Positions 1-64,000 of a stretch of 64,000 nt of DNA are shown one piece after another. The notes beneath the pieces are model-generated. The model made no database searches. It saw only the letters and a list, made by a program, of their open reading frames with translations, and was not told the DNA's origin. The stretch is from Euglena gracilis (Eukaryota). The stretch spans positions 27,578,123 to 27,642,122 of the forward strand of contig CP154954.1 in NCBI GenBank assembly GCA_039621445.1. Reading direction: 5' to 3'. Both the position numbers and the translations under genes were made by a program. Each line of letters begins with the position of its first letter. Position 1 is the stretch's first letter.

Positions 1-449
1 GACCCGTTGGTTTCATGATTGTCGTGGTTTAATGGTAAGAAAAACATGCAGCCGGAAGGTTGGTTGCAAAAAATGAGCACATTTAGATGGGTGCATTCGA
101 CCATTCCGGGGGACATTTACCAGGTCAGCCCAGGTTACCATGTAAAAATGGACCAAATTGGGCCTTACTCCGAGTTAAGGAATGGGTGTTCCAGGAGGCC
201 TCCAAAGTCAGGGGACCCGTTGGTTTCATGATTGTCGTGGTTTAATGGTAAGAAAACATGCAGCGGGAATGTTGGTTGCAAGAAATGAGCACATTTAGAT
301 GGGTGCATTCGACCATTCCGGGGGACATTTACCAGGTCAGCCCAGGTTACCATGTAAAAATGGACCAAATTGGGCCTTACTCCGAGTAACCGAATGGGTG
401 TTCCAGGAGGCCTCCAAAGTCAGGGGACCCGTTGGTTTCATGATTGTCG

Positions 450-1300
450 TGGTTTAATGGTAAGAAAAACATGCAGCGGGAATGTTGGTTGCAAGAAATG
501 AGCACATTTCGATGGGTGCATTCGACCATTCCGGGGGACATTTACCAGGTCAGCCCAGGTTACCACGTAAAAATGGACCAAATTGGGCCTTACTCCGAGT
601 AACCGAATGGGTGTTCCAGGAGGCCTCCAAAGTCAGGGGACCCGTTGGTTTCATGATTGTCGTGGTTTAATGGTAAGAAAGACATGCAGCCGGAAGGTTG
701 GTTGCAAGAAATGAGCAGATTTAGATGGGTGCATTCGACCATTCCGGGGGACATTTACCAGGTCAGCCCAGGTTACCATGTAAAAATGGACCAAATTGGG
801 CCTTACTCCGAGTTACCTAATGGGTGTTCCAGGAGGCCTCCAAAGTCAGGGGACCCGTTGGTTTCATGATTGTCGTGGTTTAATGGTAAGAAAAACATGC
901 AGCGGGAATGTTGGTTGCAAGAAATGAGCACATTTCGATGGGTGCATTCGACCATTCCGGGGGACATTTACCAGGTCAGCCCAGGTTACCACGTAAAAAT
1001 GGACCAAATTGGGCCTTACTCCGAGTAACCGAATGGGTGTTCCAGGAGGCCTCCAAAGTCAGGGGACCCGTTGGTTTCATGATTGTCGTGGTTTAATGGT
1101 AAGAAAGACATGCAGCCGGAAGGTTGGTTGCAAGAAATGAGCAGATTTAGATGGGTGCATTCGACCATTCCGGGGGACATTTACCAGGTCAGCCCAGGTT
1201 ACCATGTAAAAATGGACCAAATTGGGCCTTACTCCGAGTTACCTAATGGGTGTTCCAGGAGGCCTCCAAAGTCAGGGGACCCATTGGTTTCATGATTGTT
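450..1300 (+). repeat. Dimeric (426-bp) higher-order duplication within the 213-bp array
   Basis: Private variants ACATTTCGATG, TACCACGTAA, AAGACATG and TTACCTAAT each occur twice, 426 bp apart. Identical ORF pairs at 482/908 and 657/1083. Confidence 0.9.
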
Positions 1301-1719
1301 GTGGTTTAATGGTAAGAAAAACATGCAGCGGGAATGTCGGTTGCAAGAAATGAGCAGATTTAGATGGGTGCATTCGACCATTCCGGGTGACATTTACCAG
1401 GTCAGCCCAGGTTACCATGTAAAAATGGACCAAATTGGGCCTTACTCCGAGTAACCGAATGGGTGTTCCAGGAGGCCTCCAAAGTCAGGGGACCCGTTGG
1501 TTTCATGATCGTCGTGGTTTAATGGTAAGAAAAACATGCAGCCGGAAGGTTGGTTGCAAGAAATGAGCAGATTTAGATGGGTGCATTCGACCATTCCGGG
1601 GGACATTTACCAGGTCAGCCCAGGTTACCATGTAAAAATGGACCAAATTGGGCCTTACTCCGAGTTACCGAATGGGTGTTCCAGGAGGCCTCCAAAGTCA
1701 GGGGACCCGTTGGTTTCAT

Positions 1720-4060
1720 GATCGTCGTGGATTAATGGTAAGAAAAACATGCAGCCGGAAGGTTGGTTGCAAGAAATGAGCAGATTTAGATGGGTGCATG
1801 CGACCATTCCGGGGGACATTTACCAGGTCATCCCAGGTTACCATGTAAAAATGGACCAAATTGGGCCTTACTCCGAGTAACCGAATGGGTGTTCCAGGAG
1901 GCCTCCAAAGTCAGGGGACCCGTTGGTTTCATGATCGTCGTGGTTTAATTGTAAGAGAAACATGCAGCCGGAAGGTTGGTTGCAAGAAATGAGCAGATTT
2001 AGATGGGTGCATTCGACCATTCCGGGGGACATTTACCAGGTCAGCCCAGGTTACCATGTAAAAATGGACCAAATTGGGCCGTACTCCGAGTTACCGAATG
2101 GGTGTTCCAGGAGGCCTCCAAAGTCCGGGGACCCGTTGGTATCATGATTGTCGTGATTTAATAATAAGAAAAACATGCAGCCGGAAGGTTTGTTGCAAGA
2201 AATGAGCAGATTTAGATGGGTGCATTTGACCATTCCGGGGGACATTTACCAGGTCAGCCCAGGTTACCATGTAAAAATGGACCAAATTGGGCCGTACTCC
2301 GAGTTACCGAACGGGTGTTCCAGGAGGCCTCCAAAGTCAGGGGACCCGTTGGTTTCATGATTGTCGTGGTTTAATGGTAAGAAAAACATGCAGCCGGAAG
2401 TTTGGTTGCAAGAAATGAGCACATTTAGATGGGTGCATTCGACCATTCCGGGGGACATTTACCGGGTCAGCCCAGGTTACCATGTAAAAATGGACCAAAT
2501 TGGGCCTTACTCCGAGTAACCGAATGGGTGTTCCAGGAGGCCTCCAAAGTCAGGGGACCCGTTGGTTTCATGATTGTCGTGGTTTAAAAGGGAAGAAAAA
2601 CATGCAGCCGGAAGGTTGGTTGCAAGAAATGAGCAGATTTAGATGGGTGCATTCGACCATTCCGGGGGACATTTACCAGGTCAGCCCAGGTTACCATGTA
2701 AAAATGGACCAAATTGGGCCTTACTCCGAGTTGCCGAATGGTTGTTCCAGGAGGCCTCCAAAGTCAGGGGACCCGTTGTTTTCATGATTGTTGTGGTTTA
2801 ATGGTAAGAAAAAACATGCAGCGGGAATGTCGGTTGCAAGAAATGAGCAGATTTAGATGGGTGCATTCGACCATTCCGGGGGACATTTACCAGGTCTGCC
2901 CAGGTTACCATGTAAAAATGGACCAATTTGGGCCTTACTCCGAGTAACCGAATGGGTGTTCCAGGAGGCCTCCAAAGTCAGGGGACCCGTTGGTTTCATG
3001 ATCGTCGTGGTTTAATGGTAAGAAAAACATGCAGCCGGAAGGTTGGTTGCAAGAAATGAGCAGATTTAGATGGGTGCATGCGACCATTCCGGGGGACATT
3101 TACCAGGTCAGCCCAGGTTACCATGTAAAAATGGACCAAATTGGGCCTTACTCCGAGTAACCGAATGGGTGTTCCAGGAGGCCTCCAAAGTCAGGGGACC
3201 CGTTGGTTTCATGATCGTCGTGGTTTAATTGTAAGAGAAACATGCAGCCGGAAGGTTCGTTGCAAGAAATGAGCAGATTTAGATGGGTGCATTCGACCAT
3301 TCCGGGGGACATTTACCAGGTCAGCCCAGGTTACCATGTAAAAATGGACCAAATTGGGCCGTACTCCGAGTTACCGAATGGGTGTTCCAGGAGGCCTCCA
3401 AAGTCCGGGGACCCGTTGGTATCATGATTGTCGTGATTTAATAGTAAGAAAAACATGCAGCCGGAAGGTTGGTTGCAAGAAATGAGCAGATTTAGATGGG
3501 TGCATTTGACCATTCCGGGGGACATTTACCAGGTCAGCCCAGGTTACCATGTAAAAATGGACCAAATTGGGCCGTACTCCGAGTTACCGAACGGGTGTTC
3601 CAGGAGGCCTCCAAAGTCAGGGGACCCGTTGGTTTCATGATTGTCGTGGTTTAATGGTAAGAAAAACATGCAGCCGGAAGTTTGGTTGCAAGAACTGAGC
3701 ACATTTAGATGGGTGCATTCGACCATTCCGGGGAACATTTACCGGGTCAGCCCAGGTTACCATGTAAAAATGGACCAAATTGGGCCTTACTCCGAGTAAC
3801 CGAATGGGTGTTCCAGGAGGCCTCCAAAGTCAGGGACCCGTTGGTTTCATGATTGTCGTGGTTTAAAGGTAAGAAAAACATGCAGCCGGAAGGTTGGTTG
3901 CAAGAAATGAGCAGATTTAGATGGGTGCATTCGACCATTGCGGGGGACATTTACCAGGTCAGCCCAGGTTACCATGTAAAAATGGACCAAATTGGGCCTT
4001 ACTCCGAGTTGCCGAATGGGTGTTCCAGGAGGCCTCCAAAGTCCGGGGACCCGTTGGTAT
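1720..4060 (+). repeat. Six-monomer (1280-bp) higher-order duplication within the left 213-bp array
   Basis: Variants CATGCGACC, TTAATTGTAAGAGAAA, GTATCATG/GTGATTT, AAGTTTGG and GAGTTGCCG recur in the same order about 1280 bp apart (ORF pairs 1962/3242, 2175/3455). Boundaries are approximate. Confidence 0.85.
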
Positions 4061-5063
4061 CATGATTGTCGTGATTTAATGGTAAGAAAAACATGCAGCC
4101 GGAAGGTTGGTTGCAAGAAATGAGCAGATTTAGATGGGTGCATGCGACCATTCCGGGGGACATTTACCAGGTCAGCCCAGGTTACCATGTAAAAATGGAC
4201 CAAATTGGGCCGTACTCCGAGTTACCGAACGGGTGTTCCAGGAGGCCTCCAAAGTCAGGGGACCCGTTGGTTTCATGATTGTCGTGGTTTAATGGTAAGA
4301 AAACCATGCAGCGGGAAGGTTGGTTGCAAGAAATGAGCAGATTTAGATGGGTGCATTCAACCTTTCCGGGGGACATTTATTTACCAGGTCAGCCCAGGTT
4401 ACCATGTAAAAATGGACCAAATTGGGCCTTACTCCGAGTAACCGAATGGGTGTTCCAGGAGGACTCCAAAGTCAGGGGACCCGTTGTTTTCATGATTGTC
4501 GTGGTTTAATGGTAAGAAAAACATGCAGCCGGAAGGTTGGTTGCAAGAAATGAGCAGATTTAGATGGGTGCATTCGACCATTCCGGGGGACATTTACCAG
4601 GTCAGCCCAGGTTACCATGTAAAAATGGACCAAATTGGGCCTTACTCCGAGTAACCGAATGGGTGTTCCAGGAGGCCTCCAAAGTCAGGGGACCCGTTGG
4701 TTTCATGATTGTCGTGGTTTGATGGTAAGAAAACCATGCAGCGGGAAGGTTGGTTGCAAGAAATGAGCAGATTTAGATGGGTGCATTCAACCTTTCCGGG
4801 GGACATTTATTTACCAGGTCAGCCCAGGTTACCATGTAAAAATGGACCAAATTGGGCCTTACTCCTTTGAGTGCCCATTCTTGGCTTGGACCCAGTGTCT
4901 CACTTTTGACTTTTCTTGCATTGAACTTTTCAAAACTTCCAGCACAGCACAAACAAAGACAGGACTTCTTGGAGGTTCAATCAGTGACCCACGCAACCAG
5001 TGTAAGCATTTTGCTCCCTACAGAACAATTGGCGTTCTTCAATGACTTTGCAATCTTGAATTA

Positions 5064-5162
5064 GGAATTGCAGACTTGGCGAATCCTACACCCCCTTCCT
5101 TCAGAACATTCCTTGGAATGTCAATTGGCATTCGCAGGTCAAATTTGCCAAGTCGAAATTCC
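5064..5162. repeat. Concentric nested inverted repeat (hairpin 1 of spacer)
   Basis: ACATTCC-TT-GGAATGT (5106-5121) lies inside GACTTGGCGAAT (5073-5084)/ATTTGCCAAGTC (5143-5154, 11/12 complementary), which lies inside GGAATT (5064-5069)/AATTCC (5157-5162). All are centred at 5113-5114. Confidence 0.85.
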
Positions 5163-5192
5163 AACCTCGCCCTGATCTGCCCGCCCCCCCCC

Positions 5193-5289
5193 CATGTGCC
5201 CGAATTGTCACCCCCCCCTGGGCAGTCATCCCTGGGCCCTGGGGGGGGGCCAACAAAAATGTACCCTGGAGGGAATTCGGGCAATCATG
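5193..5289. repeat. Nested inverted repeat (hairpin 2 of spacer)
   Basis: Perfect 10-bp inverted repeat TGCCCGAATT (5197-5206)/AATTCGGGCA (5274-5283), flanked by CATG on both sides. It encloses C8-T-GGGC (5211-5223)/GCCC-T-G9 (5236-5249). Confidence 0.85.
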
Positions 5290-5568
5290 AAAAGGGGATC
5301 CTGATTTTTGTGCCCAGAATTGGGCAGCCAAAAAAAGGAATTGTGGGCAAAAATCTGGGCAAGGCGGAAAATCTTCAGCTCCAAATGTCTTTATCCACTG
5401 GTCAGTTATGTGCCCTGCCGTACATCTGTGCCCATGTGGGCAAAACAGAGAACCCCCCCCCTTTTTGCCCTGACCCTTCCCCAACTGGGCAATGACATCC
5501 ATCTCTTTGGTGCCTGCCCTGTTTGAGGGAAATCTGGGCAAATCAAAAGGGGAAAACCCAAAAGCAAA

Positions 5569-8500
5569 GGAGTAAGGCCCAATTTGGTCCATTTTTACAT
5601 GGTAACCTGGGCTGACCTGGTAAATGTCACCCGGAATGGTCGAATGCACTCATCTAAATCTGCTCATTTCTTGCAACCAACATTCCGGCTGCATGTTTCT
5701 CTACCATTAAACCACGACAATCATGAAACCAACGGGTCCCCTGACTTTGGAGGCCTCCTGGAACACCCATTCGGTTACTCGGAGTAAGGCCCAATTTGGT
5801 CCATTTTTACATGGTAACCTGGGCTGACCTGGTAAATGTCCCCCGGAATGGTCGAATGCACCCATCTAAATGTGCTCATTTCTTGCAACCAACCTTCCGG
5901 CTGCATGTTTTTCTTACCATTAAACCACGACAATCATGAAACCAACGGGTCCCCTGACTTTGGAGGCCTCCTGGAACACCCATTCGGTTACTCGGAGTAA
6001 GGCCCAATTTGGTCCATTTTTACATGGTAACCTGGGCTGACCTGGTAAATGTCCCCCGGAATGGTCGAATGCACCCATCTAAATCTGCTCATTTCTTGCA
6101 ACCAACCTTCCGGCTGCATGTTTTTCTTACCATTAAACCACGACAATCATGAAACCAACGGGTCCCCTGACTTTGGAGGCCGCCTGGAACACCCATTCGG
6201 TTACTCGGAGTAAGGCCCAATTTGGTCCATTTTTACATGGTAACCTGGGCTGACCTGGTAAATGTCCGCCGGAATGGTCGAATGCACTCATCTAAATGTG
6301 CTCATTTCTTGCAACCAACATTCCCGCTGCATGTTTCCCTTACCATTAAACCACTACAATCATGAAACCAACGGGTCCCCTGACTTTGGAGGCCTCCTGG
6401 AACACCCATTCGGTTACTCGGAGTAAGGCCCAATTTGGTCCATTTTTACATGGTAACCTGGGCTGACCTGGTAAATGTCCCCCGGAATGGTCGAATGCAC
6501 CCATCTAAATCTGCTCATTTCTTGCAACCAACCTTCCGGCTGCATGTTTTTCTTACCATTAAACCACGACAATCATGAAACCAACGGGTCCCCTGACTTT
6601 GGAGGCCTCCTGGAACAACCGTTTGGTTACTCGGAGTAAGGCCCAATTTGGTCCATTTTTACATGGTAACCTGGGCTGACCTGGTAAATGTCCCCCGGAA
6701 TGGTCGAATGCACCCATCTAAATGTGCTCATTTCTTGCAACCAACATTCCCGCTGCATGTTTTCCTTACCATTAAACCACTACAATCATGAAACCAACGG
6801 GTCCCCTGACTTTGGAGGCCTCCTGGAACACCCATTCGGTTACTCGGAGTAAGGCCCAATTTGGTCCATTTTTACATGGTAACCTGGGCTGACCTGGTAA
6901 ATGTCCCCCGGAATGGTCGAATGCACCCATCTAAATCTGCTCATTTCTTGCAACCAACCTTCCGGCTGCATGTTTTTCTTACCATTAAACCACGACAATC
7001 ATGAAACCAACGGGTCCCCTGACTTTGGAGGCCGCCTGGAACACGCATTCGGTTACTCGGAGTAAGGCCCAATTTGGTCCATTTTTACATGGTAACCTGG
7101 GCTGACCTGGTAAATGTCCCCCGGAATGGTCGAATGCACCCATCTAAATGTGCTCATTTCTTGCAACCAACATTCCCGCTGCATGTTTTCCTTACCATTA
7201 AACCACTACAATCATGAAACCAACGGGTCCCCTGACTTTGGAGGCCTCCTGGAACACCCATTCGGTTACTCGGAGTAAGGCCCAATTTGGTCCATTTTTA
7301 CATGGTAACCTGGGCTGACCGGTAAATGTCCCCCGGAATGGTCGAATGCACCCATCTAAATGTGCTCATTTCTTGCAACCAACCTTCCGGCTGCATGTTT
7401 TTCTTACCATTAAACCACGACAATCATGAAACCAACGGGTCCCCTGACTTTGGAGGCCTCCTGGAACACCCATTCGGTTACTCGGAGTAAGGCCCAATTT
7501 GGTCCATTTTTACATGGTAACCTGGGCTGACCTGGTAAGTGTCCCCCGGGATGGTCGACTGCACCCATCTAAATCTGCTCATTTCTTGCAACCAACCTTC
7601 CGGCTGCATGTTTTTCTTACCATTAAACCACGAAAATCATGAAACCAACGGGTCCCCTGACTTTGGAGGCCGCCTGGAACACCCATTCGGTTACTCGGAG
7701 TAAGGCCCAATTTGGTCCATTTTTACATAGTAACCTGGGCTGACCTGGTAAATGTCCGCCGGAATGGTCGAATGCACCCATCTAAATGTGCTCATTTCTT
7801 GCAACCAACATTCCCGCTGCATGTTTTCCTTACCATTAAACCACTACAATCATGAAACCAACGGGTCCCCTGACTTTGGAGGCCTCCTGGAACACCCATT
7901 CGGTTACTCGGAGTAAGGCCCAATTTGGTCCATTTTTACATGGTAACCTGGGCTGACCTGGTAAATGTCCCCCGGAACGGTCGAATGCACCCGTCTAAAT
8001 GTGCTCATTTCTTGCAACCAGCCTTCCGGCTGCATGTTTTCTTACCATTAAACCAGGGACAATCATGAAACCAACGGGTCCCCTGACTTTGGAGGCCGCC
8101 TGGAACACCCATTCGGTAAGTCGGAGTAAGGCCCAATTTGGTCCATTTTTACATGGTAACCTGGGCTGACCTGGTAAATGTCCGCCGGAATGGTCGAATG
8201 CACCCATCTAAATGTGCTCATTTCTTGCAACCAACATTCCCGCTGCATGTTTTCCTTACCATTAAACCACTACAATCATGAAACCAACGGGTCCCCTGAC
8301 TTTGGGGGCCTCCTGGAACACCCATTCGGTAACTCGGAGTAAGGCCCAATTTGGTCCACTTTTACATGGTAACCTGGGCTGACCTGGTAAACGTCCCCCG
8401 GGATGGTCGAACTGCACCCATCTAAATGTGCTCATTTCTTGCAACCAACCTTCCGGCTGCGTGTTTCTCTACCATTAAACCACGACAATCATGAAACCAA

Positions 8501-11500
8501 CGGGTCCCCTGACTTTGGAGGCCTCCTGGAACACCCATTCGGTTACTCGGAGTAAGGCCCAATTTGGTCCATTTTTGCATGGTAACCTGGGCTGACCTGG
8601 TAAATGTCCCCCGGAATGGTCGAATGCACCCATCTAAATGTGCTCATTTCTTGCAACCAACCTTCCGGCTGCCTGTTTCTCTACCATTAAACCACGACAA
8701 TCATGAAACCAACGGGTCCCCCTACTTTGGAGGCCTCCTGGAACACCCATTCGGTTACTCGGAGTAAGGCCCAATTTGGTCCATTTTTACATGGTAACCA
8801 GGGCTGACCTGGTAAATGTCCCCCGGAATGGTCGAATGCACTCATCTAAATCTGCTCATTTCTTGCAACCAACCTTCCGGCTGCATGTTTTTCTTACCAT
8901 TAAACCACTACAATCATGAAACCAACGGGTCCCCTGACTTTGGGGGCCTCCTGGAACACCCATTCGGTAACTCGGAGTAAGGCCCAATTTGGTCCATTTT
9001 TACATGGTAACCTGGGCTGACCTGGTAAATGTCCCCCGGAATGGTCGAATGCACCCATCTAAATCTGCTCATTTCTTGCAACCAACCTTCCGGCTGCATG
9101 TTTTTCTTACCATTAAACCACGACAATCATGAAACCAACGGTTCCCCTGACTTTGGAGGCCTCCTGGAACACCCATTCGGTTACTCGGAGTAAGGCCCAA
9201 TTTGGTCCATTTTTACATGGTAACCTGGGCTGACCTGGTAAACGTCCCCCGGAATGGTCGAATGCACCCATCTAAATGTGCTCATTTCTTGCAACCAACC
9301 TTCCGGCTGCATGTTTTGCTTACCATTAAACCACGACAATCATGAAACCAACGGGTCCCCTGACTTTGGAGGCCTCCTGGAACACCCATTCGGTTACTCG
9401 GAGTAAGGCCCAATTTGGTCCATTTTTACATGGTAACCTGGGCTGACCTGGTAAATGTCCCCCGGAATGGTCGAATGCACTCATATAAATCTGCTCCTGT
9501 CTTGCAACCACCCTTCCGGCTGCATGTTTCTCTACCATTAAACCACGACAATCATGAAACCAACGGGTCCCCTGACTTTGGAGGCCTCCTGGAACACCCA
9601 TTCGGTAACTCGGAGTAAGGCCCAATTTGGTCCATTTTTACATGGTAACCTGGGCTGACCTGGTAAATGTCCGCCGGAATGGTCGAATGCACCCGTCTAA
9701 ATGTGCTCATTTCTTGCAACCAGCCTTCCGGCTGCATGTTTTCTTACCATTAAACCAGGGACAATCATGAAACCAACGGGTCCCCTGACTTTGGAGGCCG
9801 CCTGGAACACCCATTCGGTAAGTCGGAGTAAGGCCCAATTTGGTCCATTTTTACATGGTAACCTGGGCTGACCTGGTAAATGTCCGCCGGAATGGTCGAA
9901 TGCACCCATCTAAATGTGCTCATTTCTTGCAACCAACATTCCCGCTGCATGTTTTCCTTACCATTAAACCACTACAATCATGAAACCAACGGGTCCCCTG
10001 ACTTTGGGGGCCTCCTGGAACACCCATTCGGTAACTCGGAGTAAGGCCCAATTTGGTCCATTTTTACATGGTAACCTGGGCTGACCTGGTAAACGTCCCC
10101 CGGGATGGTCGAATGCACCCATCTAAATGTGCTCATTTCTTGCAACCAACCTTCCGGCTGCATGTTTTTCTTACCATTAAACCACGACAATCATGAAACC
10201 AACGGGTCCCCTGACTTTGGAGGCCTCCTGGAACACCCATTCGGTTACTCGGAGTAAGGCCCAATTTGGTCCATTTTTACATGGTAACCTGGGCTGACCT
10301 GGTAAATGTCCCCCGGAATGGTCGAATGCACTCATATAAATCTGCTCCTGTCTTGCAACCACCCTTCCGGCTGCATGTTTCTCTACCATTAAACCACGAC
10401 AATCATGAAACCAACGGGTCCCCTGACTTTGGAGGCCTCCTGGAACACCCATTCGGTTACTCGGAGTAAGGCCCAATTTGGTCCATTTTTACATGGTAAC
10501 CTGGGCTGACCTGGTAAATGTCCGCCGGAATGGTCGAATGCACCCATCTAAATGTGCTCATTTCTTGCAACCAACATTCCCGCTGCATGTTTTTCTTACC
10601 ATTAAACCACGACAATCATGTAACCAACGGTCCCCTGACTTTGGAGGCCGCCTGGAACACCCATTCGGTTACTCGGAGTAAGGCCCAATTTGGTCCATTT
10701 TTACATGGTAACCTGGGCTGACCTGGTAAATGTCCCCCGGAATGGTCGAATGCACCCGTCTAAATGTGCTCATTTCTTGCAACCAGCCTTCCGGCTGCAT
10801 GTTTTCTTACCATTAAACCAGGGACAATCATGAAACCAACGGGTCCCCTGACTTTGGAGGCCGCCTGGAACACCCATTCGGTAAGTCGGAGTAAGGCCCA
10901 ATTTGGTCCATTTTTACATGGTAACCTGGGCTGACCTGGTAAATGTCCCCCGGAATGGTCGAATGCACCCATCTAAATCTGCTCATTTCTTGCAACCAGC
11001 ATTCCCGCTGCATGTTTTTCTTACCATTAAACCACGACAATCATGAAACCAACGGGTCCCCTGACTTTGGAGGCCTCCTGGAACACCCATTCGGTTACTC
11101 GGAGTAAGGCCCAATTTGGTCCATTTTTACATGGTAACCTGGGCTGACCTGGTAAATGTCCCCCGGAATGGTCGAATGCACCCGTCTAAATGTGCTCATT
11201 TCTTGCAACCAGCCTTCCGGCTGCATGTTTTCTTACCATTAAACCAGGGACAATCATGAAACCAACGGGTCCCCTGACTTTGGAGGCCGCCTGGAACACC
11301 CATTCGGTTACTCGGAGTAAGGCCCAATTTGGTCCATTTTTACATGGTAACCTGGGCTGACCTGGTAAATGTCCCCCGGAATGGTCGAATGCACCCATCT
11401 AAATCTGCTCATTTCTTGCAACCAACATTCCCGCTGCATGTTTTTCTTACCATTAAACCACGACAATCATGAAACCAACGGGTCCCCTGACTTTGGAGGC

Positions 11501-14500
11501 CTCCTGGAACACCCATTCGGTTACTCGGAGTAAGGCCCAATTTGGTCCATTTTTACATGGTAACCTGGGCTGACCTGGTAAATGTCCCCCGGAATGGTCG
11601 AATGCACCCATCTAAATCTGCTCATTTCTTGCAACCAACATTCCCGCTGCATGTTTTCTTACCATTAAACCACGACAATCATGAAACCAACGGGTCCCCT
11701 GACTTTGGAGGCCTCCTGGAACACCCATTCGGTTACTCGGAGTAAGGCCCAATTTGGTCCATTTTTACATGGTAACCTGGGCTGACCTGGTAAATGTCCC
11801 CCGGAATGGTCGAATGCACCCATCTAAATCTGTTCATTTCTTGCAACCAACATTCCCGCTGCATGTTTTTCTTACCATTAAACCACGACAATCATGAAAC
11901 CAACGGGTCCCCTGACTTTGGAGGCCTCCTGGAACACCCATTCGGTTACTCGGAGTAAGGCCCAATTTGGTCCATTTTTACATGGTAACCTGGGCTGACC
12001 TGGTAAATGTCCCCCGGAATGGTCGAATGCACCCATCTAAATCTGCTCATTTCTTGCAACCAACCTTCCGGCTGCATGTTTTTCTTACCATTAAACCACG
12101 ACAATCATGAAACCAACGGGTCCCCTGACTTTGGAGGCCTCCTGGAACACCCATTCGGTTACTCGGAGTAAGGCCCAATTTGGTCCATTTTTACATGGTA
12201 ACCTGGGCTGACCTGGTAAATGTCCCCCGGAATGGTCGAATGCACCCATCTAAATCTGCTCATTTCTTGCAACCAACCTTCCGGCTGCATGTTTTTCTTA
12301 CCATTAAACCACGACAATCATGAAACCAACGGGTCCCCTGACTTTGGAGGCCTCCTGGAACACCCATTCGGTTACTCGGAGTAAGGCCCAATTTGGTCCA
12401 TTTTTACATGGTAACCTGGGCTGACCTGGTAAATGTCCCCCGGAATGGTCGAATGCACCCATCTAAATCTGCTCATTTCTTGCAACCAACCTTCCGGCTG
12501 CATGTTTTTCTTACCATTAAACCACGACAATCATGAAACCAACGGGTCCCCTGACTTTGGAGGCCTCCTGGAACACCCATTCGGTTACTCGGAGTAAGGC
12601 CCAATTTGGTCCATTTTTACATGGTAACCTGGGCTGACCTGGTAAATGTCCCCCGGAATGGTCGAATGCACCCATCTAAATGTGCTCATTTCTTGCAACC
12701 AACCTTCCGGCTGCATGTTTTCTTACCATTAAACCACGACAATCATGAAACCAACGGGTCCCCTGACTTTGGAGGCCTCCTGGAACACCCATTCGGTTAC
12801 TCGGAGTAAGGCCCAATTTGGTCCATTTTTACATGGTAACCTGGGCTGACCTGGTAAATGTCCCCCGGAATGGTCGAATGCACCCATCTAAATGTGCTCA
12901 TTTCTTGCAACCAACCTTCCGGCTGCATGTTTTTCTTACCATTAAACCACGACAATCATGAAACCAACGGGTCCCCTGACTTTGGAGGCCTCCTGGAACA
13001 CCCATTCGGTTACTCGGAGTAAGGCCCAATTTGGTCCATTTTTACATGGTAACCTGGGCTGACCTGGTAAATGTCCCCCGGAATGGTCGAATGCACCCGT
13101 CTAAATGTGCTCATTTCTTGCAACCAACCTTCCGGCTGCATGTTTTTCTTACCATTAAACCACGACAATCATGAAACCAACGGGTCCCCTGACTTTGGAG
13201 GCCTCCTGGAACACCCATTCGGTTACTCGGAGTAAGGCCCAATTTGGTCCATTTTTACATGGTAACCTGGGCTGACCTGGTAAATGTCCCCCGGAATGGT
13301 CGAATGCACCCATCTAAATCTGCTCATTTCTTGCAACCAACATTCCGGCTGCATGTTTTTCTTACCATTAAACCACGACAATCATGAAACCAACGGGTCC
13401 CCTGACTTTGGAGGCCTCCTGGAACACCCATTCGGTTACTCGGAGTAAGGCCCAATTTGGTCCATTTTTACATGGTAACCTGGGCTGACCTGGTAAATGT
13501 CCCCCGGAATGGTCGAATGCACCCATCTAAATGTGCTCATTTCTTGCAACCAACCTTCCCGCATGCATTTTTTCTTACCATTAAACCACGACAATCATGA
13601 AACCAACGGGTCCCCTGACTTTGGAGGCCTCCTGGAACACCCATTCGGTTACTCGGAGTAAGGCCCAATTTGGTCCATTTTTACATGGTAACCTGGGCTG
13701 ACCTGGTAAATGTCCCCCGGAATGGTCGAATGCACCCATCTAAATCTGCTCATTTCTTGCAACCAACATTCCCCCTGCATGTTTTTCTTACCATTAAACC
13801 ACGACAATCATGAAACCAACGGGTCCCCTGACTTTGGAGGCCTCCTGGAACACCCATTCGGTTACTCGGAGTAAGGCCCAATTTGGTCCATTTTTACATG
13901 GTAACCTGGGCTGACCTGGTAAATGTCCCCCGGAATGGTCGAATGCACCCATCTAAATCTGCTCATTTCTTGCAACCAACATTCCCGCTGCATGTTTTCT
14001 TACCATTAAACCACGACAATCATGAAACCAACGGGTCCCCTGACTTTGGAGGCCTCCTGGAACACCCATTCGGTTACTCGGAGTAAGGCCCAATTTGGTC
14101 CATTTTTACATGGTAACCTGGGCTGACCTGGTAAATGTCCCCCGGAATGGTCGAATGCACCCATCTAAATGTGCTCATTTCTTGCAACCAACCTTCCGGC
14201 TGCATGTTTTTCTTACCATTAAACCACGACAATCATGAAACCAACGGGTCCCCTGACTTTGGAGGCCTCCTGGAACACCCATTCGGTTACTCGGAGTAAG
14301 GCCCAATTTGGTCCATTTTTACATGGTAACCTGGGCTGACCTGGTAAATGTCCCCCGGAATGGTCGAATGCACCCATCTAAATGTGCTCATTTCTTGCAA
14401 CCAACATTCCCGCTGCATGTTTTTCTTACCATTAAACCACGACAATCATGAAACCAACGGGTCCCCTGACTTTGGAGGCCTCCTGGAACACCCATTCGGT

Positions 14501-17500
14501 TACTCGGAGTAAGGCCCAATTTGGTCCATTTTTACATGGTAACCTGGGCTGACCTGGTAAATGTCCCCCGGAATGGTCGAATGCACCCATCTAAATGTGC
14601 TCATTTCTTGCAACCAACATTCCCGCTGCATGTTTTTCTTACCATTAAACCACGACAATCATGAAACCAACGGGTCCCCTGACTTTGGAGGCCGCCTGGA
14701 ACACCCATTCGGTTACTCGGAGTAAGGCCCAATTTGGTCCATTTTTACATGGTAACCTGGGCTGACCTGGTAAATGTCCCCCGGAATGGTCGAATGCACC
14801 CATCTAAATCTGCTCATTTCTTGCAACCAACATTCCCGCTGCATGTTTTTCTTACCATTAAACCACGACAATCATGAAACCAACGGGTCCCCTGACTTTG
14901 GAGGCCTCCTGGAACACCCATTCGGTTACTCGGAGTAAGGCCCAATTTGGTCCATTTTTACATGGTAACCTGGGCTGACCTGGTAAATGTCCCCCGGAAT
15001 GGTCGAATGCACCCATCTAAATGTGCTCATTTCTTGCAACCAACATTCCGGCTGCATGTTTCTCTACCATTAAACCACGACAATCATGAAACCAACGGGT
15101 CCCCTGACTTTGGAGGCCTCCTGGAACACCCATTCGGTTACTCGGAGTAAGGCCCAATTTGGTCCATTTTTACATGGTAACCTGGGCTGACCTGGTAAAT
15201 GTCCCCCGGAATGGTCGAATGCACCCATCTAAATCTGCTCATTTCTTGCAACCAACCTTCCGGCTGCATGTTTTTCTTACCATTAAACCACGACAATCAT
15301 GAAACCAACGGGTCCCCTGACTTTGGAGGCCTCCTGGAACACCCATTCGGTAACTCGGAGTAAGGCCCAATTTGGTCCATTTTTACATGGTAACCTGGGC
15401 TGACCTGGTAAATGTCCCCCGGAATGGTCGAATGCACCCATCTAAATGTGCTCATTTCTTGCAACCAGCCTTCCGGCTGCATGTTTTCTTACCATTAAAC
15501 CACGACAATCATGAAACCAACGGGTCCCCTGACTTTGGAGGCCGCCTGGAACACCCATTCGGTAAGTCGGAGTAAGGCCCAATTTGGTCCATTTTTACAT
15601 GGTAACCTGGGCTGACCTGGTAAATGTCCCCCGGAATGGTCGAATGCACCCATCTAAATGTGCTCATTTCTTGCAACCAACCTTCCGGCTGCATGTTTTT
15701 CTTACCATTAAACCACGACAATCATGAAACCAACGGGTCCCCTGACTTTGGAGGCCGCCTGGAACACCCATTCGGTTACTCGGAGTAAGGCCCAATTTGG
15801 TCCATTTTTACATGGTAACCTGGGCTGACCTGGTAAATGTCCCCCGGAATGGTCGAATGCACCCATCTAAATGTGCTCATTTCTTGCAACCAACCTTCCG
15901 GCTGCATGTTTTTCTTACCATTAAACCACGACAATCATGAAACCAACGGGTCCCCTGACTTTGGAGGCCTCCTGGAACACCCATTCGGTTACTCGGAGTA
16001 AGGCCCAATTTGGTCCATTTTTACATGGTAACCTGGGCTGACCTGGTAAATGTCCCCCGGAATGGTCGAATGCACCCATCTAAATGTGCTCATTTCTTGC
16101 AACCAACATTCCCGCTGCATGTTTTTCTTACCATTAAACCACGACAATCATGAAACCAACGGGTCCCCTGACTTTGGAGGCCTCCTGGAACACCCATTCG
16201 GTTACTCGGAGTAAGGCCCAATTTGGTCCATTTTTACATGGTAACCTGGGCTGACCTGGTAAATGTCCCCCGGAATGGTCGAATGCACCCATCTAAATGT
16301 GCTCATTTCTTGCAACCAACATTCCGCTGCATGTTTTTCTTACCATTAAACCACGACAATCATGAAACCAACGGGTCCCCTGACTTTGGAGGCCTCCTGG
16401 AACACCCATTCGGTTACTCGGAGTAAGGCCCAATTTGGTCCATTTTTACATGGTAACCTGGGCTGACCTGGTAAATGTCCCCCGGAATGGTCGAATGCAC
16501 CCATCTAAATGTGCTCATTTCTTGCAACCAACCTTCCGGCTGCATGTTTTTCTTACCATTAAACCACGACAATCATGAAACCAACGGGTCCCCTGACTTT
16601 GGAGGCCTCCTGGAACACCCATTCGGTTACTCGGAGTAAGGCCCAATTTGGTCCATTTTTACATGGTAACCTGGGCTGACCTGGTAAATGTCCCCCGGAA
16701 TGGTCGAATGCACCCATCTAAATGTGCTCATTTCTTGCAACCAACATTCCCGCTGCATGTTTTTCTTACCATTAAACCACGACAATCATGAAACCAACGG
16801 GTCCCCTGACTTTGGAGGCCTCCTGGAACACCCATTCGGTAAGTCGGAGTAAGGCCCAATTTGGTCCATTTTTACATGGTAACCTGGGCTGACCTGGTAA
16901 ATGTCCCCCGGAATGGTCGAATGCACCCATCTAAATGTGCTCATTTCTTGCAACCAACCTTCCGGCTGCATGTTTTTCTTACCATTAAACCACGACAATC
17001 ATGAAACCAACGGGTCCCCTGACTTTGGAGGCCTCCTGGAACACCCATTCGGTTACTCGGAGTAAGGCCCAATTTGGTCCATTTTTACATGGTAACCTGG
17101 GCTGACCTGGTAAATGTCCCCCGGAATGGTCGAATGCACCCATCTAAATGTGCTCATTTCTTGCAACCAACATTCCCGCTGCATGTTTTTCTTACCATTA
17201 AACCACGACAATCATGAAACCAACGGGTCCCCTGACTTTGGAGGCCTCCTGGAACACCCATTCGGTTACTCGGAGTAAGGCCCAATTTGGTCCATTTTTA
17301 CATGGTAACCTGGGCTGACCTGGTAAATGTCCCCCGGAATGGTCGAATGCACCCATCTAAATGTGCTCATTTCTTGCAACCAACATTCCGCTGCATGTTT
17401 TTCTTACCATTAAACCACGACAATCATGAAACCAACGGGTCCCCTGACTTTGGAGGCCTCCTGGAACACCCATTCGGTTACTCGGAGTAAGGCCCAATTT

Positions 17501-20500
17501 GGTCCATTTTTACATGGTAACCTGGGCTGACCTGGTAAATGTCCCCCGGAATGGTCGAATGCACCCATCTAAATGTGCTCATTTCTTGCAACCAACATTC
17601 CCGCTGCATGTTTTTCTTACCATTAAACCACGACAATCATGAAACCAACGGGTCCCCTGACTTTGGAGGCCCTGGAACACCCATTCGGTTACTCGGAGTA
17701 AGGCCCAATTTGGTCCATTTTTACATGGTAACCTGGGCTGACCTGGTAAATGTCCCCGGAATGGTCGAATGCACCCATCTAAATCTGCTCATTTCTTGCA
17801 ACCAACATTCCCGCTGCATGTTTTTCTTACCATTAAACCACGACAATCATGAAACCAACGGGTCCCCTGACTTTGGAGGCCTCCTGGAACACCCATTCGG
17901 TTACTCGGAGTAAGGCCCAATTTGGTCCATTTTTACATGGTAACCTGGGCTGACCTGGTAAATGTCCCCCGGAATGGTCGAATGCACCCATCTAAATCTG
18001 CTCATTTCTTGCAACCAACATTCCCGCTGCATGTTTTTCTTACCATTAAACCACGACAATCATGAAACCAACGGGTCCCCTGACTTTGGAGGCCTCCTGG
18101 AACACCCATTCGGTTACTCGGAGTAAGGCCCAATTTGGTCCATTTTTACATGGTAACCTGGGCTGACCTGGTAAATGTCCCCCGGAATGGTCGAATGCAC
18201 CCATCTAAATCTGCTCATTTCTTGCAACCAACATTCCCGCTGCATGTTTTTCTTACCATTAAACCACGACAATCATGAAACCAACGGGTCCCCTGACTTT
18301 GGAGGCCTCCTGGAACACCCATTCGGTTACTCGGAGTAAGGCCCAATTTGGTCCATTTTTACATGGTAACCTGGGCTGACCTGGTAAATGTCCCCCGGAA
18401 TGGTCGAATGCACCCATCTAAATCTGCTCATTTCTTGCAACCAACCTTCCGGCTGCATGTTTCCCTACCATTAAACCACGACAATCATGAAACCAACGGG
18501 TCCCCTGACTTTGGAGGCCTCCTGGAACACCCATTCGGTTACTCGGAGTAAGGCCCAATTTGGTCCATTTTTACATGGTAACCTGGGCTGACCTGGTAAA
18601 TGTCCCCCGGAATGGTCGAATGCACCCATCTAAATCTGCTCATTTCTTGCAACCAACCTTCCGGCTGCATGTTTTTCTTACCATTAAACCACGGCAATCA
18701 TGAAACCAACGGGTCCCCTGACTTTGGAGGCCTCCTGGAACACCCATTCGGTAACTCGGAGTAAGGCCCAATTTGGTCCATTTTTACATGGTGACCTGGG
18801 CTGACCTGGTAAATGTTACCCGGAATGGTCGAATGCACCCATCTAAATGTGCTCATTTCTTGCAACCAACATTCCCGCTGCATGTTTTTCTTACCATTAA
18901 ACCACGACAATCATGAAACCAACGGGTCCCCTGACTTTGGAGGCCGCCTGGAACACCCATTCGGTTACTCGGAGTAAGGCCCAATTTGGTCCATTTTTAC
19001 ATGGTGACCTGGGCTGACCTGGTAAATGTTACCCGGAATGGTCGAATGCACCCATCTAAATGTGCTCATTTCTTGCAACCAACATTCCCGCTGCATGTTT
19101 TTCTTACCATTAAACCACGAAAATCATGAAACCAACGGGTCCCCTGACTTTGGAGGCCTCCTGGAACACCCATTCGGTTACTCGGAGTAAGGCCCAATTT
19201 GGTCCATTTTTACATGGTAACCTGGGCTGACCTGGTAAATGTCCCCCGGAATGGTCGAATGCACCCATCTAAATCTGCTCATTTCTTGCAACCAACATTC
19301 CCGCTGCATGTTTTTCTTACCATTAAACCACGACAATCATGAAACCAACGGGTCCCCTGACTTTGGAGGCCTCCTGGAACACCCATTCGGTTACTCGGAG
19401 TAAGGCCCAATTTGGTCCATTTTTACATGGTAACCTGGGCTGACCTGGTAAATGTCCCCCGGAATGGTCGAATGCACCCATCTAAATGTGCTCATTTCTT
19501 GCAACCAACCTTCCGGCTGCATGTTTTCTTACCATTAAACCACGACAATCATGAAACCAACGGGTCCCCTGACTTTGGAGGCCTCCTGGAACACCCATTC
19601 GGTTACTCGGAGTAAGGCCCAATTTGGTCCATTTTTACATGGTAACCTGGGCTGACCTGGTAAATGTCCCCCGGAATGGTCGAATGCACCCATCCAAAAT
19701 GTACTCATTTCTTGCAACCAACCTTCCCGCTGCATGTTTTTCTTACCATTAAACCACGACAATCATGAAACCAACGGGTCCCCTGACTTTGGAGGCCTCC
19801 TGGAACACCCATTCGGTTACTCGGAGTAAGGCCCAATTTGGTCCATTTTTACATGGTAACCTGGGCTGACCTGGTAAATGTCCCCCGGAATGGTCGAATG
19901 CACCCATCTAAATGTGCTCATTTCTTGCAACCAACATTCCCGCTGCATGTTTTTCTTACCATTAAACCACGACAATCATGAAACCAACGGGTCCCCTGAC
20001 TTTGGAGGCCTCCTGGAACACCCATTCGGTTACTCGGAGTAAGGCCCAATTTGGTCCATTTTTACATGGTAACCTGGGCTGACCTGGTAAATGTCCCCCG
20101 GAATGGTCGAATGCACCCATCTAAATTTCTTTGCAACTAAACCTTCCGCTGCATGTTTTTCTTACCATTAAACCACGACAATCATGAAACCAACGGGTCC
20201 CCTGACTTTGGAGGCCTCCTGGAACACCCATTCGGTTACTCGGAGTAAGGCCCAATTTGGTCCATTTTTACATGGTAACCTGGGCTGACCTGGTAAATGT
20301 CCCCCGGAATGGTCGAATGCACCCATCTAAATCTGCTCATTTCTTGCAACCAACCTTCGGGCCGCATGTTCTTCTTACCATTAAACAACAACAATCATGA
20401 AACCAACGGGTCCCCTGACTTTGGAGGCCTCCTGGAACACACATTCGGTTACTCGGAGTAAGGCCCAATTTGGTCCATTTTTACATGGTAACCTGGGCTG

Positions 20501-23500
20501 ACCTGGTAAATGTCCCCCGGAATGGTCGAATGCACCCATCTAAATCTGCTCATTTCTTGCAACCAACCTTCCGGTTGCATGTTTTTCTTACCATTAAACC
20601 ACGACAATCATGAAACCAACGGGTCCCCTGACTTTGGAGGCCTCCTGGAACACCCATTCGGTAAGTCGGAGTAAGGCCCAATTTGGTCCATTTTTACATG
20701 GTAACCTGGGCTGACCTGGTAAATGTCCCCCGGAATGGTCGAATGCACCCATCTAAATGTGCTCATTTCTTGCAACCAACATTCCCGCTGCATGTTTTTC
20801 TTACCATTAAACCACGACAATCATGAAACCAACGGGTCCCCTGACTTTGGAGGCCTCCTGGAACACCCATTCGGTTACTCGGAGTAAGGCCCAATTTGGT
20901 CCATTTTTACATGGTAACCTGGGCTGACCTGGTAAATGTCCCCCGGAATGGTCGAATGCACCCATCTAAATCTGCTCATTTCTTGCAACCAACCTTCCGG
21001 CTGCATGTTTTTCTTACCATTAAACCACGACAATCATGAAACCAACGGGTCCCCTGACTTTGGAGGCCTCCTGGAACACCCATTCGGTTACTCGGAGTAA
21101 GGCCCAATTTGGTCCATTTTTACATGGTAACCTGGGCTGACCTGGTAAATGTCCCCCGGAATGGTCGAATGCACCCATCTAAATGTGCTCATTTCTTGCA
21201 ACCAACATTCCCGCTGCATGTTTTTCTTACCATTAAACCACGACAATCATGAAACCAACGGGTCCCCTGACTTTGGAGGCCGCCTGGAACACCCATTCGG
21301 TTACTCGGAGTAAGGCCCAATTTGGTCCATTTTTACATGGTAACCTGGGCTGACCTGGTAAATGTCCCCCGGAATGGTCGAATGCACCCATCTAAATCTG
21401 CTCATTTCTTGCAACCAACATTCCCGCTGCATGTTTTTCTTACCATTAAACCACGACAATCATGAAACCAACGGGTCCCCTGACTTTGGAGGCCTCCTGG
21501 AAAACCCATTCGGTAACCGGGAGTAAGGCCCAATTTGGTCCATTTTTACATGGTAACCTGGGCTGACCTGGTAAATGTCCCCCGGAATGGTCGAATGCAC
21601 TCATCTAAATTTCTTGCAACCAACCTTCCGGCTGCATGTTTTTCTTACCATTAAACCACGACAATCATGAAACCAACGGGTCCCCTGACTTTGGAGGCCT
21701 CCTGGAACACCCATTCGGTTACTCGGAGTAAGGCCCAATTTGGTCCATTTTTACATGGTAACCTGGGCTGACCTGGTAAATGTCCCCCGGAATGGTCGAA
21801 TGCACCCATCTAAATCTGCTCATTTCTTGCAACCAACCTTCGGGCCGCATGTTCTTCTTACCATTAAACAACAACAATCATGAAACCAACGGGTCCCCTG
21901 ACTTTGGAGGCCTCCTGGAACACCCATTCGGTTACTCGGAGTAAGGCCCAATTTGGTCCATTTTTACATGGTAACCTGGGCTGACCTGGTAAATGTCCCC
22001 CGGAATGGTCGAATGCACCCATCTAAATGTGCTCATTTCTTGCAACCAACATTCCCGCTGCATGTTTTTCTTACCATTAAACCACGACAATCATGAAACC
22101 AACGGGTCCCCTGACTTTGGAGGCCTCCTGGAACACCCATTCGGTTACTCGGAGTAAGGCCCAATTTGGTCCATTTTTACATGGTAACCTGGGCTGACCT
22201 GGTAAATGTCCCCCGGAATGGTCGAATGCACCCATCTAAATCTGCTCATTTCTTGCAACCAACATTCCCGCTGCATGTTTTTCTTACCATTAAACCACGA
22301 AAATCATGAAACCAACGGGTCCCCTGACTTTGGAGGCCTCCTGGAACACCCATTCGGTTACTCGGAGTAAGGCCCAATTTGGTCCATTTTTACATGGTAA
22401 CCTGGGCTGACCTGGTAAATGTCCCCCGGAATGGTCGAATGCACCCATCTAAATCTGCTCATTTCTTGCAACCAACCTTCCGGCTGCATGTTTTTCTTAC
22501 CATTAAACCACGACAATCATGAAACCAACGGGTCCCCTGACTTTGGAGGCCTCCTGGAACACCCATTCGGTTACTCGGAGTAAGGCCCAATTTGGTCCAT
22601 TTTTACATGGTAACCTGGGCTGACCTGGTAAATGTCCCCCGGAATGGTCGAATGCACCCATCTAAATCTGCTCATTTCTTGCAACCAACCTTCCGGCTGC
22701 ATGTTTTTCTTACCATTAAACCACGGCAATCATGAAACCAACGGGTCCCCTGACTTTGGAGGCCTCCTGGAACACCCATTCGGTAACTCGGAGTAAGGCC
22801 CAATTTGGTCCATTTTTACATGGTAACCTGGGCTGACCTGGTAAATGTCCCCCGGAATGGTCGAATGCACCCATCTAAATGTGCTCATTTGTTGCAACCA
22901 ACATTCCCGCTGCATGTTTTTCTTACCATTAAACCACGACAATCATGAAACCAACGGGTCCCCTGACTTTGGAGGCCGCCTGGAACACCCATTCGGTAAG
23001 TCGGAGTAAGGCCCAATTTGGTCCATTTTTACATGGTAACCTGGGCTGACCTGGTAAATGTTACCCGGAATGGTCGAATGCACCCATCTAAATGTGCTCA
23101 TTTCTTGCAACCAACATTCCCGCTGCATGTTTTTCTTACCATTAAGCCACGAAAATCATGAAACCAACGGGTCCCCTGACTTTGGAGGCCTCCTGGAACA
23201 CCCATTCGGTTACTCGGAGTAAGGCCCAATTTGGTCCATTTTTACATGGTAACCTGGGCTGACCTGGTAAATGTCCCCCGGAATGGTCGAATGCACCCAT
23301 CTAAATCTGCTCATTTCTTGCAACCAACATTACCGCTGCATGTTTTTCTTACCATTAAACCACGACAATCATGAAACCAACGGGTCCCCTGACTTTGGAG
23401 GCCTCCTGGAACACCCATTCGGTAACCGGGAGTAAGGCCCAATTTGGTCCATTTTTACACGGTAACCTGGGCTGACCTGGTAAATGTCCCCCGGAATGGT

Positions 23501-26206
23501 CGAATGCACTCATCTAAATCTGCTCATTTCTTGCAACCAACCTTCCGGCTGCATGTTTTTCTTACCATTAAACCACGGCAATCATGAAACCAACGGGTCC
23601 CCTGACTTTGGAGGCCTCCTGGAACACCCATTCGGTAACTCGGAGTAAGGCCCAATTTGGTCCATTTTTACATGGTAACCTGGGCTGACCTGGTAAATGT
23701 CCCCCGGAATGGTCGAATGCACCCATCTAAATCTGCTCATTTCTTGCAACCAACCTTCCGGCTGCATGTTTTTCTTACCATTAAACCACGACAATCATGA
23801 AACCAACGGGTCCCCTGACTTTGGAGGCCTCCTGGAACACCCATTCGGTAAGTCGGAGTAAGGCCCAATTTGGTCCATTTTTACATGGTAACCTGGGCTG
23901 ACCTGGTAAATGTCCCCCGGAATGGTCGAATGCACCCATCTAAATGTGCTCATTTCTTGCAACCAACATTCCCGCTGCATGTTTTTCTTACCATTAAACC
24001 ACGACAATCATGAAACCAACGGGTCCCCTGACTTTGGAGGCCGCCTGGAACACCCATTCGGTAAGTCGGAGTAAGGCCCAATTTGGTCCATTTTTACATG
24101 GCGACCTGGGCTGACCTGGTAAATGTTACCCGGAATGGTCGAATGCACCCATCTAAATGTGCTCATTTCTTGCAACCAGCATTCCCGCTGTCTGTTTTTC
24201 TTACCATTAAACCACGAAAATCATGAAACCAACGGGTCCCCTGACTTTGGAGGCCTCCTGGAACACCCATTCGGTTACTCGGAGTAAGGCCCAATTTGGT
24301 CCATTTTTACATGGTAACCTGGGCTGACCTGGTAAATGTCCCCCGGAATGGTCGAATGCACTCATCTAAATCTGCTCATTTCTTGCAACCAACCTTCCGG
24401 CTGCATGTTTCTCTACCATTAAACCACGACAATCATGAAACCAACGGGTCCCCTGACTTTGGAGGCCTCCTGGAACACCCATTCGGTTACTCGGAGTAAG
24501 GCCCAACTGGGTCCTTTTTTACATGGTAACCTGGGCTGACCTGGTAAATGTCCCCCGGAATGGTCGAATGCACCCATCTAAATGTGCTCATTTCTTGCAA
24601 CCAACATTCCCGCTGCATGTTTTTCTTACCATTAAACCACGACAATCATGACACCAACGGGTCCCCTGACTTTGGAGGCCTCCTGGAACACCCATTCGGT
24701 TACTCGGAGTAAGGCCCAACTGGGTCCTTTTTTACATGGTAACCTGGGCTGACCTGGTAAATGTCCCCCGGAATGGTCGAATGCACCCATCTAAATGTGC
24801 TAATTTCTTGCAACCAACATTCCCGCTGCATGTTTTTCTTATCATTAAACCACGACAATCATGAAACCAACGGGTCCCCTGACTTTGGAGGCCGCCTGGA
24901 ACACCCATTCGGTAAGTCGGAGTAAGGCCCAATTTGGTCCATTTTTACATGGTAACCTGGGCTGACCTGGTAAATGTCCCCCGGAATGGTCGAATGCACC
25001 CATCTAAATGTGCTAATTTCTTGCAACCAACATTCCCGCTGCATGTTTTTCTTACCATTAAACCACGACAATCATGACACCAACGGGTCCCCTGACTTTG
25101 GAGGCCTCCTGGAACACCCATTCGGTTACTCGGAGTAAGGCCCAACTGGGTCCTTTTTTACATGGTAACCTGGGCTGACCTGGTAAATGTCCCCCGGAAT
25201 GGTCGAATGCACCCATCTAAATGTGCTCATTTCTTGCAACCAACATTCCCGCTGCATGTTGCCCTTACCTTTAAACCACGACAATCATGAAACCAACGGG
25301 TCCCCTGACTTTGGAGGCCTTCTGGAACACCCATTCGGTTACTCGGAGCAAGGCCCAATTTGGTACATTTTTGCATGGTAACCTGGGCTGACCTAGTAAA
25401 TGTCCCCCGGAATGGTCGAATGCACCCATCTAAATGTGCTCATTTCTTGCAACCAACATTCCCGCTGCATGTTTTTCTTATCATTAAACCACGACAATCA
25501 TGAAACCAACGGGGTCCCCTGACTTTGGAGGCCGCCTGGAACACCCATTCGGTAAGTCGGAGTAAGGCCCAATTTGGTCCATTTTTACATGGTAACCTGG
25601 GCTGACCTGGTAAATGTCCCCCGGAATGGTCGAATGCACCCATCTAAATGTGCTAATTTCTTGCAACCAACATTCCCGCTGCATGTTTTTCTTACCATTA
25701 AACCACGACAATCATGACACCAACGGGTCCCCTGACTTTGGAGGCCTCCTGGAACACCCATTCGGTTACTCGGAGTAAGGCCCAACTGGGTCCTTTTTTA
25801 CATGGTAACCTGGGCTGACCTGGTAAATGTCCCCCGGAATGGTCGAATGCACCCATCTAAATGTGCTCATTTCTTGCAACCAACATTCCCGCTGCATGTT
25901 GCCCTTACCTTTAAACCACGACAATCATGAAACCAACGGGTCCCCTGACTTTGGAGGCCTTCTGGAACACCCATTCGGTTACTCGGAGCAAGGCCCAATT
26001 TGGTACATTTTTGCATGGTAACCTGGGCTGACCTAGTAAATGTCCCCCGGAATGGTCGAATGCACCCATCTAAATGTGCTCATTTCTTGCAACCAACATT
26101 CCCGCTGCATGTGTTTCTTACCATTAAACCACGACAATCATGAAACCAACGGGTCCCCTGACTTTGGAGGCCTCCTGGAACACCCATTCGGTTACTCGGA
26201 GTAAGG
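5569..26206 (-). repeat. 213-bp satellite array, right arm, inverted relative to the left arm (about 97 monomers)
   Basis: Reverse complement of the left monomer (GGAGTAAGGCCCAATTTGGTCCATTTTTACATGG...). It begins with GGAGTAAGG at 5569-5577 and ends with GGAGTAAGG at 26198-26206. Confidence 0.98.
24840..26120 (-). repeat. Trimeric (640-bp) tandem duplication at the distal end of the right 213-bp array
   Basis: Variants GTTGCCCTTACCTTT, GGAGCAAGG, GGTACATTTTTGC, ACCTAGTAAA and CATGACACC recur 640 bp apart (ORF pairs 24945/25585, 25187/25827). Confidence 0.9.
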
Positions 26207-27960
26207 ACACTTTGGTCAAAGTGGCCTTGTCCAGGGACACTTTGGTCAAAGTGGCCTTGGCCAGGGACACTTCGGTCAAAGTGGCCTTGGCCAGGGACAC
26301 TTTGGTCAAAATGGCCTTCGCCAGGGACACTTTGGTCAAAGTGTCCTTAGCCAGATACACTTTGGTCAAAGTGGCCTTGGCCAGGGACACTTTGGTCAGA
26401 GTGGCATTGGCCAGGGACACTTTGGTCAAAGTGGCCTTGGCCAGGGACACTTTGGTCAAAGTGGCCTTGGCCAGGGACACTTTGGTCAAAGTGGCCTTGG
26501 CCAGGGACACTTTGGTCAAAGTGGCCTTGGCCAGGGACAATTTAGTCAAAGTGGCCTTGTCCAGGGACACTTTGGTCAAATTGGACTTGGCCCGGGACAC
26601 TTTGGTCAAAGCGGCCTTGGCCAGGGACACTTTGGTCAATGTGGCCTTGGCCAGGGACACTTTGGTCAAAGTGGCCTTGGCCAGGGACACTTTGGTCAAA
26701 TTGGCCTTGGCCAGGGACACTTTGGTCAAAGTGGCCTTGGCCAGGGATCCTTTGGTCAAAGTGGCCTTGGCCAGGGACACTTTGGTCAAAGTGGCCTTGG
26801 CCAGGGACACTTTGGTCAAAGTGGCCTTGGCCAGGGATCCTTTGGTCAAAGTGGCCTTCGCCAGGGACACTTTGGTCAGAGTGGCATTGGCCAGGGACAC
26901 TTTGGTCAAAGTGGCCTTGGCCAGGGACACTTTGGTCAAAGTGGCCTTGGCCAGGGACACTTTGGTCAAAGTGGCCTTGGCCAGGGACACTTTGGTCAAA
27001 GTGGCCTTGGCCAGGGACACTTTAGTCAAAGTGGCCTTGTCCAGGGACACTTTGGTCAAATTGGCCTTGGCCCGGGACACTTTGGTCAAAGCGGCCTTGG
27101 CCAGGGACACTTTGGTCAATGTGGCCTTGGCCAGGGACACTTTGGTCAAAGTGGCCTTGGCCAGGGACACTTTGGTCAAAGCGGCCTTGGCCAGGGACAC
27201 TTTGGTCAAAGCGGCCTTGGGCAGGGGTCCTTTGGTCAAAGTGGCCTTGGCCAGGGACACTTTGGTCAAAGTGGACTTGGCTAGGGACACTTTGGTCAAA
27301 GTGGGATTGGCCAGGGACACTTTTGTCAAAGTGGCTTTGGCCAGGGACACTTTGGTCAAAGTGGCCTTGGCCAGGGACACTTTGGTCAAAGTGGCCTTGG
27401 CCAGGGACACTTTGGTCAAAGTTGCCTTGGCCAGGGACACTTTGGTCAAAGTGGCCTTGGCCAGGGATCCTTTGGTCAAAGTGGCCTTGGCCAGGGACAC
27501 TTTGGTCAAAGTGGCCTTGGCCAGGGACACTTTGGTCAAAGTGGCCTTGGCCAGGGATCCTTTGGTCAAAGTGGCCTTGGCCAGGGACACTTTGGTCAAA
27601 GTGGCCTTGGCCAGGGACACTTTGGTCAAAGTGGCCTTGGCCAGGGATCCTTTGGTCAAAGTGGCCTTCGCCAGGAACACTTTGGTCAGAGTGGCATTGG
27701 CCAGGGACACTATGGTCAAAGTGGCCTTGGCCAGGGACACTTTGGTCAAAGTGGCCTTGGCCAGGGACACTTTGGTCAAAGTGGCCTTGGCCAGGGACAC
27801 TTTGGTCAAAGTGGCCTTGGCCAGGGACACTTTGGTCAAAGTGGCCTTGGCCAGGGACCCTTTGGTCAAAGTGGCCTTGGCCAGGGACACTTTGGTCAAA
27901 GTGGCCTTGGCCAGGGACACTTTGGTCTAAGTGGCCTTGGCCAGGGACACTTTGGTCAAA

Positions 27961-30900
27961 GTTGCCTTGACAGGGACACTTTGGTCAAAGTGGCCTTGAC
28001 CCGGGATACTTTGGTCAAAGTGGCCTTGGCCAGGGACACTGTGGTCAAAGTGGCCTTGGCCAGGGACACTTTCGTCAAAGTGGCCTTGTCCAGGGACACT
28101 TTGGTCAAAGTGGCCTTGGCCAGGGATCCTTTGGTCAAAGTGGCCTTCGCCAGGGACACTTTGGTCAGAGTGGCATTGGCCAGGGACACTTTGGTCAAAG
28201 TGGCCTTGGCCAGGGACACTTTGGTCAAAGTGGCCTTGGCCAGGGACACTTTGGTCAAAGTGGCCTTGGCCAGGGACACTTTGGTCAAAGTGGCCTTGGC
28301 CAGGGACACTTTAGTCAAAGTGGCCTTGTCCAGGGACACTTTGGTCAAATTGGCCTTGGCCCGGGACACTTTGGTCAAAGCGGCCTTGGCCAGGGACACT
28401 TTGGTCAATGTGGCCTTGGCCAGGGACACTTTGGTCAAAGTGGCCTTGGCCAGGGACACTTTGGTCAAAGCGGCCTTGGCCAGGGACACTTTGGTCAAAG
28501 CGGCCTTGGGCAGGGGTCCTTTGGTCAAAGTGGCCTTGGCCAGGGACACTTTGGTCAAAGTGGACTTGGCTAGGGACACTTTGGTCAAAGTGGGATTGGC
28601 CAGGGACACTTTTGTCAAAGTGGCTTTGGCCAGGGACACTTTGGTCAAAGTGGCCTTGGCCAGGGACACTTTGGTCAAAGTGGCCTTGGCCAGGGACACT
28701 TTGGTCAAAGTGGCCTTGGCCAGGGACACTTTGGTCAAAGTGGCCTTGGCCAGGGATCCTTTGGTCAAAGTGGCCTTGGCCAGGGACACTTTGGTCAAAG
28801 TGGCCTTGGCCAGGGACACTTTGGTCAAAGTGGCCTTGGCCAGGGATCCTTTGGTCAAAGTGGCCTTCGCCAGGGACACTTTGGTCAGAGTGGCATTGGC
28901 CAGGGACACTTTGGTCAAAGTGGCCTTGGCCAGGGACACTTTGGTCAAAGTGGCCTTGGCCAGGGACACTTTGGTCAAAGTGGCCTTGGCCAGGGACACT
29001 TTGGTCAAAGTGGCCTTGGCCAGGGACACTTTAGTCAAAGTGGCCTTGTCCAGGGACACTTTGGTCAAATTGGCCTTGGCCCGGGACACTTTGGTCAAAG
29101 CGGCCTTGGCCAGGGACACTTTGGTCAATGTGGCCTTGGCCAGGGACACTTTGGTCAAAGTGGCCTTGGCCAGGGACACTTTGGTCAAAGCGGCCTTGGC
29201 CAGGGACACTTTGGTCAAAGCGGCCTTGGGCAGGGGTCCTTTGGTCAAAGTGGCCTTGGCCAGGGACACTTTGGTCAAAGTTGACTTGGCTAGGGACACT
29301 TTGGTCAAAGTGGGATTGGCCAGGGACACTTTTGTCAAAGTGTCTTTGGCCAGGGACACTTTGGTCAAAGTGGCCTTGGCCAGGGACACTTTGGTCAAAG
29401 TGGCCTTGGCCAGGGACACTTTGGTCAAAGTGGCCTTGGCCAGGGACACTTTGGTCAAAGTGGCCTTGGCCAGGGACACTTTGGTCAAAGTGGCCTTGGC
29501 CAGGGACACTTTGGTCAAAGTGGCCTTGGCCAGGGATCCTTTGGTCAAAGTGGCCTTGGCCAGGGACACTTTGGTCAAAGTGGCCTTGGCCAGGGACACT
29601 TTGGTCAAAGTGGCCTTGGCCAGGGATCCTTTGGTCAAAGTGGCCTTGGCCAGGGACACTTTGGTCAAAGTGGCCTTGGCCAGGGACACTTTGGTCAAAG
29701 TGGCCTTGGCCAGGGATCCTTTGGTCAAAGTGGCCTTCGCCAGGAACACTTTGGTCAGAGTGGCATTGGCCAGGGACACTATGGTCAAAGTGGCCTTGGC
29801 CAGGGACACTTTGGTCAAAGTGGCCTTGGCCAGGGACACTTTGGTCAAAGTGGCCTTGGCCAGGGACACTTTGGTCAAAGTGGCCTTGGCCAGGGACACT
29901 TTGGTCAAAGTGGCCTTGGCCAGGGACCCTTTGGTCAAAGTGGCCTTGGCCAGGGACACTTTGGTCAAAGTGGCCTTGGCCAGGGACACTTTGGTCTAAG
30001 TGGCCTTGGCCAGGGACACTTTGGTCAAAGTTGCCTTGACAGGGACACTTTGGTCAAAGTGGCCTTGACCCGGGATACTTTGGTCAAAGTGGCCTTGGCC
30101 AGGGACACTGTGGTCAAAGTGGCCTTGGCCAGGGACACTTTCGTCAAAGTGGCCTTGTCCAGGGACACTTTGGTCAAAGTGGCCTTGGCCAGGGATCCTT
30201 TGGTCAAAGTGGCCTTCGCCAGGGACACTTTGGTCAGAGTGGCCTTGGCCAGGGACACTTTGGTCAAAGTGGCCTTGGCCAGGGACACTTTGGTCAAAGT
30301 GGCCTTGGCCAGGGACACTTTGGTCAAAGTGGCCTTGGCCAGGGACACTTTGGTCAAAGTGGCCTTGGCCAGGGACACTTTAGTCAAAGTGGCCTTGTCC
30401 AGGGACACTTTGGTCAAAGTGGCCTTGGCCAGGGACACTTTGGTCAAAGCGGCCTTGGCCAGGGACACTTTGGTCAATGTGGCCTTGGCCAGGGACACTT
30501 TGGTCAAAGTGGCCTTGGCCAGGGACACTTTGGTCAAAGCGGCCTTGGCCAGGGACACTTTGGTCAAAGCGGCCTTAGGCAGGGGTCCTTTGGTCAAAGT
30601 GGCCTTGGCCAGGGACACTTTGGTCAAAGTGGACTTGGCTAGGGACACTTTGGTCAAAGTGGGATTGGCCAGGGACACTTTTGTCAAAGTGGCTTTGGCC
30701 AGGGACACTTTGGTCAAAGTGGCCTTGGCCAGGGACACTTTGGTCAAAGTGGCCTTGGCCAGGGACACTTTGGTCAAAGTGGCCTTGGCCAGGGACACTT
30801 TGGTCAAAGTGGCCTTGGCCAGGGATCCTTTGGTCAAAGTGGCCTTGGCCAGGGACACTTTGGTCAAAGTGGCCTTGGCCAGGGACACTTTGGTCAAAGT

Positions 30901-31650
30901 GGCCTTGGCCAGGGATCCTTTGGTCAAAGTGGCCTTCGCCAGGGACACTTTGGTCAGAGTGGCATTGGCCAGGGACACTTTGGTCAAAGTGGCCTTGGCC
31001 AGGGACACTTTGGTCAAAGTGGCCTTGGCCAGGGACACTTTGGTCAAAGTGGCCTTGGCCAGGGACACTTTGGTCAAAGTGGCCTTGGCCAGGGACACTT
31101 TAGTCAAAGTGGCCTTGTCCAGGGACACTTTGGTCAAATTGGCCTTGGCCCGGGACACTTTGGTCAAAGCGGCCTTGGCCAGGGACACTTTGGTCAATGT
31201 GGCCTTGGCCAGGGACACTTTGGTCAAAGTGGCCTTGGCCAGGGACACTTTGGTCAAAGCGGCCTTGGCCAGGGACACTTTGGTCAAAGCGGCCTTGGGC
31301 AGGGGTCCTTTGGTCAAAGTGGCCTTGGCCAGGGACACTTTGGTCAAAGTGGACTTGGCTAGGGACACTTTGGTCAAAGTGGGATTGGCCAGGGACACTT
31401 TTGTCAAAGTGTCTTTGGCCAGGGACACTTTGGTCAAAGTGGCCTTGGCCAGGGACACTTTGGTCAAAGTGGCCTTGGCCAGGGACACTTTGGTCAAAGT
31501 GGCCTTGGCCAGGGACACTTTGGTCAAAGTGGCCTTGGCCAGGGACCCTTTGGTCAAAGTGGCCTTGGCCAGGGACACTTTGGTCAAAGTGGCCTTGGCC
31601 AGGGACACTTTGGTCTAAGTGGCCTTGGCCAGGGACACTTTGGTCAAAGT
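27961..31650 (+). repeat. 2069-bp higher-order repeat of the 30-mer with an internal 720-bp (24-unit) duplication
   Basis: The 29-bp unit GTTGCCTTGACAGGG occurs at 27961 and 30030. The G(G/A)GCAGGGGTCC-type marker occurs at 28508/29228 and 30577/31297 (720 bp apart). Confidence 0.85.
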
Positions 31651-34600
31651 GGCCTTGGCCAGGGACACTTTGGTCAAAGTGGCCTTGGCCAGGGACAGTT
31701 TGGTCAAAGTGGCCTTGGCCAGGGACACTTTGGTCAAAGTGGCCTTGGCCAGGGACACTTTCGTCAAAGTGGCCTTGGCCAGGGACACTTTGGTCAAAGT
31801 GGCCTTGGCCAGGGACACCTTGGTCAAAGTGGCCTTGGCCAGGGACACTTTGGTCAAAGTGGCCTTGGCGAGGGACACTTTGGTCAAAGTGGCCTTGACC
31901 CGGGATACTTTGGTCAAAGTGGCCTTGGCCAGGGACACTGTGGTCAAAGTGGCCTTGGCCAGGGACACTTTCGTCAAAGTGGCCTTGTCCAGGGACACTT
32001 TGGTCAAAGTGGCCTTGGCCAGGGACACCTTGGTCAAAGTGGCCTTGGCCAGGGACACTTTGGTCAAAGTGGCCTTGGCCAGGGACAGTTTGGTCAAAGT
32101 GGCCTTGGCCAGGGACACTTTGGTCAAAGTGGCCTTGGCCAGGGACACTTTTATCAAAGTGGCCTTGGCCAGGGACACTTTGGTCAAAGTGGCCTTGGCC
32201 AGGGACGCTTTGGTCAAAGTGGCCTTTGCCAGGGACACTTTGGTCAAAGTTGCCTTGGCCAGGGAAACTTTGGTCAAAGTGGCCTTGGCCAGGGACACTT
32301 TGGTCAAAGTGGCCTTGGCCAGGGACACTTTGGTCAAAGTGTTCTTGGCCAGGGACACTTTGGTCAAAGCGGCCTTGGCCAGGGATCCTTTGGTCAAAGT
32401 GGCCTTGGCCAGGGACACTTTGGTCAAAGTGGCATTGGCCAGGGACACTTTGGTCAAAGTGCCCTTGGCCAGGGACACTTTGGTAAGTGGCCTTGGCCAG
32501 GGACACTTTGGTCAAAGTGGCCGTGGCCAGGGACACTTTGGTCAAAGTGGCCTTGGCCAGGGACACCTTGGTCAAAGTGGCATTGGCCAGGGACAATTTG
32601 GTCAAAGTGGCCTTGGCCAGGGAAACTTTGGTCAAGGCGGCATTGTCCAGGGACACTTTGGTCAAATTTGCATTGGCCAGGGACACTTTGGTCAAAGTGG
32701 CCTTGGCCAGGGACACTTTGGTCAAAGTGGCCTTGGCCAGGGACACTTTGGTCAAAGTGGCCTTGGCCAGGGACACTTTGGTCAAAGTGGCCTTGGCCAG
32801 GGACACCTTGGTCAAAGTGGCATTGGCCAGGGACAATTTGGTCAAAGTGCCCTTGGCCAGGGACACTTTGATCAAAATGGCCTTGGCCAGGGAAAGTTTG
32901 GTCAAAGTGGCCTTGGCCAGGGACACTTTGGTCAAAGCGGCCTTGGCCAGGGACACCTTGGTCAAAGTGGCCTTGGCCAGGGACACTTTGGTCAAAGTGG
33001 CCTTGGCCAGGGACACTTTGGTCAAAGTGGCCTTGGCCAGGGACACCTTGGTCAAAGTGGCCTTGGCCAGGGACACTTTGGTCAAAGTGGCCTTGGCCAG
33101 GGACACTTTGGTCAAAGTGGCCTTGGCCCGGGACACTTTGGTCAAAGTGGCCTTGGCCATGGACACCTTGGTCAAAGTGGCCTTGGCCAGGGACACTTTG
33201 GTCAAAGTGGCCTTGGCCAGGGACACTTTGGTCAAAGCGGCCTTGGCCAGGGACACTTTGGTCAAAGCGGCCTTGGGCAGGGGTCCTTTGGTCAAAGTGG
33301 CCTTGGCCAGGGACACTTTGGTCAAAGTGGACTTGGCTAGGGACACTTTGGTCAAAGTGGGATTGGCCAGGGACACTTTTGTCAAAGTGTCTTTGGCCAG
33401 GGACACTTTGGTCAAAGTGGCCTTGGCCAGGGACACTTTGGTCAAAGTGGCCTTGGCCAGGGACACTTTGGTCAAAGTGGCCTTGGCCAGGGACACTTTG
33501 GTCAAATGGCCTTGGCCAGGGACCCTTTGGTCAAAGTGGCCTTGGCCAGGGACACTTTGGTCAAAGTGGCCTTGGCCAGGGACACTTTGGTCTAAGTGGC
33601 CTTGGCCAGGGACACTTTGGTCAAAGTGGCCTTGGCCAGGGACACTTTGGTCAAAGTGGCCTTGGCCAGGGACAGTTTGGTCAAAGTGGCCTTGGCCAGG
33701 GACACTTTGGTCAAAGTGGCCTTGGCCAGGGACACTTTCGTCAAAGTGGCCTTGTCCAGGGACACTTTGGTCAAAGTGGCCTTGGCCAGGGACACCTTGG
33801 TCAAAGTGGCCTTGGCCAGGGACACTTTGGTCAAAGTGGCCTTGGCGAGGGACACTTTGGTCAAAGTGGCCTTGACCCGGGATACTTTGGTCAAAGTGGC
33901 CTTGGCCAGGGACACTGTGGTCAAAGTGGCCTTGGCCAGGGACACTTTCGTCAAAGTGGCCTTGTCCAGGGACACTTTGGTCAAAGTGGCCTTGGCCAGG
34001 GACACCTTGGTCAAAGTGGCCTTGGCCAGGGACACTTTGGTCAAAGTGGCCTTGGCCAGGGACAGTTTGGTCAAAGTGGCCTTGGCCAGGGACACTTTGG
34101 TCAAAGTGGCCTTGGCCAGGGACACTTTTATCAAAGTGGCCTTGGCCAGGGACACTTTGGTCTAAGTGGACTTGGCCAGGGACGCTTTGGTCAAAGTGGC
34201 CTTTGCCAGGGACACTTTGGTCAAAGTTGCCTTGGCCAGGGAAACTTTGGTCAAAGTGGCCTTGGCCAGGGACACTTTGGTCAAAGTGGCCTTGGCCAGG
34301 GACATTTTGGTCAAAGTGGCCTTGGCCAGTGACACCTTGGTCAAAGCGGCCTTGGCCAGGGATCCTTTGGTCAAAGTGGCCTTGGCCAGGGACACTTTGG
34401 TCAAAGTGGCATTGGCCAGGGATACTTTGGTCAAAGTGCCCTTGGCCAGGGACACTTTGGTCATAGTGGCCTTGGCCAGGGACACTTTGGTCAAAGTGGC
34501 CGTGGCCAGGGACACTTTGGTCAAAGTGGCCTTGGCCAGGGACACCTTGGTCAAAGTGGCATTGGCCAGGGACAATTTGGTCAAAGTGGCCTTGGCCAGG

Positions 34601-37600
34601 GAAACTTTGGTCAAGGCGGCATTGTCCAGGGACACTTTGGTCAAATTTGCATTGGCCAGGGACACTTTGGTCAAAGTGGCCTTGGCCAGGGACACTTTGG
34701 TCAAAGTGGCCTTGGCCAGGGACACTTTGGTCAAAGTGGCCTTGGCCAGGGACACTTTGGTCAAAGTGGCCTTGGCCAGGGACACCTTGGTCAAAGTGGC
34801 ATTGGCCAGGGACAATTTGGTCAAAGTGCCCTTGGCCAGGGACACTTTGATCAAAATGGCCTTGGCCAGGGAAAGTTTGGTCAAAGTGGCCTTGGCCAGG
34901 GACACTTTGGTCAAAGCGGCCTTGGCCAGGGACACCTTGGTCAAAGTGGCCTTGGCCAGGGACACTTTGGTCAAAGTGGCCTTGGCCAGGGACACTTTGG
35001 TCAAAGTGGCCTTGGCCATGGACACCTTGGTCAAAGTGGCCTTGGCCAGGGACACTTTGGTCAAAGTGGCCTTGGCCAGGGACACCTTGGTCAAAGTGGC
35101 CTTGGCCAGGGACACTTTGGTCAAAGTGGCCTTGGCCAGGGACACTTTGGTCAAAGTGGCCTTGGCCAGGGACACTTTGGTCAAAGTGGCCTTGGCCAGG
35201 GACACCTTGGTCAAAGTGGCCTTGGACAGGGGCACTTTGGTCAAAGTGGCTTTGGCCAGGGACACGTTGGTCAAAGTGGCCTTGACCAGGGACACTTTGG
35301 TCAAAGTGGCCTTGGCCAGGGACATTTTGGTCAAAGTGGCCTTGGCCAGGGACAGTTTGGTCAAAGTGCCCTTGGCCAGGGATACTTTGGTCAAAGTGGC
35401 CTTGGCCAGGGACACTGTGGTCAAAGTGGCCTTGGCCAGGGACACTTTGGTCAAAGTGGCCGTGGCCAGGGACATTTTGGTCAAAGTGGCCTTGGCCAGT
35501 GACACCTTGTTCAAAGTGGCCTTGGCCAGGGAAACTTTGGTCAAGGCGGCATTGTCCAGGGACACTTTGGTCAAATTTGCATTGGCCAGGGACACTTCGG
35601 TCAAAGTGGCCTTGGCCAGGGACACTTTGGTCAAAGTGGCCTTGGCCAGGGACACTTTGGTCAAAGTGGCCTTGGCCAGGGACACTTTGGTCAAAGTGGC
35701 CTTGGCCAGGGACACCTTGGTCAAAGTGGCATTGGCCAGGGACAATTTGGTCAAAGTGGCCTTGGCCAGGGACAGTTTGGTCAAAGTGGCCTTGGCCAGG
35801 GACACTTTGGTCAAAGTGGCCTTGGCCGGGGACACTTTTATCAAAGTGGCCTTGGCCAGGGACACTTTGGTCTAAGTGGACTTGGCCAGGGACGCTTTGG
35901 TCAAAGTGGCCTTTGCCAGGGACACTTTGGTCAAAGTTGCCTTGGCCAGGGACACTTTGGTCAAAGTGGCCTTGGCCAGGGACACTTTGGTCAAAGCGGC
36001 CTTGGCCAGGGACACCTTGGTCAAAGTGGCCTTGGCCAGGGACACTTTGGTCAAAGTGGCCTTGGCCAGGGACACTTTGGTCAAAGTGGCCTTGGCCACG
36101 GACACCTTGGTCAAAGTGGCCTTGGCCAGGGACACTTTGGTCAAAGTGGCCTTGACCAGGGACACTTTGGTCAAAGTGGCCTTGGCCAGGGACACTTTGG
36201 TCAAAGTGGCCTTGGCCAGGGACAGTTTGGTCAAAGTGGCCTTGGCCAGGGACACTTTGGTCAAAGTGGCCTCAGCCAGGGACACTTTGGTCAAAGTGGC
36301 CTTGGCCAGGGACACCTTGGTCAAAGTGGCATTGGCCAGGGACAATTTGGTCAAAGTGGCCTTGGCCAGGGACACTTTGGTCAAAGTGGTCTTGGCCAGG
36401 GACACTTTGGTCAAAGTGGCCTTGGCCAGGGACACCTTGGTCAAAGTGGCCTTGGAGAGGGACACTTTGGTCAAAGTGGCCTTGGCCAGGGACACTTTGG
36501 ACAAAGTGGCCTTGGCCAGGGACACTTTGGTCAAAGTGGCCTTGGCCAGGGACACCTTGGTCAAAGTGGCCTTGGACAGGGGCACTTTGGTCAAAGTGGC
36601 CTTGGCCAGGGACACTTTGGTCAAAGTGGCCTCAGCCAGGGACACTTTGGTCAAAGTGGCCTTGGCCAGGGACACCTTGGTCAAAGTGGCCTTGGCCAGG
36701 GACACTTTGGTCAAAGTGGCCGTGGCCAGGGACATTTTGGTCAAAGTGGCCTTGGCCAGTGACACCTTGTTCAAAGTGGCCTTGGCCAGGGAAACTTTGG
36801 TCAAGGCGGCATTGTCCAGGGACACTTTGGTCAAATTTGCATTGGCCAGGGACACTTCGGTCAAAGTGGCCTTGGCCAGGGACACTTTGGTCAAAGTGGC
36901 CTTGGCCAGGGACACTTTGGTCAAATTGGCCTTGGCCAGGGACACTTTTATCAAAGTGGCCTTGGCCAGGGACACTTTGGTCTAAGTGGACTTGGCCAGG
37001 GACGCTTTGGTCAAAGTGGCCTTTGCCAGGGACACTTTGGTCAAAGTTGCCTTGGCCAGGGACACTTTGGTCAAAGTGGCCTTGGCCAGGGACACTTTGG
37101 TCAAAGCGGCCTTGGCCAGGGACACCTTGGTCAAAGTGGCCTTGGCCAGGGACACTTTGGTCAAAGTGGCCTTGGCCAGGGACACTTTGGTCAAAGTGGC
37201 CTTGGCCACGGACACCTTGGTCAAAGTGGCCTTGGCCAGGGACACTTTGGTCAAAGTGGCCTTGACCAGGGACACTTTGGTCAAAGTGGCCTTGGTCAGG
37301 GACACTTTGGTCAAAGTGGCCTTGGCCAGGGACAGTTTGGTCAAAGTGGCCTTGGCCAGGGACACTTTGGTCACAGTGGCCTCAGCCAGGGACACTTTGG
37401 TCAAAGTGGCCTTGGCCAGGGACACCTTGGTCAAAGTGGCATTGGCCAGGGACAATTTGGTCAAAGTGCCCTTGGCCAGGGACACTTTGGTCAAAGTGGT
37501 CTTGGCCAGGGACACTTTGGTCAAAGTGGCCTTGGCCAGGGACACCTTGGTCAAAGTGGCCTTGGAGAGGGACACTTTGGTCAAAGTGGCCTTGGCCAGG

Positions 37601-40600
37601 GACACTTTGGACAAAGTGGCCTTGGCCAGGGACACTTTGGTCAAAGTGGCCTTGGCCAGGGACACCTTGGTCAAAGTGGCCTTGGACAGGGGCACTTTGG
37701 TCAAAGTGGCCTTGGCCAGGGACACTTTGGTCAAAGTGGCCTCAGCCAGGGACACTTTGGTCAACGTGGCCTTGGCCAGGGACACCTTGGTCAAAGTGGC
37801 CTTGGCCAGGGACACTTTGGACAAAGTGGCCTTGGCCAGGGACACTTTGGTCAAAGTGGCCTTGGCCAGGGACACCTTGGTCAAAGTGGCCTTGGACAGG
37901 GGCACTTTGGTCAAAGTGGCCTTGGCCAGGGACACGTTGGTCAAAGTGGCCTTGACCAGGGACACTTTGGTCAAAGTGGCCTTGGCCAGGGACATTTTGG
38001 TCAAAGTGGCCTTGGCCAGGGACAGTTTGGTCAACGTGGCCTTGGCCAGGGACACTTTGGTCAAAGTGGCCTTGGCCAGGGACACTGTGGTCAAAGTGGC
38101 CTTGGCCAGGGACACTTCGGTCAAAGTGGCCTTGGCCAGGGACATTTTGGTCAAAGTGGCCTTGGCCAGTGACACCTTGTTCAAAGTGGCCTTGGCCAGG
38201 GAAACTTTGGTCAAGGCGGCATTGTCCAGGGACACTTTGGTCAAATTTGCATTGGCCAGGGACACTTTGGTCAAAGTGGCCTTGGCCAGGGACACTTTGG
38301 TCAAAGTGGCCTTGGCCACGGACACTTTGGTCAAAGTGGCCTTGGCCAGGGACACTTTGGTCAAAGTGGCCTTGGCCAGGGACACTTTGGTCAAAGTGGC
38401 CTTGGCCAGGGACACCTTGGTCAAAGTGGCCTTGGACAGGGGCACTTTGGTCAAAGTGGCCTTGGCCAGGGACACGTTGGTCAAAGTGGCCTTGACCAGG
38501 GACACTTTGGTCAAAGTGGCCTTGGCCAGGGACATTTTGGTCAAAGTGGCCTTGGCCAGGGACACTGTGGTCAAAGTGGCCTTGGCCAGGGACACTTTGG
38601 TCAAAGTGGCCGTGGCCAGGGACATTTTGGTCAAAGTGGCCTTGGCCAGTGACACCTTGTTCAAAGTGGCCTTGGCCAGGGAAACTTTGGTCAAGGCGGC
38701 ATTGTCCAGGGACACTTTGGTCAAATTTGCATTGTCCAGGGACACTTTGGTCAAAGTGGCCTTGGCCAGGGACACTTTGGTCAAAGTGGCCTTGGCCAGG
38801 GACACTTTGGTCAAAGTGGCCTTGGCCAGGGACACTTTGGTCAAAGTGGCCTTGGCCAGGGACACCTTGGTCAAAGTGGCATTGGCCAGGGACACTTTGG
38901 TCAAAGTGCCCTTGGCCAGGGACACTTTGGTCAAAGTGGCCTTGGCCAGGGACAGTTTGGTCAAAGTGGCCTTGGCCAGGGACACTTTGGTCAAAGCGGC
39001 CTTGGCCAGGGACACTTTTATCAAAGTGGCCTTGGCCAGGGACACTTTGGTCTAAGTGGACTTGGCCAGGGACGCTTTGGTCAAAGTGGCCTTTGCCAGG
39101 GACACTTTGGTCCAAGTTGCCTTGGCCAGGGAAACTTTGGTCAAAGTGGCCTTGGCCAGGGACACTTTGGTCAAAGTGGCCTTGGCCAGGGACATTTTGG
39201 TCAAAGTGGCCTTGGCCAGTGACACCTTGGTCAAAGCGGCCTTGGCCAGGGATCCTTTGGTCAAAGTGGCCTTGGCCAGGGACACTTTGGTCAAAGTGGC
39301 ATTGGCCAGGGATACTTTGGTCAAAGTGCCCTTGGCCAGGGACACTTTGGTCAAAGTGGCCTTGGCCAGGGACACTTTGGTCAAAGTGGCCTTGGCCAGG
39401 GACACTTTGGTCAAAGTGGCCTTGGCCAGGGACACCTTGGTCAAAGTGGCATTGGCCAGGGGCAATTTGGTCAAAGTGCCCTTGGCCAGGGACACTTTGG
39501 TCAAAGTGGCCTTGGCCAGGGACAGTTTGGTCAAAGTAGCCTTGGCCAGGGACACCTTGGTCAAAGTGGCCTTGGCCAGGGACACTTTGGTCAAAGTAGC
39601 CTTGGCCAGGGACACCTTGGTCAAAGTGGCCTTGGCCAGGGACACTTTGGTCAAAGTGGCCTTGGCCAGAGACGCCTTGGTCAAAGTGGCCTTGGCCAGC
39701 GACACTTTGGTCAAAGTGGCCTTGGCCAGGGACACGTTGGTCAAAGTTGCCTTGGCCAGGGACACTTTGGTCAAAGTGGCCTTGGCCAGGGACACTTTGG
39801 TCAAAGTTGCCTTGGCCAGGGACACTTTGGTCAAAGTGATCTTCGCCAGGAACACTTTGGTCAAAGTTGCCTTGGCCAGGAACACTTTGGTCAAAGTGGC
39901 CTTGACCAGGGACACTTTGTCAAAGTGGCCTTGGCCAGGGACACTGTGGTCAAAGTGGCCTTGACCAGGGACACTTTGGTCAAAGTGGCCTTGGCCAGGG
40001 ACATTTTGGTCAAAGTGGCCTTGGCCAGGGACACTGTGGTCAAAGTGGCCTTGGCCAGGGACACTTTGGTCAAAGTGGCCGTGGCCAGGGACATTTTGGT
40101 CAAAGTGGCCTTGGCCAGTGACACCTTGTTCAAAGTGGCCTTGGCCAGGGAAACTTTGGTCAAGGCGGCATTGTCCAGGGACACTTTGGTCAAATTTGCA
40201 TTGGCCAGGGACACTTTGGTCAAAGTGGCCTTGGCCAGGGACACTTTGGTCAAAGTGGCCTTGGCCAGGGACACTTTGGTCAAAGTGGCCTTGGCCAGGG
40301 ACACTTTGGTCAAAGTGGCCTTGGCCAGGGACACCTTGGTCAAAGTGGCATTGGCCAGGGACACTTTGGTCAAAGTGCCCTTGGCCAGGGACACTTTGGT
40401 CAAAGTGGCCTTGGCCAGGGACAGTTTGGTCAAAGTGGCCTTGGCCAGGGACACTTTGGTCAAAGCGGCCTTGGCCAGGGACACTTTTATCAAAGTGGCC
40501 TTGGCCAGGGACACTTTGGTCTAAGTGGACTTGGCCAGGGACGCTTTGGTCAAAGTGGCCTTTGCCAGGGACACTTTGGTCAAAATGGCCTTGGCCAGGG

Positions 40601-42149
40601 AAACTTTGGTCAAAGTGGCCTTGGCCAGGGACACTTTGGTCAAAGTGGCCTTGGCCAGGGACATTTTGGTCAAAGTGGCCTTGGCCAGTGACACCTTGGT
40701 CAAAGCGGCCCTGGCCAGGGATCCTTTGGTCAAAGTGGCCTTGGCCAGGGACACTTTGGTCAAAGTGGCATTGGCCAGGGATACTTTGGTCAAAGTGCCC
40801 TTGGCCAGGGACACTTTGGTCAAAGTGGCCTTGGCCAGGGACACTTTGGTCAAAGTGGCCTTGGCCAGGGACACTTTGGTCAAAGTGGCCTTGGCCAGGG
40901 ACACCTTGGTCAAAGTGGCATTGGCCAGGGGCAATTTGGTCAAAGTGCCCTTGGCCAGGGACACTTTGGTCAAAGTGGCCTTGGCCAGGGACACTTTGGT
41001 CAAAGTAGCCTTGGCCAGGGACACCTTGGTCAAAGTGGCCTTGGCCAGGGACACTTTGGTCAAAGTAGCCTTGGCCAGGGACACCTTGGTCAAAGTGGCC
41101 TTGGCCAGGGACACTTTGGTCAAAGTGGCCTTGGCCAGAGACGCCTTGGTCAAAGTGGCCTTGGCCAGCGACACTTTGGTCAAAGTGGCCTTGGCCAGGG
41201 ACACGTTGGTCAAAGTTGCCTTGGCCAGGGACACTTTGGTCAAAGTGGCCTTGGCCAGGGACACTTTGGTCAAAGTTGCCTTGGCCAGGGACACTTTGGT
41301 CAAAGTGATCTTCGCCAGGAACACTTTGGTCAAAGTTGCCTTGGCCAGGAACACTTTGGTCAAAGTGGCCTTGACCAGGGACACTTTGTCAAAGTGGCCT
41401 TGGCCAGGGACACTGTGGTCAAAGTGGCCTTGGCCAGGGACACTTTGGTCAAAGTGGCCTTGGTCAGTGACACCTTGGTCAAAGTGGCCTTGGCCAGGGA
41501 CACTTTGGTCAAAGTGGCCTTGTCCAGGGACACTTTGGTCAAATTTGCCTTGGCCAGGGACACTTTGGTCACAGTGGCCTTGGCCAGGGACACTTTGGTC
41601 AAAGTGGCCTTGGCCAGGGACACTTTGGTCAAGGGACCTTGTCCAGGGACACTTTGGTCAAATTTGCCTTCACCAGGGACACTTTGGTCAAAGTGGCCTT
41701 GGCCAGGGACACTTTGGTCAACGTGGCCTTGGCCAGCGACACTGTGGTCAACGTGGCCTTGGCCAGGGACACTTTGGTCAAAGTGGCCTTGGCCAGGGAC
41801 ACTTTGGTCAAAGTGGCCTTGGCCAGGGACACTTTGGTCAAAGTGGCCTTGGCCAGGGACACTTTGGTCAACGTGGCCTTGGCCAGCAACACTGTGGTCA
41901 AAGTGGCCTTGGCCAGGGACACTTTGGTCAAAGTGGCCTTGGCCAGGGACACTTTGGTCAAAGTGGCCTTGGCCAGTGGCACCTTGGTCAAAGTGGTCTT
42001 GGCCAGGGACACTTTGGTCAAAGTGGCCTTGTCCAGGGACACTTTGGTCAAATTTGCCTTGGCCAGGGACACTTTGGTCAAAGTGGCCTTGGCCAGGGAC
42101 ACTTTGGTCAAAGTGGCCTTGGCCAGGGACACTTTGGTCAAAGCGGCCT

Positions 42150-45100
42150 TGGCCAGGGACACTTTGGTCAAAGTGGCCTTGTCCAGGGACACTTTGGTCA
42201 AGTTTGCCTTGGCCAGGGACACTTTGGTCAAACTGGCCTTGGCCAGGGACACTATGGTCAAAGTGGCCTTGGCCAGGGACACCTTGGTCAAAGTGGCCTT
42301 GGCCAGGGACACTTTGGTCAAAGTGGCCTTGGCCAGGGACACCTTGGTCAAAGTGGCCTTGGCCAGGGACACTTTGGTCAAAGTGGCCTTGGCCAGAGAC
42401 GCCTTGGTCAAAGTGGCCTTGGCCAGCGACACTTTGGTCAAAGTGGCCTTGGCCAGGGACACGTTGGTCAAAGTTGCCTTGGCCAGGGACACTTAGGTCA
42501 AAGTGGCCTTGGCCGGGGACACTTTGGTCAAAGTTGCCTTGGCCAGGGACACTTTGGTCAAAGTGATCTTCGCCAGGAACACTTTGGTCAAAGTTGCCTT
42601 GGCCAGGGACACTTTGGTCAAAGTGACCTTGACCAGGGACACTTTGTCAAAGTGGCCCTGGCCAGGGACACTGTGGTCAAAGTGGCCTTGGCCAGGGACA
42701 CTTTGGTCAAAGTGGCCTTGGTCAGTGACACCTTGGTCAAAGTGGCCTTGGCCAGGAACACTTTGGTCAAAGTGGCCTTGTCCAGGGACACTTTGGTCAA
42801 GGGACCTTGTCCAGGGACACTTTGGTCAAATTTGCCTTCACCAGGGACACTTTGGTCAAAGTGGCCTTGGCCAGGGACACTTTGGTCAAAGTGGCCTTGG
42901 CCAGGGACACTTTGGTCAAAGTGGCCTTGGCCAGGGACACTTTGGTCAAAGTGGCCTTGGCCAGGGACACTTTGGTCAAAGTGGCCTTGGCCAGGGACAC
43001 TTTGGTCAAAGTGGCCTTGGCCAGGGACACTTTGGTCAAAGTGGCCTTGGCCAGGGACACTTTGGTCAAAGTGGCCTTCGCCAGGGACACTTTGGTCAAA
43101 GTTGCCTTGGCCAGGGACACTTTGGTCAAAGTGGCCTTGGCCAGGGACACTTTGGTCAACGTGGCCTTGGCCAGCGACACCGTGGTCAACGTGGCCTTGG
43201 CCAGGGACACTTTGGTCAAAGTGGCCTTGGCCAGGGACACTTTGGTCAAAGCGGCCTTGGCCAGGGACACTTTGGTCAAAGTGGCCTTGTCCAGGCACAC
43301 TTTGGTCAAGTTTGCCTTGGCCAGGGACACTTTGGTCAAACTGGCCTTGGCCAGGGACACTATGGTCAAAGTGGCCTTGGCCAGGGACACCTTGGTCAAA
43401 GTGGCCTTGGCCAGGGACACTTTGGTCAAAGTGGCCTTGGCCAGAGACGCCTTGGTCAAAGTGGCCTTGGCCAGCGACACTTTGGTCAAAGTGGCCTTGG
43501 CCAGGGACACGTTGGTCAAAGTTGCCTTGGCCAGGGACACTTAGGTCAAAGTGGCCTTGGCCGGGGACACTTTGGTCAAAGTTGCCTTGGCCAGGGACAC
43601 TTTGGTCAAAGTGATCTTCGCCAGGAACACTTTGGTCAAAGTTGCCTTGGCCAGGGACACTTTGGTCAAAGTGACCTTGACCAGGGACACTTTGTCAAAG
43701 TGGCCCTGGCCAGGGACACTGTGGTCAAAGTGGCCTTGGCCAGGGACACTTTGGTCAAAGTGGCCTTGGTCAGTGACACCTTGGTCAAAGTGGCCTTGGC
43801 CAGGAACACTTTGGTCAAAGTGGCCTTGTCCAGGGACACTTTGGTCAAGGGACCTTGTCCAGGGACACTTTGGTCAAATTTGCCTTCACCAGGGACACTT
43901 TGGTCAAAGTGGCCTTGGCCAGGGACACTTTGGTCAAAGTGGCCTTGGCCAGGGACACTTTGGTCAAAGTGGCCTTGGCCAGGGACACTTTGGTCAAAGT
44001 GGCCTTGGCCAGGGACACTTTGGTCAAAGTGGCCTTGGCCAGGGACACTTTGGTCAAAGTGGCCTTGGCCAGGGACACTTTGGTCAAAGTGGCCTTGGCC
44101 AGGGACACTTTGGTCAAAGTGGCCTTGGCCAGTGACACCTTGGTCAAAGTGGCCTTGGCCAGGGACACTTTGGTCAAAGTGGCCTTGTCCAGGCACACTT
44201 TGGTCAAGTTTGCCTTGGCCAGGGACACTTTGGTCAAACTGGCCTTGGCCAGGGACACTATGGTCAAAGTGGCCTTGGCCAGGGACACCTTGGTCAAAGT
44301 GGCCTTGGCCAGGGACACTTTGGTCAAAGTGGCCTTGGCCAGAGACGCCTTGGTCAAAGTGGCCTTGGCCAGCGACACTTTGGTCAAAGTGGCCTTGGCC
44401 AGGGACACGTTGGTCAAAGTTGCCTTGGCCAGGGACACTTAGGTCAAAGTGGCCTTGGCCGGGGACACTTTGGTCAAAGTTGCCTTGGCCAGGGACACTT
44501 TGGTCAAAGTGATCTTCGCCAGGAACACTTTGGTCAAAGTTGCCTTGGCCAGGGACACTTTGGTCAAAGTGACCTTGACCAGGGACACTTTGTCAAAGTG
44601 GCCCTGGCCAGGGACACTGTGGTCAAAGTGGCCTTGGCCAGGGACACTTTGGTCAAAGTGGCCTTGGTCAGTGACACCTTGGTCAAAGTGGCCTTGGCCA
44701 GGAACACTTTGGTCAAAGTGGCCTTGTCCAGGGACACTTTGGTCAAGGGACCTTGTCCAGGGACACTTTGGTCAAATTTGCCTTCACCAGGGACACTTTG
44801 GTCAAAGTGGCCTTGGCCAGGGACACTTTGGTCAAAGTGGCCTTGGCCAGGGACACTTTGGTCAAAGTGGCCTTGGCCAGGGACACTTTGGTCAAAGTGG
44901 CCTTGGCCAGGGACACTTTGGTCAAAGTGGCCTTGGCCAGGGACACTTTGGTCAAAGTGGCCTTGGCCAGGGACACTTTGGTCAAAGTGGCCTTGGCCAG
45001 GGACACTTTGGTCAAAGTGGCCTTCGCCAGGGACACTTTGGTCAAAGTTGCCTTGGCCAGGGACACTTTGGTCAAAGTGGCCTTGGCCAGGGACACTTTG

Positions 45101-45350
45101 GTCAACGTGGCCTTGGCCAGCGACACCGTGGTCAACGTGGCCTTGGCCAGGGACACTTTGGTCAAAGTGGCCTTGGCCAGGGACACTTTGGTCAAAGCGG
45201 CCTTGGCCAGGGACACTTTGGTCAAAGTGGCCTTGTCCAGGCACACTTTGGTCAAGTTTGCCTTGGCCAGGGACACTTTGGTCAAACTGGCCTTGGCCAG
45301 GGACACTATGGTCAAAGTGGCCTTGGCCAGGGACACCTTGGTCAAAGTGG
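42150..45350 (+). repeat. Higher-order repeat of the 30-mer with 1048- and 898-bp periods
   Basis: Marker CTTAGGTC at 42492, 43540 and 44438. Each copy carries two 29-bp units (CTTTGTCAAAG and CAAGGGACCTTGTCC). Boundaries are approximate. Confidence 0.85.
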
Positions 45351-46500
45351 CCTTGGCCAGGGACACTTTGGTCAAAGTGGCCTTGGCCAGGGACACTTTG
45401 GTCAAAGTGGTCTTGGCCAGGGACACTTTGGTCAAAGTGGCCTTGGCCAGGGACACTTTGGTCAAAGTGGCCTTGGCCAGGGATACTTTGGACAAAGTGG
45501 CCTTGGCCAGGGACACCTTGGTCAAAGTGGCCTTGGCCAGGGACACTTTGGTCAAAGTGGCCTTGGCCAGGGACACCTTGGTCAAAGTGGCCTTAGCCAG
45601 GGACACTTTGGTCAAAGTGGCCTTGGCCAGGGACACTTTGGTCAAAGTTGCCTTGGCCATGGACACTTTGGTCAAAGTGGCCTTGGCCAGGGACACTTTG
45701 GTCAAAGTTGCCTTGGCCAGGGACACTTTGGTCAAAGTTGCCTTGACCAGGGACACTTTGGTCAAAGTGGCCTTGGCCAGGGACACTGTGGTCAAAGTGG
45801 CCTTGGCCAGGGACACTTTGGTCAAAGTGGCCTTGGCCAGTGACACCTTGGTCAAAGTGGCCTTGGCCAGGGACACTTTGGTCAAAGTGGCCTTGACCAG
45901 GGACACTTTGGTCAAAGTGGCCTTGGCCAGGGGCACTTTGGTCAAAGTGGCCTTGGCCAGGGACACTGTGGTCAAAGTGGCCTTGGCCAGGGACACTTTG
46001 GTCAAAGTGGCCTTGGCCAGGGACACTTTGGTCAAAGTGGCCTTGGCCAGGGACATTTTGGTCAAAGTGGCCTTGGCCAGTGACACCTTGGTCAAAGTGG
46101 CCTTGGCCAGGGAAACTTTGGTCAAGGCGGCCTTGTCCAGGGACACTTTGGTCAAATTTGTCTTGGCCAGGGACACTTTGGTCAAAGTGGCCTTGGCCAG
46201 GGACACTTTGGTCAAAGTGTTCTTGGCCAGGGACACTTTGGTCAAAGCGGCCTTGGCCAGGGATCCTTTGGTAAAAGTGGTCTTGGCCAGGGACACTTTG
46301 GTCAAAGTGGCATTGGCCAGGGATACTTTGGTCAAAGTGCCCTTGGCCAGGGACACTTTGGTCAAAGTGGCCTTGGCCAGGGACACTTTGGTCTAAGTGG
46401 CCTTGGCCAGGGACACTTTGGTCAAGTGGCCTTGGCCAGGGACAGTTTGGTCAAAGTGGCCTTGGCCAGGGACACTTTGGTCAAAGTGGCCTTGGCCAGG

Positions 46501-49500
46501 GACACTTTTATCAAAGTGGCCTTCGCCAGGGACACTTTGGTCAAACTGGCCTTCGCCAGGGACACTTTGGTCAAACTGGCCTTCGCCAGGGACACTTTGG
46601 TCAAAGTTGCCTTGGCCAGGGACACTTTGGTCAAAGTGGCCTTGGCCAGGGACAGTTTGGTCAAAGTGGCCTTGGCCAGGGACACTTTGGTCAAAGTGGC
46701 ATTGGCCAGGGATACTTTGGTTAAAGTGCCCTTGGCCAGGGACACTTTGGTCAAAGTGGCCTTGGCCAGGGACACTTTGGTCAAAGTTGCCTTGGCCAGG
46801 GACACTTTGGTCAAAGTGGCCTTGGCCAGGGACAGTTTGGTCAAAGTGGCCTTGGCCAGGGACACTTTGGTCAAAGTGGCCTTGGCCAGGGACACTTTTA
46901 TCAAAGTGGCCTTCGCCAGGGACACTCTGGTCAAACTGGCCTTGGCCAGGGACACTTTGGTCAAACTGGCCTTCGCCAGGGACACTTTGGTCAAAGTTGC
47001 CTTGGCCAGGGACACTTTGGTCAAAGTGGCCTTGGCCAGGGACATTTTGGTCAAAGTGGCCTTGGCCAGTGACACCTTGGTCAAAGTGGCCTTGGCCAGG
47101 GAAACTTTGGTCAAAGTGGCCTTGGCCAGGGACACTGTGGTCAAAGTGGCCTTGGCCAGGGACACTTTGGTCAAAGTGGCCTTGGCCAGGGACACTTTGG
47201 TCAAAGTGGCCTTGGCCAGGGACAATTTGGTCAACGTGGCCTTGGCCAGGGACACTTTGGTCAAAGTGGCCTTGGCCAGGGACACTTTGGTCAAAGTGCC
47301 CTTGGCCAGGGACACTTTGGTCAAAGTGGCCTTGGCCAGGGACACTTTGGTCAAAGTGGCGTTGTCCAGGGACACTTTGGTCAAAAATGGCATTGGCCAG
47401 GGACACTTTGGTCAACGTGCCCTTGGCCAGGGACACTTTGGACAAAGTGGCCTTGGCCAGGGACACTTTGGTCAAAGCGGCCTTGGACAGGGATCCTTTG
47501 GTCAAAGTGGCCTTGGCCAGGGACACTTTGGTCAAAGTAGCATTGGCCAGGGACACTCTGGTCAACGTGCCCTTGGCCAGGGACACTTTGGTCAAAGTGG
47601 CCTTGGCCAGGGACACTTTGGTCAAATTGGCCTTGGCCAGGGACACTTTGGTCAAAGTGGCCTTGGCCAGGGACACTTTGGTCAAAGTGGCCTTGGCCAG
47701 GGACACTTTGGTCAAAGTGGCCTTGGCCAGGGACACTTTGGTCAAAGTGGCCTTGGCCAGGGACACTTTGGTCAAAGTGGCCTTGGCCAGGGACACTTTG
47801 GTCAAAGTGGCCTTGGCCAGGGACACTTTGGTCAAAGTGGCCTTGGCCAGGGATCCTTTGGTCAAAGTGGCCTTGGCCAGGGACACTTTGGTCAAAGTGG
47901 CCTTGGCCAGGGACACTTTGGTCAAAGTTGCCTTGGCCAGGGATCCTTTGGTCAAAGTGGCCTTCGCCAGGGACACTTTGGTCAGAGTGGCATTGGCCAG
48001 GGACACTTTGGTCAAAGTGGCCTTGGCCAGGGACACTTTGGTCAAAGTGGCCTTGGCCAGGGACACTTTGGTCAAAGTGGCCTTGGCCAGGGACACTTTG
48101 GTCAAAGTGGCCTTGGCCAGGGACACTTTGGTCAAAGTGGCCTTGGCCAGGGACACTTTGGTCAAAGTGACCTTGGCCCGGGACACTTTGGTCAAAGCGG
48201 CCTTGGCCAGGGACACTTTGGTCAATGTGGCCTTGGCCAGGGACACTTTGGTCAAAGTGGCCTTGGCCAGGGACACTTTGGTCAAAGTGGCCTTGGCCAG
48301 GGACACTTTGGTCAAAGTGGCCTTGGCCAGGGACACTTTGGTCAACGTGCCCTTGGCCAGGGACACTTTGGTCAGAGTGGCCTTGGCCAGGGACACTTTG
48401 GTCAGAGTGGCATTGGCCAGGGACACTTTGGTCAAAGTGGCCTTGGCCAGGGACACTTTGGTCAAAGCGGCCTTGGCCAGGGACACTTTGGTCAAAGCGG
48501 CCTTGGGCAGGGGTCCTTTGGTCAAAGTGGCCTTGGCCAGGGACACTTTGGTCAAAGTGGACTTGGCTAGGGACACTTTGGTCAAAGTGGGATTCGCCAG
48601 GGACACTTTGGTCAAAGTGGCTTTGGCCAGGGACACTTTGGTCAAAGTGGCCTTGGCCAGGGACACTTTGGTCAAAGTGGCCTTGGCCAGGGACACTTTG
48701 GTCAAAGTGGCCTTGGCCAGGGACACTTTGGTCAACGTGCCCTTGGCCAGGGACACTTTGGTCAAAGTGGCCTTGGCCAGGGACACTTTGGTCAAATTGG
48801 CCTTGGCCAGGGACACTTTGGTCAAAGTGGCCTTGGCCAGGGACACTTTGGTCAACGTGCCCTTGGCCAGGGACACTTTGGTCAAAGTGGCCTTGGCCAG
48901 GGACACTTTGGTCAAAGTGGCCTTGGCCAGGGACACTTTGGTCAAAGTGGCCTTGGCCAGGGACACTTTGGTCAAAGTGGCCTTGGCCAGGGACACTTTG
49001 GTCAAAGTGGCCTTGGCCAGGGACACTTTGGTCAAAGTGGCCTTGGCCAGGGACACTTTGGTCAAAGTGGCCTTGGCCAGGGACACTTTGGTCAAAGTGG
49101 CCTTGGCCAGGGATCCTTTGGTCAAAGTGGCCTTGGCCAGGGACACTTTGGTCAAAGTGGCCTTGGCCAGGGACACTTTGGTCAAAGTGGCCTTGGCCAG
49201 GGATCCTTTGGTCAAAGTGGCCTTGGCCAGGGATCCTTTGGTCAAAGTGGCCTTCGCCAGGGACACTTTGGTCAGAGTGGCATTGGCCAGGGACACTTTG
49301 GTCAAAGTGGCCTTGGCCAGGGACACTTTGGTCAAAGTGGCCTTGGCCAGGGACACTTTGGTCAAAGTGGCCTTGGCCAGGGACACTTTGGTCAAAGTGG
49401 CCTTGGCCAGGGACACTTTTATCAAAGTGGCCTTCGCCAGGGACACTTTGGTCAAACTGGCCTTCGCCAGGGACACTTTGGTCAAACTGGCCTTCGCCAG

Positions 49501-52320
49501 GGACACTTTGGTCAAAGTTGCCTTGGCCAGGGACACTTTGGTCAAAGTGGCCTTGGCCAGGGACAGTTTGGTCAAAGTGGCCTTGGCCAGGGACACTTTG
49601 GTCAAAGTGGCATTGGCCAGGGATACTTTGGTTAAAGTGCCCTTGGCCAGGGACACTTTGGTCAAAGTGGCCTTGGCCAGGGACACTTTGGTCAAAGTTG
49701 CCTTGGCCAGGGACACTTTGGTCAAAGTGGCCTTGGCCAGGGACAGTTTGGTCAAAGTGGCCTTGGCCAGGGACACTTTGGTCAAAGTGGCCTTGGCCAG
49801 GGACACTTTTATCAAAGTGGCCTTCGCCAGGGACACTCTGGTCAAACTGGCCTTGGCCAGGGACACTTTGGTCAAACTGGCCTTCGCCAGGGACACTTTG
49901 GTCAAAGTTGCCTTGGCCAGGGACACTTTGGTCAAAGTGGCCTTGGCCAGGGACATTTTGGTCAAAGTGGCCTTGGCCAGTGACACCTTGGTCAAAGTGG
50001 CCTTGGCCAGGGAAACTTTGGTCAAAGTGGCCTTGGCCAGGGACACTGTGGTCAAAGTGGCCTTGGCCAGGGACACTTTGGTCAAAGTGGCCTTGGCCAG
50101 GGACACTTTGGTCAAAGTGGCCTTGGCCAGGGACAATTTGGTCAACGTGGCCTTGGCCAGGGACACTTTGGTCAAAGTGGCCTTGGCCAGGGACACTTTG
50201 GTCAAAGTTGCCTTGGCCAGGGACACTTTGGTCAAAGTGGCCTTGGCCAGGGACACTTTGGTCAAAGTGGCGTTGTCCAGGGACACTTTGGTCAAAAATG
50301 GCATTGGCCAGGGACACTTTGGTCAAAGTGGCCTTGGCCAGGGACACTTTGGTCAAAGTGGCCTTGGCCAGGGACACTTTGGTCAAAGCGGCCTTGGACA
50401 GGGATCCTTTGGTCAAAGTGGCCTTGGCCAGGGACACTTTGGTCAAAGTAGCATTGGCCAGGGACACTTTGGTCAACGTGCCCTTGGCCAGGGACACTTT
50501 GGTCAAAGTGGCCTTGGCCAGGGACACTTTGGTCAAATTGGCCTTGGCCAGGGACACTTTGGTCAAAGTGGCCTTGGCCAGGGACACTTTGGTCAAAGTG
50601 GCCTTGGCCAGGGACACTTTGGTCAAAGTGGCCTTGGCCAGGGACACTTTGGTCAAAGTGGCCTTGGCCAGGGACACTTTGGTCAAAGTGGCCTTGGCCA
50701 GGGACACTTTGGTCAAAGTGGCCTTGGCCAGGGACACTTTGGTCAAAGTGGCCTTGGCCAGGGATCCTTTGGTCAAAGTGGCCTTGGCCAGGGACACTTT
50801 GGTCAAAGTGGCCTTGGCCAGGGACACTTTGGTCAAAGTGGCCTTGGCCAGGGATCCTTTGGTCAAAGTGGCCTTCGCCAGGGACACTTTGGTCAGAGTG
50901 GCATTGGCCAGGGACACTTTGGTCAAAGTGGCCTTGGCCAGGGACACTTTGGTCAAAGTGGCCTTGGCCAGGGACACTTTGGTCAAAGTGGCCTTGGCCA
51001 GGGACACTTTGGTCAAAGTGGCCTTGGCCAGGGACACTTTGGTCAAAGTGGCCTTGGCCAGGGACACTTTGGTCAAAGTGACCTTGGCCCGGGACACTTT
51101 GGTCAAAGCGGCCTTGGCCAGGGACACTTTGGTCAATGTGGCCTTGGCCAGGGACACTTTGGTCAAAGTGGCCTTGGCCAGGGACACTTTGGTCAAAGTG
51201 GCCTTGGCCGGGGACACTTTGGTCAAAGTGGCCTTGGCCAGGGACACTTTGGTCAACGTGCCCTTGGCCAGGGACACTTTGGTCAGAGTGGCCTTGGCCA
51301 GGGACACTTTGGTCAGAGTGGCATTGGCCAGGGACACTTTGGTCAAAGTGGCCTTGGCCAGGGACACTTTGGTCAAAGCGGCCTTGGCCAGGGACACTTT
51401 GGTCAAAGCGGCCTTGGGCAGGGGTCCTTTGGTCAAAGTGGCCTTGGCCAGGGACACTTTGGTCAAAGTGGACTTGGCTAGGGACACTTTGGTCAAAGTG
51501 GGATTCGCCAGGGACACTTTGGTCAAAGTGGCTTTGGCCAGGGACACTTTGGTCAAAGTGGCCTTGGCCAGGGACACTTTGGTCAAAGTGGCCTTGGCCA
51601 GGGACACTTTGGTCAAAGTGGCCTTGGCCAGGGACACTTTGGTCAACGTGCCCTTGGCCAGGGACACTTTGGTCAAAGTGGCCTTGGCCAGGGACACTTT
51701 GGTCAAATTGGCCTTGGCCAGGGACACTTTGGTCAAAGTGGCCTTGGCCAGGGACACTTTGGTCAACGTGCCCTTGGCCAGGGACACTTTGGTCAAAGTG
51801 GCCTTGGCCAGGGACACTTTGGTCAAAGTGGCCTTGGCCAGGGACACTTTGGTCAAAGTGGCCTTGGCCAGGGACACTTTGGTCAAAGTGGCCTTGGCCA
51901 GGGACACTTTGGTCAAAGTGGCCTTGGCCAGGGACACTTTGGTCAAAGTGGCCTTGGCCAGGGACACTTTGGTCAAAGTGGCCTTGGCCAGGGACACTTT
52001 GGTCAAAGTGGCCTTGGCCAGGGATCCTTTGGTCAAAGTGGCCTTGGCCAGGGACACTTTGGTCAAAGTGGCCTTGGCCAGGGACACTTTGGTCAAAGTG
52101 GCCTTGGCCAGGGATCCTTTGGTCAAAGTGGCCTTGGCCAGGGATCCTTTGGTCAAAGTGGCCTTCGCCAGGGACACTTTGGTCAGAGTGGCATTGGCCA
52201 GGGACACTTTGGTCAAAGTGGCCTTGGCCAGGGACACTTTGGTCAAAGTGGCCTTGGCCAGGGACACTTTGGTCAAAGTGGCCTTGGCCAGGGACACTTT
52301 GGTCAAAGTGGCCTTGGCCA
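46501..52320 (+). repeat. 2911-bp near-identical tandem duplication within the 30-mer array
   Basis: GACACTTTTATCAAAGTGGCCTTCGCC at 46501/49412 and the 31-bp unit TCAAAAATGG at 47381/50292 are both 2911 bp apart, with the same intervening variant order. Confidence 0.9.
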
Positions 52321-55300
52321 GGGACACTTTGGTCAAAGTGACCTTGTCCAGGGACACTTTGGTCAAATTGGCCTTGGCCCGGGACACTTTGGTCAAAGCG
52401 GCCTTGGCCAGGGACACTTTGGTCAATGTGGCCTTGGCCAGGGACACTTTGGTCAAAGTGGCCTTGGCCAGGGACACTTTGGTCAAAGCGGCCTTGGGCA
52501 GGGGTCCTTTGGTCAAAGCTGCCTTGGGCAGGGGTCCTTTGGTCAAAGTGGCCTTGGCCAGGGATCCTTTGGTCAAAGTGGCCTTCGCCAGGGACACTTT
52601 GGTCAAAGCGGCCTTGGCCAGGGACACTTTGGTCAATGTGGCCTTGGCCAGGGACACTTTGGTCAAAGTGGCCTTGGCCAGGGACACTTTGGTCAAAGCG
52701 GCCTTGGCCAGGGACACTTTGGTCAAAGCGGCCTTGGGCAGGGGTCCTTTGGTCAAATTGGCCTTGGCCAGGGACACTTTGGTCAAAGTGGACTTGGCTA
52801 GGGACACTTTGGTCAAAGTGGGATTCGCCAGGGACACTTTTGTCAAAGTGGCTTTGGCCAGGGACACTTTGGTCAAAGTGGCCTTGGCCAGGGACACTTT
52901 GGTCAAAGTGGCCTTGGCCAGGGACACTTTGGTCAAAGCAGCCTTGGCCAGGGTCGCTTTGGTCAAAGTGGCCTTGGCCAGGGACACTTTGGTCAAAGTG
53001 GCCTTGGCCAGGGACACTTTGGTCAAAGTGGCCTTGGCCAGGGACACTTTGGTCAAAATTTGCCTTGGCCAGGGACACTTTGGTCAAAGTGGCCTTGGCC
53101 AGGGACACGTTGGTCAAAGTGGCATTGGCCAGGGACACTTTGGTCAAAGTGGCCTTGGCCAGGGACACTTTGGTCAAAGTGGCCTTGGCCAGGGACACTT
53201 TGGTCAAAGTGGCCTTGGCCAGGGACACTTTGGTCAAAGTGGCCTTGGCCAGGGACACTTTGGTCAAAGTGGCCTTGGCCAGGGACACTTTGCTCCAAGT
53301 TGCCTTGGCCAGTGACACTTTGGTCATGGTGGCCTTCGCCAGGGACACTTTGGTCAAAGTGGCCTTGGCCAGGGACACTTTGGTCAAAGTGGCCTTGACC
53401 AAGGACACTTTGGTCAATGTGGCCTTGGCCAGGGACACTTTCGTCAAAGTGGCCTTGGCCAGGGACACTTTGGTCAAAGTGGCCTTGGCCAGGGACACTT
53501 TGGTCAAAGTGGCCTTGGCCAGGGACACTTTGGTCAAAGTGGCCTTGGCCAGGGACACTTTGGTCAAAGTGGCCTTGGCCAGGGACACTTTGGTCAAAGT
53601 GGCCTTGGCCAGGCACACTTTGGTCAAAGTGGCCTTGGCCAGGGATCCTTTGGTCAAAGTGGCCTTGGCCAGGGACACTTTGGTCAAAGTGGCCTTGGCC
53701 AGGGACACTTTGGTCAAAGTTGCCTTGGCCAGGGATCCTTTGGTCAAAGTGGCCTTCGCCAGGGACACTTTGGTCAGAGTGGCATTGGCCAGGGACACTT
53801 TGGTCAAAGTGGCCTTGGCCAGGGACACTTTGGTCAAAGTGGCCTTGGCCAGGGACACTTTGGTCAAAGTGGCCTTGGCCAGGGACACTTTGGTCAAAGT
53901 GGCCTTGGCCAGGGACACTTTAGTCAAAGTGACCTTGGCCAGGGACACTTTGGTCAAATTGGCCTTGGCCCGGGACACTTTGGTCAAAGCAGCCTTGGCC
54001 AGGGACACTTTGGTCAATGTGGCCTTGGCCAGGGACACTTTGGTCAAAGTGGCCTTGGCCAGGGACACTTTGGTCAAAGCGGCCTTGGCCAGGGACACTT
54101 TGGTCAAAGCGGCCTTGGGCAGGGGTCCTTTGGTCAAAGTGGCCTTGGCCAGGGACACTTTGGTCAAAGTTGCCTTGGCCAGGGATCCTTTGGTCAAAGT
54201 GGCCTTCGCCAGGGACACTTTGGTCAGAGTGGCATTGGCCAGGGACACTTTGGTCAAAGTGGCCTTGGCCAGGGACACTTTGGTCAAAGTGGCCTTGGCC
54301 AGGGACACTTTGGTCATAGTGGCCTTGGCCAGGGACACTTTGGTCAAAGTGGCCTTGGCCAGGGACACTTTAGTCAAAGTGACCTTGTCCAGGGACACTT
54401 TGGTCAAATTGGCCTTGGCCCGGGACACTTTGGTCAATGTGGCCTTGGCCAGGGACACTTTGGTCAAAGTGGCCTTGGCCAGGAACACTTTGGTCAAAGC
54501 GGCCTTGGCCAGGGACACTTTGGTCAAAGCGGCCTTGGGCAGGGGTCCTTTGGTCAAAGTGGCCTTGGCCAGGGACACTTTGGTCAAAGTGGACTTGGCT
54601 AGGGACACTTTGGTCAAAGTGGGATTCGCCAGGGACACTTTTGTCAAAGTGGCTTTGGCCAGGGACACTTTGGTCAAAGTGGCCTTGGCCAGGGACACTT
54701 TGGTCAAAGTGGCCTTGGCCAGGGACACTTTGGTCAAAGCGGCCTTGGCCAGGGTCGCTTTGGTCAAAGTGGCCTTGGCCAGGGACACTTTGGTCAAAGT
54801 GGCCTTGGCCAGGGACACTTTGGTCAAAGTGGCCTTGGCCAGGGACACTTTGGTCAAAGTGGCCTTGGCCAGGGACACTTTGGTCAAAATTTGCCTTGGC
54901 CAGGGACACTTTGGTCAAAGTGGCCTTGGCCAGGGACACGTTGGTCAAAGTGGCATTGGCCAGGGACACTTTGGTCAAAGTGGCCTTGGCCAGGGACACT
55001 TTGGTCAAAGTGGCCTTGGCCAGGGACACTTTGGTCAAAGTGGCCTTGGCCAGGGACACTTTGGTCATAGTGGCCTTGGCCAGGGACACTTTGGTCAAAG
55101 TGGCCTTGGCCAGGGACACTTTAGTCAAAGTGACCTTGTCCAGGGACACTTTGGTCAAATTGGCCTTGGCCCGGGACACTTTGGTCAATGTGGCCTTGGC
55201 CAGGGACACTTTGGTCAAAGTGGCCTTGGCCAGGGACACTTTGGTCAAAGCGGCCTTGGCCAGGGACACTTTGGTCAAAGCGGCCTTGGGCAGGGGTCCT

Positions 55301-58300
55301 TTGGTCAAAGTGGCCTTGGCCAGGGACACTTTGGTCAAAGTGGACTTGGCCAGGGACACTTTGGTCAAAGTGGGATTCGCCAGGGACACTTTTGTCAAAG
55401 TGGCCTTGGCCAGGGACACTTTGGTCAAAGTGGCCTTGGCCAGGGACACTTTGGTCAAAGTGGCCTTGGCCAGGGACACTTTGGTCAAAGTGGCCTTGGC
55501 CAGGGACACTTTGGTCAAAATTTGCCTTGGCCAGGGACACTTTGGTCAAAGTGGCCTTGGCCAGGGACAGTTTGGTCAAAGTGGCCTTGGCCAGGGACAC
55601 TTTGGTCAAAGTGGCCTTGGCCAGGGACACTTTGGTCAAAGTGGCCTTGGCCAGGGACACTTTGGTCAAAGTGGCCTTGGCCAGGGACACTTTGGTCCAA
55701 GTTGCCTTGGCCAGTGACACTTTGGTCATGGTGGCCTTCGCCAGGGACACTTTGGTCAAAGTGGCCTTGGCCAGGGACACTTTGATCAAAGTGGCCTTGA
55801 CCAAGGACACTTTGGTCAATGTGGCCTTGGCCAGGGACACTTTCGTCAAAGTGGCCTTGGCCAGGGACACTTTGGTCAAAGTGGCCTTGTCCAGGGGCAC
55901 TTTGGTCAAATTTGCCTTGGCCAGGGACACTTGGGTCAAAGCGGCCTTGGCCAGGGATCCTTTGGTCAAAGGTGCCTTGGCCAGGGACACTTTGGTTAAA
56001 GTGGCCTTGGCCAGGGACAATTTGGTCAAAGTGGCCTTGGCCAGGGACACTTTGGTCAAAGTGGCCTTGGCCAGGGACACTTTGGTCAAAGTGGCCTTGG
56101 CCAGGGACACTTGGTCAAAGTGGCCTTGGCCAGGGACAGTTTGGTCAAAGTGGCCTTGGCCAGGGACACTTTGGTCAAAGTGGCCTTGGCCAGGGACACT
56201 TTGGCCAAAGTGGCCTTGGCCAGGGACACTTTGGTCAAAGTGGCCTTGGCCAGGGACACTTTGGTCAAAGTTGCCTTGGCCAGGGACACTTTGGTCAAAG
56301 TGGCCTTGGCCAGGGACACTTTGGTCAAAGTGGCCTTGGCCAGGGACACTTTGGTCAAAGTGCTCTTGGCCAGGGACACTTTGGTCAAAGTGGCCTTGGC
56401 CAGGGACACTTTGGTCAAAGTGGCCTTGGCCAGGGACACTTTGGTCAAAGCGGCCTTGGCCAGGGATCCTTTGGTAAAAGGTGCCTTGCCCAGGGACACT
56501 TTGGTTAAAGTGGCCTTGGCCAGGGACACTTTGGTCAAAGTGGCCTTGGCCAGGGACACTTTGGTCAAAGTGGCCTTGGCCAGGGACACTTTGGTAAAAG
56601 CGGCCTTGGCCAGGGTCGCTTTGGTCAAAGTGGCCTTGGCCAGGGACACTTTGGTCAAAGTGGCCTTGGCCAGGGACACTTTGGTCAAAGTGGCCTTGGC
56701 CAGGGACACTTTGGTCAAAGTGGCCTTGGCCAGGGACACTTTGGTCAAAATTTGCCTTGGCCAGGGACACTTTGGTCAAAGTGGCCTTGGCCAGGGACAC
56801 GTTGGTCAAAGTGGCATTGGCCAGGGACACTTTGGTCAAAGTGGCCTTGGCCAGGGACACTTTGGTCAAAGTGGCCTTGGCCAGGGACACTTTGGTCAAA
56901 GTGGCCTTGGCCAGGGACACTTTGGTCAAAGTGGCCTTGGCCAGGGACACTTTGGTCAAAGTGGCCTTGGCCAGGGACACTTTGGTCCAAGTTGCCTTGG
57001 CCAGTGACACTTTGGTCATGGTGGCCTTCGCCAGGGACACTTTGGTCAAAGCGGCCTTGGGCAGGGGTCCTTTGGGCAAAGTGGCCTTGGCCTTGGCCAG
57101 GGACACTTTGGTCAACGTGCCCTTGGCCTTCGACACTGTGGTCAAAGTGGCCTTGGCCAGGGACACTTTGGTCAAAGTGGCCTTGGCCAGGAACACTTTG
57201 GTCAAAGTGGCCTTGGCCAGTGACACCTTGGTCAAAGTGGCCTTGGCCAGGGACACCTTGGTCTAAGTGGCCTTGGCCAGGGACACTTTGGTCAAAGTGG
57301 CCTTGGCCAGGGACACTTTGGTCAAAGTGGCCTTGGCCAGGGACACTTTGGTCAAAGTGGCCTTGGCCAGGGACACCTTGGTCAAAGTGGCCTTGGCCAG
57401 GGACACTTTGGTCAAAGTGGCCTTGGCCAGGGACACTTTGGTCAAATTTGCCTTGACCAGGGACACTTTGGTCAAAGCGGCCTTGGCCAGGGACACTTTG
57501 GTCAAATTTGCCTTTTCCAGGGACACTTTGGTCAAAGTGGCCTTGGCCAGGGACACTTTGGTCAAGGGACCTTGTCCAGGGACACTTTGGTCAAATTTGC
57601 CTTGGCCAGGGACACTTTGGTCAAAGTGGCCTTGGCCAGGGACACTTTGGTCAAAGTGGCCTTGGCCAGGGACACTTTGGTCAAAGTGGCCTTGGCCAGG
57701 GACACTTTGGCCAAAGTGGCCTTGGCCAGGGACACTTTGGTCAAAGTGGCCTTGGCCAGGGACACTTTGGTCAAAGTGGCCTTGGCCAGGGACACTTTGG
57801 TCAAAGCGGCCTTGGCCAGGGATCCTTTGGTAAAAGGTGCCTTGCCCAGGGACACTTTGGTTAAAGTGGCCTTGGCCAGGGACACTTTGGTCAAAGTGGC
57901 CTTGGCCAGGGACACTTTGGTCAAAGTGGCCTTGGCCAGGGACACTTTGGTAAAAGCGGCCTTGGCCAGGGTCGCTTTGGTCAAAGTGGCCTTGGCCAGG
58001 GACACTTTGGTCAAAGTGGCCTTGGCTAGGGACACTTTGGTCAAAGTGGCCTTGGCCAGGGACACTTTGGTCAAAGTGGCCTTGGCCAGGGACACTTTGG
58101 TCAAAATTTGCCTTGGCCAGGGACACTTTGGTCAAAGTGGCCTTGGCCAGGGACACGTTGGTCAAAGTGGCATTGGCCAGGGACACTTTGGTCAAAGTGG
58201 CCTTGGCCAGGGACACTTTGGTCAAAGTGGCCTTGGCCAGGGACACTTTGGTCAAAGTGGCCTTGGCCAGGGACACTTTGGTCAAAGTGGCCTTGGCCAG

Positions 58301-61300
58301 GGACACTTTGGTCCAAGTTGCCTTGGCCAGTGACACTTTGGTCATGGTGGCCTTCGCCAGGGACACTTTGGTCAAAGCGGCCTTGGGCAGGGGTCCTTTG
58401 AGCAAAGTGGCCTTGGCCTTGGCCAGGGACACTTTGGTCAACGTGCCCTTGGCCTTCGACACTGTGGTCAAAGTGGCCTTGGCCAGGGACACTTTGGTCA
58501 AAGTGGCCTTGGCCAGGAACACTTTGGTCAAAGTGGCCTTGGCCAGTGACACCTTGGTCAAAGTGGCCTTGGCCAGGGACACCTTGGTCAAAGTGGCCTT
58601 GGCCAGGGACACTTTGGTCAAAGTGGCCTTGGCCAGGGACACTTTGGTCAAAGTGGCCTTGGCCAGGGACACTTTGGTCAAAGTGGCCTTGGCCAGGGAC
58701 ACCTTGGTCAAAGTGGCCTTGGCCAGGGACACTTTGGTCAAAGTGGCCTTGGCCAGGGACACTTTGGTCAAATTTGCCTTGACCAGGGACACTTTGGTCA
58801 AAGTGGCCTTGGCCAGGGACACTTTGGTCAAATTTGCCTTTTCCAGGGACACTTTGGTCAAAGTGGCCTTGGCCAGGGACACTTTGGTCAAGGGACCTTG
58901 TCCAGGGACACTTTGGTCAAATTTGCCTTGGCCAGGGACACTTTGGTCAAAGTGGCCTTGGCCAGGGACAGTTTGGTCAAAGTGGCCTTGGCCAGGGACA
59001 CTTTGGTCAAAGTGGCCTTGGCCAGGGACACTTTGGCCAAAGTGGCCTTGGCCAGGGACACTTTGGTCAAAGTGGCCTTGGCCAGGGACACTTTGGTCAA
59101 AGTTGCCTTGGCCAGGGACACTTTGGTCAAAGTGGCCTTGGCCAGGGACACTTTGGTCAAAGTGGCCTTGGCCAGGGACACTTTGGTCAAAGTTGCCTTG
59201 GCCAGGGACACTTTGGTCAAAGTGGCCTTCGCCAGGGACACTTTGGTCAAAGTTGCCTTGGCCAGGGACACTTTGGTCAACGTGACCTTGGCCAGCGACA
59301 CTGTGGTCAAAGTGGCCTTGGCCAGGGACACTTTGGTCAAAGTGGCCTTGGCCAGGAACACTTTGGTCAAAGTGGCCTTGGCCAGTGACACCTTGGTCAA
59401 AGTGGCCTTGGCCAGGGACACTTTGGTCAAAGTGGCCTTGGCCAGGGACACTTTGGTCAAAGTGGCCTTGGCCAGGGACACTTTGGTCAACGTTGCCTTG
59501 GCCAGGGACACTTTGGTAAAAGTGATCTTCGCCAGGGACAATTTGGTCAAGGTTGCCTTGGCCAGGGACACTTTGGTCAAAGTGGCCTTGTCCAGGGACA
59601 CTTTGGTCAAATTGGCCTTGGCCAGGGACACTTTGGTCAAAGTGGCCTTGGCCAGGGACACTTTGGTCAAGGGACCTTGTCCAGGGACACTTTGGTCAAA
59701 TTTGCCTTGGCCAGGGACACTTTGGTCAAAGTGGCCTTGGACAGGGACACTTTGGTCAAAGTGGCCTTGGCCAGGGACACTTTGGTCAAAGTTGCCTTGG
59801 CCAGGGACACTTTGGTCAAAGTGGCCTTGGCCAGGGACACTTTGGTCAACGTGCCCTTGGCCAGCGAACCTGTGGTCAAAGTGGCCTTGGCCAGGGACAC
59901 TTTGGTCAAAGTGGCCTTGGCCAGGGACACCTTGGTCAAAGTGGCCTTGGCCAGGGACACTTTGGTCAAAGTGGCCTTGGCCAGGGACACTTTGGTCAAA
60001 TTTGCCTTGACCAGGGACACTTTGGTCAAAGTGGCCTTGGCCAGGGACACTTTGGTCAACGTGACCTTGGCCAGCGAAACTGTGGTCAAACTGGCCTTGG
60101 CCAGGGACACTTTGGTCAAAGTGGCCTTGGCCAGGAACACTTTGGTCAAAGTGGCCTTGGCCAGTGACACCTTGGTCAAAGTGGCCTTGGCCAGGGACAC
60201 TTTGGTCAAAGTGGCCTTGTCCAGGGACACTTTGGTCAAATTTGCCTTGGCCAGGGACACTTTGGTCAAATCGGCCTTGGCCAGGGACAGTTTGGTCAAA
60301 GTGGCGTTGGCCAGGGACACTTTGGTCAAAGCGGCCTTGGCCAGGGACACTTTGGGCAAAGTGGCCTTGGCCAGGGACACTTTGGTCAAATTTGCCTTTT
60401 CCAGGGACACTTTGGTCAAAGTGGCCTTGGCCAGGGACACTTTGGTCAAGGGACCTTGTCCAGGGACACTTTAGTCAAATTTGCCTTGGCCAGGGACACT
60501 TTGGTCAAAGTGGCCTTGGCCAGGGACACTTCGGTCAAAGTGGCCTTGGCCAGGGACACTTTCTTTGGTCAAAGTGGCCTTGGCCAGGGACACTTTGGTC
60601 AAAGTTGCCTTGGCCAGGGACACTTTGGTCAAAGTGGCCTTCGCCAGGGACACTTTGGTCAAAGTTGCCTTGGCCAGGGACACTTTGGTCAACGTGACCT
60701 TGGCCAGCGACACTGTGGTCAAAGTGGCCTTGGCCAGGGACACTTTGGTCAAAGTGGCCTTGGCCAGGAACACTTTGGTCAAAGTGGCCTTGGCCAGTGA
60801 CACCTTGGTCAAAGTGGCCTTGGCCAGGGGCACTTTGGTCAAAGTGGCCTTGGCCAGGGACACTTTGGTCAAAGTGGCCTTGGCCAGGGACACTTTGGTC
60901 AAAGTTGCCTTGGCCAGGGACACTTTGGTAAAAGTGATCTTCGCCAGGGACAATTTGGTCAAGGTTGCCTTGGCCAGGGACACTTTGGTCAAAGTGGCCT
61001 TGTCCAGGTACACTTTGGTCAAATTGGCCTTGGCCAGGGACACTTTGGTCAAAGTGGCCTTGGCCAGGGACACTTTGGTCAAGGGACCTTGTCCAGGGAC
61101 ACTTTGGTCAAATTTGCCTTGGCTCAGGGACACTTTGGTCAAAGTGGCCTTGGCCAGGGACACTTTGGTCAAAGTGGCCTTGGCCAGGGACACTTTGGTC
61201 AAAGTGGCCTTGGCCAGGGACACTTTGGTCAAAGTTGCCTTGGCCAGGGACACTTTGGTCAAAGTGGCCTTCGCCAGGGACACTTTGGTCAAAGTTGCCT

Positions 61301-64000
61301 TGGCCAGGGACACTTTGGTCAAAGTGGCCTTGGCCAGGGACACTTTGGTCAACGTGCCCTTGGCCAGCGAAACTGTGGTCAAAGTGGCCTTGGCCAGGGA
61401 CACTTTGGTCAAAGTGGCCTTGGCCAGGAACACTTTGGTCAAAGTGGCCTTGGCCAGTGACACCTTGGTCAAAGTGGCCTTGGCCAGGGACACTTTGGTC
61501 AAAGTGGCCTTGTCCAGGGACACTTTGGTCAAATTTGCCTTGGCCAGGGACACTTTGGTTAAAGTGGCCTTGGCCAGGGACACTTCGGTCAAAGTGGCCT
61601 TGGCCAGGGACACTTTGGTCAAAGCGGCCGTGGCCAGGGATCCTTTGGTCAAAGTGGCCTTGGCCAGGGACACTTTGGTCAAAGTGGCCTTGACCAGGGA
61701 CACTTTGGTCAAAGTGGCCTTGGCCAGGGACACTTTGGTCAAAGTGGCCTTGGCCAGGGACAGTTTGGTCAAAGTGGCCTTGGCCAGGGACACTTTTGTC
61801 AAAGTGGCATCTGCTAGGGACACTTTGTTCAAAGTGGCCTTGGCCAGGGACACTTTGGTCAAAGTGGCCATGGCCAGGGACACTTTGGTCAAATTTGCCT
61901 TGTCCAGGGACACTTTGGTCAAATTTGCCTTGGCCAGGGACACTTTGGTCAAAGCGGCCTTGGCCAGGGACACTTTGGTCAAAGTGGCATTGGCCAGAGA
62001 CACTTTGGTCAAAGTGGCCTTGGCCAGGGACACTTTGGTCAAAGTGGCCTTGGCCAGGGACACTTTGGGCAAAGTGGCCTTGGCCAGGGACACTTTGGGC
62101 AAAGTGGCCTTGGCCAGGGACACTTTGGTCAAATTTGCCTTTTCCAGGGACACTTTGGTCAAATTTGCCTTGGACAGGGACACTTTGGTCAAAGCGGCCT
62201 TGGCCAGGGATCCTTTTGTCAAAGTGGCATTGGCCAGAGACACTTTGCTCAAAGTGGGATTGGCCAGGGACACTTTGGTCAAAGTGGCCTTGGCCAGGGA
62301 CACTTTGGTCAAAGTGGCCTTGGCCAGGGACTCTTTGGTCAAATTGGCCTTGGCCAGGGACACTTTGGTCAAAGTGGCCTTGGCCAGGGACACTTTGGTC
62401 AAAGTGGCCTTTGGCCAGGGACACTTTGGTCAAAGTGGCCTTCGCCAGGGACACTTTGGTCAAAGTTGCCTTGGCCAGGGACACTTTAGTCAAAGTGGCC
62501 TTGACCAGGGAAACTTTGGTCAAAGTGGCCTTGGCCAGGGACACTGTGGTCAAAGTGGCCTTGGCCAGGGACACTTTGGTCAAAGTGGCCTTGGCCAGGG
62601 ACACTTTGGTCAAAGTGGCCTTGGCCAGGGACACTTTGGTCAAAGTGGCCTTGGCCAGGGACACTTTGGTCAAAGTGGCCTTGGCCAGGGACACCTTGGT
62701 CAACTTGGCCTTGGCCAGGGACACTTTGGTCAAAGTGGCCTTGGCCAGGGACACTTTGGTCAAAGTGGCCTTGGCCAGGGACGCCTTGGTCAAAGTGGCC
62801 TTGGCCAGGGACACTTTGGTCAAAGTGGCCTTGGCCAGGGACACTTTGGTCAAAGTTGCCTTGTCCAGGGACACTTTGGTCAAAGTGGCCTTGTCCAGGG
62901 ACACTTTGGTCAAATTTGCCTTGGCCAGGGACAATTTGGTCAAAGTGGCCTTGGCCAGGGACACTTTGGTCAAGGGACCTTGTCCAGGGACACTTTGGTC
63001 AAATTTGCCTTGGCCAGGGACACTTTGGTCAAAGTGGCCTTGGCCAGGGACACTTTGGTCAAAGTGGCCTTGGCCAGGGACACTTTGGTCAAAGTGGCCT
63101 TGGCCAGGGACACTTTGGTCAAAGTTGCCTTGGCCAGGGACACTTTGGTCAAAGTGGCCTTCGCCAGGGACACTTTGGTCAAAGTTGCCTTGGCCAGGGA
63201 CGCTTTGGTCAAAGTGGCCTTGGCCAGGGACACTTTGGTCAACGTGCCCTTGGCCAGCGACACTGTGGTCAAAGTGGCCTTGGCCAGGGACACTTTGGTC
63301 AAAGTGGCCTTGGCCAGTGACACCTTGGTCAAAGTGGCCTTGGCCAGGGACACTTTGGTCAAAGTGGCCTTGTCAAGGGACACTTTGGTCAAATTTGCCT
63401 TGGCCAGGGACACTTTGGCTAAAGTGGCCTTGGCCAGGGACACTTCGGTCAAAGTGGCCTTGGCCAGGGACACTTTGGTCAAAGCGGCCGTGGCCAGGGA
63501 TCCTTTGGTCAAAGTGGCCTTGTCCAGGGACACTTTGGTCAAGTTTGCCTTGGCCAGGGACACTTTGGTCAAAGTGGCCTTGGCCAGGGACACTTTGGTC
63601 AAAGTGGCCTTGGCCAGGGACACCTTGGTCAAAGTGGCCTTGGCCAGGGACACTTTGGTCAAAGTGGCCTTGGCCAGGGACACTTTGGTCAAAGTGGCCT
63701 TGGCCAGGGGCACTTTGGTCAAAGTGGCCTTGGCCAGGGACACCTTGGTCAAAGTGGCCTTGGACAGGGGCACTTTGGTCAAAGTGGCCTTGGCCAGGGA
63801 CACGTTGGTCAAAGTGGCCTTGACCAGGGACACTTTGGTCAAAGTGGCCTTGGCCAGGGACACTTTGGTCAAAGTGGCCTTGGCCAGGGACAGTTTGGTC
63901 AAAGTGGCCTTGGCCAGGGACACTTTGGTCAAAGTGGCCTTGGCCAGGGACACTTTTATCAAAGTGGCCTTCGCCAGGGACACTTTGGTCTAAGTGGACT

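Follow-up and report, generated by a model that had tools for sequence, protein, structure and literature searches.

How do two arrays of the same satellite, running in opposite directions, come to end on exactly the same nucleotide of their repeat unit on the two sides of one spacer? The question is raised by a 64,000-nt stretch of the Euglena gracilis genome (assembly GCA_039621445.1, contig CP154954.1, positions 27,578,123 to 27,642,122 of the forward strand), referred to here as the window. Read directly from the sequence, its 213-bp satellite is oriented one way up to position 4865 and the opposite way from 5569. The left arm (1..4865, minus strand), for which TRF gives a period of 213, 22.8 copies and 95% matches, comprises 22 whole monomers and a further one of which the window start leaves 171 nt, and the right arm (5569..26197, plus strand) holds exactly 97 whole monomers by both TRF and segmentation. 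Matches to the consensus fall on the minus strand in 23/23 cases in 1-4865 and on the plus strand in 97/97 cases in 5569-26197, placing one satellite family on both sides of the spacer in opposite orientations. At its outer end the right arm is followed by the first 9 nt of a 98th monomer, GGAGTAAGG (26198..26206, plus strand, from the sequence read), and passes directly, with no distinct terminus, into a 30-bp satellite (26205..63997, plus strand) of about 1260 copies in a single orientation and without interruption. The final GG of these 9 nt is common to the 30-bp unit, and the TRF arrays of the two satellites overlap at 26205-26217. The same 213-bp satellite forms ordinary long arrays as well.

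The two junctions are related to one another down to the nucleotide. The left junction (4865/4866) reads ...GGGCCTTACTCC/TTTGAG, the right junction (5568/5569) reads ...AGCAAA/GGAGTAAGGCCC, and both spacer ends, read outward, give CAAA/GGAGTAAGG. The sequence-only reading had claimed that the junctions coincide in inverted orientation behind the same CAAA; the sequence itself bears this out, as does segmentation against the array consensus, by which monomer phase was assigned and which puts monomer position 1 at the inner start of both arms. The TTTG/CAAA match lies inside a perfect inverted repeat of 61 nt, 100% complementary, whose arms (4809..4869 and 5565..5625) stand 695 nt apart. Its left arm consists of 57 nt of satellite plus TTTG, and the inverted repeat crosses the satellite/spacer boundary to reach 4 bp into the spacer at either end, namely TTTG (4866..4869, plus strand) and CAAA (5565..5568, plus strand). 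The 15-mer CAAAGGAGTAAGGCC occurs at two places in the 64-kb window, only at these junctions, where 0.02 are expected, and the probability of an inverted extension of at least 4 bp arising by chance, calculated from spacer base composition, is p = 0.0038. The earlier contention that one process rather than chance lies behind both junctions is thereby upheld. Its supporting argument, that a match in monomer phase would arise about 1 time in 213, is valid for two independent junctions but lapses if one of them arose as the other's inverted copy. On the simpler reading, no selection of register is needed: the inverted repeat spans the satellite/spacer junction, and the register would have been inherited with it. 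The exact position of the right junction carries an uncertainty of 1 nt, since other copies of the spacer repeat likewise continue with a G at 5569.

The left junction recurs with 0 differences in a 102-nt contig (record 9, covering 4840-4941) of X14, a public run of another year and study; the satellite side of this contig is only 26 nt, below the 31-nt rule for bridging. Junction depth in X14 is 181, versus about 3.5-3.8 for the lowest listed contigs. The right junction is found in none of the independent contigs listed (24 of 55,184 pieces). Head-to-head satellite joints lacking a spacer occur in X14 and X2 at depths of at most 10^-4 of the satellite's, with sides shorter than 30 nt in all but one (4853 to 5576, side 37). 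These joints may be library chimeras and are weak hints at most.

The spacer (4866..5568, 703 bp) had been taken for a unique sequence. It is indeed single-copy within the window, but contigs of the public runs show it to be a non-coding, truncated copy of a high-copy dispersed repeat with many copies in the genome. Four of the 24 public runs listed were used, namely X1, X2, X14 and the RNA run X24. Among contigs of X1, X2 and X14, in which relatives were sought, the summed word depth of the spacer ranges from 5x10^4 to 5x10^5 across 4870-5559 (X1, X2), and single-site variants show other letters in 47-65 contigs of the same two runs; the summed depth of the satellite exceeds that of the spacer more than 10-fold in X1 and X2 and about 10^3-fold in X14. 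The two ends of the insert differ in kind. Position 4866 is a natural end of the family, beyond which the flanks are heterogeneous (21 contigs in each run; agreement 0.45 in X1 and 0.38 in X2). At 5568 there is no family end: one consistent sequence continues past 5569 in 16 contigs of X1 (agreement 0.97) and 14 of X2 (0.94). Because other copies continue past 5569, the spacer is a truncated copy, broken at 5568/5569, and its CAAA at 5568 represents no DNA end but a site within the repeat. In the loose-end consensus of those other copies a palindromic TGCCC...GGGCA motif follows immediately after the truncation point and is a plausible breakage site. Within the spacer, GGGCA/TGCCC motifs in both orientations number 16 versus 1.3 expected. 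The top strand of the spacer has just 9 occurrences of TTTG, and the left-orientation monomer has none (consensus read by eye), leaving few pairing sites for a CAAA-3' end.

Searches for a known identity of this insert gave no match. An Rfam scan returned 0 matches at E <= 1, a tRNA search found 0, and a Pfam scan of the 3 longest of 17 stop-to-stop ORFs (at least 40 aa) assigned 0 families, with no endonuclease motif or reverse-transcriptase ORF found among those three; as read from the sequence, the spacer has no poly(A) tail. A terminal inverted repeat longer than 4 bp was considered and rejected (end-versus-end local score 16 versus 13.7 +/- 2.3, a value reached by 21% of 500 shuffles), as was kinship between spacer and satellite, whose matches are just 8-12 nt long at E >= 0.1. 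Exact-pattern scans with one spacer and one satellite pattern gave 0 matches in metagenome contigs and 0 in viral contigs, a text search of the literature with pieces of both repeat units gave none, and among the papers listed on "213 bp" satellites none appeared, from the listing, to concern this repeat. In the RNA run X24, 1 partly fitting read was present among 12.9 million (about 5% of the run).

If the locus had arisen by a simple inverted duplication, the arms would be expected to mirror each other outward from the spacer, and they do so for the first 61 nt only. When left monomer i is compared with right monomer i, the 171-nt partial left monomer being excluded, 3-16 columns differ (mean 9.95), versus a mean of 8.93 +/- 0.59 for random left-right pairings, and 96% of 5000 permutations score at or below the mirror pairing. 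Even the innermost monomers, L01 and R01, differ at 15 columns. On average, monomers differ at 8.9 columns between the arms, at 9.5 among those of the left arm and at 7.2 among those of the right. A recent palindromic duplication, or a fold-back artefact at the level of a single read, is ruled out by arms that are not mirror images, and the same observation argues that the event is old; array turnover could have erased the mirror.

The junction phase shared by both arms is the centre of TTACTC-G-GAGTAA, the longest short palindrome of the monomer, with a stem of 6 and a loop of 1; the 4 other palindromes found in the monomer have stems of 5. The palindrome is divided between the arms, TTACTC and the centre base C forming the inner end of the left arm (4859..4865) and the centre base G and GAGTAA that of the right arm (5569..5575). 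The boundary between the 213-bp and 30-bp satellites lies only 9 nt from the same palindrome site, and the three array boundaries in the window thus stand at monomer offsets 0, 0 and +9.

The best explanation of this anatomy, which we hold tentatively, is that the satellite array contains the inversion junction of an old fold-back-type event. Initially, a copy of the dispersed repeat would have adjoined the satellite, its natural end at 4866 abutting ...CCTTACTCC. An internal break of the repeat would then have produced a top-strand 3' end, ...GCAAA (5568), which, once single-stranded, could have folded back and paired over 4 bp with the TTTG at 4866-4869, the first 4 nt of the repeat and its putative microhomology partner. 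Extension of the paired end along the left arm would have yielded GGAGTAAGG... from the exact nucleotide at which satellite and repeat meet, leaving the 695-nt loop as an asymmetric centre and making the right-hand junction a reverse copy of the left-hand one; array turnover would later have reshuffled each arm. The identical phase and the 4-bp match would both follow, because the right junction copies the left in reverse. Against a fold-back it must be said that the duplication it predicts is no longer visible, such that age has to be invoked; that the pairing falls on precisely the 4 nt with which the repeat begins, a coincidence with odds of about 1 in 9 at best; and that the position at the palindrome centre goes unexplained unless the repeat prefers that target. 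The event so described is an ordinary rearrangement, with no new kind of element or enzyme indicated.

Fold-back inverted duplications of the human genome offer the closest parallel. In the available text of Hermetz et al. (2014, PLoS Genet, PMC3907307), sequenced spacers are single-copy and range from 766 to 70,466 bp, and the inverted microhomology at the spacer edge measures 2-8 bp, with 4 bp at 2/13 junctions. As in the cases described there, the Euglena locus combines head-to-head arms, a short asymmetric spacer (695-703 bp, single-copy in the window) and a 4-bp inverted microhomology at the boundary. Unlike in those cases, the arms here are satellite arrays that are no longer mirrored and the loop consists of a dispersed repeat in truncated form; and whereas the described human events are de novo, the present one appears ancient and is fixed in the assembly. 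We hold that the locus works like a fold-back of this type, without claiming that its membership is established.

Other explanations fit parts of the evidence. Two identical broken satellite ends might have been fused with capture of filler DNA, the TTTG/CAAA match then being due to chance. The satellite would break at its palindrome, after which either the break is replicated and the sister chromatids fuse, or a spacer-less head-to-head junction breaks at its centre, the "centre-break" mechanism of head-to-head junctions; the filler would be 703 bp of the repeat, captured as extrachromosomal DNA or as cDNA. In keeping with end fusion, the inner end of either arm coincides with the centre base of the monomer's longest short-loop palindrome, the 213/30-bp boundary falls just 9 nt from that site, one end of the spacer is a natural end of the repeat, as expected of a captured linear copy, and one X14 contig joins 4864 to 5569 without a spacer (depth 15.7, side 22). 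A precedent comes from tumours, in which, according to the accessible text of Rodriguez-Martin et al. (2020, Nat Genet, PMC7058536), an L1 insertion bridges sister chromatids head-to-head; there, too, a short mobile-element insertion lies between head-to-head copies of the same region. The two breakpoints of that case are 5.5 kb apart, however, whereas both junctions here fall on the same monomer nucleotide, and the insert here has no poly(A) tail and, in the 3 longest of its 17 ORFs, no reverse-transcriptase or endonuclease match. End fusion moreover demands chance for the 4-bp inverted match (p = 0.0038) and zero nucleotide loss at either end, and the spacer-less joint cited for it could have arisen as a chimera in the library, given a side shorter than 30 nt and a depth about 10^-6 that of the satellite. 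We therefore regard end fusion as unlikely. Less probable again is register-specific nicking, in which the palindrome of the satellite would be the target of an endonuclease, either the inserted repeat's own or one specific for hairpins. The 3' end at one nick would prime insertion, and a second strand, nicked at the identical place, would be joined or copied on the far side; the resulting inversion would have its two junctions where the enzyme cut. Nicking accounts for the identical nucleotide at both junctions, for its position at the palindrome centre, for the use of a natural repeat end at one junction and for a third array boundary 9 nt off. Yet the heterogeneous flanks of other copies at 4866 show that the repeat has no site specificity for the satellite, the 3 longest of the spacer's 17 ORFs match no endonuclease or reverse transcriptase, and head-to-head joints in X14 also occur at other positions, such as 4853 to 5576 (depth 353.7, side 37). 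That the 13-nt palindrome TTACTC-N-GAGTAA is a specific cleavage site, recognised either by an enzyme that nicks hairpins or by a nuclease belonging to the GGGCA-rich inserted repeat, is improbable. Were it so, array ends, orientation switches and repeat insertions would recur genome-wide at one nucleotide, and the palindrome would provide a register-specific way to build and flip satellite arrays.

An assembly artefact, in which two oppositely oriented arrays are falsely connected in the contig by way of a repeat fragment, deserves weighing because the window consists throughout of satellite DNA, a difficult substrate for assembly, and because the right junction is absent from the independent contigs listed (24 of 55,184 pieces). 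A random false join would, however, miss the same monomer nucleotide and the 4-bp inverted match, a single-molecule fold-back read predicts mirror arms although L01 and R01 differ at 15 columns, and the left junction recurs with 0 differences in the X14 contig from another year and study; an artefact has a low probability for these reasons. The sequence-only reading had offered two mechanisms of its own, and neither fares well. Foldback (FB) transposons of Drosophila have inverted arms of tandem subrepeats around a central segment, and the locus resembles them in form, with the inverted tandem 213-bp arrays as terminal inverted repeats around a non-repeated 703-bp central loop. But other copies of the centre end at 4866 in heterogeneous, non-satellite DNA on the left and run into a longer element on the right; unlike in FB elements, these copies have no satellite arms. 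The arms, at least 4.9 kb and 20.6 kb long, are built of a major genomic satellite whose depth is more than 10x the spacer's in X1 and X2 and about 10^3x in X14. The right arm abuts the 38-kb array of the other satellite without any terminal sequence, no terminal inverted repeat extends past 4 bp, and no outer termini or target-site duplication were found within the window, which starts inside the left arm. The whole arm-centre-arm unit was not seen to recur as a family, and a foldback-type element is very improbable. The second mechanism takes a free 703-bp DNA with CAAA at both 3' ends, to which repeats are added in telomere style, always beginning at the same template position, and it fits the outward reading CAAA/GGAGTAAGG at both ends. 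It founders on the right-hand CAAA, which is internal to the family, other copies continuing consistently past 5569 (16 and 14 contigs, agreement 0.97 and 0.94); ordinary long arrays of the same satellite exist, no templating RNA or enzyme is indicated, and such addition is barely credible.

The fold-back-type inversion junction that we favour also has a counterpart in the behaviour of satellites elsewhere. In human satellite arrays, according to the available text of a preprint by Altemose et al. (2021, doi 10.1101/2021.07.12.452052), inversions and transposable-element insertions accumulate in divergent arrays, and the HSat3B5 and beta-satellite arrays contain more than 200 breakpoints. The Euglena locus likewise has one family in both orientations within one block; it differs in organism and satellite, and the human breakpoints are given in that text as counts rather than at the nucleotide level. 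Orientation switches in satellite arrays have seldom been described by their nucleotide-level junctions. The present junction bears the marks of fold-back repair, namely a brief stretch of inverted microhomology and an asymmetric centre, of loop size, derived from a broken mobile element, and it may serve as a concrete, testable example of how an array in heterochromatin could be inverted and then stabilised by its asymmetric centre.

Tandem repeats detected by TRF fill the window almost end to end. The 213-bp satellite occupies 1-4865 on the minus strand (left arm; 22.8 copies, 95% matches) and 5569-26217 in the opposite, plus orientation (right arm; 97.1 copies, 96% matches), the arms flanking a non-repeated 703-bp spacer at 4866-5568; beyond them, 26205-63997 is taken up by about 1260 copies of a 30-bp satellite (92% matches). 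Matches to the monomer consensus are all minus-strand within 1-4865 (23 of 23) and all plus-strand within 5569-26197 (97 of 97); neither a further orientation switch in the 213-bp satellite nor a second copy of the spacer was found within the 64-kb window. The 30-bp array runs in a single orientation without interruption. As read from the TRF consensus, its unit is made up of CACTTTG-GT-CAAAGTG and TGGCC-TT-GGCCA, both short palindromes that can form hairpins.

Reading the sequence at 4865/4866 and 5568/5569 reproduced both junctions as the sequence-only reading had written them, and segmentation against the array consensus bore out its claim that, counted outward from the spacer, both arms begin at the same monomer nucleotide. 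The TTTG/CAAA match it reported at both junctions is likewise present, as part of a perfect inverted repeat (4809-4869/5565-5625; 61 nt, 100% complementary, 695 nt between) that crosses the satellite edge into the spacer. A junction-spanning 15-mer has only two sites in the window, namely the two junctions (0.02 expected), and an inverted extension of at least 4 bp has a chance probability of p = 0.0038. The right junction is ambiguous by 1 nt, because the G at 5569 fits the satellite and the continuation of the spacer's repeat family equally well. The phase that the arms share is no random place in the monomer. Of the five short-loop palindromes found in the consensus monomer, four have a stem of 5 and the longest, TTACTC-G-GAGTAA, has a stem of 6 and a loop of 1; both arms end at the centre base of this longest one. 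In the frame centred on this palindrome, the right arm comprises exactly 97 whole monomers and the first 9 nt of the 98th before the 30-bp satellite begins. Relative to this one short palindrome, the three array boundaries of the window thus have offsets of 0, 0 and +9; two boundaries at most 9 nt apart have a chance probability of about 0.09 if the spacer junctions count as one event, which is suggestive only. The 213-bp and 30-bp repeats have GG in common at their boundary (26150-26260), and the monomer begins (GGCCCAATTTGGTCC) much as the 30-bp unit does (GGACACTTTGGTCAA), so that the two arrays may meet here at a microhomology junction or at a place of common origin.

The spacer, described as unique by the sequence-only reading, is so in the window but not in the genome, where contigs of public sequencing runs show it to be a member of a high-copy dispersed repeat family. 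A public-run search with 4700-5750 found part of the query in 20 of the 24 runs listed (16 studies, nearly all labelled with one organism) and half or more of the sampled words in 14, and contigs of four of these 24 runs were aligned on 4780-5650. Most of the aligned contigs are no more than 90-99% alike, and dozens carry single-site variants (at 4911, for example, 47 in run X1 and 61 in run X2), and the summed word depth of X1 and X2 is about 5x10^4 to 5x10^5 over the spacer and 2.5-8.7x10^6 over the satellite flanks. At the left end, 21 contigs in each of X1 and X2 cease to fit exactly at 4866, with mutually discordant continuations beyond it (agreement 0.45 and 0.38, respectively); 4866 is therefore a natural end of the family, set against differing flanks elsewhere. 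At the right end, 16 contigs in X1 and 14 in X2 extend past 5569 and concur on what follows (agreement 0.97 and 0.94), a sequence beginning with a TGCCC...GGGCA palindrome, and thus 5568 is an internal family position at which the window's copy is truncated. Exact-pattern scans of metagenome contigs and of viral contigs, with one spacer pattern and one satellite pattern, gave no match.

Within the spacer, GGGCA/TGCCC occurs 16 times in both orientations (1.3 expected; maximum 7 in 2000 shuffles), one copy lying 4 nt from the 4866 end. The copies often read AATT(N)GGGCA, and two near-perfect palindromes lie at 5311-5326 and 5429-5442. The set has the look of arrayed, putative protein-binding sites such as a mobile element would carry subterminally. 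Searches of the spacer against Rfam and for tRNAs were negative, as was a Pfam scan of the three longest among its 17 ORFs; it is not similar to the 213-bp satellite, and its ends form no terminal inverted repeat longer than the 4-bp TTTG/CAAA. Homopolymer runs (C10, C8 and G9) are found at 5170-5250. Contig depth in a third run, X14, is zero over 5200-5319, a stretch covered in X1 and X2, and relative to the satellite the spacer is about 100 times less deep in X14 than in those two runs; these differences point to variation between individuals or library types.

The left junction is seen in an X14 contig, from another year and study, that matches 4840-4941 with 0 differences over 102 nt (depth 181), its satellite side of only 26 nt being under the 31-nt bridging threshold, and the right junction is covered by none of the 24 pieces listed among 55,184, a sample too small to argue for its absence. 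As the depth of this repeat's contigs in X14 goes down to about 3.5-3.8, the satellite-repeat junction may be multi-copy and amplified with the array.

Left and right monomers of the same rank differ in 3-16 alignment columns (mean 9.95, the 171-nt partial monomer left out), compared with 8.93 +/- 0.59 for random left/right pairings; the observed mean was matched or undercut in 96% of 5000 permutations, and no other offset gave a better pairing. The arms are thus not mirror images. Local higher-order repeats occur in both arms but are particular to each. In the left arm, the first and third monomers, counted from the spacer, have a common 4-nt insertion and only three differing columns, a period of 6 pairs monomers 6/12, 7/13 and 8/14, and monomers 18 and 20 are identical; divergence from the family averages 11-13 columns near the spacer versus 6-8 distally.

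The decisive feature is that the inverted repeat does not end with the satellite but includes 4 bp of the spacer; this is most simply explained if a single junction is present twice, as the original and as an inverted copy of it. The dispersed repeat would already have adjoined the satellite at 4865/4866 and would have broken internally, beside a palindromic motif of its own; the resulting 3' end, ...CAAA, would then have paired with TTTG at 4866-4869 on the same strand, and synthesis from this end would have copied the left arm, giving arm, TTTG, 695-nt loop, CAAA and inverted arm, as observed. Since TTTG occurs only nine times in the spacer top strand and, on reading the consensus, is absent from the left-orientation monomer, the choice of 4866-4869 as pairing site is a modest coincidence. 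Three points tell against this fold-back account: the arms no longer show the mirror identity that it predicts, a loss for which subsequent unequal exchange inside each arm is the presumed cause; the placement on the monomer palindrome is unexplained, and the pairing site falls exactly at the repeat's end.

A rather doubtful alternative is that the satellite broke at the palindrome and two identical ends were then joined with a captured linear fragment of the repeat, the ends coming from replicated sisters or from a palindromic junction without spacer that broke in two at its centre (the "centre-break" idea). Such a fusion accounts for the position at the palindrome as well as for the repeat's natural end at 4866, yet it leaves TTTG/CAAA to chance (0.4%). 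X14 contains a spacer-less joint from 4864 to 5569 (depth 15.7, side 22); a better supported head-to-head joint lies elsewhere, from 4853 to 5576 (depth 353.7, side 37). Both, at depths of at most 10^-4 of the satellite's, could be library chimeras. A tumour study describes an L1 insertion that joins sister chromatids head-to-head (PMC7058536).

Cutting at the monomer palindrome by a putative register-specific nuclease, the boldest of the readings, is unlikely; the heterogeneous flanks of other repeat copies argue against strict site specificity. It is equally improbable that the structure is a misassembly: the non-mirror arms exclude a single-molecule fold-back read or an amplification chimera, both of which would be mirror-symmetric, and neither the shared phase nor the 4-bp match would come out of a random false join. 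Both mechanisms put forward in the sequence-only reading are contradicted by the public-run contigs, the heterogeneous flanks at 4866 and the continuation past 5569 making a foldback-type transposon very unlikely, and the internal position of 5568 leaving telomere-style addition onto CAAA-3' ends next to no probability.

The fold-back account has parallels in sequenced human fold-back inverted duplications, for which PMC3907307 gives single-copy spacers of 766-70,466 bp, with one of 724 bp also tabulated, and inverted microhomology of 2-8 bp (4 bp in 2 of 13 junctions). With the same anatomy in spacer and microhomology, the locus works like a fold-back inverted duplication; because mirror copies, looked for here, were not found, it is not classed as a proven member. 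By definition it is also a strand switch within a satellite array. Complete human centromere maps (2021 preprint, doi 10.1101/2021.07.12.452052) document many strand switches and insertions of mobile elements in such arrays, those of HSat3B5 and beta-satellite having more than 200 breakpoints. The locus is explicable without new biology, and what it offers is nucleotide-level detail: a palindrome-centred switch with 4-bp microhomology and a broken repeat as its loop.
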